Part shown: positions 1 through 37,504 of the stretch, one piece after another
Numbering within the stretch: position 1 is the first letter of the stretch
Layout: each line of letters starts with the position of its first letter
Source of the DNA: a virus
Taxonomy: Duplodnaviria > Heunggongvirae > Uroviricota > Caudoviricetes
Virus record (IMG/VR): IMGVR_UViG_649989947_000021
Reading direction: 5' to 3' (one strand)
Length of the DNA stretch: 37,504 bases
Program-made: the position numbers and the translations under genes
The notes under the pieces: generated by a model
The model's input: only the letters and a program-made list of their open reading frames with translations
Told to the model about the DNA's origin: nothing
Databases searched by the model: none

Positions 1-171
1 CTGACCGTACTCAACGTCCATACTGTAACGCCCGGCTTCATCCGGATTTTCTGAGGCCAGCGTGTTCACCACCACAGTGGTACTGTTACGTTTTGCTTTC
101 AGCTGGATTGTGCAGTTCTGTACCGGTTTTCCTGTGCCGTCTTTCAGTACACCTGAAATCTTTACTGCCAT
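1..171 (-). CDS. stf: side tail fiber protein Stf, N-terminal part (continues beyond window start)
   Basis: Minus-strand ORF with ATG at 171..169 translating MAVKISGVLKDGTGKPVQNCTIQLKAKRNSTTVVVNTLASENPDEAGRYSMDVEYGQ, matching the lambda Stf N-terminus as I recall it; sits after lom as in lambda; truncated by the window edge. Confidence 0.8.
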   Translation of the reverse strand, partial: MAVKISGVLKDGTGKPVQNCTIQLKAKRNSTTVVVNTLASENPDEAGRYSMDVEYGQ

Positions 172-182
172 ATTCACCCCAC

Positions 183-210
183 AAAAAAGCCCGCCTGAAC
201 CGGCGGGCTG
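183..210 (-). terminator. rho-independent terminator between lom and stf
   Basis: Minus-strand hairpin AGCCCGCC-GGTTCA-GGCGGGCT followed by TTTTTTGTG. Confidence 0.55.
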
Positions 211-231
211 TCATAACACTGTGTTACCTGG

Positions 232-834
232 CTAATCAGAATTTATAACCGACACCCACGATGAAACCGTCAGTGCGCCAGTCACCACTGCCGGAGCCTT
301 CATAAGCAATATCAATGGCCACGGATTCGGTCGGGTTAAACTGCACGCCAGCCCCCACGCCAGAGACGTGTTGCTGTGGCGACCGTCATCACTTCCGGTC
401 AGCACATCGTGCGTTTTCCCCTTGTTGTCAGTTACGCGGAGATAATCCCCGGAGAAAGTCGACACACGGCTGTAAGCCACACCCGCCATCGCATACGCGC
501 TGAACCATTCATTCACGCGTACAGACGGCCCCGCCATCACGCTGAACCAGCGGTTACGCACGGAATCTTCATGCCAGCGGGTATCGCTGTAACGGGTAAG
601 CTGGCGATTCTTGTCTCCTGCATAGCTGAATGACGTCACCAGCCCCAGCGTGTCCGTAAATTCATAACGGTATTTCACGTTAATCCCGTTAAGATTATCG
701 CTACCGGGAGCGTTCGTCCGGGCATGAAGATACCCCGCGCTCAGTGTGGACTGATGTTCAGACGCCCATGCAGGCGCACCGGATACGGACAGACAGATGG
801 CTGCGGACAAAATGGCTGCACAAACTTTACGCAT
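232..834 (-). CDS. lom: Lom outer membrane protein (Ail/Lom family)
   Basis: 200-aa ORF with signal peptide [24 protein letters not shown] and beta-barrel-like sequence; located immediately after J as in lambda; GAGG ribosome-binding site upstream. Confidence 0.9.
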
Positions 835-856
835 AATTACCTCTCGCTTTTCTGCA

Positions 857-882
857 ATAAAAAAGGCACCATTTCTGGTGCC
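857..882 (-). terminator. rho-independent terminator after J (tJ-like)
   Basis: Minus-strand hairpin GGCACC-AGAAAT-GGTGCC followed by TTTTTTATT, between J stop (904) and lom start (834). Confidence 0.55.
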
Positions 883-903
883 CTTATATGGGTTATAACA
901 ATT

Positions 904-2664
904 TCAACGAATACTGATGCCGGAAGCGGCTTTTTTGGTCACAATCACCGTACAGTCGGTGATATTGCCTGCCCACTGATTGCCTTTCTGGAAAATCTTA
1001 AACTCCAGAGTGACGCTACCACCACCACTAGGCATATCAATAACTGCACTGTAACTACCGGGAATGGCCCCTTTAGTTTCTCTGGATGCGATTAATACAC
1101 CGTTTTTGCGAACTTCAAAACCATAACCCGTGTAACTTGTACCTCCCGGGTTATTACCACTTCCCGGATAGCTATACGCTATTCCGTTAAAGATAATGGG
1201 CGGAATAATGATTTGACGGTCAAAGTTATGATCATCGCTGATGGTGACTGTAACCGTCCCGTTTGGTGTTTCCGTGTTACCCCATGTACCAGCCTGTTTC
1301 GGAAATGATTTGGATACAGCTTTAACGAAGTCACCTCTGACCTGAGTCGCCTCCAGCATGCCCTTAATCGTACAGTTTTCATTTACCGTGACATTGTTGA
1401 GCGTCCCGGCGTTCGCATTCACACTGCCACTGATATCCGCATTTTTAGCGGTCAGCTTTCCGTCTGATGTCAGGGAAAATACCGGAGGACTGCCACCGCT
1501 GGTAATTGTGGGAGCAATAAGGGTCTTAATCAGCGCTTCATTGATAAACGTCTGTCCCCCCTGCGTGACCAGTGCTGGAGTGGTGTTACCGTTCTCCGGA
1601 TTAATGAACGCAATCCTGTCTGCCGCCAGCAGCACCTGACTCTGCATACCGTCAGGGGTATTCTCAATACCGGCACCGATACCCGCAATGTAAAGGCGAC
1701 CATCCTGCATCTGCTGCAGTTTCACGGCCCACATACTGTTCAGGTTATTACTGGTGTCTGTCTGAACCTTTTGTATCTGCTGGATTGTTGCTTCCTGCTC
1801 GCCCAGTTTTTTGTCTGTCGTCGAGATGATTTCACTGCTTTTTTCATCCACATACTGACGAACCTGCGCAATCTGGCGTGCATTCTCCTCATTACTCTGA
1901 CTGACCGTTTGCGTGAGTTCGCTACTGACGTTGTCCACTTTCTGACTCACCTGGGATATGGCCAGTGACTGCTCATCATTTTTTTTAGCAACCAGCTGCG
2001 TGAGGCTGTTTTCAGTTTCCCCGATTTTTTGGGTCACCCCGGCAATATCACTCTCCAGTCGCTGATTGACCTCATCCTCCAGTTGCTCAACTTCACTGCG
2101 CAATGCAGAGGCATTAATACGATCATTCAGCTCCTGCCCCAGCAGGGTGCTGTTTATTTTCCCTTCAAAAAAATTGAGATACTCTTCAGGATTATTACCC
2201 GGCTGGCCGACAGCCTCCACGAATGCCGATTTGCCAACGGTATTCACACTGCGAACATAAAAGTAATAATCATGGCCCGGCTTAATATTCTGGCCGGAGG
2301 CTACCCAGTACAGTGCCGTACCAAGATAGCGGGCAGATTTGTCCACCTGTGAGACATCTGAAATCTTCGTTTCAGAAAACCAGAATTCAAACTGTACCGT
2401 CGGATCATAAACCGCAAGATGCGGCGTGGCGGTTATCTGAAAATAGCCCGGCGTCAGCTCAATCTGTGACGGCGCTGCCGGTGCGGCAATCCGGAACGAT
2501 ACCGACGCCGGATCGCCCTGCTGTCCCCGGGCATTTACCGCCCGGACTGTCAGCGTGTAACGCCCCAACGCCAGCTGCCTGAAGCGGTATGTGGTTTCCG
2601 TCGTCCGGGCCGTGCTGACCAGCCGCTCACTGCCGTCATCCGCTGCCACGGTCAGGCGAAGCAT
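904..2664 (-). CDS. J: host specificity (central tail fiber) protein J, C-terminal segment downstream of a frameshift
   Basis: 586-aa ORF beginning [17 protein letters not shown], which is the continuation of lambda J after ...[11 protein letters not shown]; FN3-like region, then a long Q/E-rich coiled-coil-like stretch and a C-terminal domain that does not match lambda J as I recall it. Confidence 0.85.
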
Positions 2665-4619
2665 AAAGCTCCCCCCTTCACCACCTTCGGCGTGTCCCAG
2701 CGCGCCAGCACCTGGTATTCCCCGCTGTCTGCGGTGACTTCTGCGGTCAGGTGCTGCACTGCTGGCGGCGTGACACCGTTCACCGTGCCACTCTGTTCGC
2801 CGTCAAAGTGCGCCCCGTTATCCACGATGGCCTCTTTTTCCGGCACATGCTGCACGGCGGTGATGGCATACGTGCCGTCGTCGTTCTCACGGATACTCAC
2901 GCAGCGGAACAGTCGCTGGCGCAGCGTCGGCAGCTTCAGCCCCCATACGCTGTATTCAGCAACACCGTCAGGAACACGGCTCACTTTTACCTTCACGCCG
3001 TCGGTGACGGACTGAACCTCCACGCTGACCGGATTGCCACTTCCGTCAACCAGGCTTATCAGCGTGGTACCGGAGGATGGCAGCGTGATTTCACGGTCGA
3101 GCGTCAGCGTCCGGGTCTGGCTGTTCACCGCCAGCACGCGCCCGCCGGTGCTGATACCGGCATAGTCATCATCGCAGATTTCAATGACATCGCCCGGTAC
3201 ATGGCGAAGCCCTTCAGCACCCACGCTGAAGTCCACGGTCTGCGTTTCCAGCAGTTCTGTTTTAATCAGCCACAGCCCGGCGCGGTGTGCCTGCCCCCGA
3301 CTGGTACAGCCAAAGGCATCCATCTTCGTGACGTTACGACCGTAACGGGCAATGGCCTGCGTGTCCTCCACAAGCTCTGTTGCCGTCTCCCAGCCGTTGT
3401 TCGGGTCAATCCAGTTCACCTCAACGGCATTATGGCGGTCCTTCAGGGCGCTGAAGCTGTAGCGGAACGGCGCGCCATCATCCGGCATCACCACATTACT
3501 GCGGTTATAGGTCCACACCTTATCCGACGGTCGGTCCTGCACGAACGTCAGCGTTTGCCCGTTCCATACCGGCATACAGCGCATCGCCGAGCAGAAATCA
3601 CTGAGCACATCCCACGCCTTGCGCTGTGTGGTCAGGTACGCATTACAGGTGATGCGCGGCTCCGTGCCGCCAAAGCCGTCCGGCACTGACTGGTCGCAGT
3701 ACTGGCCGATGACATACAGCGCCCATTTATCCACATCCGCCGCACCAAGACGTTTCCCCATGCCGTAGCGCGGATGGGTAAGCATATCCCACAGACACCA
3801 GGCCATGTTGTTGCTGTATGCCGGTTTTAACGTTCCGTCCCAGATACCGCTGTATTGTCGCGTCTGCGGGTTATAGTTCGACGGCACCTGCAGAATGCGC
3901 CCGCGAAGATGATAATTACGGCTCACCTGCTGGCTGCCGAACTGCTCCGAATCCACCTGTACGCCGACCAGTGCCGTGTTCGGGTAGCACTGTTTCACAT
4001 CGATGATTTCGGTGTATGACGACCAGAGCGTTTTGTTCTGCAGCTGGTCTGTGGTGCTGTCCGGCGTCATCCTGCGCATCCGGATATTGAACGGGCGCGG
4101 CGGCAGGTTACCCACCACCACCGATGCCAGATACTGTGAGGTGGTTTTGCCTTTAATGGTGATGTCTTTTTCCGTCACCCAGCCACCGTTACGTTGTATC
4201 TGAACCAGCAGGCGGACTTCCGACGGATTCCTGTCCCCCTTTGAGGTGGTTTCCACCAGTGCCTGCACACCGAAGGTAAAACGCAGTCGGTCAATGTTTG
4301 CCGACGTGATGGTCCGGGTGATCGGCGTGTCGTATTTCACTTCCGTACCCAGCACCGTCTCGGAGCCGGAGGATTCAAATCCCTCCGGCGGAGTCTGCTC
4401 CTGCTCACCAGCCCGGAACACCACCGTGACACCGGAGATATTGGTATTCCCCTCACTGTCCAGCACCGGCGTACTGTTCAGCAGCACGCTTTTTAATCCA
4501 TCCACCGGACCGTCAATCGGCCCTTCGCTGATGGCATCAATCACACTCAGCAGTTGCGTGGACTTCAGGTTGTCCTTCGCTTCGCGCGGGGTATGCCCCT
4601 TACTGCTTCCTTTGCCCAT
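2652..4619 (-). CDS. J: host specificity protein J, N-terminal segment upstream of a frameshift
   Basis: 655-aa [46 protein letters not shown]..., near-identical to the lambda J N-terminus by recall; ends ...[17 protein letters not shown] where lambda continues in-frame. Confidence 0.9.
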
Positions 4620-4679
4620 TCGTCATGCTCCATAAACGACAAAACCGCCCGGAGGCGGTTTCACATGAAATATTTTGCA

Positions 4680-5327
4680 TCAGCGGCCAATCACCACAAC
4701 CTGACCACCGTCCCCTTCATCTGCCGTGCTGATCTCCTGAGAAACCACACGAGACCCCACGCGCATTTCACCGTACAGAACAGGCAGAACATTGCCCTGG
4801 GCAACCATGTTATCCAGTGATGAGAAATAGGTGTTCTGCTTACCGTTATCCGTGCTGGTCGCTGTGGGCGTCCGGGCTTTCGGTGCCAGCATCTGGGCCA
4901 CACCACCCAGGATCATACTGGCCCCTGCCGCATACATGCCCGATACAGCCGCGGCACCCAGCCAGCCCACAGGGTTCCACCATGCCACCGCAATCAGCGC
5001 CGCCCCCAGCACCACCTGAAACACACCGCCACTTTTAGCTCCCGCCAGATGCGGCACGATGTGGATCACGGCACCATTTGCCAGCGGCTCATTAAGACGG
5101 GCAGATAATTCGGTTTCACCTGCATCACGCCCGGCAATGCGCACCTGATACCAGCCGTCATTCAGTTTCTGACGAAACGCCGGGAGCTGTGTGGACAACG
5201 CCCGGATGGCTTCAGCCCCCGTTTTTACACGAAGGTCGATGCGGCGGCCAAATCGTTGTAAATCCCCGTAAAGGCAGATGCGTGCCATGCCCGGTGACGC
5301 CAGAGGGAGTGTGTGCGTCGCTGCCAT
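4680..5327 (-). CDS. I: tail assembly protein I
   Basis: 215-aa ORF MAATHTLPLASPGMARICLYGDLQRFGRRIDLRV...; overlaps the K 3' end by about 100 nt, as lambda K/I do. Confidence 0.85.
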   Translation of the reverse strand: MAATHTLPLASPGMARICLYGDLQRFGRRIDLRVKTGAEAIRALSTQLPAFRQKLNDGWYQVRIAGRDAGETELSARLNEPLANGAVIHIVPHLAGAKSGGVFQVVLGAALIAVAWWNPVGWLGAAAVSGMYAAGASMILGGVAQMLAPKARTPTATSTDNGKQNTYFSSLDNMVAQGNVLPVLYGEMRVGSRVVSQEISTADEGDGGQVVVIGR

Positions 5328-5968
5328 TTGTCGGTATACCTCTCTCGTTTGCTCAGTTGTTCAGGAATATGGTGCAACAGCTCACCGTCGCCGCAGTAAA
5401 TGGCGGCATGATTCGGCACCGATGAACCAAAACAGCACAGCAGCACATCGCCCGGCTGCGCCGCTGACAACGGCACCTGATACAGCCCTGTGGCCTCCAG
5501 ATTATCCAGATAGAGATTCTGGCCGTTACACCACCAGTCATCCTCACGATGAAAGTCCGGCATCTCAATCCCCGCCAGATGATAAGCATCCCGGAACAGC
5601 GTGTAACAGTCCGTCACCCCGTGCTCAAAGCGCCGCCCGGTAAGATGCGGCACACAGCGGAATTTATGAATCTCACCCCGGCAGACCAGCCACCAAGGCA
5701 AATCGCTCTGCACCTGCAGCCGCCTGTCAGCCTCACTCAGCCAGGGCAGACCACCGGGGTGGCTGTGGACCAGCGCCACAATCTCACCCTGCATCTCTGC
5801 CCGCAGCCAGTCCTCCGGCGACATCCGGAAATACGCCTCCGGCTCACCGGAGATATTCACGCAGGGAAAATATCTTTCCCCTTCCGGCGTTCTCACCACG
5901 AAGCCGCACGACTCCGCTGGCGCACATCGCCGGGCGTGCGCCAGAATCTCTGATTCTGTCTGTGTCAT
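5225..5968 (-). CDS. K: tail assembly protein K (MPN/JAMM plus NlpC/P60 domains)
   Basis: ORF with HSHPGG JAMM-like motif and a C-terminal Cys/His NlpC/P60-like region; start chosen at ATG 5968 (MTQTESEIL...), 5 nt after the L stop; a shorter start is possible. Confidence 0.8.
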   Translation of the reverse strand: MTQTESEILAHARRCAPAESCGFVVRTPEGERYFPCVNISGEPEAYFRMSPEDWLRAEMQGEIVALVHSHPGGLPWLSEADRRLQVQSDLPWWLVCRGEIHKFRCVPHLTGRRFEHGVTDCYTLFRDAYHLAGIEMPDFHREDDWWCNGQNLYLDNLEATGLYQVPLSAAQPGDVLLCCFGSSVPNHAAIYCGDGELLHHIPEQLSKRERYTDKWQRRTHSLWRHRAWHASAFTGIYNDLAAASTFV

Positions 5969-5972
5969 GGGA

Positions 5973-6671
5973 TTACTGCGAAAGTTTGTTAATGGAAAGG
6001 AAGCCGCCAAAGTTGCCGACGTTATTGCGAAACTTACAGCCGCTCAGGCATTTGCTGCATTTATCCTTCGTGATATCGGACGTCGGCTGGTCATATTCAT
6101 CCGCGACAGCCGGACCGTGATAACCACACTCATCACCGCGATAGGTCCAGGTGCAGGTGTTGGCCAGCATGATACGCCCCGGAAAAACAGCACCATCCGT
6201 TTCCGTCGGTGTGGACAACACAAAGGAGGCACTGACCGCACTCAGTTCGCTGCACTGCTCGATGCGCCAGCGGCTGATCACCTCCTGCTCCGGATCGGCG
6301 TCGCTGTTTCCGTTGACGAAGTTCACCGCATCCAGAAAACGGGCGTAAACCTTACGCCTGACCACCGTTCCGCCGACCAGACTCTGCAGGTCTTCCGCCA
6401 TCCCCGTGACCATGCCGTGCAGGTTAGAAACCGTCAGTGTCGGACGGGCAGCACTGCCCTTGCCGTTCAGTTCAAATCCTGTCCCCTGAATGGGGTATGC
6501 CTGATACTGCCGCCCCTGCCAGGTAACCGGCTCACCTTTTTCGTTCTGCTCATTACAGAAAAAATAACGTTCACCACCGACCTCTGTCAGATCGATTTCC
6601 CAGAGCACCACCTGGGCTGACTGAGTGAGGCGTGTCGTCTCATGATGTGTTTCCTGTGGAATATCCTGCAT
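5973..6671 (-). CDS. L: minor tail protein L
   Basis: 232-aa ORF MQDIPQETHHETTRLTQSAQVVLWEIDLTEVGGERYFFCNEQ..., lambda L-like by recall. Confidence 0.9.
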   Translation of the reverse strand: MQDIPQETHHETTRLTQSAQVVLWEIDLTEVGGERYFFCNEQNEKGEPVTWQGRQYQAYPIQGTGFELNGKGSAARPTLTVSNLHGMVTGMAEDLQSLVGGTVVRRKVYARFLDAVNFVNGNSDADPEQEVISRWRIEQCSELSAVSASFVLSTPTETDGAVFPGRIMLANTCTWTYRGDECGYHGPAVADEYDQPTSDITKDKCSKCLSGCKFRNNVGNFGGFLSINKLSQ

Positions 6672-6680
6672 CAGAGCCTC

Positions 6681-7011
6681 CTATGCCACGACCTGTTCAA
6701 AATCTGCCGTTATGGTTACCCACAGCGCCCCCACGCTTGCCGACCATTTACGACAAACCACCCTAATCGGTTTCCAGTCATAAGGTGGCGTCCACTGAAA
6801 TGCGCGGACGCCACCGTGCCGTTCCAGAAAGGCTTTTTAAAGATGGGTGTTCACATTTACGAACACGTATCGTCACGCTGTAAGTCGACAACTGGTTATT
6901 CAGTCCCGCCGCACGACGCTGTTCATAACCATCGCCCAGCTTCACTGTCACCACTTTCGGCTCTGATACCACATTCATATCCGGGCGCACTTTCCAGTGA
7001 AACGTCTCCAT
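6681..7011 (-). pseudogene. M: minor tail protein M, interrupted by a +1 frameshift in an A5/T5 run
   Basis: N-terminal frame (6778..7011, METFHWKVRPDMNVV...TYSVTIRV) is M-like, then diverges; the M-like C-terminus (KAFLERHGGVRAFQWTPPYDWKPIRVVCRKWSA...ADFEQVVA, stop at 6683..6681) lies in the adjacent frame; the junction is at the T5 run 6834..6838. Confidence 0.8.
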
Positions 7012-10000
7012 TACCGATATGCTCCACTTAACCGACCACCATCACGGGCCTGCTGTTGCATAAAGTCCGCTGCCGCTTTTATCCCGAGGTCATAAACCGC
7101 CTTCAGGGCAGCCGGACCTATCTGCCCGTTCGTGCCATCGTTATTGATCTCGATGTTGTACTGCGGGGAAAACATCGCCATACCTGAACCCCCAATATCC
7201 GCCACCCCCCCCAGCTTACCGTCAGCACCACGACGCAATGGCAGAATGGCTTCAGGTCCCGCTTCCCCCATCACACCCGCGCCTTTTGCAAAAGCAAAAA
7301 ACGTCGGACGGTTAACCACCGTGCCACTGTAGCGACTCAAATCAGCCGACTGATAAACACCGCCATCAGCATTGGCTACAAAATCAAAAGGCAGCGCGGA
7401 AGCAATGCCTTTTACCGCTTTCATTAAAGCTATCTGAGCCATGATTCTGGACATATCTGACAGCACAGAAGAAGTAAAAGATTTGAAATTGAGTTTGCCT
7501 GTAGTACAGAATGTCGCCAGCCAGTCACTCATGCTACTGAACGCAGACGTGAACAACTGTTCCACTGTCCAGGCTGTGTTATCCGCATTCTCAGTGACAT
7601 TCTGGAGTGCACGCAGGACTCCGTTTTTCCAGTTACCCTGAGCAATTTCAAGCTGTTGCCAGTAACGGCGATTCTCATTCAGTTGTCGGTTCAGGCTCTC
7701 CGTCAGCGCCTGCTCGGCCTTTCTGTAGTCATCCGTGTTATATGTCCCTTTCTGCTCACTATCCCGCCTCAACTGCTCCAGCTGTTGCTGGTATTTCTGA
7801 CGAAGACTCAGTTGTACCTGATATCGCTGCCGCTGCTGATCACCCATACCCACCGTGGCGATATCCAGATTATGTTGTTGACGCTGAGCACGCTCTTCTT
7901 CAGCCAGTTGACTGGTCAGCTGAATTGTTTTTTTCTTCAGCTCGTTGAGTGCCGTCTGTTTCTGAAGCTCCTGCTGTTTTACATCCAGCAGCGTCAGTGC
8001 CTGAATCAGTTCATCTTTACGGGCCAGCACACTCTTTTCATCTGCCGTCAGTTTTTTCCCGTCCAGGTCGCTGATGCGCTGCTGCAGAGCCAGAAGCTGT
8101 TTATGCGCTTCTGTCATCCTTTCCGTGGCAATGCCTGCTGACTGTCTGGCAGCAGCAATCTGTCCTTCCACCTGTGCCTGTTGCTGACTGTACTGCAGCA
8201 ATAACCGGGTGGCCTCATCATTACGGGTTTCGCGTGTTTTTTTCTTACCGGATGCCAGGGCTTTCTCGTAACGTTCATTTTCACGTTGTATCGCCGCATC
8301 CCTGACAGTCTGATCGGCGTACTGCATGGCATTAATACGCGCAATTTCACGCTGATGTCGTGCTGCTTCCGTTTCATTCATCCGGTTCAGTGCAGCATTT
8401 TCAGCATTACGGCGTTTCTGTTGCTCCTGATAATTCCGCTCTGCCTGCTCTTTTGCATCCTGCAAATCCTTCTGGCGTTTTTTTTCCTGAAGCTCGTTAA
8501 GACGCTGCTGATCGTACTCAACCTGAGAAGATGATGCCGTCCAGGGGAGTCTTTTCGCCCGCGACACTTTCTCCTGTAAAGCGGAAATCTGTTCATCCAG
8601 CGAGTCTTCACGACCAATATTCATGGCCGCATCCCAGAAACGACTCCATAAATCAGACAGATACTTCAGCGTACTGCCCAGCGCATTGAGGTTATTATCA
8701 ATATCCGCAGTACGCCGACCGGTTTCCTCTGCCAGTGCAGACATGGCTATCCGTGCCGCATCACTGGACCGCCCCTGTTCCCCAAGGACGCGTATCTGCT
8801 CAAGCTGAGTGGCAGTAAGAAAATGCAGCTCATTGTCCAGAGCCTTCGCGGCATTTACAGGATCATCCTTCAGCCGCTTAAACTGACTTATGGTATCGCT
8901 GACCGACTGGCCAACCGATCGCTCCATCTGTGCGGCAGCTCTCGCCACCATACCGATATCGTTTCCACGAAATGCACCACTCCCCACCACCTGAGCCAGC
9001 GCACCGGCTGCAGCATGTTGCGTGATACCATTCCCGGAAATAGCACGACTGAGCGTCCACAGCTGCCCGGCAGTGACTCCGGCATAATGCCCCGTCAGCG
9101 ACAGCTGGCGGTTAAATTCTTCCCCCTCCTTCTGACCGTCATACCAGGCTTTACCCAGACCATAGACAGCTGCGGCAATACCGCCAATAACCCCGCCCAG
9201 CATCATGCCTTTCGGTGACATCAGTGTGTCTATCCATCCGGCACGGTTAGCCAGCGTTATCCCGGATCCCCTCAGCGCCCCTAAATTGCCGCGGGCCAGT
9301 TCACCTATCAGAACGCCTATCTCCTGGCGGGCCGCTGCACTTTTCAGACCCAGCGAATGCGTGGCTTTTCCTGCCTGCTCCATTTTGCGGATATACACTT
9401 CTGCAGCACTGCTTACCCCCAGCTGGGCAGCCTTAGCACGAAGCAACTCAGAAGATGAAAGATTCTGGCGGGTTGCCTGCTCTTTAAGCTGACGGATAAA
9501 CGCCACTTTCTGTCGGGTACCCTCTTCCTCAGCCTGTGTAAGAACACGGGTTTTCGCCGTAACCTCAGAAATCAGCGCCAGATAATCCTGCTGACCAATC
9601 CCGCCACTGTTTCTGGCCTGTCGGATCTGCTGCTGAATACGCTGTAATTCCTGCAGCCCCGCACTGGCCTGTTTCACACTGTCAATCTGACGATAAAACG
9701 CAGCAGCCGCTTTATCCTGAGCCTCCGCCAGAGCCATGGCCTGCGCCTGTTCCTCGCGCATTTTCTGGCTCAGCGCCTCCATGCGCTGGCGGGTTTTCTC
9801 CACCTCGCGGGCCATGCGTTCATGAGCCTGTGCGTTCTTCTCCACCGTCTGCGCATGGACGGATGCGGCTGTTGCAGCCGAAGAAGCCGCCTGCGTTGTC
9901 TGCCGGGCGGCCTGAGTCTGACGCTCCATAAAACGCTGCATACGGGCAGAAGACCGTTCTGCATCGCTGGCTGCACCATTCAGAAGGTTTTTGATACGGG

Positions 10001-10067
10001 GGATTTCATTTTTAAACTCTGCCGCATCAATCCCCAAATCAATGACCAGGTTGGCTATCTGGTCCAT
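7011..10067 (-). CDS. H: tail tape measure protein H
   Basis: Approximately 1018-aa coiled-coil-rich ORF whose C-terminus (...NNDGTNGQIGPAALKAVYDLGIKAAADFMQQQARDGG...) matches lambda H by recall; start set at ATG 10067 (MDQIANLVIDLGID) with GGAGG 8 nt upstream; the ORF track start at 10097 is TTG. Confidence 0.9.
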   Translation of the reverse strand: MDQIANLVIDLGIDAAEFKNEIPRIKNLLNGAASDAERSSARMQRFMERQTQAARQTTQAASSAATAASVHAQTVEKNAQAHERMAREVEKTRQRMEALSQKMREEQAQAMALAEAQDKAAAAFYRQIDSVKQASAGLQELQRIQQQIRQARNSGGIGQQDYLALISEVTAKTRVLTQAEEEGTRQKVAFIRQLKEQATRQNLSSSELLRAKAAQLGVSSAAEVYIRKMEQAGKATHSLGLKSAAARQEIGVLIGELARGNLGALRGSGITLANRAGWIDTLMSPKGMMLGGVIGGIAAAVYGLGKAWYDGQKEGEEFNRQLSLTGHYAGVTAGQLWTLSRAISGNGITQHAAAGALAQVVGSGAFRGNDIGMVARAAAQMERSVGQSVSDTISQFKRLKDDPVNAAKALDNELHFLTATQLEQIRVLGEQGRSSDAARIAMSALAEETGRRTADIDNNLNALGSTLKYLSDLWSRFWDAAMNIGREDSLDEQISALQEKVSRAKRLPWTASSSQVEYDQQRLNELQEKKRQKDLQDAKEQAERNYQEQQKRRNAENAALNRMNETEAARHQREIARINAMQYADQTVRDAAIQRENERYEKALASGKKKTRETRNDEATRLLLQYSQQQAQVEGQIAAARQSAGIATERMTEAHKQLLALQQRISDLDGKKLTADEKSVLARKDELIQALTLLDVKQQELQKQTALNELKKKTIQLTSQLAEEERAQRQQHNLDIATVGMGDQQRQRYQVQLSLRQKYQQQLEQLRRDSEQKGTYNTDDYRKAEQALTESLNRQLNENRRYWQQLEIAQGNWKNGVLRALQNVTENADNTAWTVEQLFTSAFSSMSDWLATFCTTGKLNFKSFTSSVLSDMSRIMAQIALMKAVKGIASALPFDFVANADGGVYQSADLSRYSGTVVNRPTFFAFAKGAGVMGEAGPEAILPLRRGADGKLGGVADIGGSGMAMFSPQYNIEINNDGTNGQIGPAALKAVYDLGIKAAADFMQQQARDGGRLSGAYR

Positions 10068-10389
10068 AACGCACACCTCCGGAAATACCTTCCCCAAGAT
10101 GCATCAGTTCTTCGTCCGTTCGCTCCGGTATCCCGTTCTCTTCCGGTAAAAGGCTGAAATCAGCCACCGCAGCATCACTGCTGCCGGACACCATTCTCAC
10201 GATCAATGCCTTCAGCGAGGCAAACTGCGCATCCATCCACACATCACTGAAGCTCTGCATCCGGAAATAATCGCCCCACTCACCAAGCTCAGTGGCCGAC
10301 ATTTCCGACAGCATCCGCCGCCAGTCTGCCCGCCGGAACTCCCGGGCAAGCCGCATGACAAACTGCATTTCCCGCGTCAGGACTTTTCC
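10039..10389 (-). CDS. T: T-frame part of the G-T tail assembly chaperone, expressed by -1 frameshift from G
   Basis: ORF in the -1 frame relative to G, open only from 10401 downward, overlapping the G 3' end and the H start; same arrangement as lambda G/G-T. Confidence 0.7.
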   Translation of the reverse strand, partial: GKVLTREMQFVMRLAREFRRADWRRMLSEMSATELGEWGDYFRMQSFSDVWMDAQFASLKALIVRMVSGSSDAAVADFSLLPEENGIPERTDEELMHLGEGISGGVRYGPDSQPGH

Positions 10390-10766
10390 GGCGTCAGCGC
10401 CTCATGCTCATCATCCCCGGCATTATCAATGGTCCCCATACCGCTCAGCGACAGAACCATCTCCGCCCCCGCACCCAGGGCATCATACGACCATGTTGTA
10501 ATAACGGATGCGCAAAGCGTCTCTACATCCTTAGACTGATCCGCATTCCACTGTGAGCGGGAAACCAGCCAGGCATTGATATCCATCCCCATCCGCAGAA
10601 AAGCAATCTGTCGTTCAGCCTCCGGCAGTTCTCCCTCTTCGGCATCAAACTTTGCCGTTCGCTGCTGAACAAACGCCAGATATTCAATTCTCTGCAGCCC
10701 GGACAGCTCACTGAGCACCACGGACTGCTTTTCATAATTAAACGTGCCCTGTTTCAGAAACATCAT
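10377..10766 (-). CDS. G: tail assembly chaperone G
   Basis: ORF ...MMFLKQGTFNYEKQSVVLSELSGLQRIEYLAFVQQ... ending EALTPEKS; start at ATG 10766 with GGTGGAG upstream (ORF track start at 10805 is TTG and overlaps the terminator). Confidence 0.85.
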   Translation of the reverse strand: MMFLKQGTFNYEKQSVVLSELSGLQRIEYLAFVQQRTAKFDAEEGELPEAERQIAFLRMGMDINAWLVSRSQWNADQSKDVETLCASVITTWSYDALGAGAEMVLSLSGMGTIDNAGDDEHEALTPEKS

Positions 10767-10776
10767 GTTCTCCACC

Positions 10777-10803
10777 TGAAAAAAAGCCCCGGATAACCGG
10801 GGC
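10777..10803 (-). terminator. hairpin plus U-run between V and G (attenuator or terminator)
   Basis: Minus strand GCCCCGG-TTAT-CCGGGGC followed by TTTTTTT, immediately upstream of the G ribosome-binding site. Confidence 0.5.
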
Positions 10804-10823
10804 AAATGATGAGTATCGTCCTG

Positions 10824-11567
10824 TTAACCTGCGGCGCTGACAGCCACCGCAGCCACTGCCACAAAATCGCCGTCAGAAGTCATGCCCACAATGCTGACAC
10901 TGCCCTGCTTCACGCCTTTCACCGTGGCCACAAGCCCGTTCAGGGTCACCGTGGCAGTCTGTGGATCTGTCGAATGCACACTGATCGCTTTGTCACTGGC
11001 TCCGTCAGGTTTTACTGTAAAGGTCAGCGTGGTGGTTGCTCCCACTTTTACACTGGCAGATGCCGGTGCCACCGTCAGCCCGGTAACGCCCACAGTTTCA
11101 GTGCCCTCCTCTGCCAGATACGGACGCCCCACACCGCTGATTTTCACTGTGCGGGTCATCACGTCTTTTGAGGCAATGGTTTTACCCAGTGAGCTCAGCC
11201 AGCCACGGAAAACATCAACAGTGCCGTTGGGATATTTGATACGAAACGCGCAGACTTCACCGGAGTCGAACAACTGAACCAGTTTTTTCTGCCCGCTGTC
11301 ACCCGGACGCCAGGCCAGCGTCGCCGAAGTATCACCAACGGATTTCTGCCCCTGGGTTGTCGTTTTCCAGTCTGCATCTTCATCATCGAGATAAGTGTCA
11401 TCTTCTGCATCAGCGGTCATTTCGCCAGGTTGCAGATCCTTCACCATCGCAAGACGCAGCCAGTCAGTGTCCGACAAAGGGTTCGCAAATGCGTCGCCGT
11501 TGCCGGTATACATCCAGAACGTCGTTCCCGCACCTTTCGTTTTTGCCAGTGGATTTGGTGTGGTCAT
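10824..11567 (-). CDS. V: major tail protein V with C-terminal Ig-like domain
   Basis: MTTPNPLAKTKGAGTTFWMYTGNGDAFANPLSDTDW... is lambda V-like; AAGGAGG ribosome-binding site before ATG 11567; C-terminal Big_2-like segment. Confidence 0.9.
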   Translation of the reverse strand: MTTPNPLAKTKGAGTTFWMYTGNGDAFANPLSDTDWLRLAMVKDLQPGEMTADAEDDTYLDDEDADWKTTTQGQKSVGDTSATLAWRPGDSGQKKLVQLFDSGEVCAFRIKYPNGTVDVFRGWLSSLGKTIASKDVMTRTVKISGVGRPYLAEEGTETVGVTGLTVAPASASVKVGATTTLTFTVKPDGASDKAISVHSTDPQTATVTLNGLVATVKGVKQGSVSIVGMTSDGDFVAVAAVAVSAAG

Positions 11568-11577
11568 TACCACCTCC

Positions 11578-11979
11578 TTAATTCGTGTACGTGATCTGGT
11601 ACGTGATTTCCGCCATCGCCCAGGTGGCCATCTCATTATCACGTTGATAGTTAAAACCGAGTGGGATCAGGGTGTCGATGAGTCCGGAAAGTGCCGGTAC
11701 ATCATTCAGGGCCGGGAAAATGGTGCTCTCCATCCACATATCCAGCTCTGAATCCGGTGCTTGTGCCCGGATGAAGACAGCAATATGCAGAACAGCCTGC
11801 CAGTCATCTTCATCCGTCATTTTTCCGGTGTACTGAGCATCACTCAGCCACACCGACACGGCAGGCAGTTCCTGCGCATCAACAAATGCCGGAAGCCCGT
11901 CAAAAAACGTGGCGCTGTCTCCACACTGTTCCCGAAGGCGTGCCAGTACGACCTGGCGGATTTGTGTATGTCGGTTCAT
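11578..11979 (-). CDS. U: tail terminator protein U
   Basis: MNRHTQIRQVVLARLREQCGDSATFFDG..., lambda U-like; ATGA overlap with the Z stop. Confidence 0.85.
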   Translation of the reverse strand: MNRHTQIRQVVLARLREQCGDSATFFDGLPAFVDAQELPAVSVWLSDAQYTGKMTDEDDWQAVLHIAVFIRAQAPDSELDMWMESTIFPALNDVPALSGLIDTLIPLGFNYQRDNEMATWAMAEITYQITYTN

Positions 11980-12554
11980 CGGGTCAGCCATAACCTCAGT
12001 TGTTGTTTCAGTGCATAACCCAACTGTTTCGGCATTTCCGCAGCAATGATGCGGTCGCGGGCATCTTCAAATGCCTGTGTCAGCGGTCCGGACAACGGGA
12101 TTTTCACCACATCAATGGGGTAACGATTTTTGCCATCAATACGCCGCATCACATGCCAGCGACCATTCGCCAGTTGCTGAATAAACGCATCCCGGAAAAG
12201 ATATTTACCCACCTTCAGCACACTGCCACGGTACTGCAGTTTTCCACCACGCCGGGCCAGTCTGACCCGGGCTGTCCCCAGCTTAATGGCGGGCAGATTG
12301 CCCCGGTTGACGCGGATCCTGGCCGTCATTTTTCCTGACGGACTGGCTTTAAACACCCGGACACGCTGACGTACCAGTTTCAGGGGTATCCCTTTCACCT
12401 GGTTATCTCCCGCAACGGTATTCCCGGCAACCTGCCGGGTGGCAACCGAGACCGCTTTCTGTGCCACACGGTTTATCGCCCATGCGCTGGCCTGTGGCAC
12501 CATACGGGTATCAAGGCTGTTCAGATTGCGGATGGCATTCTCAAGCCCCTTCAT
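11976..12554 (-). CDS. Z: tail completion protein Z
   Basis: 192-aa ORF, same length and position as lambda Z. Confidence 0.8.
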   Translation of the reverse strand: MKGLENAIRNLNSLDTRMVPQASAWAINRVAQKAVSVATRQVAGNTVAGDNQVKGIPLKLVRQRVRVFKASPSGKMTARIRVNRGNLPAIKLGTARVRLARRGGKLQYRGSVLKVGKYLFRDAFIQQLANGRWHVMRRIDGKNRYPIDVVKIPLSGPLTQAFEDARDRIIAAEMPKQLGYALKQQLRLWLTR

Positions 12555-12565
12555 CCCACACCTCT

Positions 12566-12841
12566 TTACTCAATAAAGATCATTGGCTTACCGTTAAAGC
12601 GTTCATGCCGTGTGACCGTCCAATGTTGTCCGTCATAAACAACGCGATCCCCGCGCCGTGGGCGGTATCCCAAAGAAAACACCACCAGAGAGACAGCAGG
12701 TCCGGACAGAGCATTCAGCTCTGCCAGTGTTTCGCCCGGGATCACAGCCATATCGACATCATTAATCGAGGCTGTCTTTCCCATCTTTCTGACCGTGATC
12801 GCATCCATACGCGCTGCCAGCCGAGAAAAGGGATCAGACAT
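12566..12841 (-). CDS. head-tail joining protein (FII-like)
   Basis: 91-aa ORF located between the head module and Z; assignment is mainly by position and size. Confidence 0.5.
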   Translation of the reverse strand: MSDPFSRLAARMDAITVRKMGKTASINDVDMAVIPGETLAELNALSGPAVSLVVFSLGYRPRRGDRVVYDGQHWTVTRHERFNGKPMIFIE

Positions 12842-13157
12842 TGAGTTTTACCGGCACTTCTTCTGCACTGGTTCCGGCATCTGCCCAGACAACCCCGACC
12901 AGCGGATCAGAGCCGCTGTTAGTCAGCTGAACTTTTCCGGACTTCAGATAAACCTTCTTACCCGTTTTCATGTCATCCGTTTTCAGCTTAGGCAGGATAA
13001 ACACACCTTCGGTCATGCCGTCGCCTGTTTCACCCTGTGGAATATCGGTCAGCGCCACCGCAAAAACATCACCCACCTGCACCAGATCTCCGCTGCTGAT
13101 GGCTGCACTGGCAACAATCGCCACCGTTTTTCCTTCTTCTACAAAATTCTTTGCCAT
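12834..13157 (-). CDS. small capsid-associated protein (possible head decoration or stabilisation protein)
   Basis: ORF MAKNFVEEGKTVAIVASAAISSGDLVQVGDVF... with GGAG 7 nt upstream of ATG 13157; immediately follows the capsid gene; family assignment uncertain. Confidence 0.45.
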   Translation of the reverse strand: MAKNFVEEGKTVAIVASAAISSGDLVQVGDVFAVALTDIPQGETGDGMTEGVFILPKLKTDDMKTGKKVYLKSGKVQLTNSGSDPLVGVVWADAGTSAEEVPVKLNV

Positions 13158-13243
13158 AACTGTCTCCGCACAGCCCCGTTCAGGGGCTGATTTCAGGTAC
13201 AAAAAAAGCCCTTACGGGCCATCAGAGTTGTTGTCTGCGACGT

Positions 13244-15202
13244 TTACGCCGTACATTTCACCAGACCGCGGTGATCAACTGGCGCGACACCGGCGTCAAT
13301 ACGCACTTTCGTTGTCACGCCATCCACACTGAAGCCCTCCATCTGATCAATATATGGCGTATCCACACCGTTGAGATAAGCCACTTCAATCGTATCGGAG
13401 CCTTTGGACGCAGCCAGGTAGAAGGTGGTCTGGCTGTTATCATCAAGACGAGGCTCTGCAATAACGGTCGCAAAATCTTTCACCGGGTTAATAATACCGG
13501 CGTTAATGTCAGCCCCCTTGACACTTGAGGAGCGAATGACCTGGTTAGCAACAGACTCCATCGCCGTCGGTACCAGTACGAACGCAGGACGAATATTCAG
13601 ATGACGCTCCCCCTCTTTCTGAACGCGCATCAACTGGCGGGCTTTATCCAGCGATGCCACGTCCATTGCAGCGCTCTCCAGTACGTTTGCATGTTTCGCT
13701 TTATCGAACAGACTTACATTATCTGTGGAGATTTTCGGGTTAGACGTCAGAATGGCATAAACCAGATCGGCAATAGTGGATTTCGCCGCACGGCCCAGTT
13801 TCATCGGGACATCGGTCAGCATATTCAGATCATCATTGATAATGGCCTGACGGGTGATACTGAACAGCTCGCCATAGGTCGCCAGTGCAATAGTGGCCTG
13901 TTTATCTCCGGTGGTGACGTATTTATATTCCGCCCCTTCACGCACCTGACGCAGAGCACTGAAGCCCCCCATACCCACACGATGGGCAATTTTAAAATCA
14001 GACAACTGACCTTTCCGCGTCCACTGTTCATAGGTTTCAGGGGCATCTTCCCAGCCCTGCAGAATGGCTTTGTTCGCAACATCCAGCAGAATATTACCGA
14101 AGTCAGACGTACTGTGTGTGAACGCCGCACCGACCATCTGCATCGGGTTATAACTGGAAACCCCAATACCCCGTTCAGTCAGTGACATACGGGCATATTC
14201 ACGCAGGGTCATCCCGTTGTAGACATTATCACGTTCGGTTTTTTCAAATCCGGCACGCGCCATCAGCGCCTGGCGGATCCCGTCCCCCACAAAATTACCG
14301 TTACCGGCATAAATATGAGCCGGGGTATTTTTATTGGATGGCGTGGACTCGCGCCCCATCTCGTTCAACAACTTTTCGCGGGCCTGCTCCAGCGAACATT
14401 CAGGATCGGCAAGACACTGAGCCTGCAGCGTCTGATAACGCCCGCCAAACATGGCAAACAGATCATTAATACCGTTTACACGCGCTTTTTGCTCTGCCAG
14501 TACCTGCGCACGGATACTGTTTTCATCCACCACGGGTGCTGCTGCCTGCACTGGCGTCCGGGAGGCTGCAGGTTCATCATCCTGTACGCATGGAGCACTG
14601 TTGCGTGGCGGAGTAATCATGTTTCGAATGGATTCCGGCATCTTTTTAAATTCCTCTGTACGTTTTGACTGAATACATGCCATTGCCTTAACGGCTGGCG
14701 TTACCTGATCAGCAAATCCCTGTGCCAGACATTCGGCACCGGACATCCAGGTCTCATCCGCCAGCATGGCAGCAATTTCATCGGTGGTTTTCCCGGTTTT
14801 CTGTGCATAAGCGGGTAACAGAACCGCCTCAACCTTATCGAGCAGGTCGGCATAGGTGCGCATGTCCTCCGCATCACCGCCCGTAAAGCCAAATGGTTTA
14901 TGAATCATCATGAAGGTGTTTTCCGGCATAATGACCGGGTTTCCCACCATCGCAATGACCGACGCCATTGACGCCGCCACACCGTCGACATAAACGGTAA
15001 TGGACGCACCATGTGTTTTCAGCGCATTAAAAATGGCGATGCCTTCAAAGACATCGCCACCCGGTGAATTAATATGGAGATTAATGTGGGTGATATCGCC
15101 CAGTGCATTCAGATCACTGATAAACTGCTTCGCTGTAACACCCCAGAAACCAATCTCGTCATAAATATAAATATCCGCGTCACTCTGGTGACCAGCCTGC
15201 AT
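13244..15202 (-). CDS. prohead protease (ClpP/S49-like) - scaffold - major capsid protein fusion
   Basis: Long ORF: N-terminal ...ADIYIYDEIGFWGVTAKQFISDL...HINSPGGDVFEGIAIFNAL...ASMASVIAM is ClpP-like; Ala/Gln-rich linker; C-terminal half is capsid-like; start set at ATG 15202, just after the portal stop. Confidence 0.8.
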   Translation of the reverse strand: MQAGHQSDADIYIYDEIGFWGVTAKQFISDLNALGDITHINLHINSPGGDVFEGIAIFNALKTHGASITVYVDGVAASMASVIAMVGNPVIMPENTFMMIHKPFGFTGGDAEDMRTYADLLDKVEAVLLPAYAQKTGKTTDEIAAMLADETWMSGAECLAQGFADQVTPAVKAMACIQSKRTEEFKKMPESIRNMITPPRNSAPCVQDDEPAASRTPVQAAAPVVDENSIRAQVLAEQKARVNGINDLFAMFGGRYQTLQAQCLADPECSLEQAREKLLNEMGRESTPSNKNTPAHIYAGNGNFVGDGIRQALMARAGFEKTERDNVYNGMTLREYARMSLTERGIGVSSYNPMQMVGAAFTHSTSDFGNILLDVANKAILQGWEDAPETYEQWTRKGQLSDFKIAHRVGMGGFSALRQVREGAEYKYVTTGDKQATIALATYGELFSITRQAIINDDLNMLTDVPMKLGRAAKSTIADLVYAILTSNPKISTDNVSLFDKAKHANVLESAAMDVASLDKARQLMRVQKEGERHLNIRPAFVLVPTAMESVANQVIRSSSVKGADINAGIINPVKDFATVIAEPRLDDNSQTTFYLAASKGSDTIEVAYLNGVDTPYIDQMEGFSVDGVTTKVRIDAGVAPVDHRGLVKCTA

Positions 15203-15215
15203 CCTGAACCAGGAA

Positions 15216-16724
15216 TTATTCTTCGGACTGGTCGTCGGTGTGCTGTGGCTCCTGTCGTTTCGTTGCGGCACTGCTGCCTCCTTTATCACTGGCCGGATCG
15301 GTATCAAATACCAGATCCAGCTTGCGGTTTTCATCAATTTCGGCCTTGCGCCGACGTTTGACATCATCCGGATTACGACCACCTGCACGTACCCAGTCTG
15401 ATTCTGTCGCCGCTCCACCACGAATCTGGATTTTCCAGGCCTCAGCCTCCTTAACAGGGTCAATCCACGGCATCACTGGTCCGGAATACACCGCGGTATA
15501 CAGTGAAGAACGGTCAAGATCGCGGGGTAGCCTGATAACACCGGATGCCACAGCCTGTTTCAGCCAGGCACGATACATCGGGCGGGTGACGGCACCAATA
15601 AACCAGTCCTGCAGGATCAGGTAGCCATCAGTAGACTCAACCAGTTCCTGACGCTGGGCGCTGTAAGTGCCGTTATAGTTGCGTGCCGTACTGGAAAAAC
15701 TCAGACGACTGCCCGCCGCCACGGCACGCAACTGACCATTACGAAAAGTTTCAAGGTTAGGATTGGGACGATCCGACTTCACCATTCCGATTTCTTCGCC
15801 GGGTTTCAGATCGTCGTAAATAATGCCTGGCTGAATGGTAAGCTCGCGTTCATTCTCCTTGCTGCCATTACCATCCGGTTCATAGCTCTGCCCGTCGCCT
15901 TTCCGGATGTACATCCCCAGAGCAGCGGCGATCCTTGCTGCAGTCAGCTCAGAATCTTCATACTCTTTCAGGGCACTGAGGCGGATCAGCACACCGGACA
16001 ACAAAGACGTCCCGCGCATCTGGTGCAGACGGCGAACAAATTTAAGATGCAGCATTCGCTCTGCATCCACTTCTTTGGTTTCCATCTGCCGCCCGGATAC
16101 GGGACGGCTTTTATACACCAGATATTTTTCGGGACGCCCCCAGTCATCAACAAACACGCCCTGATTCAGCCTGTTGCTCTCATCACTGGTCATGGGAATA
16201 AAGTCCGGCTCGAGCGCCTCCAGCCAGAAATGAACACCGGCAGAAGGCGTCAGGCTGTTTATGCGCCCGGAAACCATCTGGGCAAACACCTCACCATCGC
16301 GCAGCCAGGTACGCAGCATCAGACGTTCCAGCATCGGACGGGTAAACTGCCCGGTGACTTCCGGACTGACAGACCATTCACTCCATCGGGTGCGTATCTC
16401 CGCTGCCAGATCACGGGCAATGGCCCCATTGCGTAATACCGGATGTGGCTCGACAATAATCCCGTTTTTCCCCACCACCCGTTCTTCCAGCTTGTCAAAT
16501 ACACCAATAACCAGATCGTGGTTGTTATCAAGGTAACGGGCCTGCTCACGTAACGACACGGCCCCGTACTGGCTTAACTGGTCGGCAGTTCGGTTTTCCC
16601 GCCGGGCTTTGTGTGTCCGCGTCGTTTTTACGGCCTCATAAGCCTGGATCACCGCACGGGAACGCAGCCTTGCCGCTTTCCATCCTGGTGAAAAAACGCC
16701 AATCACATCATCAAGAATTGCCAT
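15216..16724 (-). CDS. portal protein
   Basis: Approximately 502-aa ORF between W-like gene and protease-capsid gene; start at ATG 16724 (MAILDDVIGVFSPGW...) overlapping the W stop by 1 nt. Confidence 0.85.
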   Translation of the reverse strand: MAILDDVIGVFSPGWKAARLRSRAVIQAYEAVKTTRTHKARRENRTADQLSQYGAVSLREQARYLDNNHDLVIGVFDKLEERVVGKNGIIVEPHPVLRNGAIARDLAAEIRTRWSEWSVSPEVTGQFTRPMLERLMLRTWLRDGEVFAQMVSGRINSLTPSAGVHFWLEALEPDFIPMTSDESNRLNQGVFVDDWGRPEKYLVYKSRPVSGRQMETKEVDAERMLHLKFVRRLHQMRGTSLLSGVLIRLSALKEYEDSELTAARIAAALGMYIRKGDGQSYEPDGNGSKENERELTIQPGIIYDDLKPGEEIGMVKSDRPNPNLETFRNGQLRAVAAGSRLSFSSTARNYNGTYSAQRQELVESTDGYLILQDWFIGAVTRPMYRAWLKQAVASGVIRLPRDLDRSSLYTAVYSGPVMPWIDPVKEAEAWKIQIRGGAATESDWVRAGGRNPDDVKRRRKAEIDENRKLDLVFDTDPASDKGGSSAATKRQEPQHTDDQSEE

Positions 16725-16936
16725 CAGAACCTCGCCAGCCGGTACCCGGGATGCCCCCGTCGTCGTGTAATCAGAGCCGCAAGGCGGCGCTCCCACTCCT
16801 GCCGTCCCTGCCGGATCTCAGATAAGTTTTCCATGGTCATCTGCTGACCATTAAAGGTGACGGATTTTCCGTCCAGCACCGCCATTTCAGCTTCCGTATA
16901 ACGCTGAATCATGGCTTCGATATCATTCTGGTTCAT
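16724..16936 (-). CDS. W: head-tail joining protein W-like
   Basis: 70-aa ORF ending ...ITRRRGHPGYRLARF, resembling lambda gpW; ATGA overlap with the terminase stop. Confidence 0.6.
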   Translation of the reverse strand: MNQNDIEAMIQRYTEAEMAVLDGKSVTFNGQQMTMENLSEIRQGRQEWERRLAALITRRRGHPGYRLARF

Positions 16937-19032
16937 AACCATCCTCCGGAAGTCAGCCAGGGGTTAACATCGTCAGTTACTGTTTTCTTCCGTTTTTGTT
17001 TTTTAACAGGCGTGGATACCGGTTCCGGTGAGGGTGACGGTTCGGTACTGTCCGGGACACACTCCAGCCAGGTTTCCCGGCTCGCCCACTCCGGTGCATC
17101 CGGCCAGCGGATCTTTTCGTATCCATGCAGAATGACCAGAGCCTCGGCATACACCATCAGGTCAAAAGCTTCGTTGGCACCGCGACCCGGCTTACTCCAT
17201 TTCCCGTCACTACTCCGCTCTTCATACGTCAGTTCGTCGTAAAACCAGCTCCCCAGCCAGTCAGGGAAATGCACATAGCCGGGACCTGGCGAGTCACGCC
17301 ATAACGCGTTATTCATCCGGTCTTTCAGGGCATCCGTCTGAAGAAGCCAGAGCGGCACATCACCTGCGGCCTGCGCCCGTCGGCCCGTTCGTCCGGTGTT
17401 ATCAGGGAATGTACGGGTGATCAGTTTTGCGCGCCGGATGCTGTCGCCCTTAAACAGGTAAATACGTTTACCAAGGCCATCACGACGGCAACGACGCCAG
17501 AATTTATAGGCATTATCAGTGACCCCGTCTTCACCGCCGGAGTCCACCGCCATTGCCATCAGTCGCATTTGTTGAGAAGGATCGGAGGCCAGCGGCCAGC
17601 TTTTATGAAAAACATCTGTCAGCAGGACATCCCAGTCTTCCGGATAGCTGGCCGGATCAATTCGCTGGCTCTCCCCGTCGCTGTCACCGCGCAATGACTG
17701 CGTGATGTTGTAACGATCAATAATCCAGCGTTCGCCACGGCTGCCATAGCCCGTTACCTGAACCACAAAACGGCGATGACGTCCCGCCTGCACATCCACT
17801 GTCGCCACAAGAAAATTAACGCCATCCGGCACACTGCGGGAATGAACTGGCTCTGCCCGCTGCTCAAGCAGTTCACTTTTTCGTTGCTCCATGCTGGCGC
17901 GGGGAAGATAAGGTAATCCCCAGTCGGTGTTGATAACCGCCCTGAGTGTTTCTTCACTTCCTGTCGCTTCATACTCCTGTTCTGCAGTCAGTAATTTGTA
18001 AACCAGTTGCGCCCAGGTCTGATACGCAGCAGCTGGCCCTTCCATCCAGAAACTGGCGATACGGGAGCGGCGCGGTTCACCGGAAACGTTGCCGTTACAA
18101 TCAATGACCTGACCTTCACGCAACCAGACTCCTGCACTATTGAGCTCACGCTTTTTCTCCGCAGTGATAATGCCGCTGCAGTGCGGGCAAAGTAGATACG
18201 CCGCCTCACTGGCTTTAAAGGGATCCGGTTCATTACGGTAGCCGGTCATGGCATCCATGGCTGGCTGAAAATATTCACCGCAGTGCGGACATGGCCAGTA
18301 CCAGCGGCGGCGGTCACCACGATTGTAAAGGGAAAGAATACCAGTCGTCGGTGGCGCTTCATGAGGCGACTTACGTCGCCATTTGCTGTCGCAGATGTCA
18401 CGTCCCGGCGAGCTCTCCACCAGAGTCATCCCGGAGGACATAAATGTGGTGGTACGTTTTGAGGCCAGGGAGAAACCATCACCCTCGCTGTCGATATTCT
18501 CCGGAAAACGGTCGTAATCGGTTAAGGCGACAAACCGGTAATCCGACGACGACATAATGTTGACCGAGGGCCAACCAATTTTAAGGAACGAGCCATCCCT
18601 GAACGTCTTATCATGGACATTATTGTCATTACGACGTGGACTCATTCTTTTCTTTACCGCCGCACTGCTTCTGAACGTTCTGTCGAGGCGCTTTTTTGAA
18701 TGCTCGCGGGCCTTATCTTCGGTCATCTGCACAACGAGCATGTCCGAAGGATCGCAAACGATGGTATAGACAATCCATCCATCGATCAGACCAATGGTCT
18801 TCCCTGTTCGCGCAGGACCAACAAAAATCACCGCATCGTATTCACGCGATGCCAGGCAGTTCATGGGCTCAATGATGTAGGGTGTCAGTTCAGGATCCCA
18901 TGGCACCGAGTTACCAGCCCCCTTGGGAACACGCATGAATTTTTTAACAGCCTCCGAAATCGGCATGCGACGTGGTGGAGAAAATCCTGCCGATATGTCC
19001 CTTCCCAAATTTCGGGCTGATGAAAAACCCAT
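16933..19032 (-). CDS. A: terminase large subunit (lambda A-like)
   Basis: 699-aa ORF with ATPase N-terminal region and nuclease-like C-terminal region; AGGAGG ribosome-binding site; follows the small subunit. Confidence 0.9.
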   Translation of the reverse strand: MGFSSARNLGRDISAGFSPPRRMPISEAVKKFMRVPKGAGNSVPWDPELTPYIIEPMNCLASREYDAVIFVGPARTGKTIGLIDGWIVYTIVCDPSDMLVVQMTEDKAREHSKKRLDRTFRSSAAVKKRMSPRRNDNNVHDKTFRDGSFLKIGWPSVNIMSSSDYRFVALTDYDRFPENIDSEGDGFSLASKRTTTFMSSGMTLVESSPGRDICDSKWRRKSPHEAPPTTGILSLYNRGDRRRWYWPCPHCGEYFQPAMDAMTGYRNEPDPFKASEAAYLLCPHCSGIITAEKKRELNSAGVWLREGQVIDCNGNVSGEPRRSRIASFWMEGPAAAYQTWAQLVYKLLTAEQEYEATGSEETLRAVINTDWGLPYLPRASMEQRKSELLEQRAEPVHSRSVPDGVNFLVATVDVQAGRHRRFVVQVTGYGSRGERWIIDRYNITQSLRGDSDGESQRIDPASYPEDWDVLLTDVFHKSWPLASDPSQQMRLMAMAVDSGGEDGVTDNAYKFWRRCRRDGLGKRIYLFKGDSIRRAKLITRTFPDNTGRTGRRAQAAGDVPLWLLQTDALKDRMNNALWRDSPGPGYVHFPDWLGSWFYDELTYEERSSDGKWSKPGRGANEAFDLMVYAEALVILHGYEKIRWPDAPEWASRETWLECVPDSTEPSPSPEPVSTPVKKQKRKKTVTDDVNPWLTSGGWL

Positions 19033-19040
19033 TATTCCTC

Positions 19041-19568
19041 CTAGAGACTCTCTCCTTCCTCATCAGGAATTAATTCAGCAGCACAAGCCTCGTAGGATTT
19101 TTCCTGAAGAGTGTATCGCAGGTCATCAATGGCCTGCTGTACAACGCCAACGGCCTGAGGAGTCAGGGCGCAATCGCGTTCAAGAACATCCGGAATTGTC
19201 TCCAGAACCTGGACGACAGCCTTTCTCATGGACGAATAGACGATGACTACTTCATCAACGGGGATGAGTTTTCGCTGCTCCTTTTCCAGCTTGATCCTTT
19301 CATTTTCAGACTGGTACCAGTCCTTTCTCTCTTTCGGCTCCATACGGGATGGATCATGAACAGAGTCTGCTGCCTCATGCTTCACACTAAACAGGGCTGG
19401 CCCGACATGCTGCAGGGCGTAAACGGGGTTCCCCCTGACAGTCGCAGCCACAGGAGTGTTGGCCGCGAGAAGCCGTTTTTTTACTGTGTCCCGGTGAAGC
19501 CCAAAGGCCTCAGCGATTTTAAAAACACTCCAGTAATAAGCATCACCGATCCCGCTCACATTTGACAT
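19041..19568 (-). CDS. nu1: terminase small subunit (Nu1-like, HTH DNA-binding)
   Basis: ORF MSNVSGIGDAYYWSVFKIAEAFGLHRDTVKKRL... with N-terminal helix-turn-helix; GGAG upstream of ATG 19568; directly upstream of the large subunit. Confidence 0.75.
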   Translation of the reverse strand: MSNVSGIGDAYYWSVFKIAEAFGLHRDTVKKRLLAANTPVAATVRGNPVYALQHVGPALFSVKHEAADSVHDPSRMEPKERKDWYQSENERIKLEKEQRKLIPVDEVVIVYSSMRKAVVQVLETIPDVLERDCALTPQAVGVVQQAIDDLRYTLQEKSYEACAAELIPDEEGESL

Positions 19569-19744
19569 AAGCAACTCCATCTGGCAGGTGAAAATCATGT
19601 TTATTTATATATTTCAATTAATTGTAAACTGGTCTAATGACAGGGAGAAAAAAATATTGTACAGGTAAAAAGAGAAATAACTTTTAATTATCAATAAATT
19701 ACCAAACATGCTGCCGCCGCCATGGAAATGCAAAAACTAGCCTT

Positions 19745-19770
19745 TTTCCGCGACGCTCCCGCCCCGTGGC
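19745..19770 (-). other. putative cos site (cosN-like)
   Basis: Minus strand reads CACGGGGCGGGAGCGTCGCGGAAAAAGG, resembling lambda ACGGGGCGGCGACCTCGCGGGTTTTCGC; located about 180 bp upstream of the small terminase gene with an AT-rich stretch between. Confidence 0.35.
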
Positions 19771-20031
19771 AGGCCACCCCACCGGAAGGACCCGCCAAAA
19801 TGAGAGTGATTATCACCATTGCTGATGAATAAATTGATGAAAATCATTGAAACGCCTTTCAGCAAGATAACGGCGACGGTCGTTGTTGAACTCCGTAGCT
19901 CTGCTACTAAGGTTAAAAGCATGGCCATCTTTTGCCACCGGCAAATCTTCAATGGATTTCCCCTGCCGGTTTTTTATTCCTCACATTATCGCAGCCCCTC
20001 AGTGAAGGGCTGCTGTAATGCCTGCTCTTAC

Positions 20032-20394
20032 TCAGTAACGACCGCGCCTTCCGGTAATTTCATACCGGCAAATACCGGACAGCCCGGGGATCGTTATCTG
20101 CAGCTGGTTAGCCAGGGAGTTAATCTCAGCGACCAACACTGGCTTCGTATAGCGCCATGCCGCCAGCCCTTGTCCACAGAAGCTCGCCATATCTTTTTTC
20201 TGATCAAACTCATGACACTTCATATTGAGCTGCGCACTTAAGCTGTTGCGATGCTGAAGTTCTCCGGTGAAGTAGTCATCCAGGACTTTATAGGCTGCAT
20301 ATTTAAATCCGGGGTTTAGCCATGCTGCATAATCATAAGCAACAAACTTCCCGCCATATGTTCCACCGTGTACACCGCGCTCAGTAAAAACCAC
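20032..20394 (-). CDS. hypothetical protein between Rz and cos
   Basis: 120-aa ORF MVFTERGVHGGTYGGKFVAYDYAAWLNPGFKYAAYKVLDDYF...; GTG start with no good ribosome-binding site; may be a remnant. Confidence 0.4.
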   Translation of the reverse strand: MVFTERGVHGGTYGGKFVAYDYAAWLNPGFKYAAYKVLDDYFTGELQHRNSLSAQLNMKCHEFDQKKDMASFCGQGLAAWRYTKPVLVAEINSLANQLQITIPGLSGICRYEITGRRGRY

Positions 20395-20415
20395 AGATTC
20401 GTGTTTTTTCTCCAG

Positions 20416-20883
20416 CTACTTAATGCGCTGGGTGCGGATATATTCCTGCGCCCCTTCCAGTTGCTTCTGCATCGTCATCAACCGTTCTCTGAGGGTGAAA
20501 TAATCCCGTTCAGCGGTGTCTGCCAGTCGGGGGCTGGTTGCATTATCCATGCTGGTGGGTCCGGTGGCTTCACGCACGGCTGCGGAGCAACTGGCATTGA
20601 CCCGCAGGCGCTTACGACCAGCGGCAACATCAGCGCGCAGAGTTTCATTTTCAGTTTTCGCATCGGCTAACTCCTTCGTGTATTTTGCATCGATCGCAGC
20701 AACATCACGCTGACGCTGCTGCATGTCAGCGATGGTGGCGGTCGCCTGCTTCAGCTCACTGACTTTTTTATCACGCTGTTCTTTGTAGGCGATGGCGTTA
20801 TCACGGTAATGATTAACAGCCCATGACAGGCAGGCGATAATGCAGATAACCAGAGCGGAGATAATAACGGTTACCCTGCTCAT
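20416..20883 (-). CDS. Rz: i-spanin Rz
   Basis: [39 protein letters not shown]..., lambda Rz-like; ATGA overlap with the R stop. Confidence 0.9.
20478..20663 (-). CDS. Rz1: o-spanin Rz1 (lipoprotein) embedded in Rz in another frame
   Basis: [22 protein letters not shown]...[29 protein letters not shown] with lipobox and proline-rich region. Confidence 0.8.
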
Positions 20884-21377
20884 TGTTGCCCCCACAAACA
20901 GACTTCACGCTCAATCTCGCGGCGAGTCATCAGCCCTTTCCATTGCTTACCGCCAGCGTATGTCCAGCGCCGTAGCTGATCACATGCGCCTTTGATATCG
21001 CCCTGGTTTATTTTGCGAAGAAGCGTCGATGTTCTGAAATTGCCAGCGCCCACGTTGTAAACGAACGAGTAAAGAGCGCCGCGCGTTGTTTCCGGTATAT
21101 CGACGTTGATGTACGGGTTAATTTGTCTGGCGACCGTGGCAAGGTCTTTATTCAGGAGGGCTTTGCATTCTGCTTCGGTATACGTTTTACCGAGCATAAT
21201 GTCTTTTCCGGTGTGCCCGTAACATACAGTCCATACACCAACGATATCTTTATATGGTATGTAGCTGACGCCTTCCAGACCATCGTTACCACTTGGGCCA
21301 GTGATTAACACAGATGCTATAGCAATAGCCCCGCCACCAATAGCCGCAGCAACGGCTTTTCGTAATGATGGAGGCAT
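20880..21377 (-). CDS. R: SAR endolysin R (phage lysozyme with signal-anchor-release N-terminus)
   Basis: [44 protein letters not shown]..., phage-21 R-type by recall. Confidence 0.9.
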
Positions 21378-21592
21378 TATTCACCTCTCGCAGCCTTACG
21401 CTTGTCTTCTCTGATTTTGAAGTACAGATTTGTCAGGTAAGTCAGAAAGCCCAGAACCAGACTTCCCAGCACACCAATCGCAGCCCACTGTGACGGACTG
21501 ACCTGATCAAGCCACTGTAAAAACCAGTAGCCAGCACTACCAGCGGATGTTCCGTAGGCAATGCCAGTAGAGATTTTGTCCATTGATTTCAT
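21377..21592 (-). CDS. S: pinholin S (phage-21 type) with dual-start motif
   Basis: 71-aa [74 protein letters not shown]; Met1-Lys-Ser-Met4 dual start; GGAGG ribosome-binding site. Confidence 0.9.
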
Positions 21593-21710
21593 AGCAACGC
21601 CTCCGCCAGTAACGGATTGCGTAGTTCTTATATTGGGAAGGGGAAAAAAGAAGGCCGCAGCGTAACTATCACTAATAAATTCAGGACAGCCAGTGGCTAC
21701 GGCTCAGTTT

Positions 21711-21840
21711 GGGTTGTGGCGGCCGGAATCGAACCGGCTTCCATCGGTGCGCTGCCGATTGCAGTACGCGCGGCGGTCAGCTATATGACTAGTATTTTCA
21801 CTATCGCCTATCTGCTAGCTCGCCATTGAGCTTCACCACA
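21711..21840 (-). other. tRNA-like element, probably a degenerate or interrupted tRNA (possible anticodon GCG)
   Basis: Minus strand: TGTGGTG (5' acceptor) AA GCTC-AATGGC-GAGC (D-arm-like), then about 55 nt, then ATCGG-CAGCGCA-CCGAT (5-bp stem, 7-nt loop), GGAA, GCCGG-TTCGATT-CCGGC (T-arm), CGCCACA (3' acceptor pairing with the 5' strand, one G-U), A, CCC; lacks U33 and has no encoded CCA. Confidence 0.3.
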
Positions 21841-22056
21841 ACGATAAGAGCACTGCGCGGCACCTTTCACCAATTCCGCGAGGTCTGCGGGTTCAATGCT
21901 CTTACCTGTTGTGCAGAAAAAAAACCACACGGCAGCGAGTTTAAGCTGTGTGGCGAAGTTACCTCTCTTCACCAAGTATTCGGTAATAAAATAACTTGTG
22001 GTGTTCTCGTTTTTATGCCGATAAAATAAACGGTCCACTTTCAAATGGAGCGATTC

Positions 22057-22560
22057 ATGATTTTTCTCAGAACTGAAAACGGCATCGAGAAACTTGAAAA
22101 CTGGGAGGAAATTATATCCAGACCAAACTTTGTCACCACTATAGACAAAGGAGTTCAACAACTTGAGGAGATAATTGGTTACTACAAATTTAAAGAAGAA
22201 ATCCACTGTGGTCTAACTGGTTGCAACCAACCACATCAAATGGGTTATATTGTAAAAACATCTAGTGGCATTGAAACCAACATCGGAAATAAATGTGGTA
22301 AAAACGAATTTGGTGTGGAATTTGGTGAAAACGTTCTTAGTTTCAATAAATTTATGCAACTCGAAACCAATCGGGAAATTATTAGCACCGCAAAAAGTAA
22401 ATGTGAAGCGTGGCAAAAAAATATTGAAACGATACGAAATATCAAACCCACAATAGATTATCTATCTTCTACCATCGAAAATAGTAAAAATTCCAATTAC
22501 TCCGGAAGACTTGGTGCTACAGAAATTCGTTTTTTGACCAAGAACCAGACAGGCCTTGTA
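22057..22560 (+). pseudogene. AT-rich accessory gene of unknown function, 5' part (interrupted by IS10)
   Basis: Plus-strand ORF MIFLRTENGIEKLENWEEIISRPNFVTTIDKG... with GGAG upstream of ATG 22057; reading frame runs into the IS10 inside end at 22561. Confidence 0.7.
22552..22560. repeat. 9-bp target site duplication (GGCCTTGTA), left copy
   Basis: Identical to 23890..23898, directly flanking the IS10 ends. Confidence 0.85.
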
Positions 22561-23889
22561 CTGAGAGATCCCCTCATAATTTCCCCAAAGCGTAACCATG
22601 TGTGAATAAATTTTGAGCTAGTAGGGTTGCAGCCACGAGTAAGTCTTCCCTTGTTATTGTGTAGCCAGAATGCCGCAAAACTTCCATGCCTAAGCGAACT
22701 GTTGAGAGTACGTTTCGATTTCTGACTGTGTTAGCCTGGAAGTGCTTGTCCCAACCTTGTTTCTGAGCATGAACGCCCGCAAGCCAACATGTTAGTTGAA
22801 GCATCAGGGCGATTAGCAGCATGATATCAAAACGCTCTGAGCTGCTCGTTCGGCTATGGCGTAGGCCTAGTCCGTAGGCAGGACTTTTCAAGTCTCGGAA
22901 GGTTTCTTCAATCTGCATTCGCTTCGAATAGATATTAACAAGTTGTTTGGGTGTTCGAATTTCAACAGGTAAGTTAGTTGCTAGAACCCATGGCTCCTTT
23001 GCCGACGCTGAGTAGATTTTAGGTGACGGGTGGTGACAATGAGTCCGTGTCGAGCGCTGATTTTTTCGGCCTTTAGAGCGAGATTTATACAATAGAATTT
23101 GGCATGAGATTGGATTGCTTTTAGTCAGCCTCTTATAGCCTAAAGTCTTTGAGTGACTAGATGACATATCATGTAAGTTGCTGATAGGTTTCCAGTTTTC
23201 CGCTCCTAGGTCTGCATATTGTACTTTTCCTCTTACTCGACTTAACCAGTACCAACCCAGCTTCTCAACGGATTTATACCATGGCACTTTAAAGCCAGCA
23301 TCACTGACAATGAGCGGTGTGGTGTTACTCGGTAGAATGCTCGCAAGGTCGGCTAGAAATTGGTCATGAGCTTTCTTTGAACATTGCTCTGAAAGCGGGA
23401 ACGCTTTCTCATAAAGAGTAACAGAACGACCGTGTAGTGCGACTGAAGCTCGCAATACCATAAGTCGTTTTTGCTCACGAATATCAGACCAGTCAACAAG
23501 TACAATGGGCATCGTATTGCCCGAACAGATAAAGCTAGCATGCCAACGGTATACAGCGAGTCGCTCTTTGTGGAGGTGACGATTACCTAACAATCGGTCG
23601 ATTCGTTTGATGTTATGTTTTGTTCTCGCTTTGGTTGGCAGGTTACGGCCAAGTTCGGTAAGAGTGAGAGTTTTACAGTCAAGTAATGCGTGGCAAGCCA
23701 ACGTTAAGCTGTTGAGTCGTTTTAAGTGTAATTCGGGGCAGAATTGGTAAAGAGAGTCGTGTAAAATATCGAGTTCGCACATCTTGTTGTCTGATTATTG
23801 ATTTTTCGCGAAACCATTTGATCATATGACAAGATGTGTATCCACCTTAACTTAATGATTTTTACCAAAATCATTAGGGGATTCATCAG
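22561..23889 (-). mobile_element. IS10 insertion sequence (IS4 family), 1329 bp
   Basis: Inside end CTGAGAGATCCCCTCATAATTTCCCC at 22561 and outside end (reverse complement) CTGATGAATCCCCTAATGATTTTGGTAAAAATCATTAAG ending at 23889; full 402-aa transposase; 9-bp flanking direct repeats. Confidence 0.95.
22574..23782 (-). CDS. tnp: IS10 transposase
   Basis: 402-aa ORF MCELDILHDSLYQFCPELHLKRLNSLTLACHALLDCKTLTLTELGRNLPTKARTKHNIKRIDRLLGN..., IS10 transposase by recall. Confidence 0.95.
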   Translation of the reverse strand: MCELDILHDSLYQFCPELHLKRLNSLTLACHALLDCKTLTLTELGRNLPTKARTKHNIKRIDRLLGNRHLHKERLAVYRWHASFICSGNTMPIVLVDWSDIREQKRLMVLRASVALHGRSVTLYEKAFPLSEQCSKKAHDQFLADLASILPSNTTPLIVSDAGFKVPWYKSVEKLGWYWLSRVRGKVQYADLGAENWKPISNLHDMSSSHSKTLGYKRLTKSNPISCQILLYKSRSKGRKNQRSTRTHCHHPSPKIYSASAKEPWVLATNLPVEIRTPKQLVNIYSKRMQIEETFRDLKSPAYGLGLRHSRTSSSERFDIMLLIALMLQLTCWLAGVHAQKQGWDKHFQANTVRNRNVLSTVRLGMEVLRHSGYTITREDLLVAATLLAQNLFTHGYALGKL

Positions 23890-23898
23890 GGCCTTGTA
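23890..23898. repeat. 9-bp target site duplication (GGCCTTGTA), right copy
   Basis: Identical to 22552..22560. Confidence 0.85.
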
Positions 23899-24315
23899 AC
23901 CCTTTCTGAAGTGGAAACTGATAAGAATACCAAAACAATTCTGTTCGCAATGAATGAACACATGCGCGAGTCTGGAGAGGCAATAAGTGAATTCTACATA
24001 GGAAAAGTATCATTTAGTCATGTTCTTTTACCAGAAAACAATCTTCGTGATTTTTTTGTTGCGCTCAAAGAAGATCTAAAAAAAATTCAGTGTATTGATC
24101 TACAAACAGCCCCAAGCCCAGAAATTTCTAATGTTGCCAAAATTGCCAGTTCAATCGAAGAACGAATCAAGCGATTAAAAAAACTGAAACATGAAGCCAG
24201 TAAATTCCTAACTAAAAAAAATCTGCGTCCCATCGCAAACAAAATAAAATACTCATCGACAGCGGATGAACTTGAATTCCATAATTTCGAACGCTTTTTA
24301 AAAGGGCTGAAATGA
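23899..24315 (+). pseudogene. AT-rich accessory gene of unknown function, 3' part (downstream of IS10)
   Basis: In-frame continuation after the second duplication copy (TLSEVETDKNTKTILFAMNEHMRESGEAISEFYIGK...FLKGLK, stop 24313..24315); joined to 22057..22560 it gives about 306 aa. Confidence 0.7.
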
Positions 24316-24335
24316 TAAAAGCCCCGAAAGGGGCT
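24311..24335 (-). terminator. hairpin terminator; candidate tR'-like terminator for the late leader and also the stop signal for the plus-strand accessory gene
   Basis: AGCCCC-GAAA-GGGGCT hairpin; on the minus strand it is followed by TTTTATCATT; lies about 100 nt downstream of the Q-like stop and 5 nt after the accessory gene stop. Confidence 0.5.
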
Positions 24336-24429
24336 TCTATCAAAATCATTTACGCATTATTCCGCATGCTTAAAAGAATACATGACAGATTCGGACAAAA
24401 TCAAGTGCAATGTCGCAAAAACCCTAAGC

Positions 24430-25260
24430 TTAGTTCACATCATCACCAAAACTTGTCACATTCTGAAAAGCAATATCGGCCTTACGCTCTTCCTGGTGGC
24501 AAATGTCAACCAGAGAATCAAGAAACGGCTTCCAATTACGCGTCCATGTCCTGACATGTAGCTCGGGTATCCGCTTCAGTACAACTTTATATACTGTGGT
24601 AGACGGTACCGTGGAAAATCCATTTCCGCTGCAACGTTCGCAGATTTTAAACACTGGCACACCACGCTCGCTTGTGGCTTTGCGGTCCAGTACCTCTCCC
24701 TTTCCACCACAACGACACCTGGCACTTATCACTCCCTTCCCTTTACATACATCGCAAACGACTGGTACAACTTCCGTTACCTCTGTCCATTTCTCCCAGT
24801 CTGACGGTCGAACAGCACGGGAGCGACTGGCCCAATATGGTGCTTTACCCCATGGGTATGAAACCTTACGAATGACCTGCTTACGGGGTGTTAGTCCGGT
24901 ACCACTGCAACTATGGCATGTTACGCTGGTGTCCGCCGATCGGGAATACTCAGCAAAAGCAAACTGCGCCAGTACCAGCATACACCAGCCAAATTCACCA
25001 CCAGCTGCTTTACGCACATTCTTCGGTGCAATTTCCATCGCGTGACGCGCCAGCGCTTGGACTGCCATCTGCTCATCAGTCTTGCTGATACCGGCCTTCC
25101 CGAAGAAGGCCGCCAAGCCAAACCGTTCACGATTGCTGGTGGTACCAATAGCCGCCATAACATCGGTGCCTGTAAGACGTTCCGGAGAGGTTCCTTTCAC
25201 ATCGTCGCCGATATACATTCCCTGAGGACTGAAGTATTTTAGCGATGCCTCAAGCTTCAT
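24430..25260 (-). CDS. putative late antiterminator Q-like protein (zinc-binding Cys clusters)
   Basis: 276-aa ORF directly upstream of the lysis cassette in late orientation; Cys motifs CHSCSGTG, CDVCKGKG, CRCGGKG, CERCSGNG; assignment by position and Cys motifs, not verified. Confidence 0.5.
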   Translation of the reverse strand: MKLEASLKYFSPQGMYIGDDVKGTSPERLTGTDVMAAIGTTSNRERFGLAAFFGKAGISKTDEQMAVQALARHAMEIAPKNVRKAAGGEFGWCMLVLAQFAFAEYSRSADTSVTCHSCSGTGLTPRKQVIRKVSYPWGKAPYWASRSRAVRPSDWEKWTEVTEVVPVVCDVCKGKGVISARCRCGGKGEVLDRKATSERGVPVFKICERCSGNGFSTVPSTTVYKVVLKRIPELHVRTWTRNWKPFLDSLVDICHQEERKADIAFQNVTSFGDDVN

Positions 25261-26117
25261 TATTCACACTCCCCAACCAGATTAAGAATAACCGCCGCGC
25301 CATTGTCTTTCATATATTCGCCCTTTCCGCTTGCCAAAAACCAACGACACACCTCCACTGCTTCAGCCCGTGTCACCGGTTTGATGGTCATCAGCAATTT
25401 TTCAAGGTAGCGCTCGCGGTCATATACCGATTCGTGATGCTCAGAGTAACCATACTCATCGCCCTGTTCTTTAGACGCAGTGTGGCGAACACTGTAGAGC
25501 CAGTCCCAGTAAACAAACTCACGAACTACGTCTGACAATGTATGAGGCTCTGGCAGTACATCACGATAGCCATCAACATATGCACGACGCTGATCATCAA
25601 TTTCATTCATACGGATGCCATCAATTCTGCCCGCTGTCTTCTCGGCTGCAGTCCAGCCCCAGAGATGATCGTCGATAAATTTCTGGGAAGACTTGATCAC
25701 TCGCTCGGCTTCCACATCTTCGAGTGCTGCTTCATAGCTACCAAACGTAGCCCTGACTGATGTTGCTTTTTTGATATTCTCCCGGGCGATCCTGATTGCC
25801 TGTGCCGGGTTATCCATGCCGATGGTACCGAAAGCAATCTGGAAAGGATCACCACCATTCGCCAGCAGATAACGCGAATAGCGTTCCTGGGCCTCTTTTG
25901 GGGAAATTTTAATTTTCACCAGCGCAGCCTCAGCAGCATCCAGATGTGCGGGTTCGTTCAGACGGATAACCTCCAGCACCCAAAGATAAGCATCAGTCTG
26001 CTTATGCCCGGTGATTCTCCGTTGCTCTGGCAGGGGCTTGATGTTTGCGAGGGCGGAGCTGTACGCTGCCGTCGGGATGGTGAATAGTGCTTTATGTTCG
26101 TTGTTATCAGTACGCAT
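25260..26117 (-). CDS. hypothetical protein (nin-region position)
   Basis: 285-aa ORF with stop/start overlaps to primase upstream and Q-like gene downstream. Confidence 0.5.
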   Translation of the reverse strand: MRTDNNEHKALFTIPTAAYSSALANIKPLPEQRRITGHKQTDAYLWVLEVIRLNEPAHLDAAEAALVKIKISPKEAQERYSRYLLANGGDPFQIAFGTIGMDNPAQAIRIARENIKKATSVRATFGSYEAALEDVEAERVIKSSQKFIDDHLWGWTAAEKTAGRIDGIRMNEIDDQRRAYVDGYRDVLPEPHTLSDVVREFVYWDWLYSVRHTASKEQGDEYGYSEHHESVYDRERYLEKLLMTIKPVTRAEAVEVCRWFLASGKGEYMKDNGAAVILNLVGECE

Positions 26118-27085
26118 TACGCAACCGCCTTTTTCTTATGGAAAACCAGCTCTCGAACCTGATCACCGTTCATGAGCATATTGTTGAAATCATCGTGATC
26201 CGGCCAGTACACGCTCACGCGCTGCAGGTCATTCTTTGCCATCAGATTGGCATGAGCACATTCGCAAGCCGCAGCCAGCCCGGTGGCGCTGTTCTCGTCA
26301 CGGTCGGCAAAAATAATCAGGTGCAGAACACCAGCTGGTACGCGGAACTTTTTCATAAAGCCGCTGTTAATGGTTGCCCAGGTGTTCACGTTATAAATCT
26401 GGTGCGCTGACAGCGCTGTTTCGATGCCTTCGGCGATACCCAGAGTGCTAGCAACAGGAAACATGCGGATAGCTACAGAACGAGCGTGATCCAAATAGTT
26501 ATCTTCCTGCAGGGATTTGAGGCGCTTTGCACTGCTACCGATATCTGCTTTTTTATCACCATCAAGCAGAGTCTGGTGCAGATAGCACAACTCCCCTTTA
26601 TCGTCCGTAGCAAGTGAATAAAGAGACTGGAACACACTCCCGTTGTGTCTCTGCCTGGCATTGAACCGGATCGCCTCAGCAGGAAGACTGAATATTCCAC
26701 GAGAATTAAGATACGCTGCGCCGGATGTACCACGCAGTGCCTCCAGTTTTGAAAACTTGCTCAATACCCGTTTGCGTAAGCTGGTGGCGCTGCTGGTTAC
26801 CGGGATTTTAACCCGTTGGTAATCATTACCGCTCAGGCGGTCTATTTCGGTACAAATCTCGTTAAATGGCTTCGCCTGTGTCAGGGTGACAAGTTTCATA
26901 CCATCGCCACTACCACATACACAGATCCACGTTCCTGCACCGTCGCGGTCATCAATTCGGAACTTGCCACGTGCACCGCATACCGGGCATTCACCCTTGA
27001 AGTGATTTTTTCCTGTTATCGGCGGCAAGCCGAAGTGCTCTAATATTTCAGGCCAGCGGCCTTTCGCTGCAGCTGCTGTTTTCAT
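26117..27085 (-). CDS. DNA primase (zinc-binding N-terminus plus Toprim domain)
   Basis: N-terminal CPVCGARGKFRIDDRDGAGTWICVCGSGDG zinc-finger-like motif; Toprim-like AEGIETALSA ... IIFADRDENSATG. Confidence 0.7.
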   Translation of the reverse strand: MKTAAAAKGRWPEILEHFGLPPITGKNHFKGECPVCGARGKFRIDDRDGAGTWICVCGSGDGMKLVTLTQAKPFNEICTEIDRLSGNDYQRVKIPVTSSATSLRKRVLSKFSKLEALRGTSGAAYLNSRGIFSLPAEAIRFNARQRHNGSVFQSLYSLATDDKGELCYLHQTLLDGDKKADIGSSAKRLKSLQEDNYLDHARSVAIRMFPVASTLGIAEGIETALSAHQIYNVNTWATINSGFMKKFRVPAGVLHLIIFADRDENSATGLAAACECAHANLMAKNDLQRVSVYWPDHDDFNNMLMNGDQVRELVFHKKKAVA

Positions 27086-27086
27086 C

Positions 27087-28745
27087 TTACTGACTCAAAC
27101 TGTTTATATTTTTCTGGAGTTGTTGCTTTGCTTGCATGATGCGCCAAGCCTCAGTGCCTATTGGCATCTCGCTTCGCTCACCTCGTTCCTGAGACAGAGG
27201 AATCGTTGCCTGCAATTTTTCTATAGTTCTCTGCGTCCGCTGACGGCCTTTGGCAAACCGAATCAGCTTGTGTTTGATGTAGTTACTTACTTCTGGGCTT
27301 ATTTCCATCGGGAAACTGCTCAACCCATCAGGCCATTCACCGAATTTCTCCCTGAAAGTGTGAGCACACCATCCATCACTGACTGGACGCCCCAGCGAAG
27401 CACGCTGGCGCTGATAAAATTTGATCTGACTCCACCAGGACTGTTTCTCTGCCTTCGTCGACTGATGCTGATTTTTACCCAGCTTATTAAGTTTGCGGCT
27501 AGTGTCAGTATCAACGTCTTCACCTCGCAGCGGCTTGTGTCCACATTTCGGGCAAACATAGACGCCAGCTGGCTTCATGTAGTGGCATTGAGGGCATTCA
27601 TGTGGCAGTTTTTCGGCCCGTTCCTCAACTGCGCGGCGCGCGCTTTCCTCCATGCCATCAGACTTACCGGGAAGATCGTCGTACTCGATTGAATCCGGAT
27701 AACCCAAACGGTGCACGGTGCCGCTGTGATCGAAGATAAGGCAGGACGCTTTACCCGGTGCGGTGCGCAGCCCACGCCCGAGTGCCTGCAACCAGCGAAT
27801 TTCGCTTTTTGTTGGCCTGGCGTAGATGATGCAACGAACGTCACTATCGAATCCGGCTACCAGAACGCCCACACTAACGATGATTTTCGTTGCACCGGTT
27901 TCAAAGCGGTGAATGATGGTCTGGCGCTCATCTACCGGAGTGTCGGCGGTCATTACCTCAGCGTTAACACCCGCCAAGTTAAACTGGATTGTCAGATAAT
28001 TGGCGTGAGCTACGTTGACGCAGAAAGCGATGGTAGGTAGATCCCGACCATTCTCCAGCCAGTTCTGTACGATGTCGCCCACCAGCGTAGAGCCGCACAT
28101 GATTTCAGCCAGCTGTGTTTCGTTGTAATCGCGGCCGTACTCAAGCGAAGATGTGGTTTTAACACCTTTCAGATCCGGCTTAGTTGGCGCGTAAAATTCG
28201 TATTTACTCAGATCGCCACGCTGGATTAACTCGCCGATGGTGGTCGGCTTAATCAGTCGGTCATAGTATTTGCCCAGGAACGGAGAAAACGGAGTACCCG
28301 ACAGGCCAATCACCTTTACGCCTTTGCCGCGCAGACGTTCGATATCCTTCAGGATGCGTTTTTTACGCAGGTGCGCTTCGTCGATAATCAGCAGATCGAT
28401 ATTTTCAGGAAAAACACGACGAATAAGCGTGTCAGCGCTGGCAATCTGAATTTTCCGGTCCGGATCGTAGTTCGGGTGATCCGCCCAGATATAACCGATT
28501 TCATCTCCAGGTAAACCATACTGCACGAACCGATTAGCCGTCTGACCAATCAGGATGGTGTACGGAACACAGAACAGAACACGCATACCACGGCTGACAA
28601 AACCAGCAACTATGAAGGCTGCCAGACCCGTTTTACCGCTACCTGTTGGCGAGTAAACCATGAAGGTGTCGTTTGCCTTCCAGTCACGGCGCAACATGTT
28701 TAGCGCTCGCTCCTGTGCAAAATTCGGCGTGATTGTCAGCTGCAT
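27087..28745 (-). CDS. superfamily 2 DEAD/DEAH-box helicase (replication helicase)
   Basis: Walker A VYSPTGSGKT, DEAH box LIIDEAH, helicase C-terminal motifs, C-terminal zinc ribbon CPQCHYMKPAGVYVCPKCGH. Confidence 0.8.
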   Translation of the reverse strand: MQLTITPNFAQERALNMLRRDWKANDTFMVYSPTGSGKTGLAAFIVAGFVSRGMRVLFCVPYTILIGQTANRFVQYGLPGDEIGYIWADHPNYDPDRKIQIASADTLIRRVFPENIDLLIIDEAHLRKKRILKDIERLRGKGVKVIGLSGTPFSPFLGKYYDRLIKPTTIGELIQRGDLSKYEFYAPTKPDLKGVKTTSSLEYGRDYNETQLAEIMCGSTLVGDIVQNWLENGRDLPTIAFCVNVAHANYLTIQFNLAGVNAEVMTADTPVDERQTIIHRFETGATKIIVSVGVLVAGFDSDVRCIIYARPTKSEIRWLQALGRGLRTAPGKASCLIFDHSGTVHRLGYPDSIEYDDLPGKSDGMEESARRAVEERAEKLPHECPQCHYMKPAGVYVCPKCGHKPLRGEDVDTDTSRKLNKLGKNQHQSTKAEKQSWWSQIKFYQRQRASLGRPVSDGWCAHTFREKFGEWPDGLSSFPMEISPEVSNYIKHKLIRFAKGRQRTQRTIEKLQATIPLSQERGERSEMPIGTEAWRIMQAKQQLQKNINSLSQ

Positions 28746-28795
28746 TGTGCTGTCCCCGCAGTGATGAGATAATAATTTTGTGATGTGGTTTTCAT
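28736..28795 (-). CDS. 19-codon upstream ORF overlapping the helicase start
   Basis: GAGGAGG then 5 nt then ATG at 28795; encodes MKTTSQNYYLITAGTAQCS; its stop overlaps the helicase ATG region. Confidence 0.3.
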   Translation of the reverse strand: MKTTSQNYYLITAGTAQCS

Positions 28796-28856
28796 GGATT
28801 CCTCCTCACATGGCTGGTGGTCTCCCCAAAGGCTGCCAGCCCCTTTCCGAATCAAC

Positions 28857-29225
28857 TCACTTAAATTTCGTCGCACGAATAACGTCAATTCCGTTCTCGC
28901 TATATCGAAGAGGGTGCTTACCATCCCTGAGCAGGACAAAGCCTGACATCCCCTCAGGTAGCTGAGCCAGCTTCATCAACGAACGGTTGCGGGGAGACTT
29001 CTTATCGACCTCAATGGCACACTGCTGGCCGTCTGATGATGTAACCAGGCAATCAATAAACCCTTTACGACCACCGCTAATGCTGATGCTGAAATTGCGT
29101 TGCAGATGGTATCCCTGAGACTTGATTTTTTTCTGCATCACATAATCGAAAACGACTTTGTCATCGGAGCGAATGAATTGCTCTTCCAGGAGAGTGATTA
29201 AATTTTGCTTCAGGTCTTCACTCAT
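28857..29225 (-). CDS. hypothetical protein, possible PD-(D/E)xK nuclease fold
   Basis: 122-aa ORF; motif GFIDCLV ... AIEVDKK resembles PD-(D/E)xK; weak assignment. Confidence 0.35.
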   Translation of the reverse strand: MSEDLKQNLITLLEEQFIRSDDKVVFDYVMQKKIKSQGYHLQRNFSISISGGRKGFIDCLVTSSDGQQCAIEVDKKSPRNRSLMKLAQLPEGMSGFVLLRDGKHPLRYSENGIDVIRATKFK

Positions 29226-29474
29226 ACTTTTTTATCCATCTTGTACTAGCTTTCTGGTACAGCCGTTTTTTCAGGGGTATCCCCCTTTAGATCGAGATCT
29301 ACCTAACCTATGTACCCGTCTGTTGGAAAAGCCTGTTCCAGTGCTTCGCACTAACACACGGGCACTCCTCCCCCTCCCCTCCTCTCATTGAATTTTGTGC
29401 GTACTCTTTAACTAGTACAAAAATGCAATGAGATTTGGGATTCAGCCACCGGACACCTTTAAGCCCGGTACCAA

Positions 29475-29768
29475 TCAGGAGCGCGATTGCGTTCCTGCCA
29501 GGGGCGGCTGAGTTGTATACCCCTGTAAAGCTCTGCCCTGATTTCTCACAAACAAGCGGAGCCTTGTGTTTGCTTCGTGCCTTGCTCTGTTCTCCTTGCG
29601 GAATGAAACAGGCTCAGCGTCAAAAGTGATTTCGTATACCTCCGCATATTTCAGGGCGACCTTCCGTCTCAGTGACGGAGGCAGCCCCTGTAACTGCTGC
29701 TGAATCCACTCTTCGTCTGCCTGGCAGTGCCTAGATGGCATCTCTGTCTGAACGTAATTCTGGGACAT
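29475..29768 (-). CDS. hypothetical protein in the cII position
   Basis: 97-aa ORF, 12 nt downstream of the cro-like stop, with GAAGGG ribosome-binding site; no similarity to lambda cII that I can see. Confidence 0.5.
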   Translation of the reverse strand: MSQNYVQTEMPSRHCQADEEWIQQQLQGLPPSLRRKVALKYAEVYEITFDAEPVSFRKENRARHEANTRLRLFVRNQGRALQGYTTQPPLAGTQSRS

Positions 29769-29780
29769 ACAAGCCCTTCA

Positions 29781-30053
29781 TCATTCGTTTTTCATAACTG
29801 CCGCATTTGTGGCTGTGTGACTTCTACGTAACAAATCAGGGATTGCATCTTCAGGATGGGGATAAAGATCTGGTCTTAACCCATGAGGAGTAACTTTCCA
29901 TTCCACAACTTCACATACACGCAAGACGAAACGAGCAGGAATTGTTCTTTTTGAAAACCATTGGTTCACAGCTTGCGGCGTAACGCCTAGATTTCGCGCT
30001 ATGGCATTTTGTGCAATTAGCTCACGAAGTGCGTCGTAATCATTTCCTTTCAT
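29781..30053 (-). CDS. cro: Cro-like HTH repressor (YdaS-like)
   Basis: 90-aa ORF MKGNDYDALRELIAQNAIARNLGVTPQAVNQWFSKRTIP... with helix-turn-helix; divergent from cI across an operator region. Confidence 0.7.
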   Translation of the reverse strand: MKGNDYDALRELIAQNAIARNLGVTPQAVNQWFSKRTIPARFVLRVCEVVEWKVTPHGLRPDLYPHPEDAIPDLLRRSHTATNAAVMKNE

Positions 30054-30187
30054 CGCAACCCACCAATCTAAACTTTATAAATTCAAGATTACATCAAGTT
30101 TAAATTAACATGCAAGTCCACAAAAGATCGAATACACTAAAATCAAGTAAAAATTTATCGAAACCAAGTAACCAGCAAGGATTAACA
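30054..30187. promoter_or_regulatory. OR-like region with divergent promoters and repeated AATCAAGT-type motifs
   Basis: Intergenic between cro-like (minus) and cI (plus); repeated CAAGT-containing motifs including the 13-mer AAATCAAGTAAAA at 30140..30152; candidate minus-strand promoter -35 TTGCAT (30115..30110), 16-bp spacer, -10 TGTAAT (30093..30088). Confidence 0.45.
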
Positions 30188-30877
30188 ATGAAAAACTTAA
30201 AGAGCACTGAAAATCGAATTACAAAGCTGCTACAGGAGAAAGGCTGGAGCCAAGCAGAGCTGGCCCGAAAATTAGGTGTCAGCGCACAGTCCGTACAGTA
30301 CTGGACAACAGGAAAAACATTTCCAAGGGGAAACCGGCTTGCCCAGTTATCCGAAATAAGTGGTTATCCGCAATCGTGGTTTTTAGGAGAAATCACGTCA
30401 CGGCAGTTCTCTTCAAAGGAAAAACATCAAGCAAGAACTGACAGTGTGGTCTTTAACGTGCTCGATGTTGAGTTTAGTTGCGGCGATGGAACACATGTCC
30501 GTGGGGACTTTATCGATGTAGTTCGCTCAATCGAGCTTGATCCTGAATATGCCCGTCGCCTTGTTGGCAATAGAGCATTTCAAAACATAGAGATTGGTAA
30601 CGCAAGAGGAGATAGTATGGCTCCAACAATAGCCCCAGGAGATCTTCTTTTTCTCGATAAAACAGTGAATTACTTTGATGGTGATGGCATTTATGCTTTT
30701 TGCTTTGATGGTGAATGCTACGTCAAAAGATTACAAAAGATAGGAAGTAAAATCATGGTGTTATCTGATAACCCAAATTACCAATCCTGGAGCATTGAAA
30801 AAGATGCTCTTGAGCTGCTTTATATCCAATCGAAGGTAATCTCATCTGTTCCATTCAATATAAATAGATTTGGTTAA
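30188..30877 (+). CDS. cI: CI-like repressor (HTH_XRE N-terminus plus S24 LexA-like autopeptidase C-terminus)
   Basis: HTH LLQEKGWSQAELARKLGVSAQSVQYW; C-terminal GDSMAPTI ... K motif; start set at ATG 30188 with AGGA upstream; an alternative upstream ATG at 30110 exists. Confidence 0.85.
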   Translation: MKNLKSTENRITKLLQEKGWSQAELARKLGVSAQSVQYWTTGKTFPRGNRLAQLSEISGYPQSWFLGEITSRQFSSKEKHQARTDSVVFNVLDVEFSCGDGTHVRGDFIDVVRSIELDPEYARRLVGNRAFQNIEIGNARGDSMAPTIAPGDLLFLDKTVNYFDGDGIYAFCFDGECYVKRLQKIGSKIMVLSDNPNYQSWSIEKDALELLYIQSKVISSVPFNINRFG

Positions 30878-30939
30878 TTATTGATTATTAAAGAAAAATT
30901 TACAAATCAAGTAAAAGAGACGCAGAAATCAATTTTTTC

Positions 30940-30969
30940 TTGACAACTCCATCAATCAAGATCTAACAT
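30940..30969 (+). promoter_or_regulatory. PL-like early-left promoter
   Basis: -35 TTGACA (30940..30945), 18-bp spacer, -10 TAACAT (30964..30969); flanked by AATCAAGT-type motifs including AAATCAAGTAAAA at 30904..30916. Confidence 0.45.
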
Positions 30970-31023
30970 CACACCATCAATTTTGACTTGATTTATTGTT
31001 AATTTTAAATTGATGGTGATTCA

Positions 31024-31452
31024 ATGAAAGATCTGACAACCGCTGAGATATCGAACTTAAACCACTTCGAAAAAGAATCCTTTGCATTAAATATTGCAAA
31101 TCTGGTAGGTGCTGCTCGTACTTTCCATTTAATTGATGGTGATCGCTCTAAAGAATTGGGGTTTGAAGTCATGGAGTTTGTTCATGAATACGCCCTGTCT
31201 GCTACTTATCCATTACATAATCACATAATCAACAAACAACCAAATAAAATCCGCACCCAACGCGAAGCCTGCGGCTTAACAACCGCCGAACTCGCCAGGC
31301 TGCTCGATCTCGATGAAGAAATTATCATCCAGTGGGAAAGCGGAGAGTACGAACCAACCATCAGCATGCTTATCCCTCTGGCTAATGTTCTTGGCTGTGA
31401 TCCAATGTTGTTATTGACTGATGCTTATAAACAAAATCAGGAGGAAGCATAA
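31024..31452 (+). CDS. first early-left gene: protein with C-terminal HTH_XRE domain and unknown N-terminal domain
   Basis: 142-aa ORF; C-terminal GLTTAELARLLDLDEEIIIQWESGEYEPTISMLIPLANVLGCDP is HTH_XRE-like; not N-like. Confidence 0.6.
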   Translation: MKDLTTAEISNLNHFEKESFALNIANLVGAARTFHLIDGDRSKELGFEVMEFVHEYALSATYPLHNHIINKQPNKIRTQREACGLTTAELARLLDLDEEIIIQWESGEYEPTISMLIPLANVLGCDPMLLLTDAYKQNQEEA

Positions 31453-31453
31453 G

Positions 31454-31645
31454 ATGAAAATGTTCAAAGGCCTTACCAACGAACCGGAGACAGCTTTTCA
31501 TCACATTGCCGTACTGCTTGAAGCGGGGTTAATCATTTCGGCTTCCGGTGATGAAGAATGTGATGAACTTTCGGATGATATCTTTTTACTGGCACAACAA
31601 TACGCCAAAAGCGCATGCGATGCATTTAAGGAGCAAAGAACATGA
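31454..31645 (+). CDS. small acidic protein
   Basis: 63-aa ORF MKMFKGLTNEPETAFHHIAVLLEAGLIISASGDEECDELSDD...; GGAGG upstream; starts 1 nt after the previous stop. Confidence 0.5.
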   Translation: MKMFKGLTNEPETAFHHIAVLLEAGLIISASGDEECDELSDDIFLLAQQYAKSACDAFKEQRT

Positions 31646-31833
31646 TAACTCCATTAAATATTCTTGAGGAAGTGGCGGCACAAATAAAAGAGAATACATC
31701 AATGCTTGAATTTATATTTAAGAATTCGCCCGACCAAGGAGAGACAGACGATTATTTATGCTGTCTCATTCGCTCCATGAATAAGACCTGTGAAATGGCT
31801 TACGAGTATATAGAAACACTACGCAACGAATAA
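31642..31833 (+). CDS. small acidic protein
   Basis: 63-aa ORF MITPLNILEEVAAQIKENTSMLEFIFKNSPDQGETDDYLCC...; ATGA overlap with the previous gene; AAGGAG upstream. Confidence 0.5.
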   Translation: MITPLNILEEVAAQIKENTSMLEFIFKNSPDQGETDDYLCCLIRSMNKTCEMAYEYIETLRNE

Positions 31834-32017
31834 AGAACACTCAGTAAAAAATCACACATAAAAACATGACGGCCTCTGGTCGTGGATTTCCACAACCAGA
31901 AAATAATGGTGATGCATGAAAAATAGAAACGCTTATAAAACCGCATTATTAATGGCTAATGCAGGATACTGGTCAGTTGCAATACTGTTTCTCAGAAAAG
32001 CATACGGGAAATAACAA

Positions 32018-32377
32018 ATGGCATGTACAACCATTTATAAAGATCGTCGCCGCATGGTAACAGCGGCACTCCGGCGGATGCAACGTAAAACAGGTAGTAA
32101 TCTGCTCGTCGTTGACCTCCCGGACGGAGAAATAACAACGATAGAAATAACTGAACAGTTCATGAACCAGTTGTTATTACGATTTGAGGGTCTTACCCGT
32201 GTTGAATATGGACGGACGGAAGGAGAAGCAACAATCCGTACCGCATACCAGAATGCCATCGGTATTAATCAACACACGGAATATCTCACTGAATCAGGGA
32301 AACTGATAGTGGACGGCCTTTTAAAAGAGGTTGTTGACTACGTAAAAGAGAAATATATCAGTGGAGGAATTAACTGA
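32018..32377 (+). CDS. hypothetical protein
   Basis: 119-aa ORF. Confidence 0.5.
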   Translation: MACTTIYKDRRRMVTAALRRMQRKTGSNLLVVDLPDGEITTIEITEQFMNQLLLRFEGLTRVEYGRTEGEATIRTAYQNAIGINQHTEYLTESGKLIVDGLLKEVVDYVKEKYISGGIN

Positions 32378-32586
32378 TGTCTGATTTATCCCCTCTTATA
32401 CACGAAAAAGTACAGATCATTATGACGATTGAAAATGGTCAGGTAATAAATACCCGTAAAGTTCACAATAACGAGATGATTGCCAGCATGGATACCTTCT
32501 TGTGGATAGCAAAGAAAGCGGGATATCAGGTAATCGCTCCTGATCTGGAGGAAATCGGTGACATTAACAGCAATACGAATTCCTGA
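32377..32586 (+). CDS. hypothetical small protein
   Basis: 69-aa ORF; start overlaps the previous stop; GGAGG upstream. Confidence 0.45.
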   Translation: MSDLSPLIHEKVQIIMTIENGQVINTRKVHNNEMIASMDTFLWIAKKAGYQVIAPDLEEIGDINSNTNS

Positions 32587-32779
32587 GTGGGTGCACCTGC
32601 AGGCGGTCCGTGTTCTCCGCCAGTTCAGAGCCAGACGAATTCATCCCTGTCGTATGCACGGCTCCGGAAACCTGAGTCTGAGGGTTAATCGCCGCTGGCG
32701 GCTGCTGTCCCGAGACGGCGGCCAGAACTGGGAAGTAATGAGCCATGAACGATACAGCAAAGTTAAGGACCGGAAATGA
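32558..32779 (+). CDS. HigB-like (RelE/ParE superfamily) toxin homolog, probably an N-terminally replaced remnant
   Basis: GTG start with GGAGG 7 nt upstream; IHPCRMHGSGNLSLRVNRRWRLLSRDGGQNWEVMSHERY resembles the HigB C-terminus (LHPLKGDREGYWSITVRANWRITFQFINGDAYILNYEDYH) by recall; homology lies in a GC-rich patch between two EcoRI sites. Confidence 0.4.
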   Translation: MTLTAIRIPEWVHLQAVRVLRQFRARRIHPCRMHGSGNLSLRVNRRWRLLSRDGGQNWEVMSHERYSKVKDRK

Positions 32780-32812
32780 ACAATAAACCTTCAAACCAAA
32801 AGGAGAGTATTG

Positions 32813-33391
32813 ATGATTAATTCAACCATTACCCCTGAACCTACATTAACAGGCATCCGTTTTGGTAATCGAATTATTGGTTATTCAACTGCGGTTCGCC
32901 AGATCGACAACGGTAACTATGACAAACGAATTCCGGACGGGCTCGATCTGATAGCTTGCATTATGGAAGGGATTGAAAGCGGCTGGTTTATGCCGTGTAT
33001 TGAAAAACAAATCATCCTATGGCGCTGGCTTGTTGTCGCCGTGTTCATTGCTGAGGAGCAGGAGAAGAACGGGACTGTCGATGTTCAGAATGACAAGGGC
33101 GGCGTAGATACAGCCGTTGTATACACAGGAAAACCCGGTTCAATCAGCATTTATCCATGGTCTGAGCGCTTCGCGCTCGCTAACCATATCGAGGCGGGCG
33201 CAATTGAAAAATACGGGCCTGACGTTGGCCAGCAGATGGCGCTGCGTATGTATCAGGACATGGTTGTAACTGACGAGAAATGCGGATTCAGGCTGTCAGC
33301 GATGGGCCGGGAGGGACTCAACATACTACATGACAGCTTCATTGAACTGATTCAGAAAGACGGTATGCCAGACATGCCGGTTATGCACTGA
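32813..33391 (+). CDS. hypothetical protein
   Basis: 192-aa ORF with GGAG 6 nt upstream of ATG 32813. Confidence 0.55.
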   Translation: MINSTITPEPTLTGIRFGNRIIGYSTAVRQIDNGNYDKRIPDGLDLIACIMEGIESGWFMPCIEKQIILWRWLVVAVFIAEEQEKNGTVDVQNDKGGVDTAVVYTGKPGSISIYPWSERFALANHIEAGAIEKYGPDVGQQMALRMYQDMVVTDEKCGFRLSAMGREGLNILHDSFIELIQKDGMPDMPVMH

Positions 33392-33402
33392 GGTGGACGA
33401 AA

Positions 33403-34149
33403 ATGAACATAGTAACGATCAATAACAAACAGCTTCCGGCAGTCGAATATCGCGGTCAGCGTGTTGTGACGCTGGCGATGATTGATGAAGTCCACCAGCG
33501 ACCGGAAGGAACAGCGCGTGCAGCATTCAACCGAAACCGTGAGCATTTCATCAGCGGTGTGGATTATGCCGAATTAGGTGCGGACGTAATACGTACGGAC
33601 CTCCCGGAAGGAACATTCTCTAAATTTGCACCATCAGGGATTGTACTTTTTGAATCAGGTTACCTGATGTTGACGAAGCCATTCAATGACGCCCTTGCCT
33701 GGCAGGTTCAGCGCGAACTGGTTAACAGCTACTTCCGCACTCGCACACCGCTAACGGAAATCGAGATGATCGCTGCGATAGCCGCCGACGCTGTTCGTCA
33801 ACAGAAGCGCCTGAATCATGTGGAAGAACAGCTCGAAACAGTCACAGAAGCGGTGGAAACCATCAAACGCGGAAATATGCGCGCCGGATATGTCGGTTAT
33901 CGCCAGGTGGTCGCCAAAAGCGGAATGACTGATGCTAAGTGCCGCAATCTGGTCAATGCCTACAGCATCCCAACCGATACGCACGAATTTATGACACCAG
34001 ATGGTCTTCTTTCGCGCCGGGCTATCGTGGAGCTGGAGCCATTCATGAAAGCATTTCATCAGATGATGTCAGAGGCAGAGCCACGTGGTACCCGCTGGTA
34101 TCACCCGAAGATGGGGCTGTTTCAGGTGATTGGTTGGGAGGGTAAATAA
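33403..34149 (+). CDS. ORF6N-domain protein (antirepressor-like)
   Basis: N-terminal AVEYRGQRVVTLAMIDEVHQRPEGTARAAFNRNREHFISGVDYAEL resembles the ORF6N/Bro-N-type domain by recall; GAGGTGG upstream. Confidence 0.5.
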   Translation: MNIVTINNKQLPAVEYRGQRVVTLAMIDEVHQRPEGTARAAFNRNREHFISGVDYAELGADVIRTDLPEGTFSKFAPSGIVLFESGYLMLTKPFNDALAWQVQRELVNSYFRTRTPLTEIEMIAAIAADAVRQQKRLNHVEEQLETVTEAVETIKRGNMRAGYVGYRQVVAKSGMTDAKCRNLVNAYSIPTDTHEFMTPDGLLSRRAIVELEPFMKAFHQMMSEAEPRGTRWYHPKMGLFQVIGWEGK

Positions 34150-34487
34150 TGTCACTCATTACACAAAATTTCCGCCTCAATGCGCTGGCAAATCAGTATG
34201 CGGCGGCACTGCACAACCACATATCCGCCACCAGCGGTGGTCATTTCCTGATTAATGTCAATGGGCAATCCATACGAGTAAACATCATCGGTGGGGTTAA
34301 AGGCATCAGGGACTTAATCGATGGTTATGCTCTGAAGGCTATCAAAGAAAATTACCCCCAATGGGAAGCCGTTGGTATTCAACTGTTAAGCAAATGCGTT
34401 CGTGGAAACGAGCTGACGCAAAGCGGCAAAGAAATCTGGCAGAGCATGGTCAACGACATGAGCGATACCGTTATGGGGAACATGTAA
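34149..34487 (+). CDS. hypothetical protein
   Basis: 112-aa ORF; TAATG overlap with the previous gene. Confidence 0.5.
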   Translation: MSLITQNFRLNALANQYAAALHNHISATSGGHFLINVNGQSIRVNIIGGVKGIRDLIDGYALKAIKENYPQWEAVGIQLLSKCVRGNELTQSGKEIWQSMVNDMSDTVMGNM

Positions 34488-34709
34488 ATGAAAATCCAAT
34501 ACCAGGACTATGGCGCCGTAGCGAACATCGTGATCACCAGTTCCTGCCTGACATTGCAAAAGCATAACCGCGTTGTTGATGCGGTGCTGTTTAATGTACA
34601 GGGGATCTCTGAAAACCGCAGCGGCTTTTTCTGGGTTAAGTCATCGTTGTCAGGAAAAACACGCGACATCCTGCGCGCCTACAAAATCGTACAGCGGGAG
34701 GCAAAGTGA
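34488..34709 (+). CDS. hypothetical protein
   Basis: 73-aa ORF starting right after the previous stop. Confidence 0.45.
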   Translation: MKIQYQDYGAVANIVITSSCLTLQKHNRVVDAVLFNVQGISENRSGFFWVKSSLSGKTRDILRAYKIVQREAK

Positions 34710-34804
34710 TGAAGTCATTCCTCCTGTCCATACTGTTTAGTCTGCTGCTGGCGTCCGTCGTTTTCGGTACGCTGATTGAATATAAATTTTTAATGAATTA
34801 CTGA
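34709..34804 (+). CDS. 31-aa hydrophobic single-helix micro-protein
   Basis: GGGAGG then 8 nt then ATG overlapping the previous stop (TGATG); encodes MKSFLLSILFSLLLASVVFGTLIEYKFLMNY; below the ORF-track size cutoff. Confidence 0.45.
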   Translation: MKSFLLSILFSLLLASVVFGTLIEYKFLMNY

Positions 34805-34812
34805 GGTGCGGG

Positions 34813-34968
34813 GTGGGCAAGATCAAAAACCCAGTTGTACTTATCCATAAGCGAGAAAATAGTGACTCCTACGCCGTTACAATCACCTGCGGTAGCCAGA
34901 ACTATCACGACGCCGTTCTGATGGCGTCGATGGAACTGGATATGAGTGACGATGATGTCGATACCTAG
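34813..34968 (+). CDS. possible 51-aa acidic small protein
   Basis: GTG start 5 nt after GAGG; MGKIKNPVVLIHKRENSDSYAVTITCGSQNYHDAVLMASMELDMSDDDVDT; fills the gap to the next gene. Confidence 0.3.
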   Translation: MGKIKNPVVLIHKRENSDSYAVTITCGSQNYHDAVLMASMELDMSDDDVDT

Positions 34969-34986
34969 AGTAAAACAGGCTATTAC

Positions 34987-35442
34987 ATGGCTGAAGAAAT
35001 CGAGCGACTGAAACAAGCACTTTCCGCTGCGGAAAATAATCTGATTGATTCCGAATGCCTCGTAGCTGAATTAAGCAAAGCAAAGGATCACGCATATGGG
35101 CTGGTCGACACATACGACTGGCAACGTCAGCGTCTCCACGCAGCCGCTGAGAAAGTCCTCAAATGGTGCAGACAAGAAGCTGAACACCGTACCGGCGATC
35201 CAGAGAAAGCAGAAAACTATGCGTGCGTTAAAGAACTACGCGACGCATTAACTTTTTGCAAAAGTTCTGAAAGCAGCAAGAAGAAAGGCCTGACTATCAC
35301 CCTGCCCGATATCACATCAAAGGCATTCTGGAGCGGTACCGGAAAAAACGCAAAATTCCATCCGGCAACCTATAAACGCTGGGTGAAAGAAGCTATTAAA
35401 CGGGATTGTGTTATTGCCGGGATCGGCGTGGAGGTGAAATGA
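34987..35442 (+). CDS. hypothetical protein
   Basis: 151-aa ORF MAEEIERLKQALSAAENNLIDSE... Confidence 0.55.
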   Translation: MAEEIERLKQALSAAENNLIDSECLVAELSKAKDHAYGLVDTYDWQRQRLHAAAEKVLKWCRQEAEHRTGDPEKAENYACVKELRDALTFCKSSESSKKKGLTITLPDITSKAFWSGTGKNAKFHPATYKRWVKEAIKRDCVIAGIGVEVK

Positions 35443-35525
35443 TGAATTGGCCTGAAGCATTCACCGCAGTAGGAGTTGCAATAGCGGTGGCATTTATTCT
35501 GTATTCGCTTTTCCGCTGGGGATAA
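35439..35525 (+). CDS. 28-aa hydrophobic micro-protein
   Basis: GGAGGTG then ATGATG overlapping the previous stop; encodes MMNWPEAFTAVGVAIAVAFILYSLFRWG. Confidence 0.4.
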   Translation: MMNWPEAFTAVGVAIAVAFILYSLFRWG

Positions 35526-35529
35526 AGGA

Positions 35530-35772
35530 ATGTTCGCTCTGATTCAACGTGGTCAGATATACACCGATAGTGCTGGCTACCCGATAAAAATTATTCGCTG
35601 CATAAACAACACTGTGTTGTACAGAAGAATGGATGGGCGAACACAGTCGGTAAAAATAAACGATTTTAATGAACTGTTTGAACGGATCGATCACCAGGAA
35701 TACCGACAAATTCTGGCAGAAACAGAGCAGGAAGCTCATCTGAAAAAATTACGAGCCATGAAAAGGAAGTAA
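35530..35772 (+). CDS. hypothetical protein
   Basis: 80-aa ORF with AAGGA upstream. Confidence 0.5.
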   Translation: MFALIQRGQIYTDSAGYPIKIIRCINNTVLYRRMDGRTQSVKINDFNELFERIDHQEYRQILAETEQEAHLKKLRAMKRK

Positions 35773-35775
35773 AGA

Positions 35776-35922
35776 ATGAATAAAGCATTTGAACGATGGG
35801 TCCACCAGCGTTACGGCAATCGCTATGACCTGACACGAGATGTTGACGGTTTCTACTGTCGTGAAATTGTGAAACGAATGTTTGAAGTGTGGTGCCACTG
35901 CCGTGGGCTGAGTGTTGTGTGA
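35776..35922 (+). CDS. 48-aa Cys-rich small protein (possible zinc-binding)
   Basis: AAGGAAG 6 nt upstream of ATG; MNKAFERWVHQRYGNRYDLTRDVDGFYCREIVKRMFEVWCHCRGLSVV. Confidence 0.35.
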   Translation: MNKAFERWVHQRYGNRYDLTRDVDGFYCREIVKRMFEVWCHCRGLSVV

Positions 35923-35929
35923 GGTTGGC

Positions 35930-36184
35930 ATGCAGACAATCATCTATCAGATAACCCCCAGCAAATGGTGTACGGAGAGAGTCCTCATTGCATCAACAGG
36001 GCTAAAGCCTGGCACCATTGAGCGGGCAAGAAGAAAGTCATGGATGCAGGGAAAAGAATACCGCCATTACGCTGTAGAAGGTGATCCGGGGCACTACAGT
36101 GAATGCCTGTACAACATCGAAGAAATTATGCGATGGATCGAAAACCAGAAACAACCAGGTGCCAAAAATGCAAGTTCCGGTTAA
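35930..36184 (+). CDS. xis: putative excisionase
   Basis: 84-aa ORF MQTIIYQITPSKWCTERVLIASTGLKPGTIERARRKSW... immediately upstream of int; GAGG 5 nt upstream; assignment by position and size. Confidence 0.5.
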   Translation: MQTIIYQITPSKWCTERVLIASTGLKPGTIERARRKSWMQGKEYRHYAVEGDPGHYSECLYNIEEIMRWIENQKQPGAKNASSG

Positions 36185-36217
36185 CCTGTTAATGCTCCTG
36201 GACGTCTGGGAGGTTTA

Positions 36218-37504
36218 ATGAGTAACGCATCATACCCGACAGGCGTTGAAAACCATGGAGGATCACTCCGTATATGGTTTCACTATAATGGCAAACGTGT
36301 CAGAGAAAACCTCGGTGTTCCTGACACAGCCAAAAACCGGAAGATCGCTGGTGAACTTCGCACTTCCGTTTGTTTTGCAATCAGAATGGGGAGTTTCGAC
36401 TACGCCGCGCAGTTCCCTAATTCCCCTAACCTGAAACACTTTGGTCTGGGAAAAAGAGAGATAACCGTTAAGGCACTTTCGGAAAAATGGTTGGACCTTA
36501 AGAAAATTGAGATTTGTGCGAATGCACTTAACCGTTACCAGTCAGTAATTAAAAACATGTTACCAATGTTAGGTGAAAAAAAACTGGTTTCATCCATAAC
36601 AAAAGAGGATTTACTTTTCGTAAGGAGAGATTTGTTGACCGGTTACCAAAAGCTTTCTAATGGAAAGACTTCTTCCATAAAAGGGCGCTCAGTGGTCACG
36701 GTAAACTACTATATGACAACCATAGCTGGAATGTTTCAATTTGCAACAGATAATGGTTATACCTCAGGAAACCCATTTAACGGTCTGGCTCCCTTAAAAA
36801 AGTCCAAGGTAAAACCAGATCCTCTCACCCGTGACGAATTTATTCGTTTTATTGAGGCTTGCCGTCATCAACAAACAAAAAACCTGTGGATTCTCGCTGT
36901 ATACACGGGTATTCGTCACGGGGAGTTGGTATCGCTGGCATGGGAAGATATAGACCTTAAAGCAAGGACTATAACCATCCGTAGAAATTATACAAAACTT
37001 GGCGAATTCACTCCACCAAAAACCGATGCAGGCACCGGAAGGACAATTCATCTGGTTCAACCAGCTATTGATGCTCTTAAAAGCCAGGCGGAAATGACCA
37101 TGCTTGGAAAGCAACATTCTGTAGAGGTGAAGCAGAGGGAATATGGGAGAACTGCTGTGCATAAATGCACTTTTGTTTTTAGTCCTCAGGTAACAAAACA
37201 GCAGCAGTTGTCCGGACCTCACTACAAGGTTGACTCCATCAGGGAGTCATGGACAAGTATCTTAAAACGCGCAGGTCTGAGACACAGAAAATCGTACCAA
37301 TCCAGGCATACTTATGCATGCTGGTCACTTGCCGCAGGAGCTAATCCTAGTTTTATCGCAAGCCAGATGGGCCACACAAACGCACAAATGGTATTCAATG
37401 TTTACGGAGCATGGATGAAAGACAACAATCACGAACAGATAGAACTCCTTAACAAAAGACTATCTGAAAGTGTCCCATGTATGCCCCATAAGAAAGTTGG
37501 GTAA
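36218..37504 (+). CDS. int: tyrosine site-specific integrase
   Basis: 428-aa ORF with C-terminal catalytic-region motifs (...RHTYACWSLAAGANPSFIASQMGHTNAQMVFNVYGAW...); stop codon is the last 3 bases of the window. Confidence 0.9.
   Translation: MSNASYPTGVENHGGSLRIWFHYNGKRVRENLGVPDTAKNRKIAGELRTSVCFAIRMGSFDYAAQFPNSPNLKHFGLGKREITVKALSEKWLDLKKIEICANALNRYQSVIKNMLPMLGEKKLVSSITKEDLLFVRRDLLTGYQKLSNGKTSSIKGRSVVTVNYYMTTIAGMFQFATDNGYTSGNPFNGLAPLKKSKVKPDPLTRDEFIRFIEACRHQQTKNLWILAVYTGIRHGELVSLAWEDIDLKARTITIRRNYTKLGEFTPPKTDAGTGRTIHLVQPAIDALKSQAEMTMLGKQHSVEVKQREYGRTAVHKCTFVFSPQVTKQQQLSGPHYKVDSIRESWTSILKRAGLRHRKSYQSRHTYACWSLAAGANPSFIASQMGHTNAQMVFNVYGAWMKDNNHEQIELLNKRLSESVPCMPHKKVG

Follow-up and report, generated by a model that had tools for sequence, protein, structure and literature searches.

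Is the tail-tip gene of this lambdoid prophage dead, or is its sequence wrong? In a 37,504-nt stretch of Caudoviricetes DNA (IMG/VR record IMGVR_UViG_649989947_000021; hereafter "the window"), the gene for J, the tip attachment or host specificity protein, is encoded in two pieces that meet at a run of G, and an earlier note on this DNA offered both answers: the prophage has lost a working tail-tip gene, or a homopolymer was misread in sequencing. Comparison of the locus with related prophages indicates that the J frameshift is very probably genuine, and not a sequencing slip.

A one-base frameshift divides J within its first Ig-like domain

The gpJ pseudogene as a whole spans 3716 nt (904..4619, minus strand), and a direct reading of the sequence agrees with the earlier claim that a frameshift of one base, in a G run, splits it. 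The site is a G6 homopolymer at 2671..2676 on the minus strand, and the sequence letters confirm that CCCCCC on the plus strand is GGGGGG on the coding strand; in intact relatives the site reads G7 or GGGGGTG. The N-terminal J open reading frame (ORF; 2652..4619, minus strand; 655 aa) ends at a TGA stop at 2654-2652, with its final five residues, ALCFA, out of frame. The C-terminal J reading frame (904..2664, minus strand; 586 aa), listed from an internal ATG at 2664-2662 and starting MLRLTV, is in the -1 frame relative to the N-terminal one. As encoded, gpJ is thus not read in one uninterrupted frame, changing frame at 2671-2676 and stopping at 2654-2652. Insertion of one G rejoins the halves, as had been proposed, into a single 3717-nt ORF of 1238 aa, and alignment bears out that lambda J reads KVVKGVSFLLRLTV at the site, matching the repaired protein. 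The repaired J is 98.5% identical at the amino-acid level, end to end, to the intact gpJ of E. coli A25.

Six domains lie in order across the two ORFs: FNIII-A_GpJ, Phage-tail_3, Ig_J, Ig_J_second, Phage_Tail_Tip and Ig_GpJ_C. The N-terminal ORF encodes FNIII-A_GpJ and Phage-tail_3, which belong to the tail-tip hub, and the first part of Ig_J (profile positions 1-40 of 104), and its residues 1-651 align to residues 1-651 of the lambda gpJ chain 8iyk_J. The C-terminal frame resumes Ig_J at positions 45-104 and continues with Ig_J_second, Phage_Tail_Tip (the central fibre) and Ig_GpJ_C (the receptor-binding domain), and the break lies in the middle of the first Ig-like domain, Ig_J. Because the full ordered gpJ domain set is present and the repaired protein aligns end to end with A25 gpJ, the two ORFs are no chance pattern. 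Against the NCBIfam model NF049904 (lambda_TipJ), which has a curated whole-protein cut-off of 1950 bits, the repaired J scores 2275.4 bits; the fragments as encoded score 1474.7 and 778.8 bits, each below the cut-off. The gene also occupies the J position of the lambdoid tail operon (H-M-L-K-I-J-lom-stf), as judged from the ORF order in the window, the orthologous regions of phage cdtI and strain E2348/69, and the called genes of L147.

Lambda J (NP_040600; structures 8IYK, 8K35 and 8XCG) belongs to the same family and has the same domain order, and lambda and the window share the synteny H-M-L-K-I-J-lom. The repaired J is 83% identical to lambda J over 1126 aligned residues, but lambda J is intact, with AAG GGC GTG AGT and no homopolymer at the site, and its 1132 residues differ from the 1238 of the repaired window J in the C-terminal part. 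The closest deposited phage genome is that of the inducible phage cdtI (AB285204), which is 99.25% identical over window positions 2203-19764 and whose tail and head genes follow the same order. Its J (orf18) is intact (1165 aa) with GGC GTG at the site, and its C-terminal receptor-binding part diverges from that of the window, with 94.9% identity and many indels over window positions 1-1839. The split J of phage vB_EcoS-569R4 was set aside as unrelated, its break lying elsewhere (at about residue 406).

The G6 allele recurs in independently sequenced genomes

Over positions 1-10619, the window matches contig ADUL01000068.1 (GCA_000183005.2) with 100% identity. At least eight further E. coli genomes, sequenced independently, have the G6 run with identical flanks; they comprise E2348/69 and at least seven other assemblies (GCA_900448265.1, GCA_002466345.1, GCA_965140055.1, GCA_000249155.2, GCA_000249055.2, GCA_000249195.2 and GCA_000249175.2), and at least eight other independent assemblies also encode the same 655-aa product with its out-of-frame tail. 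Four separate assemblies of E2348/69 all carry G6 and encode this product, and RefSeq labels the gpJ of this strain "frameshifted". That pseudogene (E2348C_RS28990; NC_011601.1 1078256-1081970) lies in the torS-torT lambdoid prophage of this EPEC O127:H6 strain, has G6 at the same codon and is 99.2% identical overall to the window J. No difference separates the two genes over 92 nt upstream and more than 600 nt downstream of the G run, and 27 of their 31 differences fall in a recombination patch at 2778..3069 (minus strand). A second close copy, in UFZD01, differs from the window by 3 mismatches in 9.2 kb. This flank identity and near-identity argue for identity by descent of the G6 allele. 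G6 is also found on a more divergent J background (L008), suggesting that contraction or miscall can recur independently and slightly weakening an argument based purely on descent.

A homopolymer miscall would mean that J is intact in the strain, with G7 or GGGGGTG at the site, the draft having under-called one base. Such an error is made more credible by the J site being one of the four C/G runs of at least six in the window, and by two more private homopolymer-length frameshifts on the same contig, in M and lom. However, an artefact should occur in a single assembly and be missing from its nearest relatives, whereas the same G6, flanks and 655-aa product occur in at least eight other independently deposited assemblies and in the four of E2348/69, and the closest relatives of the window haplotype are all G6. 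The exact G6 66-mer of the window is found in only 4 of the 3,804 E. coli records carrying the segment, all four of them E2348/69, so miscalls at this site are uncommon in finished genomes. Nor is the assembly generally indel-ridden, since its early region aligns to that of a close relative, E. coli F719, with 0 gaps in 12,036 nt. We consider a miscall in J very unlikely: recurrence of G6 and its flanks in independent assemblies points to a genuine lesion, and this sharing, the identical product and the RefSeq label support the dead tail-tip gene. The worry about homopolymer error fits the frameshifts in M and lom better than that in J.

Further lesions in the window and in other G6 carriers

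The minor tail protein M (6778..7011, minus strand) is truncated to 77 aa, against 109 aa in relatives, by an A4-to-A5 change at 6834-6838 (TTTTT on the plus strand) that is private to the window's assembly. The gene lom, encoding an Ail/Lom outer-membrane protein (232..834, minus strand), has a 1-nt deletion at 352-356, where the plus strand reads C5 and relatives read C6 or TC4; this puts its final ~39 residues out of frame, and the C5 allele is absent from the nearest relatives. Neither M A5 nor lom C5 is present in the 99.95%-identical UFZD01 copy, and M A5 is also absent from the NJMD01 copy, which ends short of lom. Since both frameshifts are missing from copies of at least 99.9% identity, homopolymer miscalls in this draft are possible, and the two frameshifts may be sequencing or draft-assembly errors; the M truncation is either a second tail lesion or an error of this kind. 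The flagged J frameshift is very probably real, while its unflagged neighbors in M and lom look like draft-assembly errors. The tape measure gene H (7011..10097, minus strand) is intact as a 1028-aa ORF. The prophage also has an IS10-like insertion. The contrast between 0 gaps per 12 kb in the early region and three homopolymer frameshifts in the late region is not statistically decisive.

The late region of the E2348/69 prophage is almost identical to window positions 1-17500, but its lesions differ: M and lom are intact, J has a second frameshift (A8 to A7 at window position 1986), and the tape measure gene is frameshifted at the position matching window 7955. The early regions are also unlike, that of E2348/69 being lambda-like and that of the window resembling Stx2f-type phages and E. 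coli F719. Among the other G6 carriers, the UFZD01 copy has an IS66 element inside J and the AIFA01, AIEV01 and AIFB01 copies have other 1-nt indels, whereas no second lesion is seen in the NJMD01 and CBCSKR01 copies over the sequence parts covered. With these two copies, decay after inactivation is not seen in every carrier, and we rejected as too strong the statement that every G6 carrier has extra lesions. The Sp lambdoid prophages of O157 Sakai have frameshifts, deletions and IS insertions in morphogenesis genes (PMC2669165). The J, M and lom frameshifts and the IS10-like insertion of the window are lesions of this type, although the Sakai elements are other prophages in another strain background.

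G7 as the probable parent of G6

The commonest intact allele at the site is GGGGGTG, which encodes Gly-Val (K-G-V-S, the residues of lambda) and is found as an exact 67-mer in 765 E. coli records; G7, encoding Gly-Gly (K-G-G-S), is a minor allele found in 14. Counts in IMG/VR are at least 120 for GGGGGTG, 12 for G7 and 3 for G6, and scanning the GTDB species representatives, one genome per species, with a 25-mer gave no match to the G6 allele. We rejected G7 as the wild type, as most 98.5% matches spanning the 67 nt are GGGGGTG. The earlier note had taken G7 as the intact form, which is correct for the nearest intact neighbor of the window haplotype and incorrect for the commonest intact allele.

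We infer that the mutation arose by slippage and that G7 was its direct parent allele, with one G lost from a slippage-prone run (AAG GGG GGG AGC to AAG GGG GGA GC). G7 is the likely parent because the nearest non-G6 haplotypes to the window are G7 (L022, L012, L017 and A25), and because the G6 of E2348/69 has a G7 twin (L013) whose flanks are the same over ±600 nt. A real G6 could also derive from GGGGGTG by deletion of the T, in which case the G7 copies would be frame-restoring revertants of G6 that gained a G. This route takes one step, starts from what is by far the most frequent allele, and draws on two GGGGGTG haplotypes (L124 and L105) with only 1-3 differences from the window downstream of the run. 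It is at odds with the G7 state of the nearest haplotypes overall and with the exact-flank G7 twin; moreover, G7 is found on many different flanking haplotypes and G6 on few, so that G6 looks nested within G7 diversity. In slipped-strand mispairing, contraction of a run of seven is far commoner than loss of a unique base. We judge T deletion unlikely, and favor a G7 parent. A single Val-to-Gly codon change would then have made the G7 tract, later a mutational weak point.

Predicted consequences of the break and probable spread of the allele

Translation of the G6 allele would change frame after Gly-653 and stop six codons on. Because the break is inside the first Ig-like domain, the predicted 655-aa product would keep the tail-tip hub and would lack two Ig domains, the central fibre and the C-terminal receptor-binding domain. 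By analogy with lambda biology, the prophage would be unable to assemble, with its own J, a tail competent for adsorption, and the expected phenotype would be a lack of infectious particles. Co-resident lambdoid prophages could, again by analogy, complement J in trans; trans complementation has been reported for other defects among the O157 Sakai prophages (PMC2669165).

Could J still be functional, either through -1 ribosomal frameshifting on G_GGG_GGA or with the halves made separately and assembled? In the N-terminal frame, G GGG GGA formally fits X_XXY_YYZ, and slipping by -1 would yield precisely K-G-G-S-F-M; for restart, the ATG at 2664-2662 overlaps the upstream stop region and stands behind the SD-like GGGGGGAG, with GGAG 4 nt upstream. 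G-rich motifs can serve as internal SD sequences, but the heptamers efficient in E. coli do not include G_GG.G_GG.N, G_GG.G_GG.U being the lowest measured at 0.018%, and G_GG.G_GG.A is absent from the efficient motif lists (PMC4066793). In the 101 nt 3' of the run we found no stimulatory structure (minimum free energy -31.6 kcal/mol against a shuffle mean of -35.7; z = +1.32), and the two-frame arrangement is unconserved, with 765 + 14 in-frame records against 4 with G6. Programmed -1 frameshifting was rejected on these grounds of poor motif efficiency, no downstream structure and no conservation. A functional split fares no better, as carriers gather further frameshifts and an IS element in J and a beta-sandwich Ig domain is an unlikely place for a break. 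Overall, a J that still works is extremely unlikely.

The account that we hold to be highly probable, taking origin and spread together, is that an inherited loss of one G inactivated J in a decaying lambdoid prophage. The lesion would have arisen in an ancestor of a late-gene module resembling cdtI and the E2348/69 torS-torT prophage, and would have spread to related E. coli strains by descent and by recombination between prophages. Several carriers would later have gained different second hits, as expected without selection on J. The J break is an ordinary inherited pseudogene, already known, and has little importance beyond annotation. There, as a true lineage marker of an immobilised lambdoid prophage family, which in E2348/69 and relatives carries type III effector cargo, it should be given a pseudogene annotation rather than be "corrected".

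The run might instead act as a reversible switch, a +G slip restoring the tail gene set and remobilising the effector-carrying prophage, with the G7 copies partly footprints of reversion. As in homopolymeric-tract contingency loci, a coding-region tract occurs with the same flanks at in-frame (G7) and out-of-frame (G6) lengths, both being present on one haplotype (L013 and E2348/69, respectively). Unlike such loci, the J tract is a minority allele derived from a Val-to-Gly change and not a conserved feature, and several of the OFF (G6) copies carry further irreversible lesions. We think a switch quite unlikely. If true, it would apply where no tail lesion other than G6 is visible, as in the NJMD01 and CBCSKR01 copies, and the window would also qualify, provided that the frameshifts in its M and lom are errors of assembly.

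Tail-tip gene J is split by a one-base frameshift

In this lambda-like prophage J occupies the usual position in the lambdoid tail operon order H-M-L-K-I-J-lom. Direct reading of the minus strand at the J break gives ...CCG AAG GTG GTG AAG GGG GGA GCT TTA TGC TTC GCC TGA, with a run of six G at 2676-2671 (CCCCCC at 2671-2676 on the plus strand). The upstream ORF (N fragment; 2652..4619, minus strand) encodes 655 aa and the downstream ORF (C fragment; 904..2664, minus strand), in frame -1 relative to the upstream one, encodes 586 aa; adding one G to the run produces a single ORF of 3717 nt and 1238 aa, which we call repaired J. Lambda J reads ...KVVKGVSFLLRLTV... at the matching site, encoded AAG GGC GTG AGT. 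An earlier note had described this split, and we re-read the run, both ORFs and the one-base repair in the sequence and found all of its elements correct.

The N fragment matches FNIII-A_GpJ, Phage-tail_3 and positions 1-40 of the 104-position Ig_J profile, and its first 651 residues align to residues 1-651 of lambda tip attachment protein J, whose structure has been solved (8iyk_J). The C fragment matches Ig_J positions 45-104, Ig_J_second, Phage_Tail_Tip and the receptor-binding Ig_GpJ_C. Since Ig_J is divided between the fragments, the break lies inside the first Ig-like domain, leaving the tail-tip hub on one side and the central fibre with the receptor-binding domain on the other. As encoded, the fragments score 1475 and 779 bits, both below the NCBIfam lambda_TipJ cut-off of 1950 bits, while repaired J exceeds it at 2275 bits. 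Repaired J shows 98.5% identity with the intact gpJ of E. coli A25, 92.4% with its counterpart in the inducible phage cdtI and 83% with that of lambda. J is also annotated as two CDSs (406 and 749 aa), split at another site, in phage vB_EcoS-569R4 (ON470598.1; L004 1406-4901), which may reflect a further frameshift in J or a misassembly in what is presumed to be a viable phage.

The six-G allele is shared by related prophages

Over its first 10.6 kb the window matches contig ADUL01000068.1 of a draft assembly (GCA_000183005.2) at 100% identity, and this draft is accordingly its source. Seven other assemblies, all with six G (G6) at the J site, encode the exact 655-aa product, out-of-frame tail included, and/or the exact 586-aa C fragment: GCA_900448265.1 (on a 5.1-Mb contig), GCA_002466345.1, GCA_965140055.1, GCA_000249155.2, GCA_000249055.2, GCA_000249195.2 and GCA_000249175.2. 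The copy in GCA_900448265.1 shows 3 mismatches to the window in 9.2 kb. An exact search for the G6 66-mer in 5,426 complete E. coli genomes matched just four, all of them separate assemblies of EPEC O127:H6 strain E2348/69, whose gpJ is already annotated in RefSeq as a 'frameshifted' pseudogene. E2348/69 J is 99.2% identical to window J, with no differences over a stretch that begins 92 nt upstream of the G run and extends more than 600 nt downstream of it. Most of their differences (27 of 31) fall within a 292-nt patch at 2778-3069, where the window equals A25 between flanks identical to E2348/69; this patch looks like a short gene-conversion tract within the pseudogene.

The early half of the window has no indels in 12,036 nt relative to E. 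coli F719, and its assembly is therefore not generally indel-ridden. Shared descent best accounts for a rare allele that recurs in the closest relatives through many independently deposited assemblies. Of the two options in the earlier note, a dead tail-tip gene or a homopolymer sequencing error, this recurrence favors the former and speaks against the latter: J has very probably been pseudogenised by a real, inherited single-base contraction.

The sequencing-error caveat belongs more properly to two other tail-region alleles, which we compared with cdtI, E2348/69 and the near-identical copies on UFZD01 and NJMD01 contigs. In M (minor tail protein; 6778-7011, minus strand), A4 has become A5 at 6834-6838, leaving 77 aa versus 109 aa in all four relatives; none of 1,775 E. 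coli records matches this allele exactly. In lom (Ail/Lom; 232-834, minus strand), one nucleotide is lost at 352-356 (C5 versus C6 or TC4 in relatives), which puts the last ~39 residues of the beta-barrel out of frame within an ORF of seemingly normal length (200 aa). The lom 68-mer recurs in 25 of 4,623 E. coli records, the 25 being of unrelated serotypes, which marks the site, judged by this distribution, as another recurrent slip site. Neither allele occurs in the closest relatives of the window's draft, so each reflects either a very recent mutation or a miscalled homopolymer; if real, the M allele is a second tail lesion.

Likely origin of the contraction

Among 67-nt matches at the J site, Nissle 1917 and most others carry GGGGGTG (Lys-Gly-Val-Ser, the residues found in lambda). 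Exact 67-mers with GGGGGTG occur in 765 E. coli records and with G7 (Lys-Gly-Gly-Ser; e.g. A25, EcPF14) in 14, and the exact G6 66-mer occurs in 4; by 25/26-mers, IMG/VR contigs give at least 120, 12 and 3, respectively. Around the run, the haplotypes closest to the window are G6 (L009, L010), followed by G7 (L022, L012, L017, A25), and L013 pairs G7 with flanks identical to those of the E2348/69 G6 sequence over +/-600 nt. The simplest path would be a T>G substitution (Val to Gly) converting GGGGGTG to G7, followed by slipped-strand contraction to G6. A direct loss of the T from GGGGGTG, which would make G7 a revertant, is a possible route with less support, given that the window's nearest non-G6 haplotypes are G7. 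A more divergent J (L008) also has G6, and its genome carries a G7 copy (L014) as well; the run has therefore probably contracted more than once.

We also considered expression of full-length J from the G6 allele. The N frame at the run reads G_GGG_GGA, and a -1 slip there would yield exactly the G7 protein. However, G_GG.G_GG.N heptamers are absent among efficient E. coli motifs, with G_GG.G_GG.U giving the lowest value of those measured (PMC4066793); the 101 nt after the run show no more stable folding than shuffled sequences (z = +1.32), the out-of-frame layout is not conserved, and G6 carriers gain further lesions. We therefore reject -1 recoding. Translation restart at an internal ATG behind an SD-like GGGGGGAG is conceivable; its product would start within a beta-sandwich domain.

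Predicted consequences and further lesions

Judging from lambda, a J without everything past residue ~650 would supply no central fibre and no receptor binding, and we infer that the prophage could not build infectious tails from its own J. Additional lesions differ between carriers, a pattern consistent with release from selection. E2348/69 and the AIFA01 copy share an A8 to A7 contraction in J at window position 1986, and in E2348/69 the tape measure gene is frameshifted too. The UFZD01 copy (L145 9275-11890; GCA_900448265.1, UFZD01000005.1) carries an IS66-family element with three ORFs in the C-terminal part of the frameshifted J, at window ~1399-1406, and further single-nucleotide indels occur in the AIFB01 and AIEV01 copies. 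In the parts covered, the NJMD01 and CBCSKR01 carriers have no lesion besides G6. Frameshifts, deletions, IS insertions and complementation by co-resident prophages are well documented for lambdoid prophages of pathogenic E. coli (PMC2669165), and the J lesion is an unremarkable instance of prophage decay at a vulnerable homopolymer. The window itself retains T8 at 1979-1986 in J (A8 on the coding strand), the site shortened in E2348/69 and AIFA01, and an intact C8 at 7205-7212 in the tape measure gene H (G8 on the coding strand); both are likely further slippage hot spots.

Mosaic structure of the prophage

By sequence comparison, the prophage is a mosaic. Its late region (1 to ~19.7 kb) resembles cdtI and the E2348/69 prophage, while its early region (23890-35925) is 99.84% identical to a prophage of F719 and ~98.6% identical to Stx2f-phage early regions. 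With late and early regions having different relatives, one dead J module has been joined to different early modules across strains. The window contains no stx genes and no tRNA genes, whereas F719 has four tRNAs between Q and holin. Position 1 of the window lies 2 nt in from the end of ADUL01000068.1, and the left edge (1-231) is in the start of the side tail fibre gene (phage_tail_N), where the contig probably broke because tail fibre genes recur among co-resident prophages. Cargo beyond the fibre genes (nleB2, nleC and nleD in E2348/69) therefore falls outside the view. Comparison with F719 places an IS10-like element of 1329 bp (22561-23889) within a hypothetical gene downstream of the Q antiterminator. 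The element encodes a 402-aa IS4-family transposase (ORF 22574-23782, minus strand) and is flanked by the 9-bp target duplication GGCCTTGTA at 22552-22560 and 23890-23898.

Follow-up and report, generated by a model that had tools for sequence, protein, structure and literature searches.

The locus described here raises the question of what a lambda-type tail fibre protein carries in place of the distal part of lambda J, and which receptor it would recognize. The window (the whole 37,504-nt stretch analysed, IMG/VR record IMGVR_UViG_649989947_000021) is a lambdoid prophage, with portal, large terminase, and integrase genes and a J gene flanked in the order TMP-L-K-I-J-lom-stf, as in annotated relatives (lambda M was left out of the scan); lambda gpJ has the same gene neighbourhood. 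By PHROG the neighbours are Lom, I, K, L, and a tape-measure protein of 1,028 aa, and the beginning of stf runs from 171 to 1. The first 8,664 nt of the window are 100% identical to the beginning of NCBI draft contig ADUL01000068.1, and this EPEC-related E. coli draft (assembly GCA_000183005.2) is the genome from which the prophage comes. The prophage carries effectors and is in decay.

Two open reading frames on the minus strand are the parts of a single lambda-type J gene, 3,716 nt in length, and belong to the tip attachment protein J (central tail fibre) family, which RefSeq already names gpJ. The first, of 655 aa (2652..4619), codes for the hub domains and the first 40 profile positions of the first Ig/FNIII domain. 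It overlaps by 13 nt a second frame of 586 aa plus stop (904..2664), which starts at an internal ATG and contains the rest of FNIII-1, FNIII-2, a shaft, a beta-prism fibre, and a receptor-binding domain. The second frame holds the peptide quoted in the first-pass annotation, whose span (904-2100, minus strand) corresponds to ORF residues 189-586, the distal half of this C-terminal J ORF. J residue numbers below refer to the frame-repaired protein of 1,238 aa.

The domain anatomy is that of lambda. Against solved lambda gpJ chains in the PDB, the 586-aa ORF gives a phmmer match of E=7.6e-173 in two blocks, ORF 1-185 with lambda J 653-837 and ORF 292-585 with lambda 843-1131. In Pfam, the upstream ORF matches FNIII-A_GpJ (PF24801, E=3.8e-41), Phage-tail_3 (PF13550, E=9.6e-44), and positions 1-40 of Ig_J, and the C-terminal ORF matches Ig_J, Ig_J_second, Phage_Tail_Tip, and Ig_GpJ_C; every score for PF24421, PF24489, PF09327, and PF12421 exceeds the curated cut-off. 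All on the minus strand, the part of the first Ig/FNIII domain that matches profile positions 45-104 occupies 2167..2661 together with the second (PF24421 at ORF 2-62, PF24489 at ORF 64-166), an extended alpha-helical shaft 1735..2190 (J about 811-962, about 150 aa), a central straight fibre or beta-prism 1318..1734 (PF09327 at ORF 293-421), and an Ig-like receptor-binding domain of the phage-434 class 907..1317 (PF12421). The lambda gpJ structures (8IYK, 8K35, 8XCK, 8XCJ) likewise have hub, FNIII-1, FNIII-2, helical shaft, beta-prism, and Ig-like tip.

Identity to lambda is very uneven along the protein. The hub (J 1-647) is 99% identical to that of lambda J and the FNIII domains (J 648-815) 83%, in agreement with the first-pass annotation, according to which the protein tracks lambda J up to the motif FVEAVG. 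In the prism (J 946-1070) identity to lambda is about 61%. Up to about J 1040 the prism of phage 434 J is only about 62% identical to that of the window; from about J 1041, identity to 434 and 2B8 climbs to 93-98%. For the tip (J 1071-1238), the MAFFT alignment gives 93% identity to 434, 98% to 2B8, and 43% to lambda, and tblastn with the last 170 aa gives 92.9% to 434, 98.2% to Evi and 2B8, and 39.4% to lambda. At the DNA level, megablast finds 98% nucleotide identity to 2B8, PhiR26_1, and Evi over query positions 1-612 only. The match to these phages stops at about 1515, which delimits a recombination module at 904..1515 (minus strand); its identity to Stx2c phages is 97.4%. In the hub the GC content is 0.56-0.64, and distally it drops to 0.45-0.52. 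These comparisons show J to be a mosaic assembled by recombination from known modules.

The distal domain had been described as different from that of lambda. At the sequence level this is borne out, the C-terminus being only 39-43% identical to lambda; as to family and fold it is not. The domain matches PF12421 (Ig_GpJ_C) with E=1.9e-26 over profile positions 1-134 of 135, and its alignment with the lambda tip is continuous through the C-terminal K-K-x-x-x-G-I-S motif. When the last 180 residues are modelled by AlphaFold2 (pLDDT 80.9), the predicted structure has the lambda/A8 receptor-binding fold and no different kind of domain: the best four PDB matches in Foldseek, at TM-scores of 0.72-0.73, are the A8 gpJ chimera closed (9wca) and open with OmpC (9wcb), and lambda gpJ closed (8xck) and open with LamB (8xcj), the lambda matches having a probability of 1.0. 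That the lambda domain has been exchanged for a non-homologous one, as identities of only 39-43% over the last 170 aa might suggest, is thus refuted by the full-length Pfam match and the fold match, and next to no weight is given to it. On sequence and model, the distal domain has diverged from that of lambda but stays within one family of Ig-like gpJ receptor-binding domains and keeps their fold.

Within that family, the tip is by its sequence a different specificity allele from that of lambda, of the phage-434 class. Over the last 168 residues it shares 93% identity with phage 434 J (UMO75362.1, OL657227.1), the h434 host-range determinant, associated with OmpC; the lom-stf-tfa genes downstream are also nearly identical in phage 434, although 434 J differs in having 1,137 aa and a short, lambda-type shaft. 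When lambda J is replaced by the 434 gene, OmpC, the receptor of 434, is used instead of LamB (PMC3509688; PMC11101478). Because the tip is of the 434 class and phage 434 uses OmpC, OmpC is the likely receptor of an intact allele: the intact fibre would most likely bind OmpC rather than LamB, the receptor of lambda gpJ. The different receptor specificity proposed in the first-pass annotation is to this extent plausible, for the intact form of the gene.

An intact allele with this tip might instead recognize another receptor, for example OmpF, LamB, or another porin. The tip differs from that of 434 at about 12 of 168 positions, within the receptor-binding domain, and in lambda and phi21 single or few J substitutions can switch or broaden receptor use; the assignment to OmpC is itself made by sequence comparison. 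Even so, this seems unlikely, given 93% identity to the domain that defines the h434 (OmpC) host range as against 39-43% to the LamB-binding domain of lambda, and given how common the 434 class is in E. coli prophages: DNA for a 434-type tip was found in 2,092 of 5,426 complete E. coli genomes (about 39%). DNA for 434-class tips is also present in many Stx1a and Stx2c phages.

Sequence class and receptor are not related one-to-one, since the A8 and 1A2 tips, less than 50% identical to that of the window, also use OmpC. These J tips, engineered by Brödel et al., bind OmpC (PMC11338833). The A8 gpJ chimera (9WCA; 9WCB with OmpC) carries a natural E. coli prophage tip, and its prism and tip fold like those of the window, but its receptor-binding domain is only 45% identical and its shaft is the short lambda one. 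Neither can be counted among 434-type tips, A8 because of this low identity and 1A2 because it ends in VMKKATAGITIS, as does PhiR49_2. Phage 21 was considered as a further OmpC user and set aside, its native receptor being LamB. The genome announcement of phage 434 makes no mention of the receptor, and a 2026 receptor-prediction preprint is restricted to the GpJ proteins of Drexlerviridae, with no receptor data for close relatives among lambdoid phages.

Between the two blocks aligned by phmmer, lambda residue 837 is followed directly by residue 843, which leaves ORF residues 186-291 (1792..2109, minus strand) without a lambda counterpart. In the MAFFT alignment the same segment, a net addition of about 101 aa, stands opposite a gap of 101 aa in the lambda, 434, and 2B8 proteins and falls within J 836-945. 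The first-pass annotation had reported a long insert absent from lambda and rich in Q, E, and S, and both points are confirmed: the composition is 13.6% E, 12.7% S, and 11.8% Q, with no proline. The lambda shaft is a three-helix bundle of 53 aa (residues 809-861; Ge and Wang, PMC11101478), whose upper (809-840) and lower (841-861) parts refold differently upon receptor binding (PMC11101478). The insertion lies at lambda 838-843, that is, at the junction of the upper and lower shaft helices, and extends the shaft from 53 residues in lambda to about 150-154 in the window. In an AlphaFold2 monomer model, helices are predicted at model residues 20-33 and 35-171 (pLDDT about 65-88), with J 811-962 as one long helix of about 150 aa. 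The pLDDT of the prism is low in the monomer model, as expected of an intertwined trimer modelled as a monomer.

The insert had been called heptad-like, and this description does not hold. Hydrophobic power peaks at a period of 3.65, and no shuffle out of 2,000 attains the power observed at 3.667; at 3.5, the power is 0.02, lower than the mean of the shuffles (0.2). A canonical heptad (left-handed) coiled coil was accordingly rejected. Autocorrelation with BLOSUM scores has peaks at lags of 29 (z=7.2), 58 (z=4.8), and 11 (z=3.4), and four consecutive 29-residue pseudo-repeats can be displayed as rows at 1699..2046 (minus strand), starting at J859 (IAGV), J888 (ISQV), J917 (IAQV), and J946 (IQQI), the fourth continuing into the conserved MWAVK beginning of the beta-prism. 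With eight turns in 29 residues there are 3.625 residues per turn, and the repeat can be written as 11+11+7. Tandem Repeats Finder reports no tandem repeat at the DNA level in 900-2700; the 29-residue copies are thus old and show at the protein level only. When the insert alone was searched against the PDB by phmmer, just its conserved flank was matched; the insert has no solved sequence relative there. The insert is a 29-residue-repeat extension of the alpha-helical shaft of lambda. The models are of monomers, with a continuous predicted helix and a periodicity of the coiled-coil type; by extrapolation from lambda and the F2-type pyocin, the shaft would be a trimeric coiled coil, and a rise of 0.15 nm per residue would make it about 15 nm longer through its 101 additional residues.

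Such a length could conceivably serve as something other than a simple spacer. The F2-type pyocin fibre PyoF10 (25VF) is lambda-J-like with a markedly extended three-stranded coiled-coil shaft, and this exceptionally long shaft bears three side-fibre trimers at a glycine kink; the window shaft has glycines at J861, 867, and 940, and might by analogy be a place where side fibres or accessory proteins dock. The similarity of PyoF10 to the window is weak (E=3.2e-5) and mostly outside the insert, and PyoF10 differs in having an insertion domain, in docking side fibres, and in having no C-terminal receptor-binding domain of the canonical kind; in the window helix, the AlphaFold2 monomer model shows no insertion domain. 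In Ur-lambda, moreover, the N-terminus of Stf forms a collar at the gpV-gpM junction and is not on J. The Stf/Tfa pair of the window (1,314 nt and 270 nt) also follows J in 434 and 2B8, with 65-residue shafts, and in E2348/69, with one of 166 residues (lengths measured from GKSAF to MWAVK). A docking role is very unlikely, because the Stf/Tfa genes are the same with short and long shafts.

Whether the window itself can make this fibre depends on the break between its two reading frames. Members of the J family are expected to be encoded in a single uninterrupted frame of about 1,130-1,240 codons, which is not what is found here. At 2671..2676 (minus strand) there is a run of six G residues where intact alleles have seven, and this 1-nt deletion splits J: the 655-aa ORF continues past the frameshift to a premature TGA at 2652-2654. 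The break falls inside the beta-sandwich of the first Ig/FNIII domain, between profile positions 40 and 45 of 104. In a three-way alignment with E. coli E2348/69 and strain A25, the complete genomes nearest to it, the G is missing from the window and from E2348/69 and present (G7) in A25. The J pseudogene of E2348/69 (E2348C_RS28990) is 99.2% identical in nucleotide sequence over the whole gene; it shares the G6 frameshift, and differs in having a second one (A8 to A7) within the shaft. Four E2348/69 assemblies match over 3,715 nt, as compared with 3,717 nt for the intact gene, and RefSeq annotates J there as "frameshifted." G6 and an identical 586-aa ORF recur in three further EPEC-related drafts, the exact ORF being found in four NCBI drafts. 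The allele of strain A25 (WP_201488479.1; 97.5% nucleotide identity over the whole gene) is uninterrupted, with 1,238 aa and one amino-acid difference from the window in the C-terminal 500 aa. The IMG/VR locus L010 also has G7, and the last 447 residues of its protein are 100% identical to those of the window.

The recurrence of G6 in the E2348/69 assemblies and three further drafts, together with the RefSeq annotation, leads to the conclusion that the deletion is a real lineage mutation common to the window and E2348/69. It is still conceivable that J is functional in the prophage and the long-shaft fibre made, if the break is a sequencing artefact, if slippage on the G run (transcriptional or translational) restores the frame, or if the two fragments reassemble. 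The break does lie in a homopolymer, and since a second G-run deletion, in lom (G run at 352-356), is found only in this draft and is absent from E2348/69, some homopolymer error in the draft is possible; the lom deletion may be an assembly error. The internal ATG at 2664 is in frame and preceded at 4-5 nt by an SD-like GGGGGGAG, from which the 586-aa fragment could be translated, and this remaining ORF is free of stops, with 100% protein identity to the intact L010 allele. Against this, G6 is present in a finished chromosome, that of E2348/69, and not only in drafts; the break lies within a beta-sandwich; and there are other signs of decay, an IS transposase between Q and the late genes in the window and, in E2348/69, a frameshifted tape-measure gene besides the second J frameshift. 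A functional J in this prophage is consequently regarded as improbable. Loss of function is the interpretation adopted: J in the window would be a pseudogene, or at least a split gene, and probably no working fibre is made by the window prophage. Because the gene is broken upstream of 904-2100, the receptor specificity implied by that region is that of relatives with an intact gene, such as strain A25 and L010.

The account that combines these observations, and that is considered probable with good confidence, is of a mosaic lambda-type J with a long shaft and a 434-class tip, probably of OmpC specificity if intact, and split by G6 in the window. The protein would consist of a lambda-identical hub, two Ig/FNIII domains, a shaft lengthened by about 100 residues of 29-residue repeats (about 15 nm more of straight trimeric helix), a beta-prism, and the 434-class Ig-like receptor-binding domain. 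In an intact allele, the tip would most likely bind the porin OmpC rather than LamB, and this binding would trigger a lambda-style collapse of shaft and prism, opening the tail tube; the receptor-triggered opening mechanism of lambda gpJ is presumably common to J proteins of the window type. In the window, unlike in lambda, whose gene is intact, the G7-to-G6 deletion splits J and probably inactivates it.

The long shaft is not peculiar to this lineage. Shaft length (GKSAF to MWAVK) was compared across 120 database homologues, 80 IMG/VR loci, and a representative protein set, yielding values of 65 (lambda, 434), 93, 137, 166 (the window), 177, 202, 235, 246, 264, and 293 residues. By alignment, the steps within the 137-293 family come from units of 11, 29, 36, and 58 residues (about 3, 8, 10, and 16 helical turns) that have been duplicated in tandem or deleted. 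The J protein of PhiR49_2 and PhiR40_1 (XSB43110.1, 1,232 aa) is in the same 166-residue class and 73% identical over the insert, but its tip, ending in VMKKATAGITIS like that of the OmpC-binding 1A2 chimera, is only 45% identical to that of the window; many E. coli prophages also have a shaft of this class, for example that of ATCC 25922 (WP_016265923.1). PhiR49_2 and PhiR40.1 come from the same phage collection and are temperate. DNA similar to the insert was found in 744 of 5,426 complete E. coli genomes (about 14%) and in two of 50,697 phage records, those of PhiR49_2 and PhiR40_1. PhiR40.1 forms plaques with a related long shaft (73% identical over the shaft), which indicates that long shafts are functional. 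A search of 1.84 billion representative proteins returned mostly fragments and no new shaft class. One apparent 143-residue class (P0041) was rejected as an artefact of a duplicated prism start, and a distant homologue of 1,244 aa with a 226-residue shaft (P0255) is not alignable in detail and therefore neutral as to the preservation of helical phase.

Tips of the 434 type are found on shafts of 65, 93, and 166 residues, and shafts of 166 residues carry tips of several classes; since one tip class spans several shaft lengths and one shaft several tips, shaft and tip assort independently. A tentative suggestion, less probable than not on present data, is that the J shaft is a modular length ruler built of 29-residue, eight-turn units, its length assorting apart from tip specificity. 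If so, steps of 11, 29, 36, or 58 residues would preserve helical phase and hence the way the tip is oriented with respect to the hub, and shaft length would adjust the reach of the tip beyond the hub, for instance across O-antigen or capsule, and also the distance that the tail covers when the shaft collapses. No description of phase-preserving shaft modularity was found in the searchable literature, whose coverage is far from complete, and a paper on Gifsy-1 has nothing on 434 or fibre length; the modular shaft is possibly the sole detail here that is undescribed.

The copy in the window matters little in itself, having a tip of the classical h434 type, a shaft that is common, and a gene that is a pseudogene. 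The family to which it belongs may be of wider use. Lambda-derived delivery particles have been retargeted by swapping J tips (PMC11338833), and a naturally variable, phase-preserving shaft would provide a second, independent design parameter, the reach of the fibre. With such a shaft, nature would also supply a test of the model proposed for lambda, in which the tail opens through collapse of the shaft (PMC11101478).

Within J (904-4619), GC content falls sharply, from 0.56-0.64 at 2400-4600 to 0.45-0.52 at 904-2400, and the drop coincides with the point where near-identity to lambda ends. A homologue from the representative protein set (P0041, 466 aa, E. coli) carries a 50-aa tandem duplication across the shaft end and the beginning of the beta-prism, which may be genuine or may have arisen in assembly.

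At the break between the two J reading frames (2662-2685, minus strand), the 586-aa ORF starts with an internal ATG (2664), and a Shine-Dalgarno-like motif, GGGGGGAG, stands 4-5 nt 5' of this codon. The TGA of the upstream J ORF (2652-2654) overlaps the 586-aa ORF. Given both features, reinitiation at the internal ATG could produce a free C-terminal J fibre fragment; intact J alleles also carry the motif and a methionine at this position. The E2348/69 copy (locus L001) has a second frameshift, A8 to A7 at gene nt 2635, within the shaft-coding region. Since the window lacks it, decay of J has gone one step less far here than in E2348/69.

The neighboring lom gene (232-834, minus strand) has a 1-nt deletion of its own, in a G-run at 352-356, which reads G5 in the window, G6 in phage 434, and GGGGA in E2348/69 and A25. 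It throws the 34 final codons out of frame, and the PHROG Lom profile is matched over positions 1-166 of 199 only. Because the deletion is peculiar to the window's draft assembly, a sequencing error in the homopolymer could account for it.

The tape-measure ORF (7011-10097, minus strand) encodes 1,028 aa, as against 853 aa for lambda H, and on length would predict a longer tail than that of lambda; its E2348/69 counterpart is annotated as frameshifted. In close relatives, stf-tfa is followed by genes for the type III effectors NleG, NleB (SseK_NleB), NleC (Peptidase_M85), and NleD (Peptidase_M91), as at 10194-13761 of L090, a relative's locus on contig AIEV01000024.1. This corresponds to the region past the window's left edge, where any such cargo is out of view because the contig ends inside stf.

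A 402-aa DDE_Tnp_1 transposase of an IS element (22574-23782, minus strand) separates the Q antiterminator gene (24430-25260) from the genes for lysis and packaging. It has no PHROG match, and its presence is consistent with a decaying prophage.

Follow-up and report, generated by a model that had tools for sequence, protein, structure and literature searches.

Is the split of the minor tail gene M in this prophage carried by the DNA, or did it arise when the deposited sequence was put together? The window, that is, the whole stretch of 37,504 nucleotides (nt) analysed here, makes up the opening 37.5 kb of the deposited draft contig ADUL01000068.1 (GCA_000183005.2), with window coordinates equal to contig coordinates minus 2, and it holds a lambdoid prophage whose late genes lie on the minus strand. 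M is placed between the tape measure gene H (7011..10067, minus strand; 1018 amino acids (aa); Pfam TMP_2, TMP_4 and Tape_meas_lam_C) and the gene for minor tail protein L (5973..6671, minus strand; 232 aa; PF05100), followed by K (5225-5968, minus strand), I (4680-5327, minus strand) and J, and the same annotation is found in relatives. The stop codon of H overlaps the start codon of M (TAATG), and L starts 9 nt past the true stop of M. As deposited, M is an open reading frame (ORF) of 77 aa (6778..7011, minus strand), consisting of M residues 1-59 followed by 18 out-of-frame residues (SLSGTARWRPRISVDATL) and a stop at 6778-6780. The C-terminal 50 codons (KAFLERHGG...DFEQVVA) and their TAG are located at 6681..6833 on the minus strand, in the +1 frame relative to the N-terminal part.

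At the junction of the two parts lies a homopolymer run at 6834..6838, T5 on the plus strand and A5 on the coding strand, which is one base above all relatives (A4). The coding strand at the run reads ...CCA TCT TTA AAA AGC CTT TCT..., and the +1 frame reads ...(TAA) AAA GCC TTT CTG GAA CGG CAC GGT GGC, encoding KAFLERHGG... and ending with TAG at 6683-6681 (full +1-frame translation, KAFLERHGGVRAFQWTPPYDWKPIRVVCRKWSASVGALWVTITADFEQVVA). Since an in-frame TAA formed by T-A1-A2 shuts the +1 frame just upstream, only the A run could host a shift that restores M. In line with this, residues 2-59 of the 77-aa ORF match profile positions 1-58 of the Pfam family PF05939 (Phage_min_tail; E 8.5e-17), and the 50-aa +1-frame piece matches profile positions 59-108 (E 7.9e-17). 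Both halves join precisely at the A run and leave no gap, which rules out a chance pattern; a single base has been cleanly inserted between profile positions 58 and 59, and the gene is otherwise undamaged. With one A removed, the whole gene spans 6681..7011 on the minus strand and encodes 109 aa plus stop, a distal tail protein of the lambda gpM type. This repaired protein matches PF05939 end to end (135.7 bits against a cut-off of 39; profile positions 1-108 of 108) and aligns gap-free over residues 1-108 with the lambda 'Tail tip protein M' (PDB 8IYK_M; E 1.1e-36). The original prediction had described an M homologue split by one extra base in an A5/T5 run, and both this description and all of its coordinates are borne out by the PF05939 halves, 8IYK_M and the alignments. 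It had also placed the length of M with four bases for five at roughly 110 aa, in agreement with the 109 aa called in the A4 copy of Logan SRR040463 (see below). The junction at T5 6834..6838 stands as well, and only the wording that M diverges 'after TIRV' needs amending, as homology to intact relatives reaches K59 (...RKCEHPSLK|AFLERHGG).

Across the wider population, M is encoded in one frame in 1,775 of 1,775 complete-genome records and in all phage relatives. The 71-nt stretch with A5 had no exact match in 1,775 complete E. coli records (1,902 places), and all but one of the complete E. coli matches to this query are one base shorter. Likewise, each of 14 phage genomes with at least 98.5% identity spans 400 nt of a 401-nt query. 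A 33-mer with A4 is found in at least 120 IMG/VR contigs, its A5 form in none and an allele with an inserted G in one, and the M insertion allele had no match in JGI metagenome contigs or in GTDB representative genomes. At the protein level, repaired M is identical to the WP_000447253.1 cluster, present on at least 1,000 contigs, and the exact 77-aa product is represented in the database by EFR15476.1. An accession close to it, EFR16544, is cited for E. coli 2362-75 (PMC3897749), so that this EPEC strain is the probable source. The comparison with relatives that the original prediction had proposed thus came out in its favour: related prophages have M unsplit, and five T are not confirmed by assemblies of independent read sets.

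The conservation of a single frame also bears on recoding, either as programmed +1 slippage of tRNA-Lys on A_AAA_A or as transcriptional slippage, with the 77-aa protein serving as an additional, regulated product. With five A, tRNA-Lys could re-pair in the +1 frame (AAA to AAA), and intact relatives carry an in-frame T_TTA_AAA of the X_XXY_YYZ type, at which a -1 slip would give the same 77-aa product. However, neither the split frame nor the slip site is conserved and all homologues encode M in one frame, and a programmed frameshift in M was rejected for this lack of conservation among homologues. To our knowledge, the AGC following the slip site is neither a stop nor a known hungry codon. 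Efficient transcriptional slippage is also known only for runs far longer than five A. Furthermore, no M frameshift has been described for lambda, whose virion contains full-length gpM of 109 residues (PMC10721106). Recoding is accordingly given a chance close to negligible. As a separate observation, the canonical slippery heptamer T_TTA_AAA is in frame in intact M (window site 6832-6842, minus strand), where slippage would be purely hypothetical.

Assemblies of the same prophage genotype allow a closer comparison. An exact look-up of the H protein of the window returned only three contigs, including Logan SRR040463_368. Over 7,485 bp, this contig aligns to window positions 6582-14067 with 0 mismatches, the sole difference being A4, and its M is called at 109 aa. 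Similarly, Logan SRR040464_148 aligns to window positions 6932-19689 with 0 mismatches and two homopolymer indels elsewhere in 12.8 kb, and its M is 109 aa. From sequence identity and the era of the accessions, we infer that SRR040463 and SRR040464 are probably reads of the deposited strain. The draft NJMD01 (GCA_002466345.1) is 100% identical to the window over 6933-20856 and 21116-22718, yet has A4 and an intact 109-aa M. It shares the J frameshift of the window as well as the junction of an IS10 element, which its second identical stretch enters by 158 bp. A look-up of the ORF at the IS10 junction recovered only the deposit and NJMD01, the Logan contigs being presumably interrupted at the IS. 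NJMD01 itself may represent a sister isolate instead of the same culture. Exact protein matches of K and the helicase were too widespread to tell strains apart. A 109-aa M is also found in the close relatives UFZD01 (2 mismatches in 6.2 kb), AIFA01 and AIEV01. Together, these comparisons show the extra A to be, at the level of assembled sequence, private to the deposited contig and absent in every independent copy examined, including the same-genotype assemblies.

Outside the source, a truncated M (the exact 77-aa product or one at least 90% identical) was found in MS6198, JABTXQ, JABTXU, UGCO01 and one Logan contig. JABTXQ and JABTXU each contain 94 indel events in ~15 kb, and UGCO01 contains 30 in 10.9 kb. 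MS6198 (CP015834.1, ~4,738,128) has a G inserted at the same M position (TTTGAAAA), giving an identical 77-aa product; roughly twelve 1-nt indels are scattered over the surrounding 7 kb, the annotation marks each of H, M and L as frameshifted, and the region is probably poorly polished. The Logan contig (1.5 kb) comes from the unrelated run SRR12364719 and has A5 as its sole indel. As A5 elsewhere is mostly seen in indel-rich assemblies, calling A4 as A5 is an error that recurs in indel-prone data. The same set of sequences could be taken as a recurrent hot spot or phase-variable switch, in which A4 and A5 interconvert in vivo in many lineages and turn tail assembly off, as the insertion is found at the exact M position on at least five sequence backgrounds. 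Yet for four of these five backgrounds the assembly has dozens of further indels close by, and none of the 1,775 high-quality genome records has A5. A run of 4-5 nt is, as far as we know, too short for known contingency loci. A switch of this kind is scarcely plausible. It is also very improbable that A5 is real here and marks a recurrent slippage hot spot, hit independently in several lineages, with a 77-aa N-terminal gpM fragment identical to what a -1 slip in the intact gene would yield; if true, it would hint at a natural short isoform of M.

The original prediction had regarded M as the second homopolymer frameshift in an essential tail gene, next to J, and had taken the pair to point to systematic homopolymer error or a decaying prophage. 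The first of these does not hold. J (904-4619, minus strand) is split into ORFs of 655 and 586 aa with the junction at ~2652-2671, and its lesion is complex, GGGCGTG having become GGGGGG (AAG GGC GTG AGC in intact relatives, AAGGGGGGAGC in the window). The stretch with the J frameshift is 101/101 nt identical in the finished genome of E2348/69, where J is annotated as 'frameshifted', and the exact 655-aa and 586-aa fragments are found in UFZD01, AIFA01, NJMD01, CBCSKR01, AIEV01, AIFB01 and AFJB01. Since the lesion is common to finished E2348/69 and at least seven other independent assemblies, it represents a real, inherited pseudogene and cannot serve as a companion error to M. Systematic error is further contradicted by the alignment of the window to NJMD01, which shows only one indel, together with six clustered SNPs, in ~21 kb. 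Homopolymer runs of at least 4 nt number 573 in the 37.5-kb window, and the early region has no indel over 12 kb relative to its closest relative.

Sibling assemblies from the same era do display homopolymer miscalls relative to the window, which fits an error at M, three in 15.6 kb for AFJB01 and the two in 12.8 kb for Logan SRR040464 mentioned above. At window positions 7934, 8243, 8485, 19685 and 21649, AFJB01000021.1 and SRR040464_148 differ from the window only in homopolymer length, in runs of 4-8 nt and mostly of 6-8 nt. These differences break H in the two assemblies and are typical indel-type errors, the window being correct at these longer runs. Given that the window has the right length at T7/T8 runs miscalled in sibling assemblies, one would not expect, a priori, an error in a run as short as A4. 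As for substitutions, the six SNPs in K are located within 73 bp (5336-5408) and are the only ones between the window and NJMD01 over ~21 kb. The cluster suggests either recombination over a small patch or, in one of the two assemblies, cross-talk between the tail modules of paralogous prophages.

A second gene in the same region, lom (232-834, minus strand), was considered as a third possible error. Its ORF of 200 aa covers only positions 1-164 of 199 in Pfam Ail_Lom, and its last ~36 residues are out of frame. The cause is a G5 run (352-356 on the plus strand) where relatives matching the profile end to end have G6 or an interrupted run. The C5/C6 difference was rejected as an error, because finished genomes commonly carry the allele of the window: it is 100% identical in many finished E. 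coli genomes and annotated as 'frameshifted' in O157 strain 86-24. Judged by these matches, the lom lesion is a real and widespread pseudo-allele. The prophage is thus genuinely defective through inherited J and lom frameshifts.

Beyond the tail genes, the head genes extend up to ~19.6 kb and are followed by lysis genes. An IS10 element of 1,329 bp (22561-23889), encoding a 402-aa transposase and carrying typical IS10 ends, interrupts a gene for a hypothetical protein of 306 aa between the Q-like antiterminator gene and the lysis genes. It is flanked by a 9-bp target duplication (GGCCTTGTA) at 22552-22560 and 23890-23898, and its junction is present in NJMD01000144.1 and absent from AFJB01 and F719. 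The early region is related to Stx2f-type phages. Finally, the integrase gene (428 aa; 36218 to the window end) adjoins mlrA, a MerR-family regulator gene past the right end of the window (contig 37.5-38.7 kb), which places the prophage at an mlrA/yehV-type integration site.

The decay of this prophage gives some room to a genuine mutation: a very recent slippage event would have lengthened A4 to A5, either in the clone that was sequenced or in one copy of a paralogous prophage pair, inactivating M and taking the decay of an already defective element one step further. Since J is no longer functional, selection on M would be relaxed, making a real new mutation in M plausible. The inherited J lesion, the lom allele annotated as frameshifted in a finished O157 genome and the IS10 insertion are all consistent with such a course, as are the further real frameshifts that the E2348/69 relative has gained in H and J. 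The deposit is otherwise accurate in homopolymers, and the short Logan contig from SRR12364719 shows that A5 may occur as the only indel in an unrelated run. Moreover, these EPEC genomes harbour several prophages whose tail modules are near-identical, as in UFZD01, so a graph assembler could pop a real A5/A4 bubble. Against this, the same-genotype assemblies SRR040463, SRR040464 and NJMD01 all have A4, and the M allele, unlike those of J and lom, is common by descent to no relative. A genuine mutation is therefore considered unlikely. The notion of a decaying prophage raised in the original prediction consequently fits the prophage overall (J, lom, IS10) and is not the best explanation for the split in M.

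The split is instead probably a consensus artefact, with A4 called as A5 in the deposited draft contig, as judged from the assemblies compared here. The change is one in the length of a mononucleotide run (A5 vs A4), it is not reproduced by independent data of the same genotype, and relatives that share the lesions of J and lom by descent do not share this one. In the real DNA, M would be intact, most likely reading ...TCT TTA AAA GCC TTT... and encoding 109 aa. The one spurious A would be a homopolymer overcall, of a kind typical of pyrosequencing-era or otherwise indel-prone data, and we infer that the deposit was made with a homopolymer-error-prone chemistry. The database entry EFR15476.1, a 77-aa 'Phage minor tail protein', is then probably an artefact too. 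The split itself carries little biological weight, as M is a structural gene that is already well understood and the lesion is very likely absent from the DNA. A homopolymer frameshift alone is nevertheless no evidence of sequencing error, as J and lom, within the same 7 kb, look equally suspicious yet are real. A real frameshift can be told from an error by setting it against population data and independent assemblies, but not by sequence context.

Several known systems can be set beside this locus. Homopolymer miscalls in draft or long-read assemblies resemble the M split in being single-base changes of a run, discordant with same-genotype data and recurring in indel-rich assemblies. The probable error in M differs from typical miscalls in that it is isolated and not systematic, lying in a run of only 4 nt on an otherwise clean contig. 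Among phages and prophages, cdtI (NC_009514), mEp460 (NC_019716) and the prophages of ~1,770 complete E. coli genomes are identical to the window at 400/401 nt over M and its flanks, the difference being their A4 against the A5 of the window. The prophage of EPEC E2348/69 (NC_011601 ~1,050-1,088 kb, with nleB2/nleC/nleD) has a tail module 98.2% identical to that of the window. In contrast to the window, its M is intact and its early region and integration site are different, and it carries extra frameshifts, namely A7 vs A8 in J (window 1986) and a 1-nt deletion in H (window 7955). These extra lesions illustrate the stepwise decay of this prophage lineage in a finished genome.

The closest functional counterpart is found in lambda, where gpM is the distal tail protein and forms a hexameric ring anchoring the gpL/gpJ tip to the tail tube, with all 109 residues ordered in the virion (PMC10721106). 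Like repaired M, lambda gpM is 109 aa long, aligns gap-free over residues 1-108, matches PF05939 in full and is encoded in the gene order H-M-L-K-I-J. Unlike lambda gpM, M as deposited has its frame broken after K59, and about half of the residues differ. Cut after residue 59, the protein would be left without half of its beta-sandwich and so would be non-functional, whereas the 109-aa M may, by likeness to lambda, form a hexameric ring in the same role.

What the first reader, a model, noticed from the sequence alone, without database searches (positions are those of the whole stretch)
10377..10404. G-T programmed -1 frameshift must occur in a 22-nt window lacking the canonical GGGAAAG heptamer
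The T frame is closed by a stop at 10404..10402 and G terminates at 10379..10377, so the ribosome must slip between them. The only plausible site there is CCGGAAAAG (coding strand, heptamer GGAAAAG, plus-strand 10383..10389): A-site Lys slippage AAG to AAA is classical, but P-site GAA to GGA re-pairing is non-canonical. A GGGAAA hexamer does occur, but just after the G stop and in the wrong register.
Basis: partly seen in the sequence, partly recalled or inferred. Interest (0 to 1): 0.45.

Follow-up and report, generated by a model that had tools for sequence, protein, structure and literature searches.

The report
N15-type G-T frameshift site GGAAAAG
This prophage makes its long tail-assembly chaperone by a -1 ribosomal slip on GGAAAAG, one base away from lambda's GGGAAAG; the same site is already annotated in phage N15 and is common in relatives, so it is ordinary.

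Summary
G (10766..10377, minus strand) ends at TGA 10379..10377. The T frame is the -1 frame and opens only after TGA 10404..10402. The 22-nt overlap holds no X_XXY_YYZ heptamer, and its only in-register slip motif is G_GAA_AAG (10389..10383). This is not a sequencing error. The junction is identical in 17 cdtI/mEp460-like phage records and occurs in 1,844 of 5,426 complete E. coli genomes. The site is also not new. It sits at the position homologous to lambda's G_GGA_AAG. The N15 GenBank record marks the same GGAAAAG as "slippery sequence for -1 translational frameshift". In 76 unique G/T junctions, 57 use GGAAAAG. The base before GAA is G in 57 of 59 x_GAA_AAG loci, across six different upstream codons. 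That argues for two-tRNA slippage: tRNA-Lys moves AAG to AAA, and tRNA-Glu moves GAA to GGA with a central G.U pair. I found no conserved downstream structure and no enriched Shine-Dalgarno-like element. The predicted product is a 242-aa gpGT with junction ...TPEK|VLTREM.... Efficiency and the junction residue were not measured. Current records annotate G and T as separate genes.

The parts
10377..10766 (-). Gene G, tail assembly chaperone gpG: 129 aa from ATG 10766, or 128 aa from ATG 10763; stop TGA 10379..10377
   Evidence: ORF and translation. Pfam PF06894 Phage_TAC_2, E=1.1e-38. Annotated as G or minor tail protein in cdtI, mEp460, Tritos and by PGAP.
10383..10389 (-). Slip heptamer G_GAA_AAG. 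In the 0 frame the codons are GAA (Glu) and AAG (Lys); in the -1 frame they are GGA and AAA
   Evidence: It is the only in-register A_AAR motif in the overlap. It is invariant in close relatives. Gifsy-1, Gifsy-2 and Fels-1 keep it. The same heptamer is annotated as the slippery sequence in N15. It occurs in 57 of 76 unique junctions.
10380..10401 (-). The 22-nt stretch where both the G frame and the T frame are open; the shift must occur here
   Evidence: Frame and stop map.
10402..10404 (-). TGA that closes the T (-1) frame upstream
   Evidence: There are 12 more T-frame stops between 10408 and 10740.
10039..10383 (-). T segment, read in the -1 frame from GTC 10383..10381 to TGA 10041..10039. 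It forms the C-terminal 114 aa of the predicted 242-aa gpGT
   Evidence: Translation. Pfam PF06223 Phage_tail_T, E=4.5e-15. T-frame residues are conserved from the Lys of the heptamer onward, including an invariant Glu upstream of the annotated ATG 10368.
10366..10368 (-). ATG used as the start of a separate 'T' gene in the cdtI, mEp460 and PGAP annotations. It is probably an internal Met of gpGT
   Evidence: Annotations. The only purine-rich stretch upstream (GGGAA) abuts the ATG. Gifsy-1 and Fels-1 have CTG at this position and other relatives have Leu.
7011..10067 (-). Gene H, the tape measure protein. Context: its ATG 10067 overlaps the end of T by 29 nt
   Evidence: cdtI annotation mapped onto the window. 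Pfam TMP_2, Tape_meas_lam_C and TMP_4. GGAGG lies 8 nt upstream of the ATG.
10824..11570 (-). Gene V, the major tail tube protein with a C-terminal Ig-like domain. Context: it is the upstream neighbour of G
   Evidence: Pfam Phage_TTP_12, E=5e-67, and Big_2.

Best explanation
This is the lambda-type tail assembly chaperone pair G/GT of a cdtI/mEp460-like prophage. Most ribosomes translate G and stop at TGA 10379..10377, which gives gpG (129 aa, 14.4 kDa). A minority slip back one base on G_GAA_AAG (10389..10383) while GAA is in the P site and AAG is in the A site. The single E. coli tRNA-Lys (mnm5s2UUU) moves from AAG to the better-matched AAA. tRNA-Glu (mnm5s2UUC) moves from GAA to GGA. That keeps the first pair (G:C) and the third pair (A:U34) and puts a G.U pair in the middle. 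Reading then continues in the -1 frame with GTC CTG ACG and so on. It bypasses the G stop and yields gpGT (242 aa, 27.2 kDa) with the junction ...HEALTPEK|VLTREMQFVMRL.... By analogy with lambda, the G part binds the tape measure protein H and the T part recruits the tail tube protein V. A low GT:G ratio is what the system needs, so a weak slip site is sufficient. Shown here: the frames, the family membership, the homologous position of the site, and its conservation. Inferred: that slippage happens at all, the two-tRNA mode, the efficiency, and the junction residues. The confidence of 0.65 is for the whole statement including the two-tRNA mode; that a -1 shift on this heptamer makes gpGT I put at about 0.9.
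For: 1) Frames: the T frame is closed until 10402 and G ends at 10377, and G_GAA_AAG is the only in-register slip motif in the overlap. 2) Family and synteny: G matches PF06894 and T matches PF06223, and they lie between V and H in a Z-U-V-G-T-H module. 3) Homologous position: anchored on the T-frame K-[VA]-[LF]-x-x-E-[LM]-x-F, the heptamer aligns with lambda G_GGA_AAG, Stx-phage A_AAA_AAG and Vibrio-phage C_CCA_AAA. 4) Precedent: the N15 record marks GGAAAAG as 'slippery sequence for -1 translational frameshift', and the Gifsy records describe T as made by frameshifting. 5) Conservation: the junction is invariant in 17 close phage records and is kept in Gifsy-1, Gifsy-2 and Fels-1 although the adjacent G tail has diverged. 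GGAAAAG occurs in 57 of 76 unique junctions and in 14 of 22 T clusters. Overlaps as short as 13 nt pin the shift to the heptamer. 6) Two-tRNA mode: the base 5' of GAA is G in 57 of 59 loci, over the codons GCG, CCG, CTG, TTG, ACG and GTG, against a 34% baseline for G at third positions. Heptamer positions 1 and 2 are identical in 21 of 22 clusters. 7) Literature: lambda shifts about 4% of the time and needs a high gpG:gpGT ratio (PMC3296357; PMC5009743). An A.U to G.U change is among the less costly mismatches in frameshift re-pairing (PMC6787027). G_GA is a recognised intermediate X_XX class (PMC5009743). 8) The T-frame Glu that is invariant across the family lies upstream of the annotated ATG 10368.
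Against: No protein or reporter data exist for this site, so the frameshift itself is inferred. In a reconstituted E. coli system G GAA AAG served as the 'less slippery' control and gave mainly 0-frame product (PMC6924986). A_AAG alone is barely above background without a stimulator, 0.147% against 0.112% (PMC4066793). I found no stimulator. The downstream fold has z = -0.82, the alifold covariation term is unfavourable, and Shine-Dalgarno-like motifs are not enriched over shifted control windows, 24/59 against 21/59. The efficiency could therefore be well below lambda's. The conserved G at position 1 has not been corrected for shared ancestry. It could also reflect a decoded -1-frame Gly codon (GGN), because all four GGN variants occur in the family.
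Confidence: 0.65

Rival explanations
1. Single-tRNA ('hexanucleotide' NNA_AAG) slippage. Only the A-site tRNA-Lys re-pairs from AAG to AAA. The P-site tRNA-Glu does not need to re-pair, as described for A_CGA_AAG in Bacillus cdd and G_CGA_AAG in IS1222. The protein product is the same (...PEK|VL...).
For: A_AAR is the only feature invariant across all 22 clusters. P-site codons include GTA and GCA, which cannot re-pair well, and Morganella has A_GAA_AAG. This class is described in PMC5009743. [quoted passage not shown]
Against: Pure single-tRNA slippage puts no constraint on the base 5' of the P-site codon. Yet that base equals the next base in 21 of 22 clusters and is G in 57 of 59 x_GAA_AAG loci. 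The known hexanucleotide cases rely on strong stimulators, and A_AAG reaches 5.6% only with the IS3 pseudoknot. No stimulator is detectable here.
Confidence: 0.2
2. The shift happens before the Glu codon is read, so the -1-frame codons GGA AAA are decoded as Gly-Lys and the junction is ...TPGKVL.... The family-wide invariant would then be a translated Gly-Lys (GGN AAA) in the T frame.
For: Every non-lambda variant differs from GGGAAAG only at heptamer position 3, which is the wobble position of the -1-frame Gly codon: GGA, GGG, GGT and GGC all occur. Gly and Lys are nearly invariant in the T-frame alignment.
Against: The upstream codons (CCG, GCG, CTG and others) offer no slippery P-site codon for such a shift. 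The position-3 bases are mostly purines, in 17 of 20 clusters, although E. coli prefers GGC and GGT for Gly (the codon preference is from my own knowledge). The canonical exceptions read Lys-Lys, Pro-Lys and Arg-Lys, so Gly is not required.
Confidence: 0.05
3. There is no frameshift. T is a separate gene started at ATG 10368, as annotated in cdtI, mEp460, Tritos and by PGAP.
For: An ATG exists 8 nt after the G stop, and every public annotation of this lineage uses it.
Against: No properly spaced Shine-Dalgarno sequence precedes it, because GGGAA abuts the ATG. The ATG is not conserved: Gifsy-1 and Fels-1 have CTG, and lambda, N15 and phi80 have Leu. T-frame residues upstream of it (K, V/A, L/F and an invariant E) are conserved back to the heptamer and no further. 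The T frame is always open across the heptamer and always closed shortly upstream. In lambda, T is made only as gpGT (PMC5009743).
Confidence: 0.07
4. The frame change comes from a sequencing or assembly indel, a decayed prophage, or transcriptional slippage on the A4 run.
For: None beyond the presence of a short A run.
Against: The junction is identical in 17 phage records, including plaque-forming isolates such as mEp460, Tritos, Ayreon and HannyBb, and it occurs in 1,844 complete E. coli genomes. The same two-frame layout holds across 22 diverged clusters. Transcriptional realignment is described for runs of more than 7 A or more than 8 T (PMC3711429), and this run has four.
Confidence: 0.01

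Closest known systems
Phage N15 genes 14/15 (NC_001901, misc_feature 10027..10033 'slippery sequence for -1 translational frameshift')
   Same: The genes are homologous (about 43% identity in T). The heptamer is the same GGAAAAG, at the same aligned position and in the same register, and T lies in the -1 frame between the major tail gene and the tape measure gene.
   Different: In N15 the codon before the heptamer is GCG and the G stop lies 15 nt after it. Here the codon is CCG and the stop lies 3 nt after it. I could not read the primary N15 paper or Xu et al. 2004, so I do not know whether the N15 site has been tested experimentally.
Phage lambda G/T, G_GGA_AAG
   Same: The same Pfam families, the same synteny, the same aligned position of the slip site, and the same T-frame continuation K-V-[LF]-x-x-E-[LM]-x-F. 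Frameshifting is about 4%, and the gpG:gpGT ratio is critical and sensitive to tRNA s2U34 (PMC3296357).
   Different: There is one base difference at heptamer position 3 (G against A). The lambda site is a canonical X_XXY_YYZ, and its P-site tRNA is tRNA-Gly. Here the P-site tRNA is tRNA-Glu and re-pairs with a central G.U. The lambda overlap is 61 nt against 22 nt here.
NNA_AAG hexanucleotide sites (Bacillus cdd A_CGA_AAG; IS1222 G_CGA_AAG), as reviewed in PMC5009743
   Same: A -1 shift driven by E. coli-type tRNA-Lys moving from AAG to AAA, with a 5' codon that ends in A and does not re-pair perfectly.
   Different: Here the base before the 5' codon is conserved, which gives partial P-site re-pairing. 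No downstream stimulator is detectable.
G_GAN_NNN sites of eukaryotic RNA viruses, such as pea enation mosaic virus G_GAU_UUU_UGG_UAG, insect-specific flaviviruses and dianthoviruses
   Same: A non-canonical G_GA in the X_XX position. In PEMV a 0-frame stop codon lies 3 nt after the heptamer and is needed for efficiency (PMC5009743). That is the same geometry as G_GAA_AAG_UCC_UGA here.
   Different: Those sites use eukaryotic ribosomes, tRNA-Asp and tRNA-Phe rather than tRNA-Glu and tRNA-Lys, and downstream RNA structures. Whether the nearby stop matters here is untested. Most relatives have the stop 15 nt away.
E. coli dnaX A_AAA_AAG
   Same: The same A-site event (tRNA-Lys, AAG to AAA). Some Stx-phage relatives of this G/T pair use exactly A_AAA_AAG.
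   Different: dnaX has a Shine-Dalgarno-like element upstream and a stem-loop downstream and shifts at a high rate. Neither element is supported here.

Membership tests
Lambda-type tail assembly chaperone G/GT made by -1 programmed frameshift | Two overlapping ORFs lie between the major tail protein gene and the tape measure gene | tested here: met
   The order on the minus strand is V (10824..11570), G (10377..10766), T frame (10039..10401), H (7011..10067).
Lambda-type tail assembly chaperone G/GT made by -1 programmed frameshift | The upstream ORF belongs to the gpG family and the downstream ORF to the gpT family | tested here: met
   PF06894 with E=1.1e-38 and PF06223 with E=4.5e-15, both above their curated cut-offs.
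Lambda-type tail assembly chaperone G/GT made by -1 programmed frameshift | The downstream ORF is in the -1 frame, is open across the end of G, and lacks a conserved start of its own | tested here: met
   Frame arithmetic and stop map. ATG 10368 is not conserved and has no properly spaced Shine-Dalgarno sequence.
Lambda-type tail assembly chaperone G/GT made by -1 programmed frameshift | A slip-prone sequence lies in the overlap at a conserved position | tested here: met
   G_GAA_AAG sits at the position of lambda G_GGA_AAG, and the same heptamer is annotated in N15.
Lambda-type tail assembly chaperone G/GT made by -1 programmed frameshift | A G-T fusion protein is made at a low percentage and is needed for tail assembly | not testable with these tools
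   No expression or proteomic data are available. No full-length joined GT protein of this lineage turned up in the protein search.
Canonical tandem-slippage heptamer X_XXY_YYZ | XXX are three identical bases, so the P-site tRNA re-pairs fully | tested here: not met
   XXX is GGA. GAA to GGA leaves a second-position G.U pair (described as a mismatch in PMC6924986).
Canonical tandem-slippage heptamer X_XXY_YYZ | YYY are three identical bases, and Z lets the same tRNA read both frames | tested here: met
   The A-site motif is A_AAG. E. coli has one tRNA-Lys for AAA and AAG (PMC5009743).
Hexanucleotide NNA_AAG single-tRNA slippage | In-frame A_AAG is preceded by a codon ending in A that cannot re-pair | tested here: met
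   GAA_AAG is in the G frame.
Hexanucleotide NNA_AAG single-tRNA slippage | There is no constraint on the base 5' of the NNA codon | tested here: not met
   That base is G in 57 of 59 loci over six codon types, and positions 1 and 2 are identical in 21 of 22 clusters. The counts are not corrected for phylogeny.
Hexanucleotide NNA_AAG single-tRNA slippage | A strong stimulator (pseudoknot, hairpin or Shine-Dalgarno-like element) accompanies the motif | tested here: not met
   The downstream fold has z = -0.82. The covariation term is +1.12. Shine-Dalgarno-like motifs occur in 24/59 loci against 21/59 in a shifted control window.
G_GAN_NNN sites with a nearby 0-frame stop (PEMV type) | A G_GA P-site triplet has a stop codon 3 nt after the heptamer that contributes to efficiency | tested here: inconclusive
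   The geometry is present here and in 18 of 59 x_GAA_AAG loci. The stop lies 0 nt away in 9 loci and 15 nt away in 32. The functional contribution cannot be tested here.

The most novel reading that the evidence does not exclude
G_GAA_AAG was used in vitro as the 'barely slippery' control, yet in this survey it is the preferred natural G-T slip site of enterobacterial lambda-like prophages, and it has no detectable RNA stimulator. If it delivers a lambda-like percentage in vivo, some determinant has gone unrecognised. Candidates are the 0-frame stop 0-3 nt downstream (as in PEMV) and the fact that both slipping tRNAs, Glu and Lys, carry mnm5s2U34, which would make the gpG:gpGT ratio doubly dependent on host tRNA thiolation. 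Unlike lambda's site, this one also gives different junction residues under different slippage models (Glu-Lys against Gly-Lys), so it could serve as a natural discriminator between them.
Probability: 0.2. Interest if true: 0.45.

Novelty: new member of a known kind. Interest (0 to 1): 0.2.

Why it matters
The main value is for annotation. This junction is present in about a third of complete E. coli genomes. [quoted passage not shown] The real second product is most likely a 242-aa gpGT fusion. For recoding specialists the survey adds a modest point. At one homologous position the family samples G_GGA_AAG, G_GAA_AAG, G_GTA_AAG, G_GCA_AAA, A_AAA_AAG and C_CCA_AAA. The near-canonical G_GAA_AAG dominates, and the first P-site base is conserved. 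That makes the family a natural series for asking how much P-site re-pairing a low-efficiency bacterial -1 frameshift needs.

Tried and rejected
1) Upstream Shine-Dalgarno-like stimulator. All four members of the cdtI/Gifsy/Fels group have GAGG or AGGA 9-12 nt upstream. Across 59 x_GAA_AAG loci, however, the rate (24/59) is no higher than in a control window shifted by 16 nt (21/59), and the N15/phi80 group lacks the motif. The motif is explained by the Glu/Asp-rich tail of G, so I rejected it.

2) Downstream stimulatory structure. The 93 nt after the heptamer fold no better than shuffled sequences (z = -0.82). The consensus fold of five diverged relatives has an unfavourable covariation term. 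Rejected.

3) GGGAAA after the G stop as the true site. It is in the wrong register and beyond the stop, and it is simply Arg-Glu in the T frame. Rejected.

4) Sequencing error or indel. Some relatives span 832 bases against 831 of the query, but the G and T coordinates are identical and the junction is invariant. Rejected.

5) The first viral-contig scan returned only identical copies and added no diversity.

6) Literature. I could not retrieve Licznar et al. 2003 or Xu, Hendrix and Duda 2004. Full-text searches for GGAAAAG together with phage, tail and frameshift found nothing on this site. The supplements of Antonov et al. 2013 hold no G/T GGAAAAG construct. A 2025 preprint on frameshift screening has no such site.

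7) A deposited joined GT protein. The search found only four singleton in-frame deletion fusions, which say nothing about the mechanism.

Full report
WHAT IS IN THE SEQUENCE

The region lies in a lambda-type tail module read on the minus strand. The gene order is: a ClpP-protease/capsid fusion, a cement protein, a head-tail adaptor, Z, U, V, an intrinsic terminator, G, T and H. The window is 99.9% identical here to phage cdtI and 98-99% identical to mEp460, Tritos, Ayreon, HannyBb and others.

G runs from 10766 to 10377 and encodes 129 aa. It matches PF06894 with E=1e-38 and ends at TGA 10379..10377. The T reading frame is the -1 frame of G. It contains 13 stops between 10740 and 10402, the last being TGA 10404..10402. 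It is then open for 120 codons to TGA 10041..10039 and matches PF06223 with E=4.5e-15.

Both frames are open together for only 22 nt, 10401..10380. The coding strand there reads GAG GCG CTG ACG CCG GAA AAG TCC TGA. There is no X_XXY_YYZ heptamer. The only in-register slip motif is G_GAA_AAG at 10389..10383. The GGGAAA just after the stop is out of register and is simply Arg-Glu in the T frame. Every factual statement in the finding is therefore correct.

IS IT MORE THAN CHANCE, OR AN ERROR?

The bare heptamer is common, with 11 copies in the window against 5.7 expected. In register it is rare. In-frame A_AAR occurs at 0.011 per codon in the window's long ORFs, which gives about 7.6% for seven codons. 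In-frame G_GAA_AAG occurs once in 13,474 codon positions.

The junction is base-for-base identical in the close phage relatives, several of which are plaque-forming isolates. It is present in 1,844 of 5,426 complete E. coli genomes. A sequencing error or a decayed gene is excluded.

COMPARISON WITH RELATIVES

Gifsy-1, Gifsy-2 and Fels-1 are 68-70% identical overall, and their G C-terminal tails cannot be aligned with this one. They still keep ACNCCGGAAAAG(T/C)CCTGA in the same register.

I then sampled T homologues at the protein level in the phage collection and in species-dereplicated bacterial genomes. For each locus I located the T-frame opening, the G stop and the in-register motifs. Anchored on the conserved T-frame motif K-[VA]-[LF]-x-x-E-[LM]-x-F, the slip site occupies one homologous position and takes several forms:

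| Slip heptamer | Unique junctions | Examples |
|---|---|---|
| GGAAAAG | 57 | N15, phi80, HK225, mEp213, mEp237, Flotzy, the cdtI/Gifsy/Fels group, and prophages of Citrobacter, Klebsiella, Enterobacter, Kluyvera, Proteus, Providencia, Serratia, Sodalis and others |
| GGGAAAG | 7 | lambda and some Stx phages |
| GGTAAAG | 3 | Pantoea |
| AAAAAAG | 2 | other Stx phages |
| CCCAAAA | 2 | Vibrio phages |
| GGCAAAA | 2 | Kluyvera, Ewingella |
| AGAAAAG | 2 | Morganella |
| GGGAAAA | 1 | Providencia |

That makes 76 unique junctions in all. At the level of 22 clusters (70% T identity), GGAAAAG occurs in 14. In some relatives the two-frame overlap is only 13 nt and holds little beyond the heptamer (L118 Proteus penneri, L172 Providencia heimbachae).

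The N15 GenBank record carries a misc_feature 'slippery sequence for -1 translational frameshift' at 10027..10033. That feature is exactly GGAAAAG. The Gifsy records also describe T as produced by frameshifting.

The sample came from patterns derived from relatives of this T protein. 'Most common' applies to that sample, which is mostly Enterobacterales.

MECHANISM

The invariant feature across all clusters is the A-site motif A_AAR. This fits the well-described shiftiness of the single E. coli tRNA-Lys, which pairs better with AAA than with AAG (PMC5009743).

The P-site codon varies: GGA, GAA, GTA, GCA, AAA and CCA. The base before it equals the codon's first base in 21 of 22 clusters. For x_GAA_AAG that base is G in 57 of 59 loci, although the upstream codon changes among GCG, CCG, CTG, TTG, ACG and GTG. 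The baseline for G at third positions in these G genes is 34%.

A pure single-tRNA model places no constraint on that base. I therefore favour two-tRNA slippage in which tRNA-Glu re-pairs on GGA. The first pair (G:C) and the third pair (A:U34) stay intact, and the middle pair becomes G.U. An A.U to G.U change is among the less costly changes in frameshift re-pairing (PMC6787027). G_GA is a recognised intermediate class of X_XX (PMC5009743).

The statistics are not corrected for shared ancestry. One alternative reading fits the fact that only heptamer position 3 varies among GGN-AAA variants: the -1-frame Gly-Lys might actually be decoded. I rate this unlikely for three reasons. The upstream codons offer no slippery P-site codon for such a shift. 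Position 3 is mostly a purine. The canonical exceptions read Lys-Lys, Pro-Lys and Arg-Lys in the -1 frame.

The predicted products are gpG (129 aa, 14.4 kDa) and gpGT (242 aa, 27.2 kDa), with the junction HEALTPEK|VLTREMQFVMRL.

EFFICIENCY AND STIMULATORS

Lambda shifts about 4% of the time and needs gpG in large excess over gpGT (PMC3296357; PMC5009743). A weak site is therefore adequate.

G GAA AAG was nevertheless used as the 'less slippery' control in a reconstituted system and gave mainly 0-frame product (PMC6924986). A_AAG without a stimulator is barely above background in vivo (PMC4066793).

I looked for stimulators and found none. The downstream 93 nt fold no better than shuffles (z = -0.82). 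A five-sequence consensus fold has an unfavourable covariation term. Shine-Dalgarno-like tetramers 6-17 nt upstream are no more frequent than in shifted control windows (24/59 against 21/59).

Two features remain as untested candidates. The first is the 0-frame stop 3 nt after the heptamer. That spacing occurs in 18 of 59 x_GAA_AAG loci, with 0 nt in 9 and 15 nt in 32. It mirrors PEMV's G_GAU_UUU_UGG_UAG, where the stop matters. The second is that both slipping tRNAs carry mnm5s2U34, the modification shown to tune lambda's gpG:gpGT ratio.

RIVALS

Independent initiation of T at ATG 10368 is what all public annotations of this lineage assume. It is unlikely. The ATG has no properly spaced Shine-Dalgarno sequence and is not conserved. 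T-frame conservation, including an invariant Glu, extends upstream of it to the heptamer and stops there. Transcriptional slippage on four A's is not credible, because described cases need runs of more than 7 (PMC3711429).

NOVELTY AND VERDICT

The feature is a further member of a known kind: the lambda/N15 G-GT programmed -1 frameshift, using the N15-type heptamer.

What is modestly new here is the survey. It shows that G_GAA_AAG dominates in this sample, that the first P-site base is conserved, and that about a third of complete E. coli genomes carry an unannotated gpGT of this type.

What I could not do: measure frameshifting, identify the junction residue, or read Xu et al. 2004, Licznar et al. 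2003 or the N15 genome paper to learn whether GGAAAAG has been tested directly.

Noticed in passing
window 10786..10803 (- strand): A strong intrinsic-terminator-like hairpin (GCCCCGG TTAT CCGGGGC followed by T7) sits between the major tail gene V and G. The mEp460, Ayreon and N15 records annotate a terminator or stem-loop at the same place. Partial termination here could lower G/T/H expression relative to V.
   Followed up: partly
window 10366..10368 and 10039..10368 (- strand); E. coli loci L182-L184: The cdtI, mEp460 and Tritos records and NCBI PGAP annotate T as a separate 109-aa gene starting at ATG 10368, with no joined or frameshifted CDS. This junction occurs in 1,844 of 5,426 complete E. 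coli genomes, so it is a widespread annotation gap.
   Followed up: yes
window 10039..10067 (- strand): The tape measure gene H starts at ATG 10067, with GGAGG 8 nt upstream, and overlaps the last 29 nt of the T frame.
   Followed up: partly
window 13244..15463 (- strand): A single 739-codon ORF combines a ClpP-type protease domain (PF00574, residues 95-255) with a phage capsid domain (PF25209, residues 441-736), so it is a protease/major-capsid fusion. Its listed TTG start is probably too far upstream.
   Followed up: partly
loci L156-L168, L176, L179-L181 (genome contigs): A lambda-identical G/T junction appears on short, often about 1x-coverage contigs in assemblies labelled Kitasatospora, Neobacillus, Oceanobacillus, Paenibacillus, Enterococcus, Leeuwenhoekiella, Shewanella, Pseudoxanthomonas and others. 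This is almost certainly lambda control-DNA contamination of those assemblies.
   Followed up: no
loci L103, L108, L149: Enterobacterial-type G/T junctions (cdtI-like in L103 and L108, phi80/N15-like in L149) occur in metagenome-assembled genomes labelled Bacillota, Proteobacteria and Geobacteraceae. These are likely mis-binned enterobacterial prophage contigs.
   Followed up: no
proteins P0001, P0002, P0003, P0018: Four singleton proteins carry the G and T domains in one frame because of internal deletions of about 8-28 residues around the junction. They may come from decayed prophages or assembly errors, and none is a full-length gpGT.
   Followed up: partly
loci L114, L115, L118, L119, L125-L127, L134, L172 (Proteus, Providencia, Morganella): In these relatives the G stop codon follows the heptamer directly (G_GAA_AAG_TAG or G_GAA_AAG_TAA). 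Morganella has A_GAA_AAG and is the only cluster that lacks the conserved first G.
   Followed up: partly
window, whole: GGAAAAG occurs 11 times on both strands against 5.7 expected, and only 2 of 100 shuffles reach 11. The other ten copies were not examined for reading frame or context.
   Followed up: no

What the first reader, a model, noticed from the sequence alone, without database searches (positions are those of the whole stretch)
21711..21840. tRNA-like element with a roughly 55-nt insertion between D-arm and anticodon arm
On the minus strand, between the accessory gene and the holin, there is a canonical T-arm (GCCGG-TTCGATT-CCGGC), a 7-bp acceptor pairing (TGTGGTG with CGCCACA, one G-U), a D-arm-like GCTC-AATGGC-GAGC, and a perfect 5-bp stem with 7-nt loop (ATCGG-CAGCGCA-CCGAT) correctly spaced from the T-arm by GGAA. 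About 55 nt separate the D-arm from the anticodon stem, and the loop lacks U33. It could be a decayed phage tRNA gene (some lambdoid phages carry tRNAs between Q and S), an interrupted tRNA, or a tRNA-derived regulatory or integration-site remnant.
Basis: seen in the sequence. Interest (0 to 1): 0.45.

Follow-up and report, generated by a model that had tools for sequence, protein, structure and literature searches.

The report
Conserved phage tRNA-like RNA, extra arm
The element is not a decayed tRNA gene but one copy of an unannotated, well-conserved phage RNA: a tRNA-shaped core with a 57-base extra arm whose tip can pair with itself, carried in the control leaders of lambda-like phages and beside true tRNA genes in unrelated phages.

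Summary
On the minus strand, 21842..21713 folds as acceptor-like stem, D arm, a 57-nt extra arm, a 5-bp/7-nt anticodon-like hairpin and a canonical T arm. ARAGORN finds nothing by default. Once the arm is deleted in silico, it calls tRNA-Arg(GCG).

It is neither chance nor decay. I found about 190 copies (81 distinct) in lambdoid prophages, virulent Salmonella siphophages, and Klebsiella, Enterobacter and Pantoea phages. Across 72 distinct sequences, 96.7% of pair cells are paired, against 30-49% in slid controls, and 19 of 34 pairs show compensatory changes.

The extra arm ends in a 6-nt palindrome. It changes between variants (ACUAGU, UCUAGA, GCUAGC, UCGCGA, ACCGGU, UCCGGA, UCUGGA) but stays self-complementary, which suggests kissing-loop dimers.

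The element sits between tR' and the holin gene (this window), between nutL and N, or in tandem with real tRNAs. Lambda has the same outer stems with other interiors.

It has no Rfam match and no annotation, and I found no paper describing it.

Best reading: a tRNA-derived, non-decoding RNA cut out of leader transcripts. Its trans function is unknown. A purely cis processing or spacer role is the main rival.

The parts
21917..21954 (-). Terminator-like hairpin (GCCACACAGC..GCTGCCGTGTGG) followed by a run of 8 T. It corresponds to the late-leader terminator (tR') that precedes the element in HK75, HK629, CUS-3 and lambda.
   Evidence: Read directly. The homologous position is annotated Tr' in HK75. 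The same layout is seen in lambda and in IMG/VR copies. The simple scanner did not pick it up because the stem is interrupted.
21908..21913 (-). CACAAC, conserved 5' flank (gCACAACAGG). It is a copy of the 3' strand of P1 and could pair with GTTGTG of the P1 5' strand as an alternative to P1.
   Evidence: Conserved in the lambdoid, Skate, Klebsiella and Enterobacter groups. In L061 the pairing extends P0 to 19 continuous bp. The alternative pairing is inferred, not tested.
21843..21906 (-). P0: long-range stem GGTAAGAGCATTG / CAGTGCTCTTATC enclosing a hypervariable interior. Its 3' strand contains a boxA-like TGCTCTTA.
   Evidence: Present in the MFE fold. The basal stem covaries between groups: GGTAAATCAA/TTGGTTTATC, GGAGAGAGTA/TACTCTCTTC, ATCGCTTTG/CAAAGCGAT, GGTAATGGCACTG/CAGTGCCATTACC.
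21713..21842 (-). tRNA-like core, closed by the 9-bp stem P1 (GTTGTGGTG 21842-21834 with CGCCACAAC 21721-21713).
   Evidence: Predicted by RNAalifold. P1 is 97.1% paired, and 5 of 9 pairs have double changes. The family covariance model scores it 178.7 bits, though this copy was in the training set. Lambda keeps P1 as GTTGTGCTG/CAGCACAAC.
21818..21831 (-). D arm GCTC-AATGGC-GAGC, with the invariant GG of the D loop.
   Evidence: helix 2, 97.9% paired. ST1UNAM has the fully canonical GCTC-AATGGCA-GAGC.
21761..21815 (-). Extra arm inserted between tRNA positions 26 and 27. It consists of P3 (GCAG/CTGC), a conserved internal loop (AUAG / GCGCGUA), a P4 hairpin of 8-9 bp and an apical loop of about 18 nt.
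   Evidence: P3 is CG in 46 and GC in 22 sequences at one pair, and AU in 45 and GC in 27 at the next. All 5 lower P4 pairs have double changes. There are 43 distinct P4 sequences; most fold to a 7-9-bp stem, a few are weaker or are misfolded by RNAfold.
21788..21793 (-). ACTAGT, a 6-nt self-complementary sequence at the centre of the apical loop; the candidate kissing-loop dimerisation site.
   Evidence: At the same aligned position other variants carry TCTAGA, GCTAGC, TCGCGA, ACCGGT, TCCGGA or TCTGGA. In the 72 aligned sequences 100% of cells are complementary; the outer pair is AU/UA/GC and the inner pair UA/GC/CG/UG (TCCGGA added). Duplex energies run from -3.6 to -8.7 kcal/mol.
21743..21759 (-). 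Anticodon-arm homologue ATCGG-CAGCGCA-CCGAT. The 'anticodon' is GCG; variants have UCG or CCG. A33, C35, G36, C37 and A38 are invariant.
   Evidence: helix 6. Compensatory variants are ATTGG/CCAAT, ATAGG/CCTAT, ATCAG/CTGAT and ATGGG/CCCAT. It aligns to the anticodon arm of a true tRNA-Gln.
21722..21738 (-). T arm GCCGG-TTCGATT-CCGGC with a canonical T loop.
   Evidence: Helix 7: 99.4% paired, and 3 of 5 pairs have double changes (UA 33, CG 26, AU 11 at the middle pair).
21642..21703 (-). Possible downstream terminator-like structure (GCCGTAGC .. GCTGCGGC, then CTTCTTTTTT) between the element and the S21-type holin gene (21592-21377).
   Evidence: My reading only; the scanner did not confirm it. 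Enterobacter-type copies have a clear intrinsic terminator about 10 nt after P1.

Best explanation
The element is one copy of a conserved, horizontally mobile, tRNA-derived structured RNA. Its top half is tRNA-like: an acceptor-like stem, a T arm, and the D-loop GG with the T-loop UUCGA that form the tRNA elbow. The anticodon arm resembles that of tRNA-Arg but cannot decode. A 57-nt arm is inserted at position 26/27.

Proposed mechanism. The tRNA-like fold is recognised by the host tRNA-processing machinery: RNase P on the 5' side, and RNase E or exonucleases on the 3' side. In the N-leader copies, RNase III would cut in the extended outer stem. This releases a stable RNA of about 130 nt. Two copies pair through the self-complementary loop of the extra arm (kissing dimer). 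The dimer acts in trans as a non-decoding tRNA mimic that engages a host factor which reads the tRNA top half or the Arg-like anticodon loop. Excision also cuts the leader and compacts it.

Shown: the structure, its conservation, the self-complementarity of the loop, and the genomic contexts.
Inferred: transcription, processing, dimerisation, and trans action.
Unknown: the target.
For: Structure and selection:
- RNAalifold recovers the five-helix fold.
- 96.7% of pair cells are paired, against 30-49% when the partners are slid. 19 of 34 pairs carry double changes, and 0 of 500 shuffles reach any measure.
- There are 43 different P4 arms; most fold to a 7-9-bp stem.

tRNA homology:
- ARAGORN calls tRNA-Arg at default settings after the arm is removed.
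- Genuine tRNAs score 20-39 bits on the family model, in that register.

It behaves like a gene for a stable RNA, not only a leader feature:
- In L194 it is followed within about 10 nt by two Rfam-confirmed tRNAs.
- In phage Akira it lies about 100 nt from tRNA-Met.
- In Skate-type virulent phages it lies antisense to the flanking tail genes, with a promoter-like site upstream.
- In Enterobacter prophages and in L129 an intrinsic terminator follows it directly.
- P22-like phages L and Sf6 carry real tRNAs at the same late-leader site (PMC8022706).

Dimerisation:
- The 6-nt loop core changes through seven forms yet is always self-complementary, including a G.U-only form, UCUGGA.
- Its two central bases are adjacent, so they can only pair between molecules.

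Processing precedent:
- RNase P cleaves non-tRNA phage RNAs and mRNAs (PMC11143913).
- N-leader copies keep the outer stem that is present in the lambda N leader.
Against: - There are no expression, end-mapping or dimerisation data.
- The closing stem is 9 bp, 15 bp in N leaders, rather than 7. No CCA end is conserved. Canonical RNase P cleavage is therefore not assured.
- The same outer stems in lambda, HK629/CUS-3 and 683R2 hold unrelated interiors. The leader evidently works without the tRNA-like part, and the position could be just a tolerant insertion site.
- No partner protein co-occurs, and no target is known.
- Palindromy could in principle reflect a DNA-level site.
- Sequences were collected with patterns anchored on conserved segments, which inflates apparent invariance there.
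- Single-sequence folding z-scores are modest, -2.1 and -2.7.
Confidence: 0.4

Rival explanations
1. A purely cis-acting leader module. The tRNA-like fold is one of several interchangeable compact structures closed by a conserved stem. Its job is to fold the long untranslated leader and provide an RNase III or RNase P cut. In the N leader this would bring nutL close to the N ribosome-binding site or separate the two, as the structured lambda N leader does. In the late leader it would define the 5' end of the lysis mRNA. The excised RNA would have no function of its own.
For: - N-leader copies lie exactly between nutL (boxA, boxB) and the N start, within the same outer stem and with the same spacing to the Shine-Dalgarno sequence as in lambda.
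- The lambda N leader is described as highly structured. [quoted passage not shown]
- Late-leader frames P0 and P1 are conserved in lambda, HK629 and CUS-3 with other interiors, and P1 itself covaries.
- An upstream copy of the 3' strand of the closing stem exists in both frames (CACAAC; CAAAG), suggesting a folding or switch design.
Against: - A spacer role does not explain strict conservation of the tRNA elbow nucleotides, the internal loop, the NCGCA loop and the covarying palindrome across unrelated frames.
- It does not explain copies that are not in leaders: antisense between tail genes, in tandem with tRNAs, or bracketed by terminators.
Confidence: 0.3
2. A selfish small mobile module, analogous to a MITE or a tRNA-derived SINE. 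It inserts into, or recombines between, hairpin frames of phage leaders. Its RNA or DNA structure would serve its own spread rather than the phage.
For: - About 94% identity between unrelated phage types with different flanks.
- The same module occurs in at least six genomic frames.
- Interiors of P0 and P1 behave as swappable cassettes. The ST1UNAM P0 interior resembles the lambda P1 interior, and the CECAV048 P0 interior resembles the lambda P0 interior.
- A CACAAC repeat flanks the unit.
- One contig, L128, is a chimera of the N-leader and late-leader frames.
Against: - No transposase, reverse transcriptase or integrase is consistently nearby.
- There is usually one copy per phage.
- Ordinary homologous recombination at conserved boundary sequences explains mosaicism in lambdoid phages.
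- Compensatory evolution of tRNA tertiary-contact features and of an intermolecular pairing site points to a function for the RNA product.
Confidence: 0.1
3. A decoding tRNA-Arg whose extra arm is tolerated by, or removed before use in, the translation machinery. This is the 'interrupted tRNA' reading taken literally, for example as an intron.
For: - The 'anticodon' is always NCG (GCG, UCG, CCG); only the wobble base varies.
- ARAGORN calls tRNA-Arg after deletion of the arm.
- Phages often carry Arg tRNAs at this site, as in 933W.
Against: - A33, C37 and A8 are invariant where U33, a purine at 37 and U8 are near-universal.
- The acceptor-like stem is 9 bp, and no discriminator plus CCA is conserved.
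- 57 nt is far too short for a group I intron.
- As far as I know, bacteria lack the tRNA splicing endonuclease.
- The arm itself is under structural selection, which is unlike a spacer destined for removal.
Confidence: 0.04
4. A decayed tRNA pseudogene, or an attachment-site remnant left by site-specific recombination, with no present function.
For: Default tRNA finders and Rfam do not call it. Prophage ends often carry tRNA fragments.
Against: - Strong covariation in all helices, including the insertion.
- Conservation across about 190 loci in several genera and phage types.
- Both halves are always intact.
- It sits in operon leaders and tRNA islands, not at prophage ends.
Confidence: 0.02

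Closest known systems
Phage-encoded tRNA genes in late-operon leaders (phage L and Sf6 Asn/Leu/Thr tRNAs; 933W ileZ-argN-argO)
   Same: Same genomic niche, between the late promoter/terminator and the lysis genes (PMC8022706). Same cloverleaf core with D-loop GG and T-loop TTCGA. It is found in tandem with true tRNAs in L194 and near one in Akira. It would presumably be excised from the same transcripts.
   Different: It has a 57-nt structured arm inserted at position 26/27, a 9-bp closing stem, and A8, A33 and C37. Default tRNA finders miss it. It shows no specific sequence similarity to argN or argO.
The structured lambda N-leader region between nutL and N, reported to be RNase III-sensitive (Wilson et al. 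2002, cited in PMC5725501; the cleavage positions are from my memory)
   Same: N-leader copies occupy exactly this position. They share lambda's outer stem (CTTTGGGGTGTG.. / ..CACACCACCAAAG) and the same distance to the N Shine-Dalgarno sequence.
   Different: The interior is a tRNA-like five-way junction instead of lambda's long irregular hairpin. The copy in this window is in the late leader, not the N leader. RNase III cleavage of these variants has not been tested.
tmRNA tRNA-like domain, and the T4 stable RNAs species 1 and 2 (rnaC, rnaD)
   Same: These are non-decoding RNAs with a tRNA-like acceptor and T arm. rnaC and rnaD are encoded in a phage tRNA cluster, and rnaC ends in a T-arm-like CCGGG-TTCGAAT-CCCGG. 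The only Rfam signal for the element is the 3' end of tmRNA.
   Different: The tmRNA score is 16 bits against a threshold of 47. ARAGORN's tmRNA search finds nothing. There is no mRNA-like region or pseudoknots. The element has a real D stem and an anticodon-arm homologue. The family model does not hit rnaC or rnaD.
Bacterial Y RNA YrlA (tRNA-like module bound by Rsr/Ro60)
   Same: A non-coding RNA that mimics the tRNA elbow and acceptor-T stack and also carries a long extra helix. This comparison is from my own knowledge.
   Different: As I recall, in YrlA the acceptor-like stem is closed and the RNA ends lie in the Ro-binding stem. Here the acceptor-like stem holds the ends. No non-tRNA-clan Rfam family matched the element; I assume YrlA is in the library. 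E. coli K-12 lacks Rsr, to my knowledge.
Kissing-loop dimerisation sites (HIV-1 DIS; phi29 pRNA loop-loop contacts)
   Same: A 6-nt self-complementary core flanked by purines in a hairpin loop. It varies between lineages while staying self-complementary. This is a 'works like' comparison only.
   Different: The RNA class is unrelated. The loop is about 18 nt rather than 9. Dimerisation has not been demonstrated.

Membership tests
Canonical tRNA (Rfam RF00005 / ARAGORN) | Detected by tRNA models at standard thresholds | tested here: not met
   ARAGORN default finds 0 genes. Rfam gathering threshold gives no tRNA-clan hit. Detection needs either a lowered threshold plus intron mode or in-silico removal of the arm.
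Canonical tRNA (Rfam RF00005 / ARAGORN) | Four-arm cloverleaf with a 7-bp acceptor, D arm, 5-bp/7-nt anticodon arm, and T arm with the GG/TTCRA elbow nucleotides | tested here: inconclusive
   All four arms and the elbow nucleotides are present and covary. However, there is a fifth helix of 57 nt, and the closing stem is 9 bp.
Canonical tRNA (Rfam RF00005 / ARAGORN) | Decoding-competent core: U33, purine 37, U8 | tested here: not met
   A33, C37 and A8 are invariant in 72 distinct sequences. This also holds in sequences ascertained with a pattern that does not cover the loop.
tRNA pseudogene / att-site remnant | Neutral decay: broken pairs, no compensatory change, truncation, location at prophage ends | tested here: not met
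   96.7% of pair cells are paired and 19 of 34 pairs carry double changes. Copies are full length. They sit in operon leaders or tRNA islands.
Intron-containing tRNA | Intervening sequence in the anticodon loop that is a group I intron (more than about 200 nt, P1-P9), or a bulge-helix-bulge substrate | tested here: not met
   The insertion is 57 nt and lies between the D arm and the anticodon arm. No intron family was found by Rfam. The bulge-helix-bulge motif was not examined; as far as I know the enzyme is absent from bacteria.
tmRNA | Score above the Rfam threshold; tag-peptide reading frame; pseudoknots | tested here: not met
   16 bits against a gathering score of 47, and only the 3' end aligns well. 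ARAGORN's tmRNA mode finds nothing.
Lambda-type N-leader RNase III structure | Located between nutL and the N start, and closed by the stem CTTTGGGGTGTG../..CACACCACCAAAG | tested here: met
   Met for the N-leader copies (L118, L134, L180, L190 and others). Not met for the copy in this window, which lies between tR' and the holin gene.
Lambda-type N-leader RNase III structure | Cleavage by RNase III, and an effect on N translation | not testable with these tools
   Needs in vitro cleavage assays and rnc mutants.
Any described RNA family (Rfam 15) | Match at the gathering score | tested here: not met
   No hit on the window copy or on eight diverse homologous loci. In those loci only neighbouring tRNAs and STnc100 were found. 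PGAP annotates nothing at any of the 25 E. coli copies listed, out of 165 genomes with a match.

The most novel reading that the evidence does not exclude
This is a previously unrecognised class of phage RNA: a tRNA mimic that forms homodimers through a co-evolving kissing loop. It is cut out of the N-antitermination and Q-antitermination leaders of lambda-like phages, and out of tRNA arrays in virulent phages. It acts in trans on a host tRNA-recognising factor, for example as a decoy for a tRNA-targeting defence nuclease or a processing enzyme. Different loop palindromes would define separate dimerisation specificities.
Probability: 0.25. Interest if true: 0.85.

Novelty: new variant of a known kind. 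Interest (0 to 1): 0.66.

Why it matters
The pL-nutL-N leader and the pR'-tR'-S leader of lambdoid phages are among the most studied regulatory regions in biology. Natural variants of both carry a strongly conserved tRNA-shaped RNA that no annotation pipeline, Rfam family or paper I could find describes.

It offers a ready-made comparative data set: seven loop palindromes, dozens of compensated stems, and at least three interchangeable interiors in the same frames. With these one can test how tRNA mimicry, RNase P/RNase III processing and RNA dimerisation are used by phages.

If the RNA acts in trans, it adds a new member to the short list of bacterial and phage tRNA mimics (tmRNA, YrlA, T4 species 1 RNA) and could bear on tRNA-targeting defence and counter-defence.

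If it acts only in cis, it shows that the 'form, not sequence' of the structured N leader can be supplied by a tRNA fold. It would also give a function to the uncharacterised stretch between tR' and S.

In practical terms, genome annotators currently mislabel it as 'tRNA-Ser' (58 nt), 'polyubiquitin-A' or 'hypothetical protein'.

Tried and rejected
- **Encoded CCA end.** Lambdoid late-leader copies read 8 bp + C/T + CCA, and N-leader copies 9 bp + A + CCA. In N leaders, however, 'ACCA' is part of the extended stem shared with lambda. Skate, Klebsiella and Enterobacter copies have no CCA. Dropped.
- **tRNA-Sec (8/5 layout) and class II tRNA identity.** ARAGORN's relaxed call reads the small hairpin as a long variable arm. 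Alignment of true tRNAs to the family model puts their anticodon arm on that hairpin. The two readings have the same topology, and I kept the insertion reading.
- **Mini-tmRNA with a tag ORF in the arm.** There is no conserved reading frame; the arm sequences differ completely between variants.
- **boxA / Nus-factor site just 5' of P1 (TGCTCTTA).** It is a good match in lambdoid and Skate copies. In Klebsiella and Enterobacter copies it is replaced by covarying non-boxA sequence. Conservation is therefore explained by the P0 stem, and boxA function is possible only in some copies.
Only generic tRNA identities were found.
- **Pas sRNAs next to holin genes (2026 preprint).** These are 84-nt Hfq-type sRNAs with terminators and are unrelated.
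- **T4 rnaC/rnaD.** They share a T-arm-like 3' end, but the family model does not hit them.
- **Protein-coding reading** (ORFs 21808-22206 minus strand and 21617-21829 plus strand). No Pfam match for the former, and 1-nt indels occur in conserved columns.
- **Second copy in the window.** None.
- **Tertiary pair between loop CGC and internal-loop GCG.** It is complementary, but both sides are invariant, so it cannot be tested. Left as a note.
- **Literature.** Four searches found no description. Wilson et al. 2002 could not be opened.
Full report

Yes. On the minus strand the sequence reads as follows:
- TGTGGTG (21840-21834)
- AA
- GCTC-AATGGC-GAGC (21831-21818)
- T, then 57 nt
- ATCGG-CAGCGCA-CCGAT (21759-21743)
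- GGAA
- GCCGG-TTCGATT-CCGGC (21738-21722)
- CGCCACA (21721-21715)

Standard tools are silent. ARAGORN at default settings finds no gene in the window. Rfam at gathering thresholds finds only an IS10 RNA-OUT elsewhere. A relaxed Rfam scan gives only a 16-bit match to the 3' end of tmRNA, which belongs to the tRNA clan.

Relaxed tools do see the element. ARAGORN with intron mode and a lowered threshold calls a tRNA covering the element (window 21841-21710), reading the same helices as a class II layout. When I deleted the 57-nt arm in silico, ARAGORN at default settings called a 75-nt tRNA-Arg(GCG). A covariance model built from the family aligns a genuine phage tRNA-Gln (ARAGORN call) with the 56-position arm deleted and its anticodon arm placed on the small hairpin. 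Other true tRNAs score 20-39 bits in the same way.

So 'tRNA with an insertion between the D arm and the anticodon arm' is an accurate description.

**2. Chance, decay or selection?**

The core of about 143 nt is 93-99% identical in lambdoid phages (HK75, PhiR5_2, 611R6 and others) and 93-94% identical in unrelated Salmonella siphophages (Skate, seszw, Akira, CECAV048). It is 81% identical in ST1UNAM and 78% in Pantoea phage PdC23. In all of these the flanks are unrelated.

The late-leader type is present in 165 of 5426 complete E. coli genomes, and nothing is annotated at any of the 25 copies listed. It is also present in IMG/VR contigs, in metagenomes, and in GTDB representatives of Klebsiella, Enterobacter and Superficieibacter. 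In total I collected about 190 instances, of which 81 are distinct 150-mers.

On a MAFFT alignment of 72 distinct sequences, RNAalifold independently predicts the five-helix fold. Pair counting on that alignment gives:
- 96.7% of cells paired, against 30-49% when the 3' partners are slid by 1-3 columns
- 19 of 34 pairs with changes on both sides
- no shuffle out of 500 reaching any of the measures

Every helix contributes:
- Closing stem: GAGTGGTG/CACCACTC, GTGAGGTG/CACCTCAC, TTGTGATG/CTTCACAA.
- T stem: the middle pair is UA in 33 sequences, CG in 26 and AU in 11.
- Small hairpin: ATTGG/CCAAT, ATAGG/CCTAT, ATCAG/CTGAT.
- Arm base (P3): one pair is CG in 46 and GC in 22; the next is AU in 45 and GC in 27.
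- Arm hairpin (P4): 43 distinct sequences; most fold to a 7-9-bp stem.

One-nucleotide indels in conserved columns rule out the overlapping ORFs. A decayed pseudogene or an att remnant is therefore excluded.

Two caveats apply. Sequences were fished with patterns anchored on the D-arm region or on the hairpin/T-arm region, so invariance inside a pattern is partly by construction. Each region is, however, also conserved in the set fished with the other pattern. Single-sequence folding z-scores are only -2.1 and -2.7.

**3. Anatomy**

- *P1.* The closing stem is 9 bp in nearly all groups (21842-21834 with 21721-21713). In N-leader copies it continues for 6 more pairs after a bulged A.
- *Features kept from tRNA.* These are the D stem, the D-loop GG, the T-loop TTCGAxx, the 5-bp T stem, and a 5-bp/7-nt anticodon-arm homologue.
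- *Features lost.* U8 is replaced by A, U33 by A, and the purine at 37 by C, all invariant. There is no conserved discriminator plus CCA.
- *'Anticodon'.* It is always NCG (GCG, UCG, or CCG in the distant copy L106).
- *Extra arm.* It consists of P3 (3-4 bp), an internal loop with nearly invariant AUAG opposite GCGCGUA, P4, and an apical loop of about 18 nt.
- *P0.* Immediately 5' of P1 lies a second conserved long-range stem, P0 (21906-21843). Its basal pairs covary and its interior is hypervariable.
- *5' flank.* P0 is preceded by gCACAACAGG. That CACAAC copies the 3' strand of P1 and could compete for the P1 5' strand. In L061 this pairing makes P0 a perfect 19-bp helix.
- *N-leader analogue.* N-leader copies have an analogous upstream CAAAG(C) that mimics the 3' strand of the extended stem.

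**4. The palindrome**

At the centre of the apical loop the window has ACTAGT (21793-21788). At the same aligned position other variants have TCTAGA, GCTAGC, TCGCGA, ACCGGT, TCCGGA or TCTGGA. In the 72-sequence alignment all cells are self-complementary. The outer pair is AU in 46, UA in 22 and GC in 4. The central pair is UA in 60, GC in 6, UG in 4 and CG in 2.

UCUGGA is self-complementary only through G.U pairs, and it sits mutationally between UCUAGA and UCCGGA. That is the signature of RNA pairing rather than of a DNA site.

The two central bases are adjacent, so they cannot pair within one loop. Selection for self-complementarity therefore implies pairing between two molecules, that is, a kissing or extended dimer. 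Calculated 6-bp duplex energies are -3.6 to -8.7 kcal/mol. Only 1.6% of random hexamers are Watson-Crick palindromes, or 5.3% if G.U is allowed.

Different palindromes occur within one genomic frame, and the same palindrome occurs in different frames. Dimerisation itself is inferred, not shown.

**5. Where it sits**

The window is a lambdoid prophage read on the minus strand. In that order it contains:
- a Q-type antiterminator, 25260-24430 (PF03589 and phrog_127)
- a plus-strand accessory gene of unknown function, phrog_7003, split by IS10
- a terminator-like hairpin with a T run, 21954-21917
- P0 and the tRNA-like core
- an S21-type holin gene (21592-21377), endolysin and spanins

HK75 has the compact version: Q, pR', Tr', the element, then the holin gene. 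An Enterobacter prophage has Q, an HNH gene, a terminator, the element, a terminator, STnc100, then the lysis genes.

A second set of copies lies in the early-left operon, between nutL (boxA GCTCTTA; boxB GCCCTGAAGAAGGGC or GCGCTGAAAAAGCGC) and the start of N. The downstream N proteins are lambda-N-like or P22-gp24-like. Related copies follow cI in phages where no N gene is seen.

Comparison with lambda shows that these copies share the outer stem of the lambda N leader and its distance to the N Shine-Dalgarno sequence, but have a different interior. Phage 683R2 has yet another interior there.

The same holds in the late leader. Lambda itself has CACAACAGG, P0 and P1 (GTTGTGCTG/CAGCACAAC, a compensated version) enclosing simple hairpins. 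HK629 and CUS-3 have a further interior type.

Other copies are not in leaders:
- In Skate-type phages the element lies antisense between the major-tail and tail-completion genes.
- In Akira it is about 100 nt from tRNA-Met.
- In L194 it is followed within about 10 nt by two Rfam-confirmed tRNAs.
- In a Klebsiella phage it lies between the portal and terminase genes.
- In L129 and the Enterobacter group an intrinsic terminator follows directly.

**6. How it most likely works**

What is shown: a tRNA-derived RNA fold under purifying selection, a self-complementary loop, and residence both in antitermination leaders and in tRNA arrays.

What I infer:
- It is transcribed with the late leader after Q-mediated read-through.
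- It is recognised through its acceptor-T stack and elbow by tRNA-processing enzymes. RNase P is known to cut non-tRNA phage RNAs and mRNAs (PMC11143913). In N leaders RNase III would cut in the stem shared with lambda. The lambda N leader is described as highly structured, in a sentence citing Wilson et al. 2002 on RNase III and N translation repression (PMC5725501). The cleavage positions themselves are from my memory.
- It accumulates as an RNA of about 130 nt that dimerises.
- It acts as a non-decoding tRNA mimic on an unidentified host factor.

The tRNA-array and terminator-bracketed copies are what tip me towards a product that acts in trans.

The main rival is a purely cis role as a compact, cleavable spacer, one of several interchangeable interiors. 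That rival explains the N-leader geometry well. It does not explain conservation of the elbow, the internal loop, the NCGCA loop and the palindrome across unrelated frames. A selfish-module reading and a literal decoding tRNA are less likely, for the reasons given under the rival explanations.

My confidence that this is a functional structured RNA family is about 0.9. My confidence in the specific trans-acting, dimeric-mimic mechanism is about 0.4.

**7. Comparison with what is known**

By the membership tests it is not a canonical tRNA, not a tmRNA, not an intron-containing tRNA and not a pseudogene. No non-tRNA-clan Rfam 15 family matches the window copy, and no family reaches its gathering score on it or on eight diverse homologous loci. 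PGAP leaves all listed copies unannotated.

Depositors have labelled homologues as a 58-nt 'tRNA-Ser', 'polyubiquitin-A' or 'hypothetical protein'.

Four full-text searches found no description. The Pas sRNAs that lie next to holin genes are unrelated.

The closest things are:
- real phage tRNAs at the same site (PMC8022706; 933W), to which it has no specific similarity
- the structured lambda N leader
- the tmRNA tRNA-like domain, T4 species 1 RNA and YrlA, as other tRNA mimics
- kissing-loop dimerisation sites, as a mechanistic analogy

**8. Verdict**

It is a new variant within the known kind 'tRNA-like non-coding RNA', with an unusual architecture: an arm inserted at position 26/27 and a covarying self-complementary loop. 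It has a striking address, the N and Q antitermination leaders. Its function remains to be shown experimentally.

Noticed in passing
window 22045-24315 (+), IS10 about 22570-23889: A plus-strand accessory gene of unknown function (phrog_7003, 309-position profile) is split by an IS10 insertion. Profile positions 1-171 are encoded at 22045-22605 and positions 174-309 at 23911-24315. The IS10 evidence is the transposase ORF at 22574-23782 (-), RNA-OUT at 23775-23844, and the outside end at 23871-23889. The gene lies between Q and the late-leader terminator, antisense to late transcription.
   Followed up: partly
window 21843-21855 (-); loci L101, L103, L108, L111, L179, L255: The 3' strand of P0 contains TGCTCTTA/TGCTCTTT, a good boxA match, right next to the 5' arm of P1. 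This recalls boxA next to the 16S RNase III stem in rrn operons. Klebsiella and Enterobacter copies replace it with covarying non-boxA sequence, so its function as a Nus-factor site is unresolved. Some early-left copies have a perfect rrn-type GCTCTTTAACAA further upstream.
   Followed up: partly
L267 (lambda 44780-44940); L004 (ST1UNAM); L003 (CECAV048): The interiors of P0 and P1 behave as shuffled cassettes. The P0 interior of Salmonella phage CECAV048 is nearly identical to lambda's P0 interior. The P0 interior of ST1UNAM resembles lambda's P1 interior (..ACCGGAAGCAGAACCGGAT..GGCGTCATCGCC..). To my knowledge the stretch between tR' and S in lambda has no assigned function.
   Followed up: partly
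L006 1580-1700 (HK629); L002 2590-2800 (CUS-3): A second interior type occupies the same P1 frame. It starts with a D-arm-position hairpin (ACGCA-GGCTGA-TGCGT) and ends with a T-arm-position hairpin (TCGG-AGTTCAGCA-CCGA). The middle varies from 80 to 170 nt. This may be another structured RNA family. The CUS-3 record labels the flanks as 'boundary sequences' bsq3 and bsq4.
   Followed up: no
L189 655-800 (phage vB_EcoP-683R2, N leader): A third, unrelated interior is found inside the lambda-type N-leader outer stem. The same phage carries the tRNA-like element in its late leader.
   Followed up: no
window 21908-21913 versus 21713-21718; N-leader copies (CAAAGC..GCTTTGG..CCAAAG): In both frames an upstream copy of the 3' strand of the closing stem could pair with its 5' strand. 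This gives two mutually exclusive structures, suggesting a possible co-transcriptional folding aid or switch.
   Followed up: no
L195 7060-7262 (-): In an Enterobacter prophage the Rfam family STnc100 (55.7 bits) lies between the element's terminator and the holin genes. The late leader there carries two structured RNAs in series.
   Followed up: no
L106 / L175 (IMGVR_UViG_3300005341_000004, Ga0070691 contig): A distant member scores 68.7 bits. It has a completely different closing stem (GCCATTTGCG/CGCAAATGGT), a CCG 'anticodon', a shorter arm, and only a weak A/U-rich wobble palindrome (AAUGUU). The family may extend beyond the groups sampled. Its host and context were not examined.
   Followed up: no
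L128 (human gut metagenome contig): The 5' half of the element has the N-leader frame and the 3' half the late-leader frame. This is either recombination between two copies or an assembly chimera across the repeat.
   Followed up: no
window 21749-21751 (CGC of the small loop) and 21767-21769 (GCG of the internal loop): The invariant CGC in the anticodon-like loop is complementary to the invariant GCG in the internal loop of the extra arm. This is a possible tertiary contact that would dock the arm. Both sides are invariant, so covariation cannot test it.
   Followed up: no
L109 1409-1547 (-) (T4 rnaC): T4 species 1 RNA ends in a T-arm-like CCGGG-TTCGAAT-CCCGG and begins with CGAUUCGAGG, which resembles the tmRNA 5' motif GGAUUCGACGG as I recall it. 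It is another tRNA-like stable RNA in a phage tRNA cluster, of unknown function to my knowledge. It is not related to this family by the covariance model.
   Followed up: partly

Follow-up and report, generated by a model that had tools for sequence, protein, structure and literature searches.

A lambdoid prophage gene split by IS10 belongs to a widespread family with a possible role in phage defence

The locus

Between the late antiterminator and the lysis genes of this prophage sits a gene that reads against its neighbors and has been cut in two. The DNA we analyzed, which we call the window throughout, is a viral record of 37,504 nucleotides (IMGVR_UViG_649989947_000021) and is a P27/phi467-like lambdoid prophage without stx. 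Q, the holin and the endolysin all lie on the minus strand, and the split gene runs opposite to late transcription between Q and the holin, just as the initial annotation had it. The features of the slot are as follows.

20880..21377, minus strand: SAR-type endolysin
21377..21592, minus strand: class II holin
21913..22056, plus strand: conserved upstream region of the cassette, holding the ribosome-binding site GGAG at 22047-22050
22057..22560, plus strand: split gene, 5' part (codons 1-168), with the whole N-terminal Cys/His domain and a long helix
22552..22560: left copy of the 9-bp target-site duplication, GGCCTTGTA
22561..23889, minus strand: IS10, 1329 bp, inside end at 22561 and outside end at 23889
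22574..23782, minus strand: IS10 transposase ORF, 402 aa, uninterrupted
23775..23844, plus strand: RNA-OUT, the IS10 antisense regulator (Rfam RF00240, full-length model)
23890..23898: right copy of the 9-bp target-site duplication, GGCCTTGTA
23899..24318, plus strand: split gene, 3' part (codons 169-306 and the TGA stop)
24315..24343, two-way: GC-rich hairpin over the stop codon of the split gene
24404 to 24375, minus strand: candidate late promoter PR', TTGATT-18-TATTCT
24430..25260, minus strand: gene Q for the late antiterminator (PF03589 type, 276 aa), converging on the split gene

The Salmonella orthologue of Q matches Pfam Antiterm. At the other end of the cassette, the IS-free relatives phi467, F719 and N61 become homologous from 21913, 21918 and 21832 onward, respectively. 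Close to these borders the minus strand carries a stem (CCACAC...GUGUGG) followed by U8, at about 21918-21953, which looks like a terminator of late-strand transcription, with a folding z-score that is not significant. The split gene had also been credited with a terminator hairpin of its own. That hairpin is real and lies at the stop codon, but the minus strand has the better U-tract and the more stable fold, −22.3 kcal/mol (z −5.5) compared with −18.8 kcal/mol (z −3.6) for the plus strand. It is a candidate for two duties, as tR' of the late promoter, being the better intrinsic terminator in that direction, and as the end of the plus-strand gene. Upstream of the split gene we found no sigma-70-like plus-strand promoter scoring at least 8/12. 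ARAGORN finds no tRNA genes in the window; a tRNA-like stretch at 21711-21769 gives a sub-threshold match to the tmRNA clan.

An ordinary transposition

The element itself holds few surprises. Read directly from the sequence, its left edge at 22561 begins CTGAGAGATCCCCTCATAATTT, the inside end, and its right edge at 23889 is the reverse complement of CTGATGAATCCCCTAATGATTTT, the outside end. The terminal inverted repeats are near-perfect (inside end CTGAGAGATCCCC..., outside end CTGATGAATCCCC...), and as the inside end is the left one, the transposase shares its direction with phage late transcription. Identity to annotated IS10 is 99.9% over 1318 nt, and the 23-mer of the outside end is unique in the window and absent from all 100 shuffles. 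RNA-OUT scores 98.8 bits in Rfam, where the gathering score is 41 (E 1.3e-20); transcribed from pOUT, it is directed outward from IS10 toward the 3' fragment of the split gene. With its 1329 bp, both termini, the 402-aa transposase, RNA-OUT and a 9-bp duplication, the element shows no notable difference from IS10-Right of Tn10, a member of the IS4 family. The claim of an intact IS10 thus stands, exactly 1329 bp separating the two copies of GGCCTTGTA; the probability that two identical 9-mers abut both ends by chance is about 4e-6.

The preferred target hotspot of IS10 is NGCTNAGCN, with only half of which the target GGCCTTGTA agrees. None of the complete E. coli genomes we searched has an IS10 at the same site. 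It is practically certain that a complete IS10 knocked out a prophage gene here. The event is in itself routine, and the value of the finding lies in the gene that IS10 marks, not in IS10.

A single gene of 306 codons

Joining 22057-22560 to 23899-24318 gives 306 codons and a TGA stop, with no internal stop and no frameshift, as had been proposed from the sequence. The joined protein is 100% identical to WP_000576789.1, the product of the IS-free allele of E. coli N61, and the two genes differ at just two nucleotides, both synonymous. Since the joined protein equals that of an intact, IS-free allele, the insertion at codon 168 is recent and the sole lesion of the gene; the perfect target duplication also speaks for the recent date that had been suggested. 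As it stands, the 5' fragment reads 14 codons into IS10 and ends at 22605, a truncated product of 182 aa, while the 3' fragment keeps an open frame of 134 aa from GTG 23911. The disrupted gene therefore yields at most an N-terminal stub of 182 aa and an orphan C-terminal ORF of 134 aa.

The start codon is ATG 22057, not 22045: GGAG lies 6 nt upstream of it, and all homologues, as well as the PHROG model, begin there. The gene was described as AT-rich and rich in Lys, Glu and Asn, and so it is, with 35.3% GC against 50.5% for the window and residue shares of 11% E, 10% K, 10% I and 8% N. The joined protein is soluble and cytoplasmic, with no signal peptide and no membrane segment.

Alleles and their company in the slot

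The gene is rare in E. coli, being present in 15 of 5426 complete genomes; when the broad profile was used in a word-indexed protein search, no further E. coli relatives came up. In 10 of those 15 genomes, and likewise in Salmonella, Enterobacter and Citrobacter, it is an IS-free single gene of 306 aa, so IS-free relatives do not carry two unrelated small genes at the site. Five mouse-associated genomes share the null allele E11*. The annotation of two coding sequences in phi467 stems from frameshifts at A8 runs, and complete Stx2f genomes are without such frameshifts. Null alleles thus recur (IS10 in the window, E11*, A8-tract frameshifts elsewhere), which fits a costly defence gene and a dispensable gene equally well.

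In comparison with the alleles of Salmonella and E. coli 90-3040, dN/dS is 0.10, with 0.05-0.07 for the N-domain and 0.11-0.13 for the C-domain, and it is because dN/dS is about 0.1 against such divergent alleles that we take the gene to be real. The initial annotation regarded this slot, from Q to the holin gene S, as a place for accessory cargo, and its relatives agree: near-identical Q modules are followed by a porin (locus L003), by a 25%-identical member of the family (L038 and L042, where Q is about 95% identical) or by the gene together with stx2f (L001 and L034). The Stx2f-converting phages have the gene between Q and the toxin genes, and iss is found near the slot in relatives. Very probably, then, this is a horizontally shuffled accessory gene under purifying selection.

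It keeps company there with the known morons of the slot between Q and lysis (stx and the nmpC porin, with bor/iss nearby). Position, a putatively autonomous one-gene cassette, deviant base composition and presence or absence among otherwise near-identical phages are common to all, and the porin of L003 is likewise oriented against late transcription. The stx and nmpC type of moron, however, encodes exported or membrane proteins aimed at the environment of the host, whereas the split gene encodes a cytoplasmic protein with a Cys/His motif, and its family, unlike those morons, recurs in the slot down to 25% identity.

The PHROG 7003 family

Pfam, NCBIfam and PADLOC give no match for the joined protein, in keeping with the earlier remark that it has no recognizable domain, and it matches no known family of trivial function. 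Its one match is PHROG 7003, a family of unknown function (E 1.7e-110; profile positions 1-309 of 309, query residues 5-310 when the query is the 310 aa from ATG 22045). All 50 of 50 diverse relatives match the same model. Among the defence HMMs of PADLOC-DB v2.0.0 there is no family for the query, and the 50 relatives draw six scattered, marginal PADLOC matches (E 0.0015-0.008), each in one of the 50. We recognize no nuclease, NTPase, TIR or pore-forming segment in the joined protein that could be an effector domain.

Across identities from about 20 to 100%, the sole invariant residues are Y43, C51, C56, H60, G63, G77, C80 and G81. The N-terminal C-x4-C-x3-H...C motif formed by C51, C56, H60 and C80 does not vary in any of 50 sequences, the most distant at about 20% identity, and is probably a zinc site. 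The AlphaFold model is confident and has no solved structural relative; a PDB sequence search with the close-family profile is likewise without a match. Small β-barrels of the chromo, chromoshadow and Tudor kind resemble the N-domain at 4-17% sequence identity, but they have no Cys/His site, and their score is within the range where small barrels match through topology alone.

The reach of the family is wide, with at least 1000 clusters at 50% identity, spread across environmental Proteobacteria and carried by prophages, one satellite-like element, plasmids and restriction/Abi islands. Members of the family take up the slot after Q, converging on it and running antisense to the late operon, in at least eight enterobacterial genera (Escherichia, Salmonella, Serratia, Phytobacter, Yersinia, Providencia, Morganella and Proteus), next to Q genes of two unrelated families. 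Elsewhere, a satellite-like element with integrase, primase and capsid genes carries a 22%-identical member, a Klebsiella phage has a member beside cI/cro, and 24 plasmids, eight of them conjugative, carry the family. In Vibrio vulnificus, the homologue on a mobilizable plasmid shares a block with genes for Hok/Gef, for antirestriction and for a zincin-like protein of the ArdC type. Genes for MmeI-type and type I restriction, AbiJ, AbiEii, PsyrT-like and SoFic proteins are found within about 4 kb at some of 15 distant loci. An all-against-all BLAST of the neighbors at 20 loci revealed no conserved partner gene or operon. PHROG 7003 is, in short, a widespread, strongly constrained and mobile-element-borne family without annotation in Pfam, NCBIfam or PADLOC.

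A possible defence gene

What might such a protein do? Its recurrent placement on mobile elements and near known defence genes (the prophage slot, satellite-like cargo, plasmids and the distant loci) offers one clue, and a published machine-learning screen offers another. DefensePredictor (DeWeirdt, Mahoney and Laub, Science 2026; PMC13092281) scores the family as a likely new defence gene: in Table S10, WP_032207072.1 has a mean log-odds of 7.87 (range 6.88-8.36), the label "Predicted novel defense gene" and nothing matched by HHblits. This is the allele annotated in locus L037, 85% identical in DNA to the joined gene. The same table holds a cluster named for the 314-aa allele WP_000576620.1, with a member, WP_096111884.1, at about 4.67 (PMC13092281). 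Both stand among the novel clusters of that study as predictions only. To put the score in perspective, Table S6, by our count, has 38 tested units whose log-odds lie no more than 2 from 7.87, and 20 of these gave protection against phage (PMC13092281). The family is absent from the 94 tested units, searched by accession and for the motif CNQPH, and from the 42 validated DS systems; one tested unit that gave no protection against 24 phages, "VAME" (WP_087897390.1, 307 aa), might be a distant relative but belongs to a different 30%-identity cluster (PMC13092281). We found no literature on the gene by accession, nor any mention in a paper on Stx-phage pR' regions, and no experimental test of the defence prediction in the literature.

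Context and prediction together lend support to a defence hypothesis, and our favored reading, held at a little short of even confidence, is that the intact gene may be a lysogen-expressed, single-protein factor of phage exclusion or defence. A direct comparison would be easy to set up, since nature has provided the knockout in the window and an isogenic intact allele is available from public genomes.

Other readings of the gene

The strict closeness to Q might be a sign that the gene serves late transcription, not defence. The gene would then regulate the late transcription of its own prophage, or the stability of lysogeny, its protein or its convergent transcript damping Q or PR', either because the Tudor/chromo-like N-domain binds polymerase or because antisense transcription runs on into Q, as with the paQ of lambda. 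We regard this as unlikely. Distant members live where no Q exists (in the satellite-like element, on plasmids, in RM/Abi islands, beside cI/cro in the Klebsiella phage), close relatives that share this Q lack the gene and have the porin in its place, null alleles persist in prophages, and the structural likeness to Tudor and chromo domains is very weak.

The Vibrio block with its hok, antirestriction and ArdC-like genes hints at anti-defence instead, that is, at a factor of establishment that gets a mobile element past host immunity, for example by inhibiting restriction or another defence system. Carriage on two dozen plasmids would suit such a factor, and a small non-enzymatic binder is an architecture typical of anti-defence. 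The phage gene, however, is antisense to the late operon and outside the early region, the normal place of anti-defence genes; several distant loci place the gene inside RM/Abi islands, and DefensePredictor scores it as defence. An anti-defence role accordingly strikes us as improbable.

The slot is also the classic site of lysogenic-conversion cargo (stx, the porin NmpC, Bor/Iss), and since relatives carry stx2f, a porin or iss nearby, with the gene adjoining stx2f in Stx2f phages, one might picture a factor for host ecology (stress, colonization or virulence) with no part in conflict between phages. This too we think quite improbable, given a cytoplasmic protein without signal peptide or membrane segment and a distribution over environmental Proteobacteria, plasmids and a satellite-like element, which argues against a factor specific to one host niche.

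Least credible of all is a degenerate RelA/SpoT-like domain (small alarmone synthetase/toxSAS) in the C-terminal part, making a CapRel-like nucleotide-pyrophosphokinase toxin: the broad family profile draws weak PDB sequence matches to 2be3 and 3l9d that cover the EIQIRT region (E 0.011-0.015 for the whole sequence, 0.27 for the best stretch), but Pfam and both structure searches disagree, the fold and motif of such an enzyme were not found, and we rejected the assignment.

A proposed mechanism

Returning to defence, the intact gene would be a prophage moron, expression in the lysogen being assumed, whose product acts alone, by phage exclusion or abortive infection, against other phages or mobile elements. 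The N-terminal β-domain with C51/C56/H60/C80, a probable zinc domain, may be the constant working or docking module, and the faster-evolving, helical C-terminal two-thirds may set specificity. Its antisense position inside the leader of the late operon suggests how the prophage could be spared: in lytic growth, Q-modified polymerase from PR' would read through the gene and switch it off, giving the prophage a built-in self-immunity. We consider this antisense self-immunity conceivable, though doubtful. So, too, with the widest form of the proposal, which we offer tentatively and with more doubt than belief, that PHROG 7003 might be a new family of single-protein anti-phage immunity with an unseen fold (a zinc-knuckled, chromo-like N-domain and a variable helical sensor), wired for self-immunity by lying antisense in the late leader. 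The antisense place after Q, kept across genera and with two Q families, suggests a simple arrangement, open to test, by which a prophage could arm its host and leave its own lytic cycle unharmed.

BstA, from the Salmonella prophage BTP1, makes a working analogy, and an analogy only. It too is one protein, about 307 aa long and carried by a prophage; its gene runs counter to the neighboring operons, its distribution in Enterobacterales prophages is patchy, and it consists of a small N-terminal domain and a helical remainder without an enzymatic motif. BstA adjoins cI; the split gene instead follows Q. Homology we rejected, hhalign giving the family profile a 0.3% probability against BTP1 BstA and Pfam finding no KilA-N match. 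The self-immunity of BstA reportedly comes from a DNA element inside its gene, which is said to have been described by Owen et al. in 2021. Were the antisense arrangement proposed here to hold, the gene could modulate toxin expression as well in Stx2f phages, where it sits between Q and the toxin genes.

A one-gene cassette behind Q, split by IS10

The window holds a P27/phi467-like lambdoid prophage in which a plus-strand gene sits between the late antiterminator gene Q and the holin, convergent with Q. The gene is 35.3% GC and the whole window 50.5%. It is a genuine, constrained and horizontally shuffled one-gene cassette, knocked out by a recent, simple IS10 insertion, and its soluble product carries a Cys/His motif and has no known fold. 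The features of the locus are as follows.

Features of the Q-to-holin interval
20880-21377, minus strand, endolysin
21377-21592, minus strand, class II holin
23782..22574, minus strand, IS10 transposase ORF, 402 aa, uninterrupted
23775-23844, RNA-OUT, full-length in Rfam (98.8 bits)
24430-25260, minus strand, Q

We read the sequence from 21700 to 24700 and re-derived the junctions. The 9-bp duplication GGCCTTGTA lies at 22552-22560 and again at 23890-23898, with exactly 1329 bp between the copies. This stretch opens with the IS10 inside end (CTGAGAGATCCCC...) and closes with the reverse complement of the outside end (CTGATGAATCCCC...), the only match to IS10 ends within the window. The element is complete, 99.9% identical to an annotated IS10 (H40), and the event is an ordinary one. 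Joining 22057-22560 to 23899-24318 gives an open frame of 306 codons, so the ends, the duplication and the joined frame all bear out the initial annotation of one ORF split by IS10. The start is ATG 22057 rather than the upstream ATG at 22045, because GGAG lies 6 nt before it and all homologues, as well as the PHROG model, begin at MIFLRT.

No residue separates the joined protein from WP_000576789.1 of E. coli N61 (100% identity), and the DNA differs at two synonymous sites. E. coli F719 has an IS-free copy at 99.8% in a prophage that matches the window's at 99.9% over the early region, and none of the 5426 complete E. coli genomes of the collection carries the IS10-bearing allele. Judged by these comparisons, the insertion is evidently recent and the sole defect of the gene. 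The locus can now encode two fragments at most.

Residual coding capacity
N-terminal stub, 182 aa, of which 168 residues are native and 14 IS10-encoded
C-terminal orphan ORF, 134 aa, from GTG 23911, downstream of the IS10 outward promoter

The outward promoter and RNA-OUT (23775-23898) are directed into the orphan 3' fragment and then toward Q in antisense; the insertion may create new transcription over the Q-proximal region.

The slot and its cargo

Homology with IS-free relatives begins about 140-225 bp before the ATG (at 21913, 21918 or 21832) and continues through Q; thus the gene moves together with Q, taking along its upstream region and the hairpin beyond its stop. Stx2f phage phi467 and complete Stx2f STEC genomes have Q on one side of the gene and stxA2f on the other, and in TUM1886 the Q-holin slot houses a porin gene. 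In vB_EcoS-611R1 (L038 3501-4445) and pNJS001-2 (L042 5001-5945) the occupant is a 314-aa family member only 25% identical to ours, next to a Q-primase-helicase module that shares about 95% identity with that of the window, apparently a case of one allele swapped whole for another at a fixed position.

Between the holin and the cassette, 21640-21912 is found in the window only and not in its closest relatives. Its counterpart in F719 is a tRNA array (Gly, Thr, Lys, Ile), and in phi467 and the Stx2f STEC genomes it is stx2f plus tRNA-Gly/Thr; the window has neither. A tRNA/tmRNA-like fragment at 21711-21769 on the minus strand scores 20 bits in Rfam, with no ARAGORN call.

A hairpin at 24315-24343 overlaps the stop codon. 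It is stronger on the minus strand (-22.3 kcal/mol, z -5.5, with the better U-tract) than on the plus strand (-18.8, z -3.6). The picture of a gene with its own promoter and terminator is thus half borne out: there is a hairpin at the stop, and no convincing plus-strand sigma-70 site was found upstream. On the minus strand there is a weak promoter-like site from 24404 to 24375 (TTGATT-18-TATTCT) which, taken together with the hairpin as one stretch (24315-24404), resembles by analogy the lambda arrangement of Q, late promoter PR' and terminator tR'. Another stem on that strand, at about 21918-21953, is followed by U8 (z-score not significant). If PR' adjoins Q, late transcripts would cross the gene in antisense before reaching the lysis genes and, in Stx2f phages, before the toxin genes. 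If PR'-tR' is real, the late transcript (in those phages also the stx2f transcript) would open with about 1 kb antisense to the gene; in the window it would have IS10 to cross too.

A widespread family

Pfam, NCBIfam and PADLOC returned no significant match to the joined protein, which matches PHROG 7003 (function unknown) end to end (E 1.7e-110). A profile search of 1.84 billion representative proteins found 1006 clusters at E <=1e-3, 173 of them at E <=1e-30; the best 150 of the 1006 are mostly about 300 aa and align across most of their length. Fifty diverse members all match PHROG 7003 and no Pfam or PADLOC family. Only Y43, C51, C56, H60, G63, G77, C80 and G81 are invariant across the broad family, and we read C-x4-C-x3-H-x19-C as a candidate zinc site. 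Against the Salmonella and 90-3040 alleles dN/dS is about 0.10, tighter in the N-domain (0.05-0.07) than in the remainder (0.11-0.13). AlphaFold2, run on a 98%-identical IS-free allele (pLDDT 92.3, pTM 0.76), gives a beta-rich N-domain (1-85), then a helix of 42 residues and a C-terminal region that is helical apart from two short hairpin strands. No membrane segment is present in the joined protein, whose pI is 8.4.

Enterobacterales members lie directly downstream of Q and convergent with it: Salmonella (77% identity; the exact protein is in 870 indexed blocks of the contig collection, 756 contigs listed), Serratia (40%), and Phytobacter, Yersinia, Providencia, Morganella and Proteus (27-57%). 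The opposite flank in these loci is a holin wherever identifiable. Two unrelated families are represented among the adjoining Q genes, PF03589 'Antiterm' and DUF1133/Phage_antitermQ. In a Klebsiella phage the gene is beside cI/cro. A 22%-identical member (L009 250-1853, Logan contig SRR18669188_62811) is the terminal cargo of an element of about 9 kb, downstream of a 197-aa unknown gene on the same strand; integrase, AEP primase, small terminase and major capsid protein genes make the element look like a capsid-forming phage satellite. Relatives are carried by twenty-four plasmids, among them a Vibrio plasmid, Burkholderia plasmids (near traI) and pQBR103. The genes found within some 4 kb of the family member across 15 distant chromosomal loci include those for an MmeI-type enzyme, a type I R subunit, AbiJ, AbiEii, a PsyrT-like helicase, SoFic, ParD, integrases and a DUF927 primase. 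The loci have no neighbour gene in common, and the product therefore works either by itself or with host factors. Among complete E. coli genomes the gene is a rarity, found in 15 of 5426.

What the intact gene might do

Literature searches found no paper naming the gene, a member of an uncharacterised family already flagged in a published prediction list. DefensePredictor, a protein-language-model classifier, was applied to 3000 E. coli and Shigella genomes (DeWeirdt, Mahoney and Laub, Science 2026; PMC13092281), and its Table S10 holds 1041 uncharacterised predicted defence clusters. One entry, WP_032207072.1, is the exact allele annotated in E. coli 90-3040 (85% DNA identity to the joined gene); it is called 'Predicted novel defense gene' at a mean log-odds of 7.87 (range 6.88-8.36), with no HHblits hit. 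The cluster that takes its name from the 314-aa allele WP_000576620.1 is represented in the list too, by a member at about 4.67. The strict cut-off is 4 and the overall experimental validation rate 45%; by our own count of Table S6, 20 of the 38 tested units within 2 log-odds of 7.87 were protective. By accession and by CNQPH motif search, the family is absent from the units tested. 'VAME' (WP_087897390.1, 307 aa), tested and non-protective, falls in another 30%-identity cluster.

Our favoured reading, which we put at a little short of an even chance, is that the undamaged gene is expressed in the lysogen and encodes a protein acting on its own as an exclusion or abortive-infection factor. We lean this way because of its mobile-element habit, its extreme allelic divergence at a fixed site, its patchy distribution, the contrast between a conserved N-module and the faster evolution of the rest, and an independent call by machine learning. 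A more tentative idea, to which we give a fairly low probability, is that late transcription from the prophage itself crosses the gene in antisense at its fixed place behind Q and turns it off, which would make the prophage self-immune. The cautious proposal of an uncharacterised prophage accessory or candidate defence gene holds up, its defence half being what we infer. The main interest lies in the unexplained conservation of position behind Q and in how easy the decisive experiment would be.

The gene might instead regulate late transcription or lysogeny, a role to which we give a low probability. Much the same low standing goes to an anti-defence or establishment factor. In Vibrio vulnificus pVv_GCU-01-3 (L040 4000-10078) a 28%-identical homologue is grouped with Hok/Gef, antirestriction and zincin-like (ArdC-type) proteins, a block resembling plasmid leading regions that hints at such a role for some members. 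A host-directed conversion factor, in a slot that elsewhere holds stx2f or a porin gene, is a little less likely again. A cryptic alarmone-synthetase-like toxin is scarcely credible: Pfam and both structure searches speak against the weak sequence matches to small alarmone synthetases (E about 0.01), which we take to be chance.

Other null alleles

IS10 is not the only route to inactivation, and the recurrent null alleles fit a costly immunity gene and a dispensable one equally well and do not tell the two apart. Independently of the IS10 knockout, five mouse-associated E. coli genomes (H7-H11; for example IGC_RcoliRes_1.1, L004 5202-6122) carry E11*, a GAG-to-TAG change at codon 11, because of which RefSeq annotates a 245-aa remnant that keeps one of the four Cys/His ligands. 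Several assemblies show a frameshifted allele at one or other of two runs of eight A, at about nt 355-365 and 685-695 of the joined gene (about 22411-22421 and 24065-24075 in the window). These proteins (P0253, P0254, P0259) comprise a 132-aa form on 11 contigs and 260-aa forms on 8, and could reflect slipped-strand on/off switching or homopolymer sequencing error. The phi467 allele (L001 5001-5921) has two frameshifts that offset each other.

Follow-up and report, generated by a model that had tools for sequence, protein, structure and literature searches.

The region described here is an intergenic gap in the early-right operon of a temperate phage. The window, that is, the whole stretch of 37,504 nucleotides that was analysed, is of the phi467/Fels-1 type. 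Over a 1-kb query taken from it (28800-29800), identity is 99.9% with Escherichia phage phi467, falling to about 85% with Salmonella phage Fels-1 and about 76% with Klebsiella phages. The genes of the early-right operon (cro-like, ORF97, ORF122, helicase and primase) all lie on the minus strand. The point at which transcription diverges is about 800 bp from the gap. The local map is as follows.

30110-30877, plus strand: LexA/S24-type repressor gene
29781-30053, minus strand: cro/YdaS-like gene
29475-29768, minus strand: ORF97 (phrog_852, function unknown)
29226-29474: the gap, between ORF97 and ORF122 in the early-right operon
28857-29225, minus strand: ORF122 (phrog_1347, function unknown)
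27087-28745, minus strand: SF2 (RadD-like) helicase, with RadD as the best PDB match
26117-27085, minus strand: Zn-ribbon/Toprim primase

The helicase and primase together constitute the "Eru1" (Eru1A/Eru1B) replication unit of Shiga-toxin phages (PMC8044961), and the papers that define Eru1 modules describe no origin for them (PMC8044961, PMC8951638). The gap itself holds no open reading frame of 30 or more amino acids on the sense strand. Read in the direction of the operon, it contains the following features.

29448-29469, minus strand: hairpin A, ACCGGGC-UUAAAGGU-GUCCGGU
29387-29433 (47 bp): AT-rich segment with 29.8% GC (50.5% in the window as a whole), containing operator 1
29401-29418: palindrome 1, TrpR-operator-like, GTACTCTTTAACTAGTAC on the plus strand, holding the right arm CTAGTACAA of the 9-bp inverted repeat
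29365-29386, minus strand: purine tract GAGAGGAGGGGAGGGGGAGGAG, with the G-run pair GGGGAGGGGG at 29370-29379 on the non-template, mRNA-sense strand
29290-29364, minus strand: invariant core, with a mini-hairpin, TTCCAACAG, a box and two GATC sites
29341-29351, minus strand: mini-hairpin GTGCGAAGCAC
29320-29328, minus strand: TTCCAACAG
29296-29312, minus strand: universal box CATAGGTTAGGTAGATC, also given as CATWGGTTARGTAGATC
29290-29293 and 29296-29299, minus strand: GATC sites
29274-29285, minus strand: G/C hairpin GGGGGAUACCCC, then a conserved A-tract AAAAAA (29266-29271), the whole part spanning 29262-29285
29243-29260: palindrome 2, TrpR-operator-like, GTACTAGCTTTCTGGTAC on the plus strand, holding the left arm TTGTACTAG

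The region is clearly conserved in relatives. Fels-1 and the Klebsiella phages also possess the gap, at a length of 240-260 bp, and a 99-nt core (29290-29388) is 91-95% identical to the window in phages of E. coli, Salmonella and Klebsiella, as measured on relatives picked by BLAST rather than by the core motif. In those same relatives ORF97, ORF122, the helicase and the primase share 64-93% identity with the window. At the third codon positions of the flanking genes the identity is 37-83%, and 40-54% in the Klebsiella phages. The contrast between 91-95% in the core and 37-83% at third codon positions argues that the core is under direct selection at the nucleotide level.

The element is also widely distributed. 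Two motif scans of IMG/VR recovered 36 and then at least 120 loci. A scan of a genome collection with a loose 16-nt pattern returned mostly chance matches among the 120 listed, but left 18 usable loci from Enterobacterales, adding Citrobacter, Yersinia, Xenorhabdus, Atlantibacter and other members of that order. Over more than 140 loci the position and orientation of the element are constant, in the order ORF97 homologue, element, helicase-primase, although kinship among these relatives means that the number of sequences is not a number of independent events. In every genuine match ORF97 stands immediately 5' of the element and the helicase-primase pair after it; the match in L087 proved to be due to chance only. 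Hits in plasmids were considered as a sign of plasmid maintenance, an idea that was rejected when these proved to be phage genomes deposited as plasmids. The commonest form, here called class 2, does not have ORF122 and is exemplified by Yersinia phage YP3. Additionally, a Vibrio phage possesses the same module, with a helicase 57% identical, and its orthologous gap carries 17-bp repeats at 21-bp spacing beside a gene annotated as RepL-like. ORF122 has no similarity to this RepL-like protein.

The original prediction for the gap singled out an exact 9-bp inverted repeat and a polypurine G-tract. The repeat is present as described, with TTGTACTAG at 29241-29249, CTAGTACAA at 29412-29420 and 162 nt between the arms. 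The tract is likewise present, as the pyrimidine tract CTCCTCCCCCTCCCCTCCTCTC, which on the operon-sense (minus) strand is GAGAGGAGGGGAGGGGGAGGAG, but it spans 29365-29386 rather than about 29366-29388. Each of the two, taken alone, is near the chance level. An exact 9-bp inverted repeat arises in 134 of 2000 (6.7%) dinucleotide shuffles of the 249 nt, and the 22-nt purine/pyrimidine run is the longest of the window, shuffles of which reach 24. Repeat and tract gain significance only from being conserved in relatives and from matching a known operator. Moreover, the arms do not form one long-range inverted repeat; instead, there are two separate palindromes of 18 bp, and the arms are the outer half-site that both have in common. 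Pairing of the arms over this distance was rejected, as it finds no supporting covariation and one of the two sites is missing from L138. A transposon-like end was rejected as well, the arms belonging to two palindromes that resemble the operators of the tryptophan repressor, TrpR. The sequences compared are given below.

Reference operator consensus, DNA of PDB 1TRO: TGTACTAGTTAACTAGTACA
K-12 trpR operator: CGTACTCTTTAGCGAGTACAA
trp operator, read from E. coli SK1144: CGAACTAGTTAACTAGTACGCA
K-12 mtr operator: TTGTACTCGTGTACTGGTACAG
Window palindrome 1, plus strand, aligned form: GCGTACTCTTTAACTAGTACAA
Window palindrome 2, plus strand, aligned form: TTGTACTAGCTTTCTGGTACAG

Relative to the 18-bp 1TRO consensus, palindrome 1 has two mismatches and palindrome 2 has four, while the natural operators have one (trp), four (trpR) and four (mtr). 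Not one of 100 whole-window shuffles yielded any site with three or fewer mismatches. Palindrome 1 is identical to the K-12 trpR operator at 19 of 21 positions and to the trp operator at 19 of 22, and palindrome 2 matches the K-12 mtr operator at about 19 of 24. Specifically, 29401-29418 is an exact GTACT-N8-AGTAC and 29243-29260 has this pattern with one mismatch, no other such site being found in the window; the palindromes are also the window's only two exact sites of the form TGTAC-N10-GTACR. Each palindrome keeps the CTAG core in one half-site; in its place the other half of palindrome 1 has AGAG and that of palindrome 2 has CTGG, a degree of degeneracy that the half-site cores of the natural trpR and mtr operators share.

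The relatives display the same pattern. An upstream site with at most four mismatches occurs in 92 of 104 distinct relatives, against a background in which the best match per 215 nt usually has 8-9, and the downstream site (palindrome 2) is weaker in most of them, with 4-6 mismatches, mostly 5-6. The variation is that expected of TrpR sites, the GNACT pentamers being fixed and the centre variable. The two sites are 147-158 bp apart in most relatives and up to 174-176 bp in Xenorhabdus, and the spacing is unphased. The wobble pattern of the palindromes was at one point read as a sign of opposite-strand hairpins, a proposal withdrawn on the finding that Xenorhabdus and Yersinia swap the half-sites TGTACTAG and TGTATCAG between arms. 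Such a swap would fit the degeneracy of a site that is bound as double-stranded DNA.

Based on these comparisons, it is moderately probable that host TrpR binds the palindromes. This is a stronger inference than that of an origin because the match to proven operators is quantitative. A TrpR homologue is encoded neither in the window nor in the related phage loci compared, but trpR is present in the host species; a literature search turned up no paper that connects TrpR with such a prophage element. Two phage proteins were rejected as binders of TGTAC: ORF122, as class-2 phages keep the sites without the gene, and ORF97, as an E. coli prophage, L042, keeps ORF97 (99% identity) without the sites. 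The palindromes were also rejected as extra immunity operators, since the cI-cro and PL regions use sites of the ATCAAG/CTTGAT type and not TGTAC. In L042, L134, L138 (upstream), L144 and the Stx Eru1 phages the TrpR-type flanks are replaced by other repeats. In some close relatives, L042 for example, the TGTAC sites have been exchanged although identity to the window is 95% or more in ORF97, helicase and primase. Because close relatives carry different flanking sites, the TrpR sites are not obligatory for the element. Where present, TrpR could block or modulate the transcription that enters the core, or it could be an architectural factor.

TrpR is known for regulating the initiation of transcription rather than replication, a point against an origin under TrpR control. 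Its natural operators overlap promoters, which would speak for an internal promoter repressible by TrpR. By eye, a weak sigma-70 promoter firing into the G-runs can be read in the window, with a -35 of TTGTAC in the left half of palindrome 1 and a -10 of CAAAAT 17 nt on, and class-2 relatives have ATGTAC-16 nt-TTTTAT. Palindrome 1 lies 20-24 nt from the G-run pair in most lineages, and the sequence at its centre on the plus strand, TTAACT, is also the -10 of the trp promoter. However, these hexamers are poor (3-4 of 6 matches) and unconserved in Fels-1, the Klebsiella phages and L146, TTAACT has no usable -35 on the plus strand, and no convincing promoter lies over either palindrome. A scan for sigma-70-like promoters had no match in the gap, and a scan for sense-strand terminators over 28700-30300 found no site except one within ORF122. 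Neither a convincing promoter nor a convincing terminator was detected on the sense strand, and the original prediction, which had named as options a regulated promoter or terminator inside the operon, an origin-like element and a structured RNA, is only partly supported.

A small RNA gene is a variant of the same explanation, in which a plus-strand promoter would give rise to an antisense RNA like lambda oop. The terminator scan did flag a hairpin plus T-run on the plus strand at 29241-29272, including palindrome 2, but no known family matches. Rfam covariance models applied to the whole window and to the gap found nothing in the gap at gathering score, and at E up to 10 the sole match in the gap was DUF805-motif, at 16 bits against a 51-bit cutoff. 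The paper on prophage sRNAs (Pas/STnc100) does not cover the locus, Fels-1 being mentioned there only as a neighbouring-gene marker. Whether as a TrpR-repressible promoter or as a small RNA gene, this explanation is improbable.

The gene downstream of the gap raises a further possibility. ORF122 is an optional insert in the interval between element and helicase, and no class-2 relative has it. Its IEVDK motif resembles the PD-(D/E)XK nuclease motif, and the ORF122 homologue in an Stx phage has a weak match to REase_MTES_1575 (E = 0.037). In L042, whose other genes are 95-100% identical to those of the window, a NUMOD4-HNH homing endonuclease gene replaces ORF122. Endonuclease-like genes thus adjoin the element and come and go, the flanks are mosaic, and the 9-bp repeat alone is at chance level, all of which would be consistent with a recombination "linker" or an endonuclease target that has no dedicated function and matches the TrpR operator by coincidence. 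Homing endonucleases, however, pick conserved targets, which leaves the conservation itself to be explained. Moreover, the core maintains 91-95% identity across genera while both flanks diverge, and the element recurs at more than 140 loci in many flanking contexts. The match to the operator also goes far beyond chance, with invariant GNACT pentamers around a centre that varies. Absence of a dedicated function is therefore very improbable.

In G-quadruplex prediction, about four sites of the window reach a G4Hunter score of 1.5 or more, and the purine tract is one of them. The trait conserved among relatives is not the polypurine tract originally emphasized but a pair of G-runs. Family-wide it takes the form of G4-7, 1-3 nt and G4-7; every one of the 83 distinct upstream sequences that were scored has it on the sense strand, and the lengths of the two runs are equal (4/4, 5/5, 6/6 or 7/7) in 12 of 17 distinct types. 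Class 2 has additional G-runs, and the G4Hunter score there reaches 2.6. A literature search on the G tract gave no matches. The tract, of 73% GC, adjoins the 47-bp AT-rich segment, which is flanked by a 14-nt inverted repeat (29383-29396 and 29420-29433) whose outer stem is compensated in the Klebsiella phages and broken in L009 and L016.

Downstream of the G-runs, the box CATWGGTTARGTAGATC is retained in Atlantibacter and, despite differing flanks, in the Stx Eru1 phages, Yersinia and Xenorhabdus, and in Xenorhabdus it is duplicated, iteron-like, at a distance of 30 bp. The mini-hairpin GTGCGAAGCAC lies between G-runs and box in class 1, with one compensatory variant, GCGCGAAGCGC, and class 2 is without it. 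In relatives the loop of a GGGCG/CGCCC or GGGCA/TGCCC hairpin contains the A-run. For the core as a whole, no RNA fold is common to six variants, none of them of unusual stability (folding z-scores from -2.0 to +1.6), and the class-2 alignment has almost no covariation there.

In contrast to the core, hairpin A bears out the structured RNA proposed originally. It consists of an invariant 8-nt loop, UUAAAGGU (29455-29462), on a covarying stem of 6-8 bp. The comparison covered 52 distinct copies, kept from 55 by requiring at least three closing pairs, and among them six of the eight pairs have changed on both sides. Within this set 84.6% of cells are paired, against 68.6% in shuffles, none of 500 of which reached the observed value, and in controls with the partner slid by 1-3 columns only 27-51% were paired. 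On the operon-sense strand the wobbles comprise 30 G.T and 2 A.C, and this excess indicates that hairpin A forms on the mRNA-sense strand. A boxA-like CGCTCCTGA lies 6 nt 5' of it. Class-2 relatives possess two tandem copies of hairpin A. In the window the loop motif is a single copy in the early region, and the leftward operon holds no second one, the best candidate there (31078-31104) having two loop mismatches, which is at chance level.

Hairpin A accompanies ORF97 homologues down to an identity of about 59%; L144, L173 and L066 lack it. ORF97 has the invariant motif R-x-E-N-R-A-R-H-E-A-N-x-R-L and an invariant Arg-rich helix. The predicted fold, of low confidence, has three helices, and ORF97 has no match in Pfam and none in the PDB by sequence or by fold. 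The last codons of its gene and the stop codon lie within another hairpin, with arms at 29489-29497 and 29476-29484.

The main alternative to an origin of replication is an mRNA leader without origin function, which would regulate in cis, as part of the early-right transcript, the amounts of helicase, primase and Q. Hairpin A would then be a boxB-like protein-binding hairpin, perhaps for ORF97, and TrpR, once bound, would obstruct elongating RNA polymerase as a roadblock dependent on tryptophan, with the G-rich RNA involved in pausing, processing or ribosome loading. The covariation and sense-strand specificity of hairpin A, its boxA-like neighbour and its association with ORF97, with its invariant Arg-rich helix, are all in keeping with such a leader. 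So is the nature of TrpR as a transcription factor. In addition, on the sense strand the gap as a whole gives a better fold than its shuffles do (z = -4.8), and every variant read has a C/U-rich segment upstream with which the first G-run can pair. Nevertheless, the part of the element that is universal is the core, which is the part without conserved fold or appreciable covariation. There is also no sense-strand terminator for an antiterminator to override, hairpin A is not repeated in the leftward operon, and Rfam gives no family match, even with E raised to 10. The duplicated box of Xenorhabdus and the Vibrio iterons point rather to DNA sites. A leader alone is possible but on the unlikely side. 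Leader and origin are nonetheless compatible, and both can be true. Hairpin A shows that the transcript is under selection, which fits a function at the level of RNA and counts against the origin.

Overall, comparative sequence evidence marks the gap as a strongly conserved non-coding region and as the putative cis-acting control region of the replication module formed by ORF97, the element, the SF2 helicase and the Toprim primase. The core is conserved as sequence rather than as fold, which suggests a DNA element, as do its fixed place before the replication genes, its AT-rich neighbour and the box duplication in Xenorhabdus, along with the repeats in the orthologous gap of the Vibrio phage. 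Among the options raised originally, an origin-like or regulated element is the best reading, and an origin of replication is probably the likeliest role of the control region. The fuller proposal, that the gap is the origin of the module or its immediate control region and is bound by host TrpR, is inferred from position and architecture and is advanced tentatively, at somewhat less than an even chance. The element is always directly 5' of the helicase-primase pair, and the AT-rich segment at 29387-29433 offers a candidate unwinding region. Against an origin, the window has no direct repeats or classical iterons and no conserved DnaA box, and GATC is not enriched. The weakness of palindrome 2 in most relatives, the unphased distance between the sites and the relatives that do without them likewise count against the fuller proposal.

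If the gap does serve as an origin, its activity might be envisaged in three steps. In the first, TrpR with tryptophan would occupy both palindromes and couple the activity of the element to the tryptophan supply. In the second, the box would be the recognition site of ORF97, the helicase or the primase. In the third and most speculative step, early-right (PR) transcription through the G-run pair would open the region. DNA:RNA hybrid G-quadruplexes form co-transcriptionally, and a G-run geometry of this kind suffices (PMC3664831). At the mitochondrial origin, CSB II tethers the primer RNA (PMC3488243). An origin opened or primed by transcription would be an attractive mechanism because the geometry of the G-runs is that of hybrid G-quadruplexes and of CSB II, but priming from a transcription-driven R-loop is speculative. 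It also counts against the third step that a hybrid G-quadruplex may inhibit priming rather than promote it (PMC3488243). The most far-reaching version, a counterpart in a bacterial virus of mitochondrial primer formation that reads the tryptophan level of the cell, is quite unlikely; it would be present in Fels-1 and, without the TrpR sites, in the Eru1-type Shiga-toxin phages.

The carriers of the Eru1 module include Fels-1, many prophages of Klebsiella, Citrobacter and Yersinia, and the Shiga-toxin phages of highly virulent E. coli. For these a compact candidate control region of about 180 bp, with clear mutable parts, is now delimited. If host TrpR binds, phage replication or late-gene expression would depend on tryptophan. 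Additionally, the matched pair of G-runs would provide a tractable bacterial system for the effects of co-transcriptional R-loops and G-quadruplexes on replication.

The element can be compared with four known systems. Like lambda nutR, hairpin A is a short hairpin of the early-right transcript; its loop is invariant and its stem covaries, and a boxA-like nonamer and the gene for a small Arg-rich protein precede it. Unlike nutR, it occurs in one copy without a partner in the leftward operon, its 8-nt loop has an unrelated sequence, the scan detected no terminator downstream, and ORF97 has no detectable similarity to N.

The origins of lambdoid phages and of plasmids, oriV of RSF1010 for example, have repeated binding sites, inverted repeats and a GC-rich block next to an AT-rich one. 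The gap resembles them in its place within or next to the replication gene cluster, here in the early-right operon, with an AT-rich block adjoining a GC-rich block and repeats like protein sites on the flanks, and the orthologous gap of the Vibrio phage has iterons. In contrast, the window has none, and the putative bound factor is a host amino-acid repressor.

Mitochondrial CSB II shares with the phage element two long G-runs of matched length, 1-3 nt apart on the non-template strand and 3' of a promoter, as well as a place near the action of replication genes. The phage element differs in being transcribed by a multi-subunit bacterial polymerase, and termination, R-loop and priming are only putative in its case. 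The phage also encodes its own primase, so that a primer made by RNA polymerase may be unneeded.

Lastly, the E. coli TrpR operators (trpEDCBA, trpR and mtr) are, like the sites described here, 18-bp palindromes with GNACT pentamers 8 bp apart, and with 2 and 4 mismatches the sites of the window are no further from the consensus than natural operators, which have 1-4. The putative phage operators differ from them in adjoining replication genes within an operon, without a recognisable promoter, and in forming a pair about 150-158 bp apart that brackets the conserved core.

A slot separates the conserved non-coding element from the helicase gene, and it forms a hot spot for free-standing, nuclease-like genes (28857-29225 in the window and 2845-3447 in L042, an E. 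coli prophage). In the window the occupant is ORF122 (28857-29225), which carries an IEVDK motif resembling the PD-(D/E)XK nuclease motif. In the L042 prophage, otherwise nearly identical to the window, a NUMOD4-HNH homing endonuclease gene takes this place (2845-3447). The class-2 phages, which carry the commonest form of the element, have an empty slot that still retains a trace of the initial codons of ORF122 (CTTCCTGGAAGAG). Additionally, the stretch from ORF122 to the helicase gene (about 28746-28856) contains a mini-ORF for MKTTSQNYYLIT..., which sits immediately upstream of the helicase start and overlaps it. The mini-ORF is conserved in both the window and Yersinia phage YP3, and in the related locus L044 it is found at about 3576-3625. 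It may specify a leader peptide or serve in translational coupling.

At the end of ORF97, a hairpin with a 9-bp stem (CAGGAACGC...GCGCTCCTG) occupies 29476-29497 of the window; the gene's final codons and its stop codon fall within it. Changes to this stem among the relatives are partly compensated, the stem of YP3 being GGAACGC/GCGTTCC. Another hairpin, TTTGCA-TTAAATAT-TGCAAA (31078-31104, + strand), is located within the first gene of the leftward operon. Two of the eight loop positions differ from those of hairpin A, the hairpin just after ORF97. This resemblance is probably due to chance because the window contains 14 such matches.

Over the whole + strand of the window, C runs of at least five outnumber G runs by 28 to 2, and G-runs are therefore strongly biased to the strand coding most genes. 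Just downstream of the Q-like gene is an IS10-type insertion (22574-23844), with the following parts:

23775-23844, RNA-OUT (98.8 bits)
22574-23782, - strand, 402-aa ORF adjoining RNA-OUT, presumably the transposase of the insertion

Several Klebsiella "plasmids" of 37-41 kb in PLSDB (for example NZ_CP076549.1, locus L267) also bear the element. These records are complete genomes of the window's phage family that were deposited as plasmids. In L042 (3505-3685) and the related loci L134 and, on the upstream side, L138, the TGTAC palindromes are replaced by another set of flanking repeats, TAGACGTCTA, GTCTGGATGTATAGAC and GGCTAGATGT. In the Stx Eru1 phages, Shiga-toxin phages with the same helicase-primase module, the flanking repeats are TTAGTTG...CAACTAA.

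Follow-up and report, generated by a model that had tools for sequence, protein, structure and literature searches.

An inverted repeat in the PL leader of the Stx2f phage phi467 is probably a by-product of adjacent operator-like palindromes

Results

The DNA analysed here, referred to as the window, is a stretch of 37,504 nt that shares 99.9% identity with Escherichia phage phi467 (LN997803), which is listed among the Stx2f phages in the literature. Its immunity region has a lambdoid layout: a cro-like gene on the minus strand (29781–30053) is divergent from a cI gene on the plus strand (30188–30877), which is followed by 146 bp of intergenic DNA carrying a promoter-like site and by the first early-left gene (31024–31452, plus strand). 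The cI-type repressor consists of an N-terminal helix-turn-helix (HTH) and a Peptidase_S24 autocleavage domain. The nearest characterised repressors are remote, HK022 CI being 36% identical to the window's cI, and the sole match to a solved structure is the 434 repressor (E = 8e-4). The first early-left gene is an ORF of 142 aa that starts at ATG 31024; its product carries a C-terminal HTH_3 domain and matches phrog_4836, a “CII-like regulator”. Among related loci (L002–L016) the first PL gene is modular, with a conserved ∼60-aa N-terminal segment and the C-terminal HTH common to proteins of 138 to 265 aa from different prophages (phiP27 L10, Stx2a phages), labelled “DicA” or “CII-like”. A literature search on phi467, the operator sequence, IS10 fold-back inhibition and the lambda N leader returned no usable experimental data.

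Between cI and the first early-left gene lies a perfect inverted repeat (...TTGACAACTCCATCAATCAAGATCTAACATCACACCATCAATTTTGACTTGATTTATTGTTAATTTTAAATTGATGGTGATTCAATGAAAG...). Its arms, CACCATCAATTT (30972–30983) and AAATTGATGGTG (31007–31018), are complementary at 12 of 12 positions and separated by a 23-nt spacer, as read from the sequence and by a repeat finder. The left arm is made up of the discriminator CACC (30972–30975) and the left half of an operator-like site at the predicted transcription start, and the right arm of the right half of another operator-like site followed by the GGTG of a Shine-Dalgarno (SD)-like sequence. This SD-like GGTGAT (31015–31020, plus strand) ends 3 nt ahead of ATG 31024; the 3′ end of 16S rRNA, ...AUCACC, is complementary to it. 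An earlier note on this DNA had described a perfect 11-bp repeat (30972–30982 and 31008–31018, 25 nt apart), which is correct except that the repeat extends by one more pair, and had placed it at the head of the PL transcription unit, which is borne out by the order of cI on the plus strand, promoter and first early-left gene; “PL” is a reasonable name for the promoter by position. The note's further observation that the right arm overlaps the sole SD before ATG 31024 also holds, with four of the six bases of GGTGAT inside the arm.

When the dinucleotides of the whole window are shuffled, ∼10% of the shuffles contain a perfect 12-bp inverted repeat with a loop of up to 60 nt; for the 146-bp intergenic region, a perfect 11-bp repeat turns up in 1.3% of shuffles. 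Based on these frequencies, the repeat is moderately non-random. Only one other perfect repeat of at least 12 bp with a short loop is found in the window, a 13-bp repeat at 15677–15689 and 15721–15733 with a loop of ∼31 nt and arms that include GTTGCGTGCCGT and ACGGCACGCAAC. A perfect 11-bp inverted repeat, TTCATCACATT and AATGTGATGAA, lies at 31497–31507 and 31557–31567 within a small ORF (31454–31645) belonging to phrog_4587, a family of unassigned function.

The cI-to-PL regions of relatives were gathered from phage records, E. coli genomes, a set with one genome per species, and IMG/VR; the search of genome contigs with cI yielded only two close loci, and the scans of IMG/VR contributed far more. 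Three close leader classes could be distinguished: class A of the phi467 type, class B of the PhiR49_2 type, and class C, found in many EHEC prophages including Stx2a phages. The left-arm sequence CACCATCAATT is kept in all three. The right arm differs between them and reads AATTGATGGTG in class A, AATTGTTGGTG in class B and AATTGCATGGTG in class C, so that class B has a U-U mismatch in the middle of the arm, often together with GGCG for GGTG, and class C a one-base bulge.

A PL-like sigma-70 promoter (30940–30969, plus strand) is formed by TTGACA (30940–30945), an 18-nt spacer and TAACAT (30964–30969), and its form is kept in relatives as TTGACA-17-TAATAT. E. coli RNA polymerase favours initiation at the seventh base after the −10 hexamer, at an A that follows a pyrimidine. 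Since the first A of the operator-like palindrome occupies exactly this position in every class, with a pyrimidine (mostly C) just before it, the PL start is predicted to be A30976 (plus strand), the seventh nucleotide after the −10 hexamer, with C at −1. The earlier note had the repeat begin about where the PL transcript does; the location is right, but the best prediction puts +1 four bases inside the left arm. With a start at A30976, the CACC that pairs with the GGUG of the SD probably lies upstream of the PL start and would be missing from the PL transcript. C-rich discriminators (CTCACC, CTCACT, CTAACC) occur throughout the repressor family, including classes without a hairpin, indicating that CACC is a family trait and not special to the phi467 leader. 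A second promoter-like site, TTGACT-17-TAAATT (30983–31011), which would give a near-leaderless mRNA, was set aside because classes B and C do not conserve it.

More distant relatives, whose cI is 80–83% identical, all carry ATCAAGTTTAACTTGAC over the −35 element of PL and a perfect 17-bp palindrome, ATCAAGTTTAACTTGAT, exactly 6 nt past the −10 hexamer. From these loci we infer a 17-bp operator consensus, ATCAA(G/T)T-N3-A(A/C)TTGAT, and scanned the window with it (ATCAAKTNNNAMTTGAT). Allowing up to two mismatches, five matches were found compared to 0.51 expected, a number reached in 0 of 100 shuffles. Each of the five falls within one of the two intergenic regions that flank cI, at 30093 and 30142 (OR) and at 30928, 30976 and 30998 (PL).

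The first of the PL sites, ATCAATTTTTTCTTGAC (30928–30944, two mismatches), overlaps the −35 hexamer, with TTGAC common to both. The second, ATCAATTTTGACTTGAT (30976–30992), covers the predicted positions +1 to +17, reads ATCAA-N7-TTGAT and fits the consensus without a mismatch, as no other position in the 37.5-kb window does; its left half forms the core of the left arm. A third, weaker site, GTTAATTTTAAATTGAT (30998–31014, two mismatches), found in classes A–C only, follows 5 bp further on and directly abuts the SD, and its terminal ATTGAT is the core of the right arm. The OR region (30062–30158) contains 17-mers at 30093–30109 (two mismatches) and 30142–30158 (one mismatch) as well as a more degenerate one at 30062–30078 (three mismatches) that adjoins the cro start. 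Left-half motifs, namely ATCAAGT, ATCAATT, ATCAATC, ATCAATT and GTTAATT at 30906, 30928, 30951, 30976 and 30998, respectively, recur every 22–25 bp across the PL region, a pattern reminiscent of full and half sites arrayed in phase with the helix.

When IMG/VR was queried with only the two-operator pattern, at least 120 contigs matched, belonging to many leader classes. Directly upstream, 16 of 16 representatives encode a cI homologue whose helix-turn-helix, GWSQAELARxLGVSAQSVQYWT, is conserved. Because the 17-mers are confined to the flanks of cI and a cI homologue adjoins the pattern in all 16 representatives, we read them as probable operators of this repressor family, to which CI or Cro would bind. 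Several hallmarks of lambdoid operators are found together here: two-fold symmetry over ∼17 bp, copies confined to both flanks of cI, overlap with core promoter elements, and a co-occurring repressor with a conserved DNA-reading helix. In Pseudocitrobacter-type relatives (locus L017, ∼1340–1375, OR) a half-site is fused to GGTG on the cro strand, CTTGATGGTG...ATG, and precedes the putative cro start; this junction shows the same half-site-plus-GGTG arrangement as the phi467 right arm (compare window positions 30054–30078). An operator that abuts a ribosome-binding site seems to be a recurring design.

As RNA, the repeat could form a 5′-UTR hairpin. If the PL mRNA contained both arms, such a hairpin would hide the SD (GGUG) and gate or dampen translation of the first early-left gene, as the earlier note had proposed; in a variant of this reading, it might be a target of RNase III or stabilise the transcript as a 5′ stem-loop. 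Folding of the full-length leader does predict a stable structure of −17.5 kcal/mol (z −4.4; 0 of 200 shuffles as good), with a stem of 12+2+5 pairs that spans about two helical turns, and the equivalents in classes B and C reach −14.8 and −14.7 kcal/mol (z −3.3 and −2.9). The proposed hairpin is obtained for RNAs that start at 30970–30972 (z −4.4 to −3.5, the former value from 30970). With a start at 30976, the predicted +1 that would take CACC out of the PL transcript, the RNA folds into a different, G-U-rich structure of −12 kcal/mol that is indistinguishable from shuffles (z −1.7). Since in silico the hairpin is stable only with a start at or before 30972, the RNA reading hangs entirely on the start position. 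The SD is mostly paired in the prediction even for the 30976 start (mean unpaired probability 0.20), but its accessibility in the phi467 leader is unremarkable within the family, where values range from 0.18 to 0.83. A scan of 29500–32500 with the Rfam 15 covariance models gave no match at E ≤1.

Sequence variation among relatives argues against a selected hairpin. Across the 12 proposed pairs and 30 distinct leaders, 82.8% of the cells are paired, compared to 83.0% when partners are shuffled among sequences. None of the 12 pairs shows a change on both sides in these 30 leaders, and RNAalifold on the 30-leader alignment found no compensatory pairs. Pair-breaking variants occur at five positions and are frequent, with GGTG changed to GGCG in 7 distinct leaders and the U-U mismatch in all of class B. 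By our own count in the same alignment, roughly ten substitution types divide into ∼2 that are wobble-compatible and ∼8 that are disruptive, and the wobble-compatible share is close to a rough neutral expectation, under which about a quarter to a third would be tolerated. The repeat and its hairpin are present, imperfectly, only in classes A–C; ten other representative classes that we examined have none, and the hairpin is absent from the distant relatives (cI 80–83% identical) that carry the same operators. Translational gating by the hairpin, which lacks compensatory changes in 30 leaders and any equivalent in other relatives with the same repressor and operators, is thus not upheld, and we consider an RNA role of this kind unlikely. 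There is no sign in these alignments of selection for a translation-controlling RNA hairpin.

The predicted +1 inside the left arm fits a different role, in which the repeat protects against read-through in the manner of IS10 and IS50. Only transcripts from upstream (PRM-cI) would carry the whole left arm and hide the SD, and PL transcripts, starting within the arm, would be translated. In phi467-type and Stx2a-prophage-type phages, which lack a terminator after cI, the repeat would then have been co-opted as a promoter-discriminating device built of operator half-sites. In line with this, the best repeats are found in classes A and C, both of them without an intrinsic terminator after cI, and class B has one and a degraded repeat; a terminator hairpin is present in most other classes. 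The class B terminator lies just past the cI stop, as AACGGGCTTTGCCCGTT followed by a T-run (locus L002, 3790–3816; compare window positions 30878–30939). In terminator-less lysogens PRM-cI transcripts may thus read through PL with the complete hairpin.

However, the correlation between terminator and repeat comes from very few, related classes, and at least one other terminator-less class (L190/L187 type) shows no comparable repeat when its sequence is inspected. Read-through from cI is itself putative. Moreover, the unpaired probability of the SD in silico is 0.20 for the +1 transcript compared to 0.31 and 0.30 for transcripts that start at −4 and −60. As the SD of the own-promoter transcript is no more accessible than that of read-through transcripts, the predicted folds do not show the difference expected of fold-back inhibition. 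We therefore regard protection against read-through as improbable, and the co-option of the repeat as a promoter-discriminating device is equally hard to credit.

The right arm has a third exact copy, at 31131–31141, inside the first early-left ORF. It is part of a 16-mer, TTTAATTGATGGTGAT (31128–31143, plus strand), that is identical to 31005–31020 at 15 of 16 positions, where 0.04 such matches are expected, and encodes H-L-I-D-G-D. Three exact 11-mers within 170 bp, at 30972 (+), 31008 (−) and 31131 (−), and a downstream gene product that is itself an HTH protein would be consistent with CACCATCAATT as a binding site for another protein, for example the first early-left HTH product regulating its own expression. 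However, members of class A differ in the third copy by one synonymous and one non-synonymous change, and classes B and C lack it, even though the C-terminal HTH domain is common to their proteins. The spacings of 36 bp and 123 bp would be odd for a dimeric HTH protein. The sequence TTGATGGTG is over-represented in the window, with 6 copies compared to 0.63 expected, but the copies within cI encode F-D-G, with wobble positions that vary in relatives; these two copies were therefore dismissed as a coding coincidence. Taken together, the third copy does not behave like a conserved site and has no evident function, and a binding site for another protein is very improbable. By eye, the IHF consensus WATCAANNNNTTR does not fit the three copies, and a boxA-like CGCTCTAAA after the third copy was dismissed, as it is part of a coding sequence and class B does not preserve it.

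Discussion

We favour the reading, with a probability of roughly 0.6, that the repeat is a DNA-level by-product of the PL operator architecture in a lambdoid immunity type shared by phi467, PhiR49_2 and many prophages. CI of this family, and presumably also Cro, would recognise 17-bp sites with two-fold symmetry, one of them over the −35 element (30928–30944) and one over +1 to +17 (30976–30992) of PL, and repressor occupying them would block RNA polymerase. A third and weaker site (30998–31014) would follow after 5 bp in the classes of phi467, PhiR49_2 and the Stx2a prophages. The left arm would then be the left half-site of the +1 operator preceded by the four discriminator bases CACC, and the right arm the right half-site of the third site followed by the first four SD bases GGTG. 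Whenever two such palindromic sites stand 5 bp apart, their outer halves (ATCAATT and AATTGAT) are complementary over about 7–8 bp, so that most of the complementarity of the arms would be expected from the two operator-like palindromes. The other 4 bp would arise from the pairing of the SD with a C-rich discriminator, which is common across the family. The earlier note had also considered an unusually spaced operator; this DNA-level option comes closer to the truth, but instead of a single operator with unusual spacing we find two adjacent, ordinary 17-bp operator-like sites.

The pattern of conservation supports this operator-based reading. ATCAA, TTGAT and AATTG are invariant in the 30 distinct leaders, and three of four CACC positions, three of four GGTG positions and the spacer between the sites vary; the CACC and GGTG columns of the alignment are about as variable as the loop. 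Several observations run counter to it. The third site has 2–4 mismatches and occurs in classes A–C only, and it may not be a functional operator at all. The repeat is perfect over 12 bp, 5 bp beyond what the half-site consensus requires, and its arms are largely kept across three leader classes despite differences in loop sequence and downstream gene. Furthermore, the full-length RNA hairpin beats shuffles (z −4.4), and the 16-mer third copy at 31128–31143 is unaccounted for.

If the operator assignment is correct, it provides a testable consensus, ATCAAGT-N3-ACTTGAT, and a map of PL and OR for a widespread, uncharacterised immunity group that spans the Stx2f phage phi467, EHEC Stx2a-converting prophages and many E. 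coli, Pseudocitrobacter and metagenomic prophages. Although of modest value, such a map could aid the prediction of superinfection immunity and of the induction of Shiga-toxin phages. The locus also illustrates a general trap, as adjacent palindromic operators can mimic a leader hairpin. A functional hairpin would add a post-transcriptional layer to early-left expression, which nothing here requires, and protection against read-through would constitute a phage analogue of IS10 fold-back inhibition.

Both RNA-level roles have counterparts in known systems. In the lambda N leader, an RNase III-sensitive stem beside the N ribosome-binding site modulates N translation, and a phi467 hairpin would resemble it as a PL-leader structure that overlaps the ribosome-binding site of the first early-left gene. 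In contrast to the N leader, the phi467 leader is only ∼48 nt long and has no clear nut site by eye, its left arm probably straddles the transcription start, and the pairing is without evolutionary support. IS10 and IS50 employ fold-back inhibition of externally initiated transcripts. As in these elements, the own promoter of the phi467 gene is predicted to start inside the 5′ arm and the 3′ arm covers the ribosome-binding site; unlike in IS10 and IS50, the predicted SD accessibility is the same in both transcript forms, and the repeat lies in an immunity region and not at a transposase gene.

The closest parallel is offered by the operators OL1–OL3 and OR1–OR3 of lambda, with counterparts in P22, 434 and HK022, which are bound by CI and Cro. 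Like these, the phi467 sites are 17 bp long and two-fold symmetric, are present in several copies in each region that flanks cI, overlap core promoter elements and can stand only a few AT-rich bp apart (5 bp, or 21–22 bp centre to centre), and the phi467 repressor combines an HTH with an S24 autocleavage domain as lambda-type repressors do. They differ in their sequence, ATCAAGT-N3-ACTTGAT, for which binding is predicted from the sequence, and in their arrangement: in contrast to the three packed sites of lambda, one site lies over −35 and one over +1 to +17, with 48 bp between their centres, the third site is weak and limited to certain classes, and the repressor is only 36% identical to HK022 CI. 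Thus, the phi467 sites are best read as further lambdoid operators, and as such as an ordinary part of a phage immunity region of an uncharacterised type.
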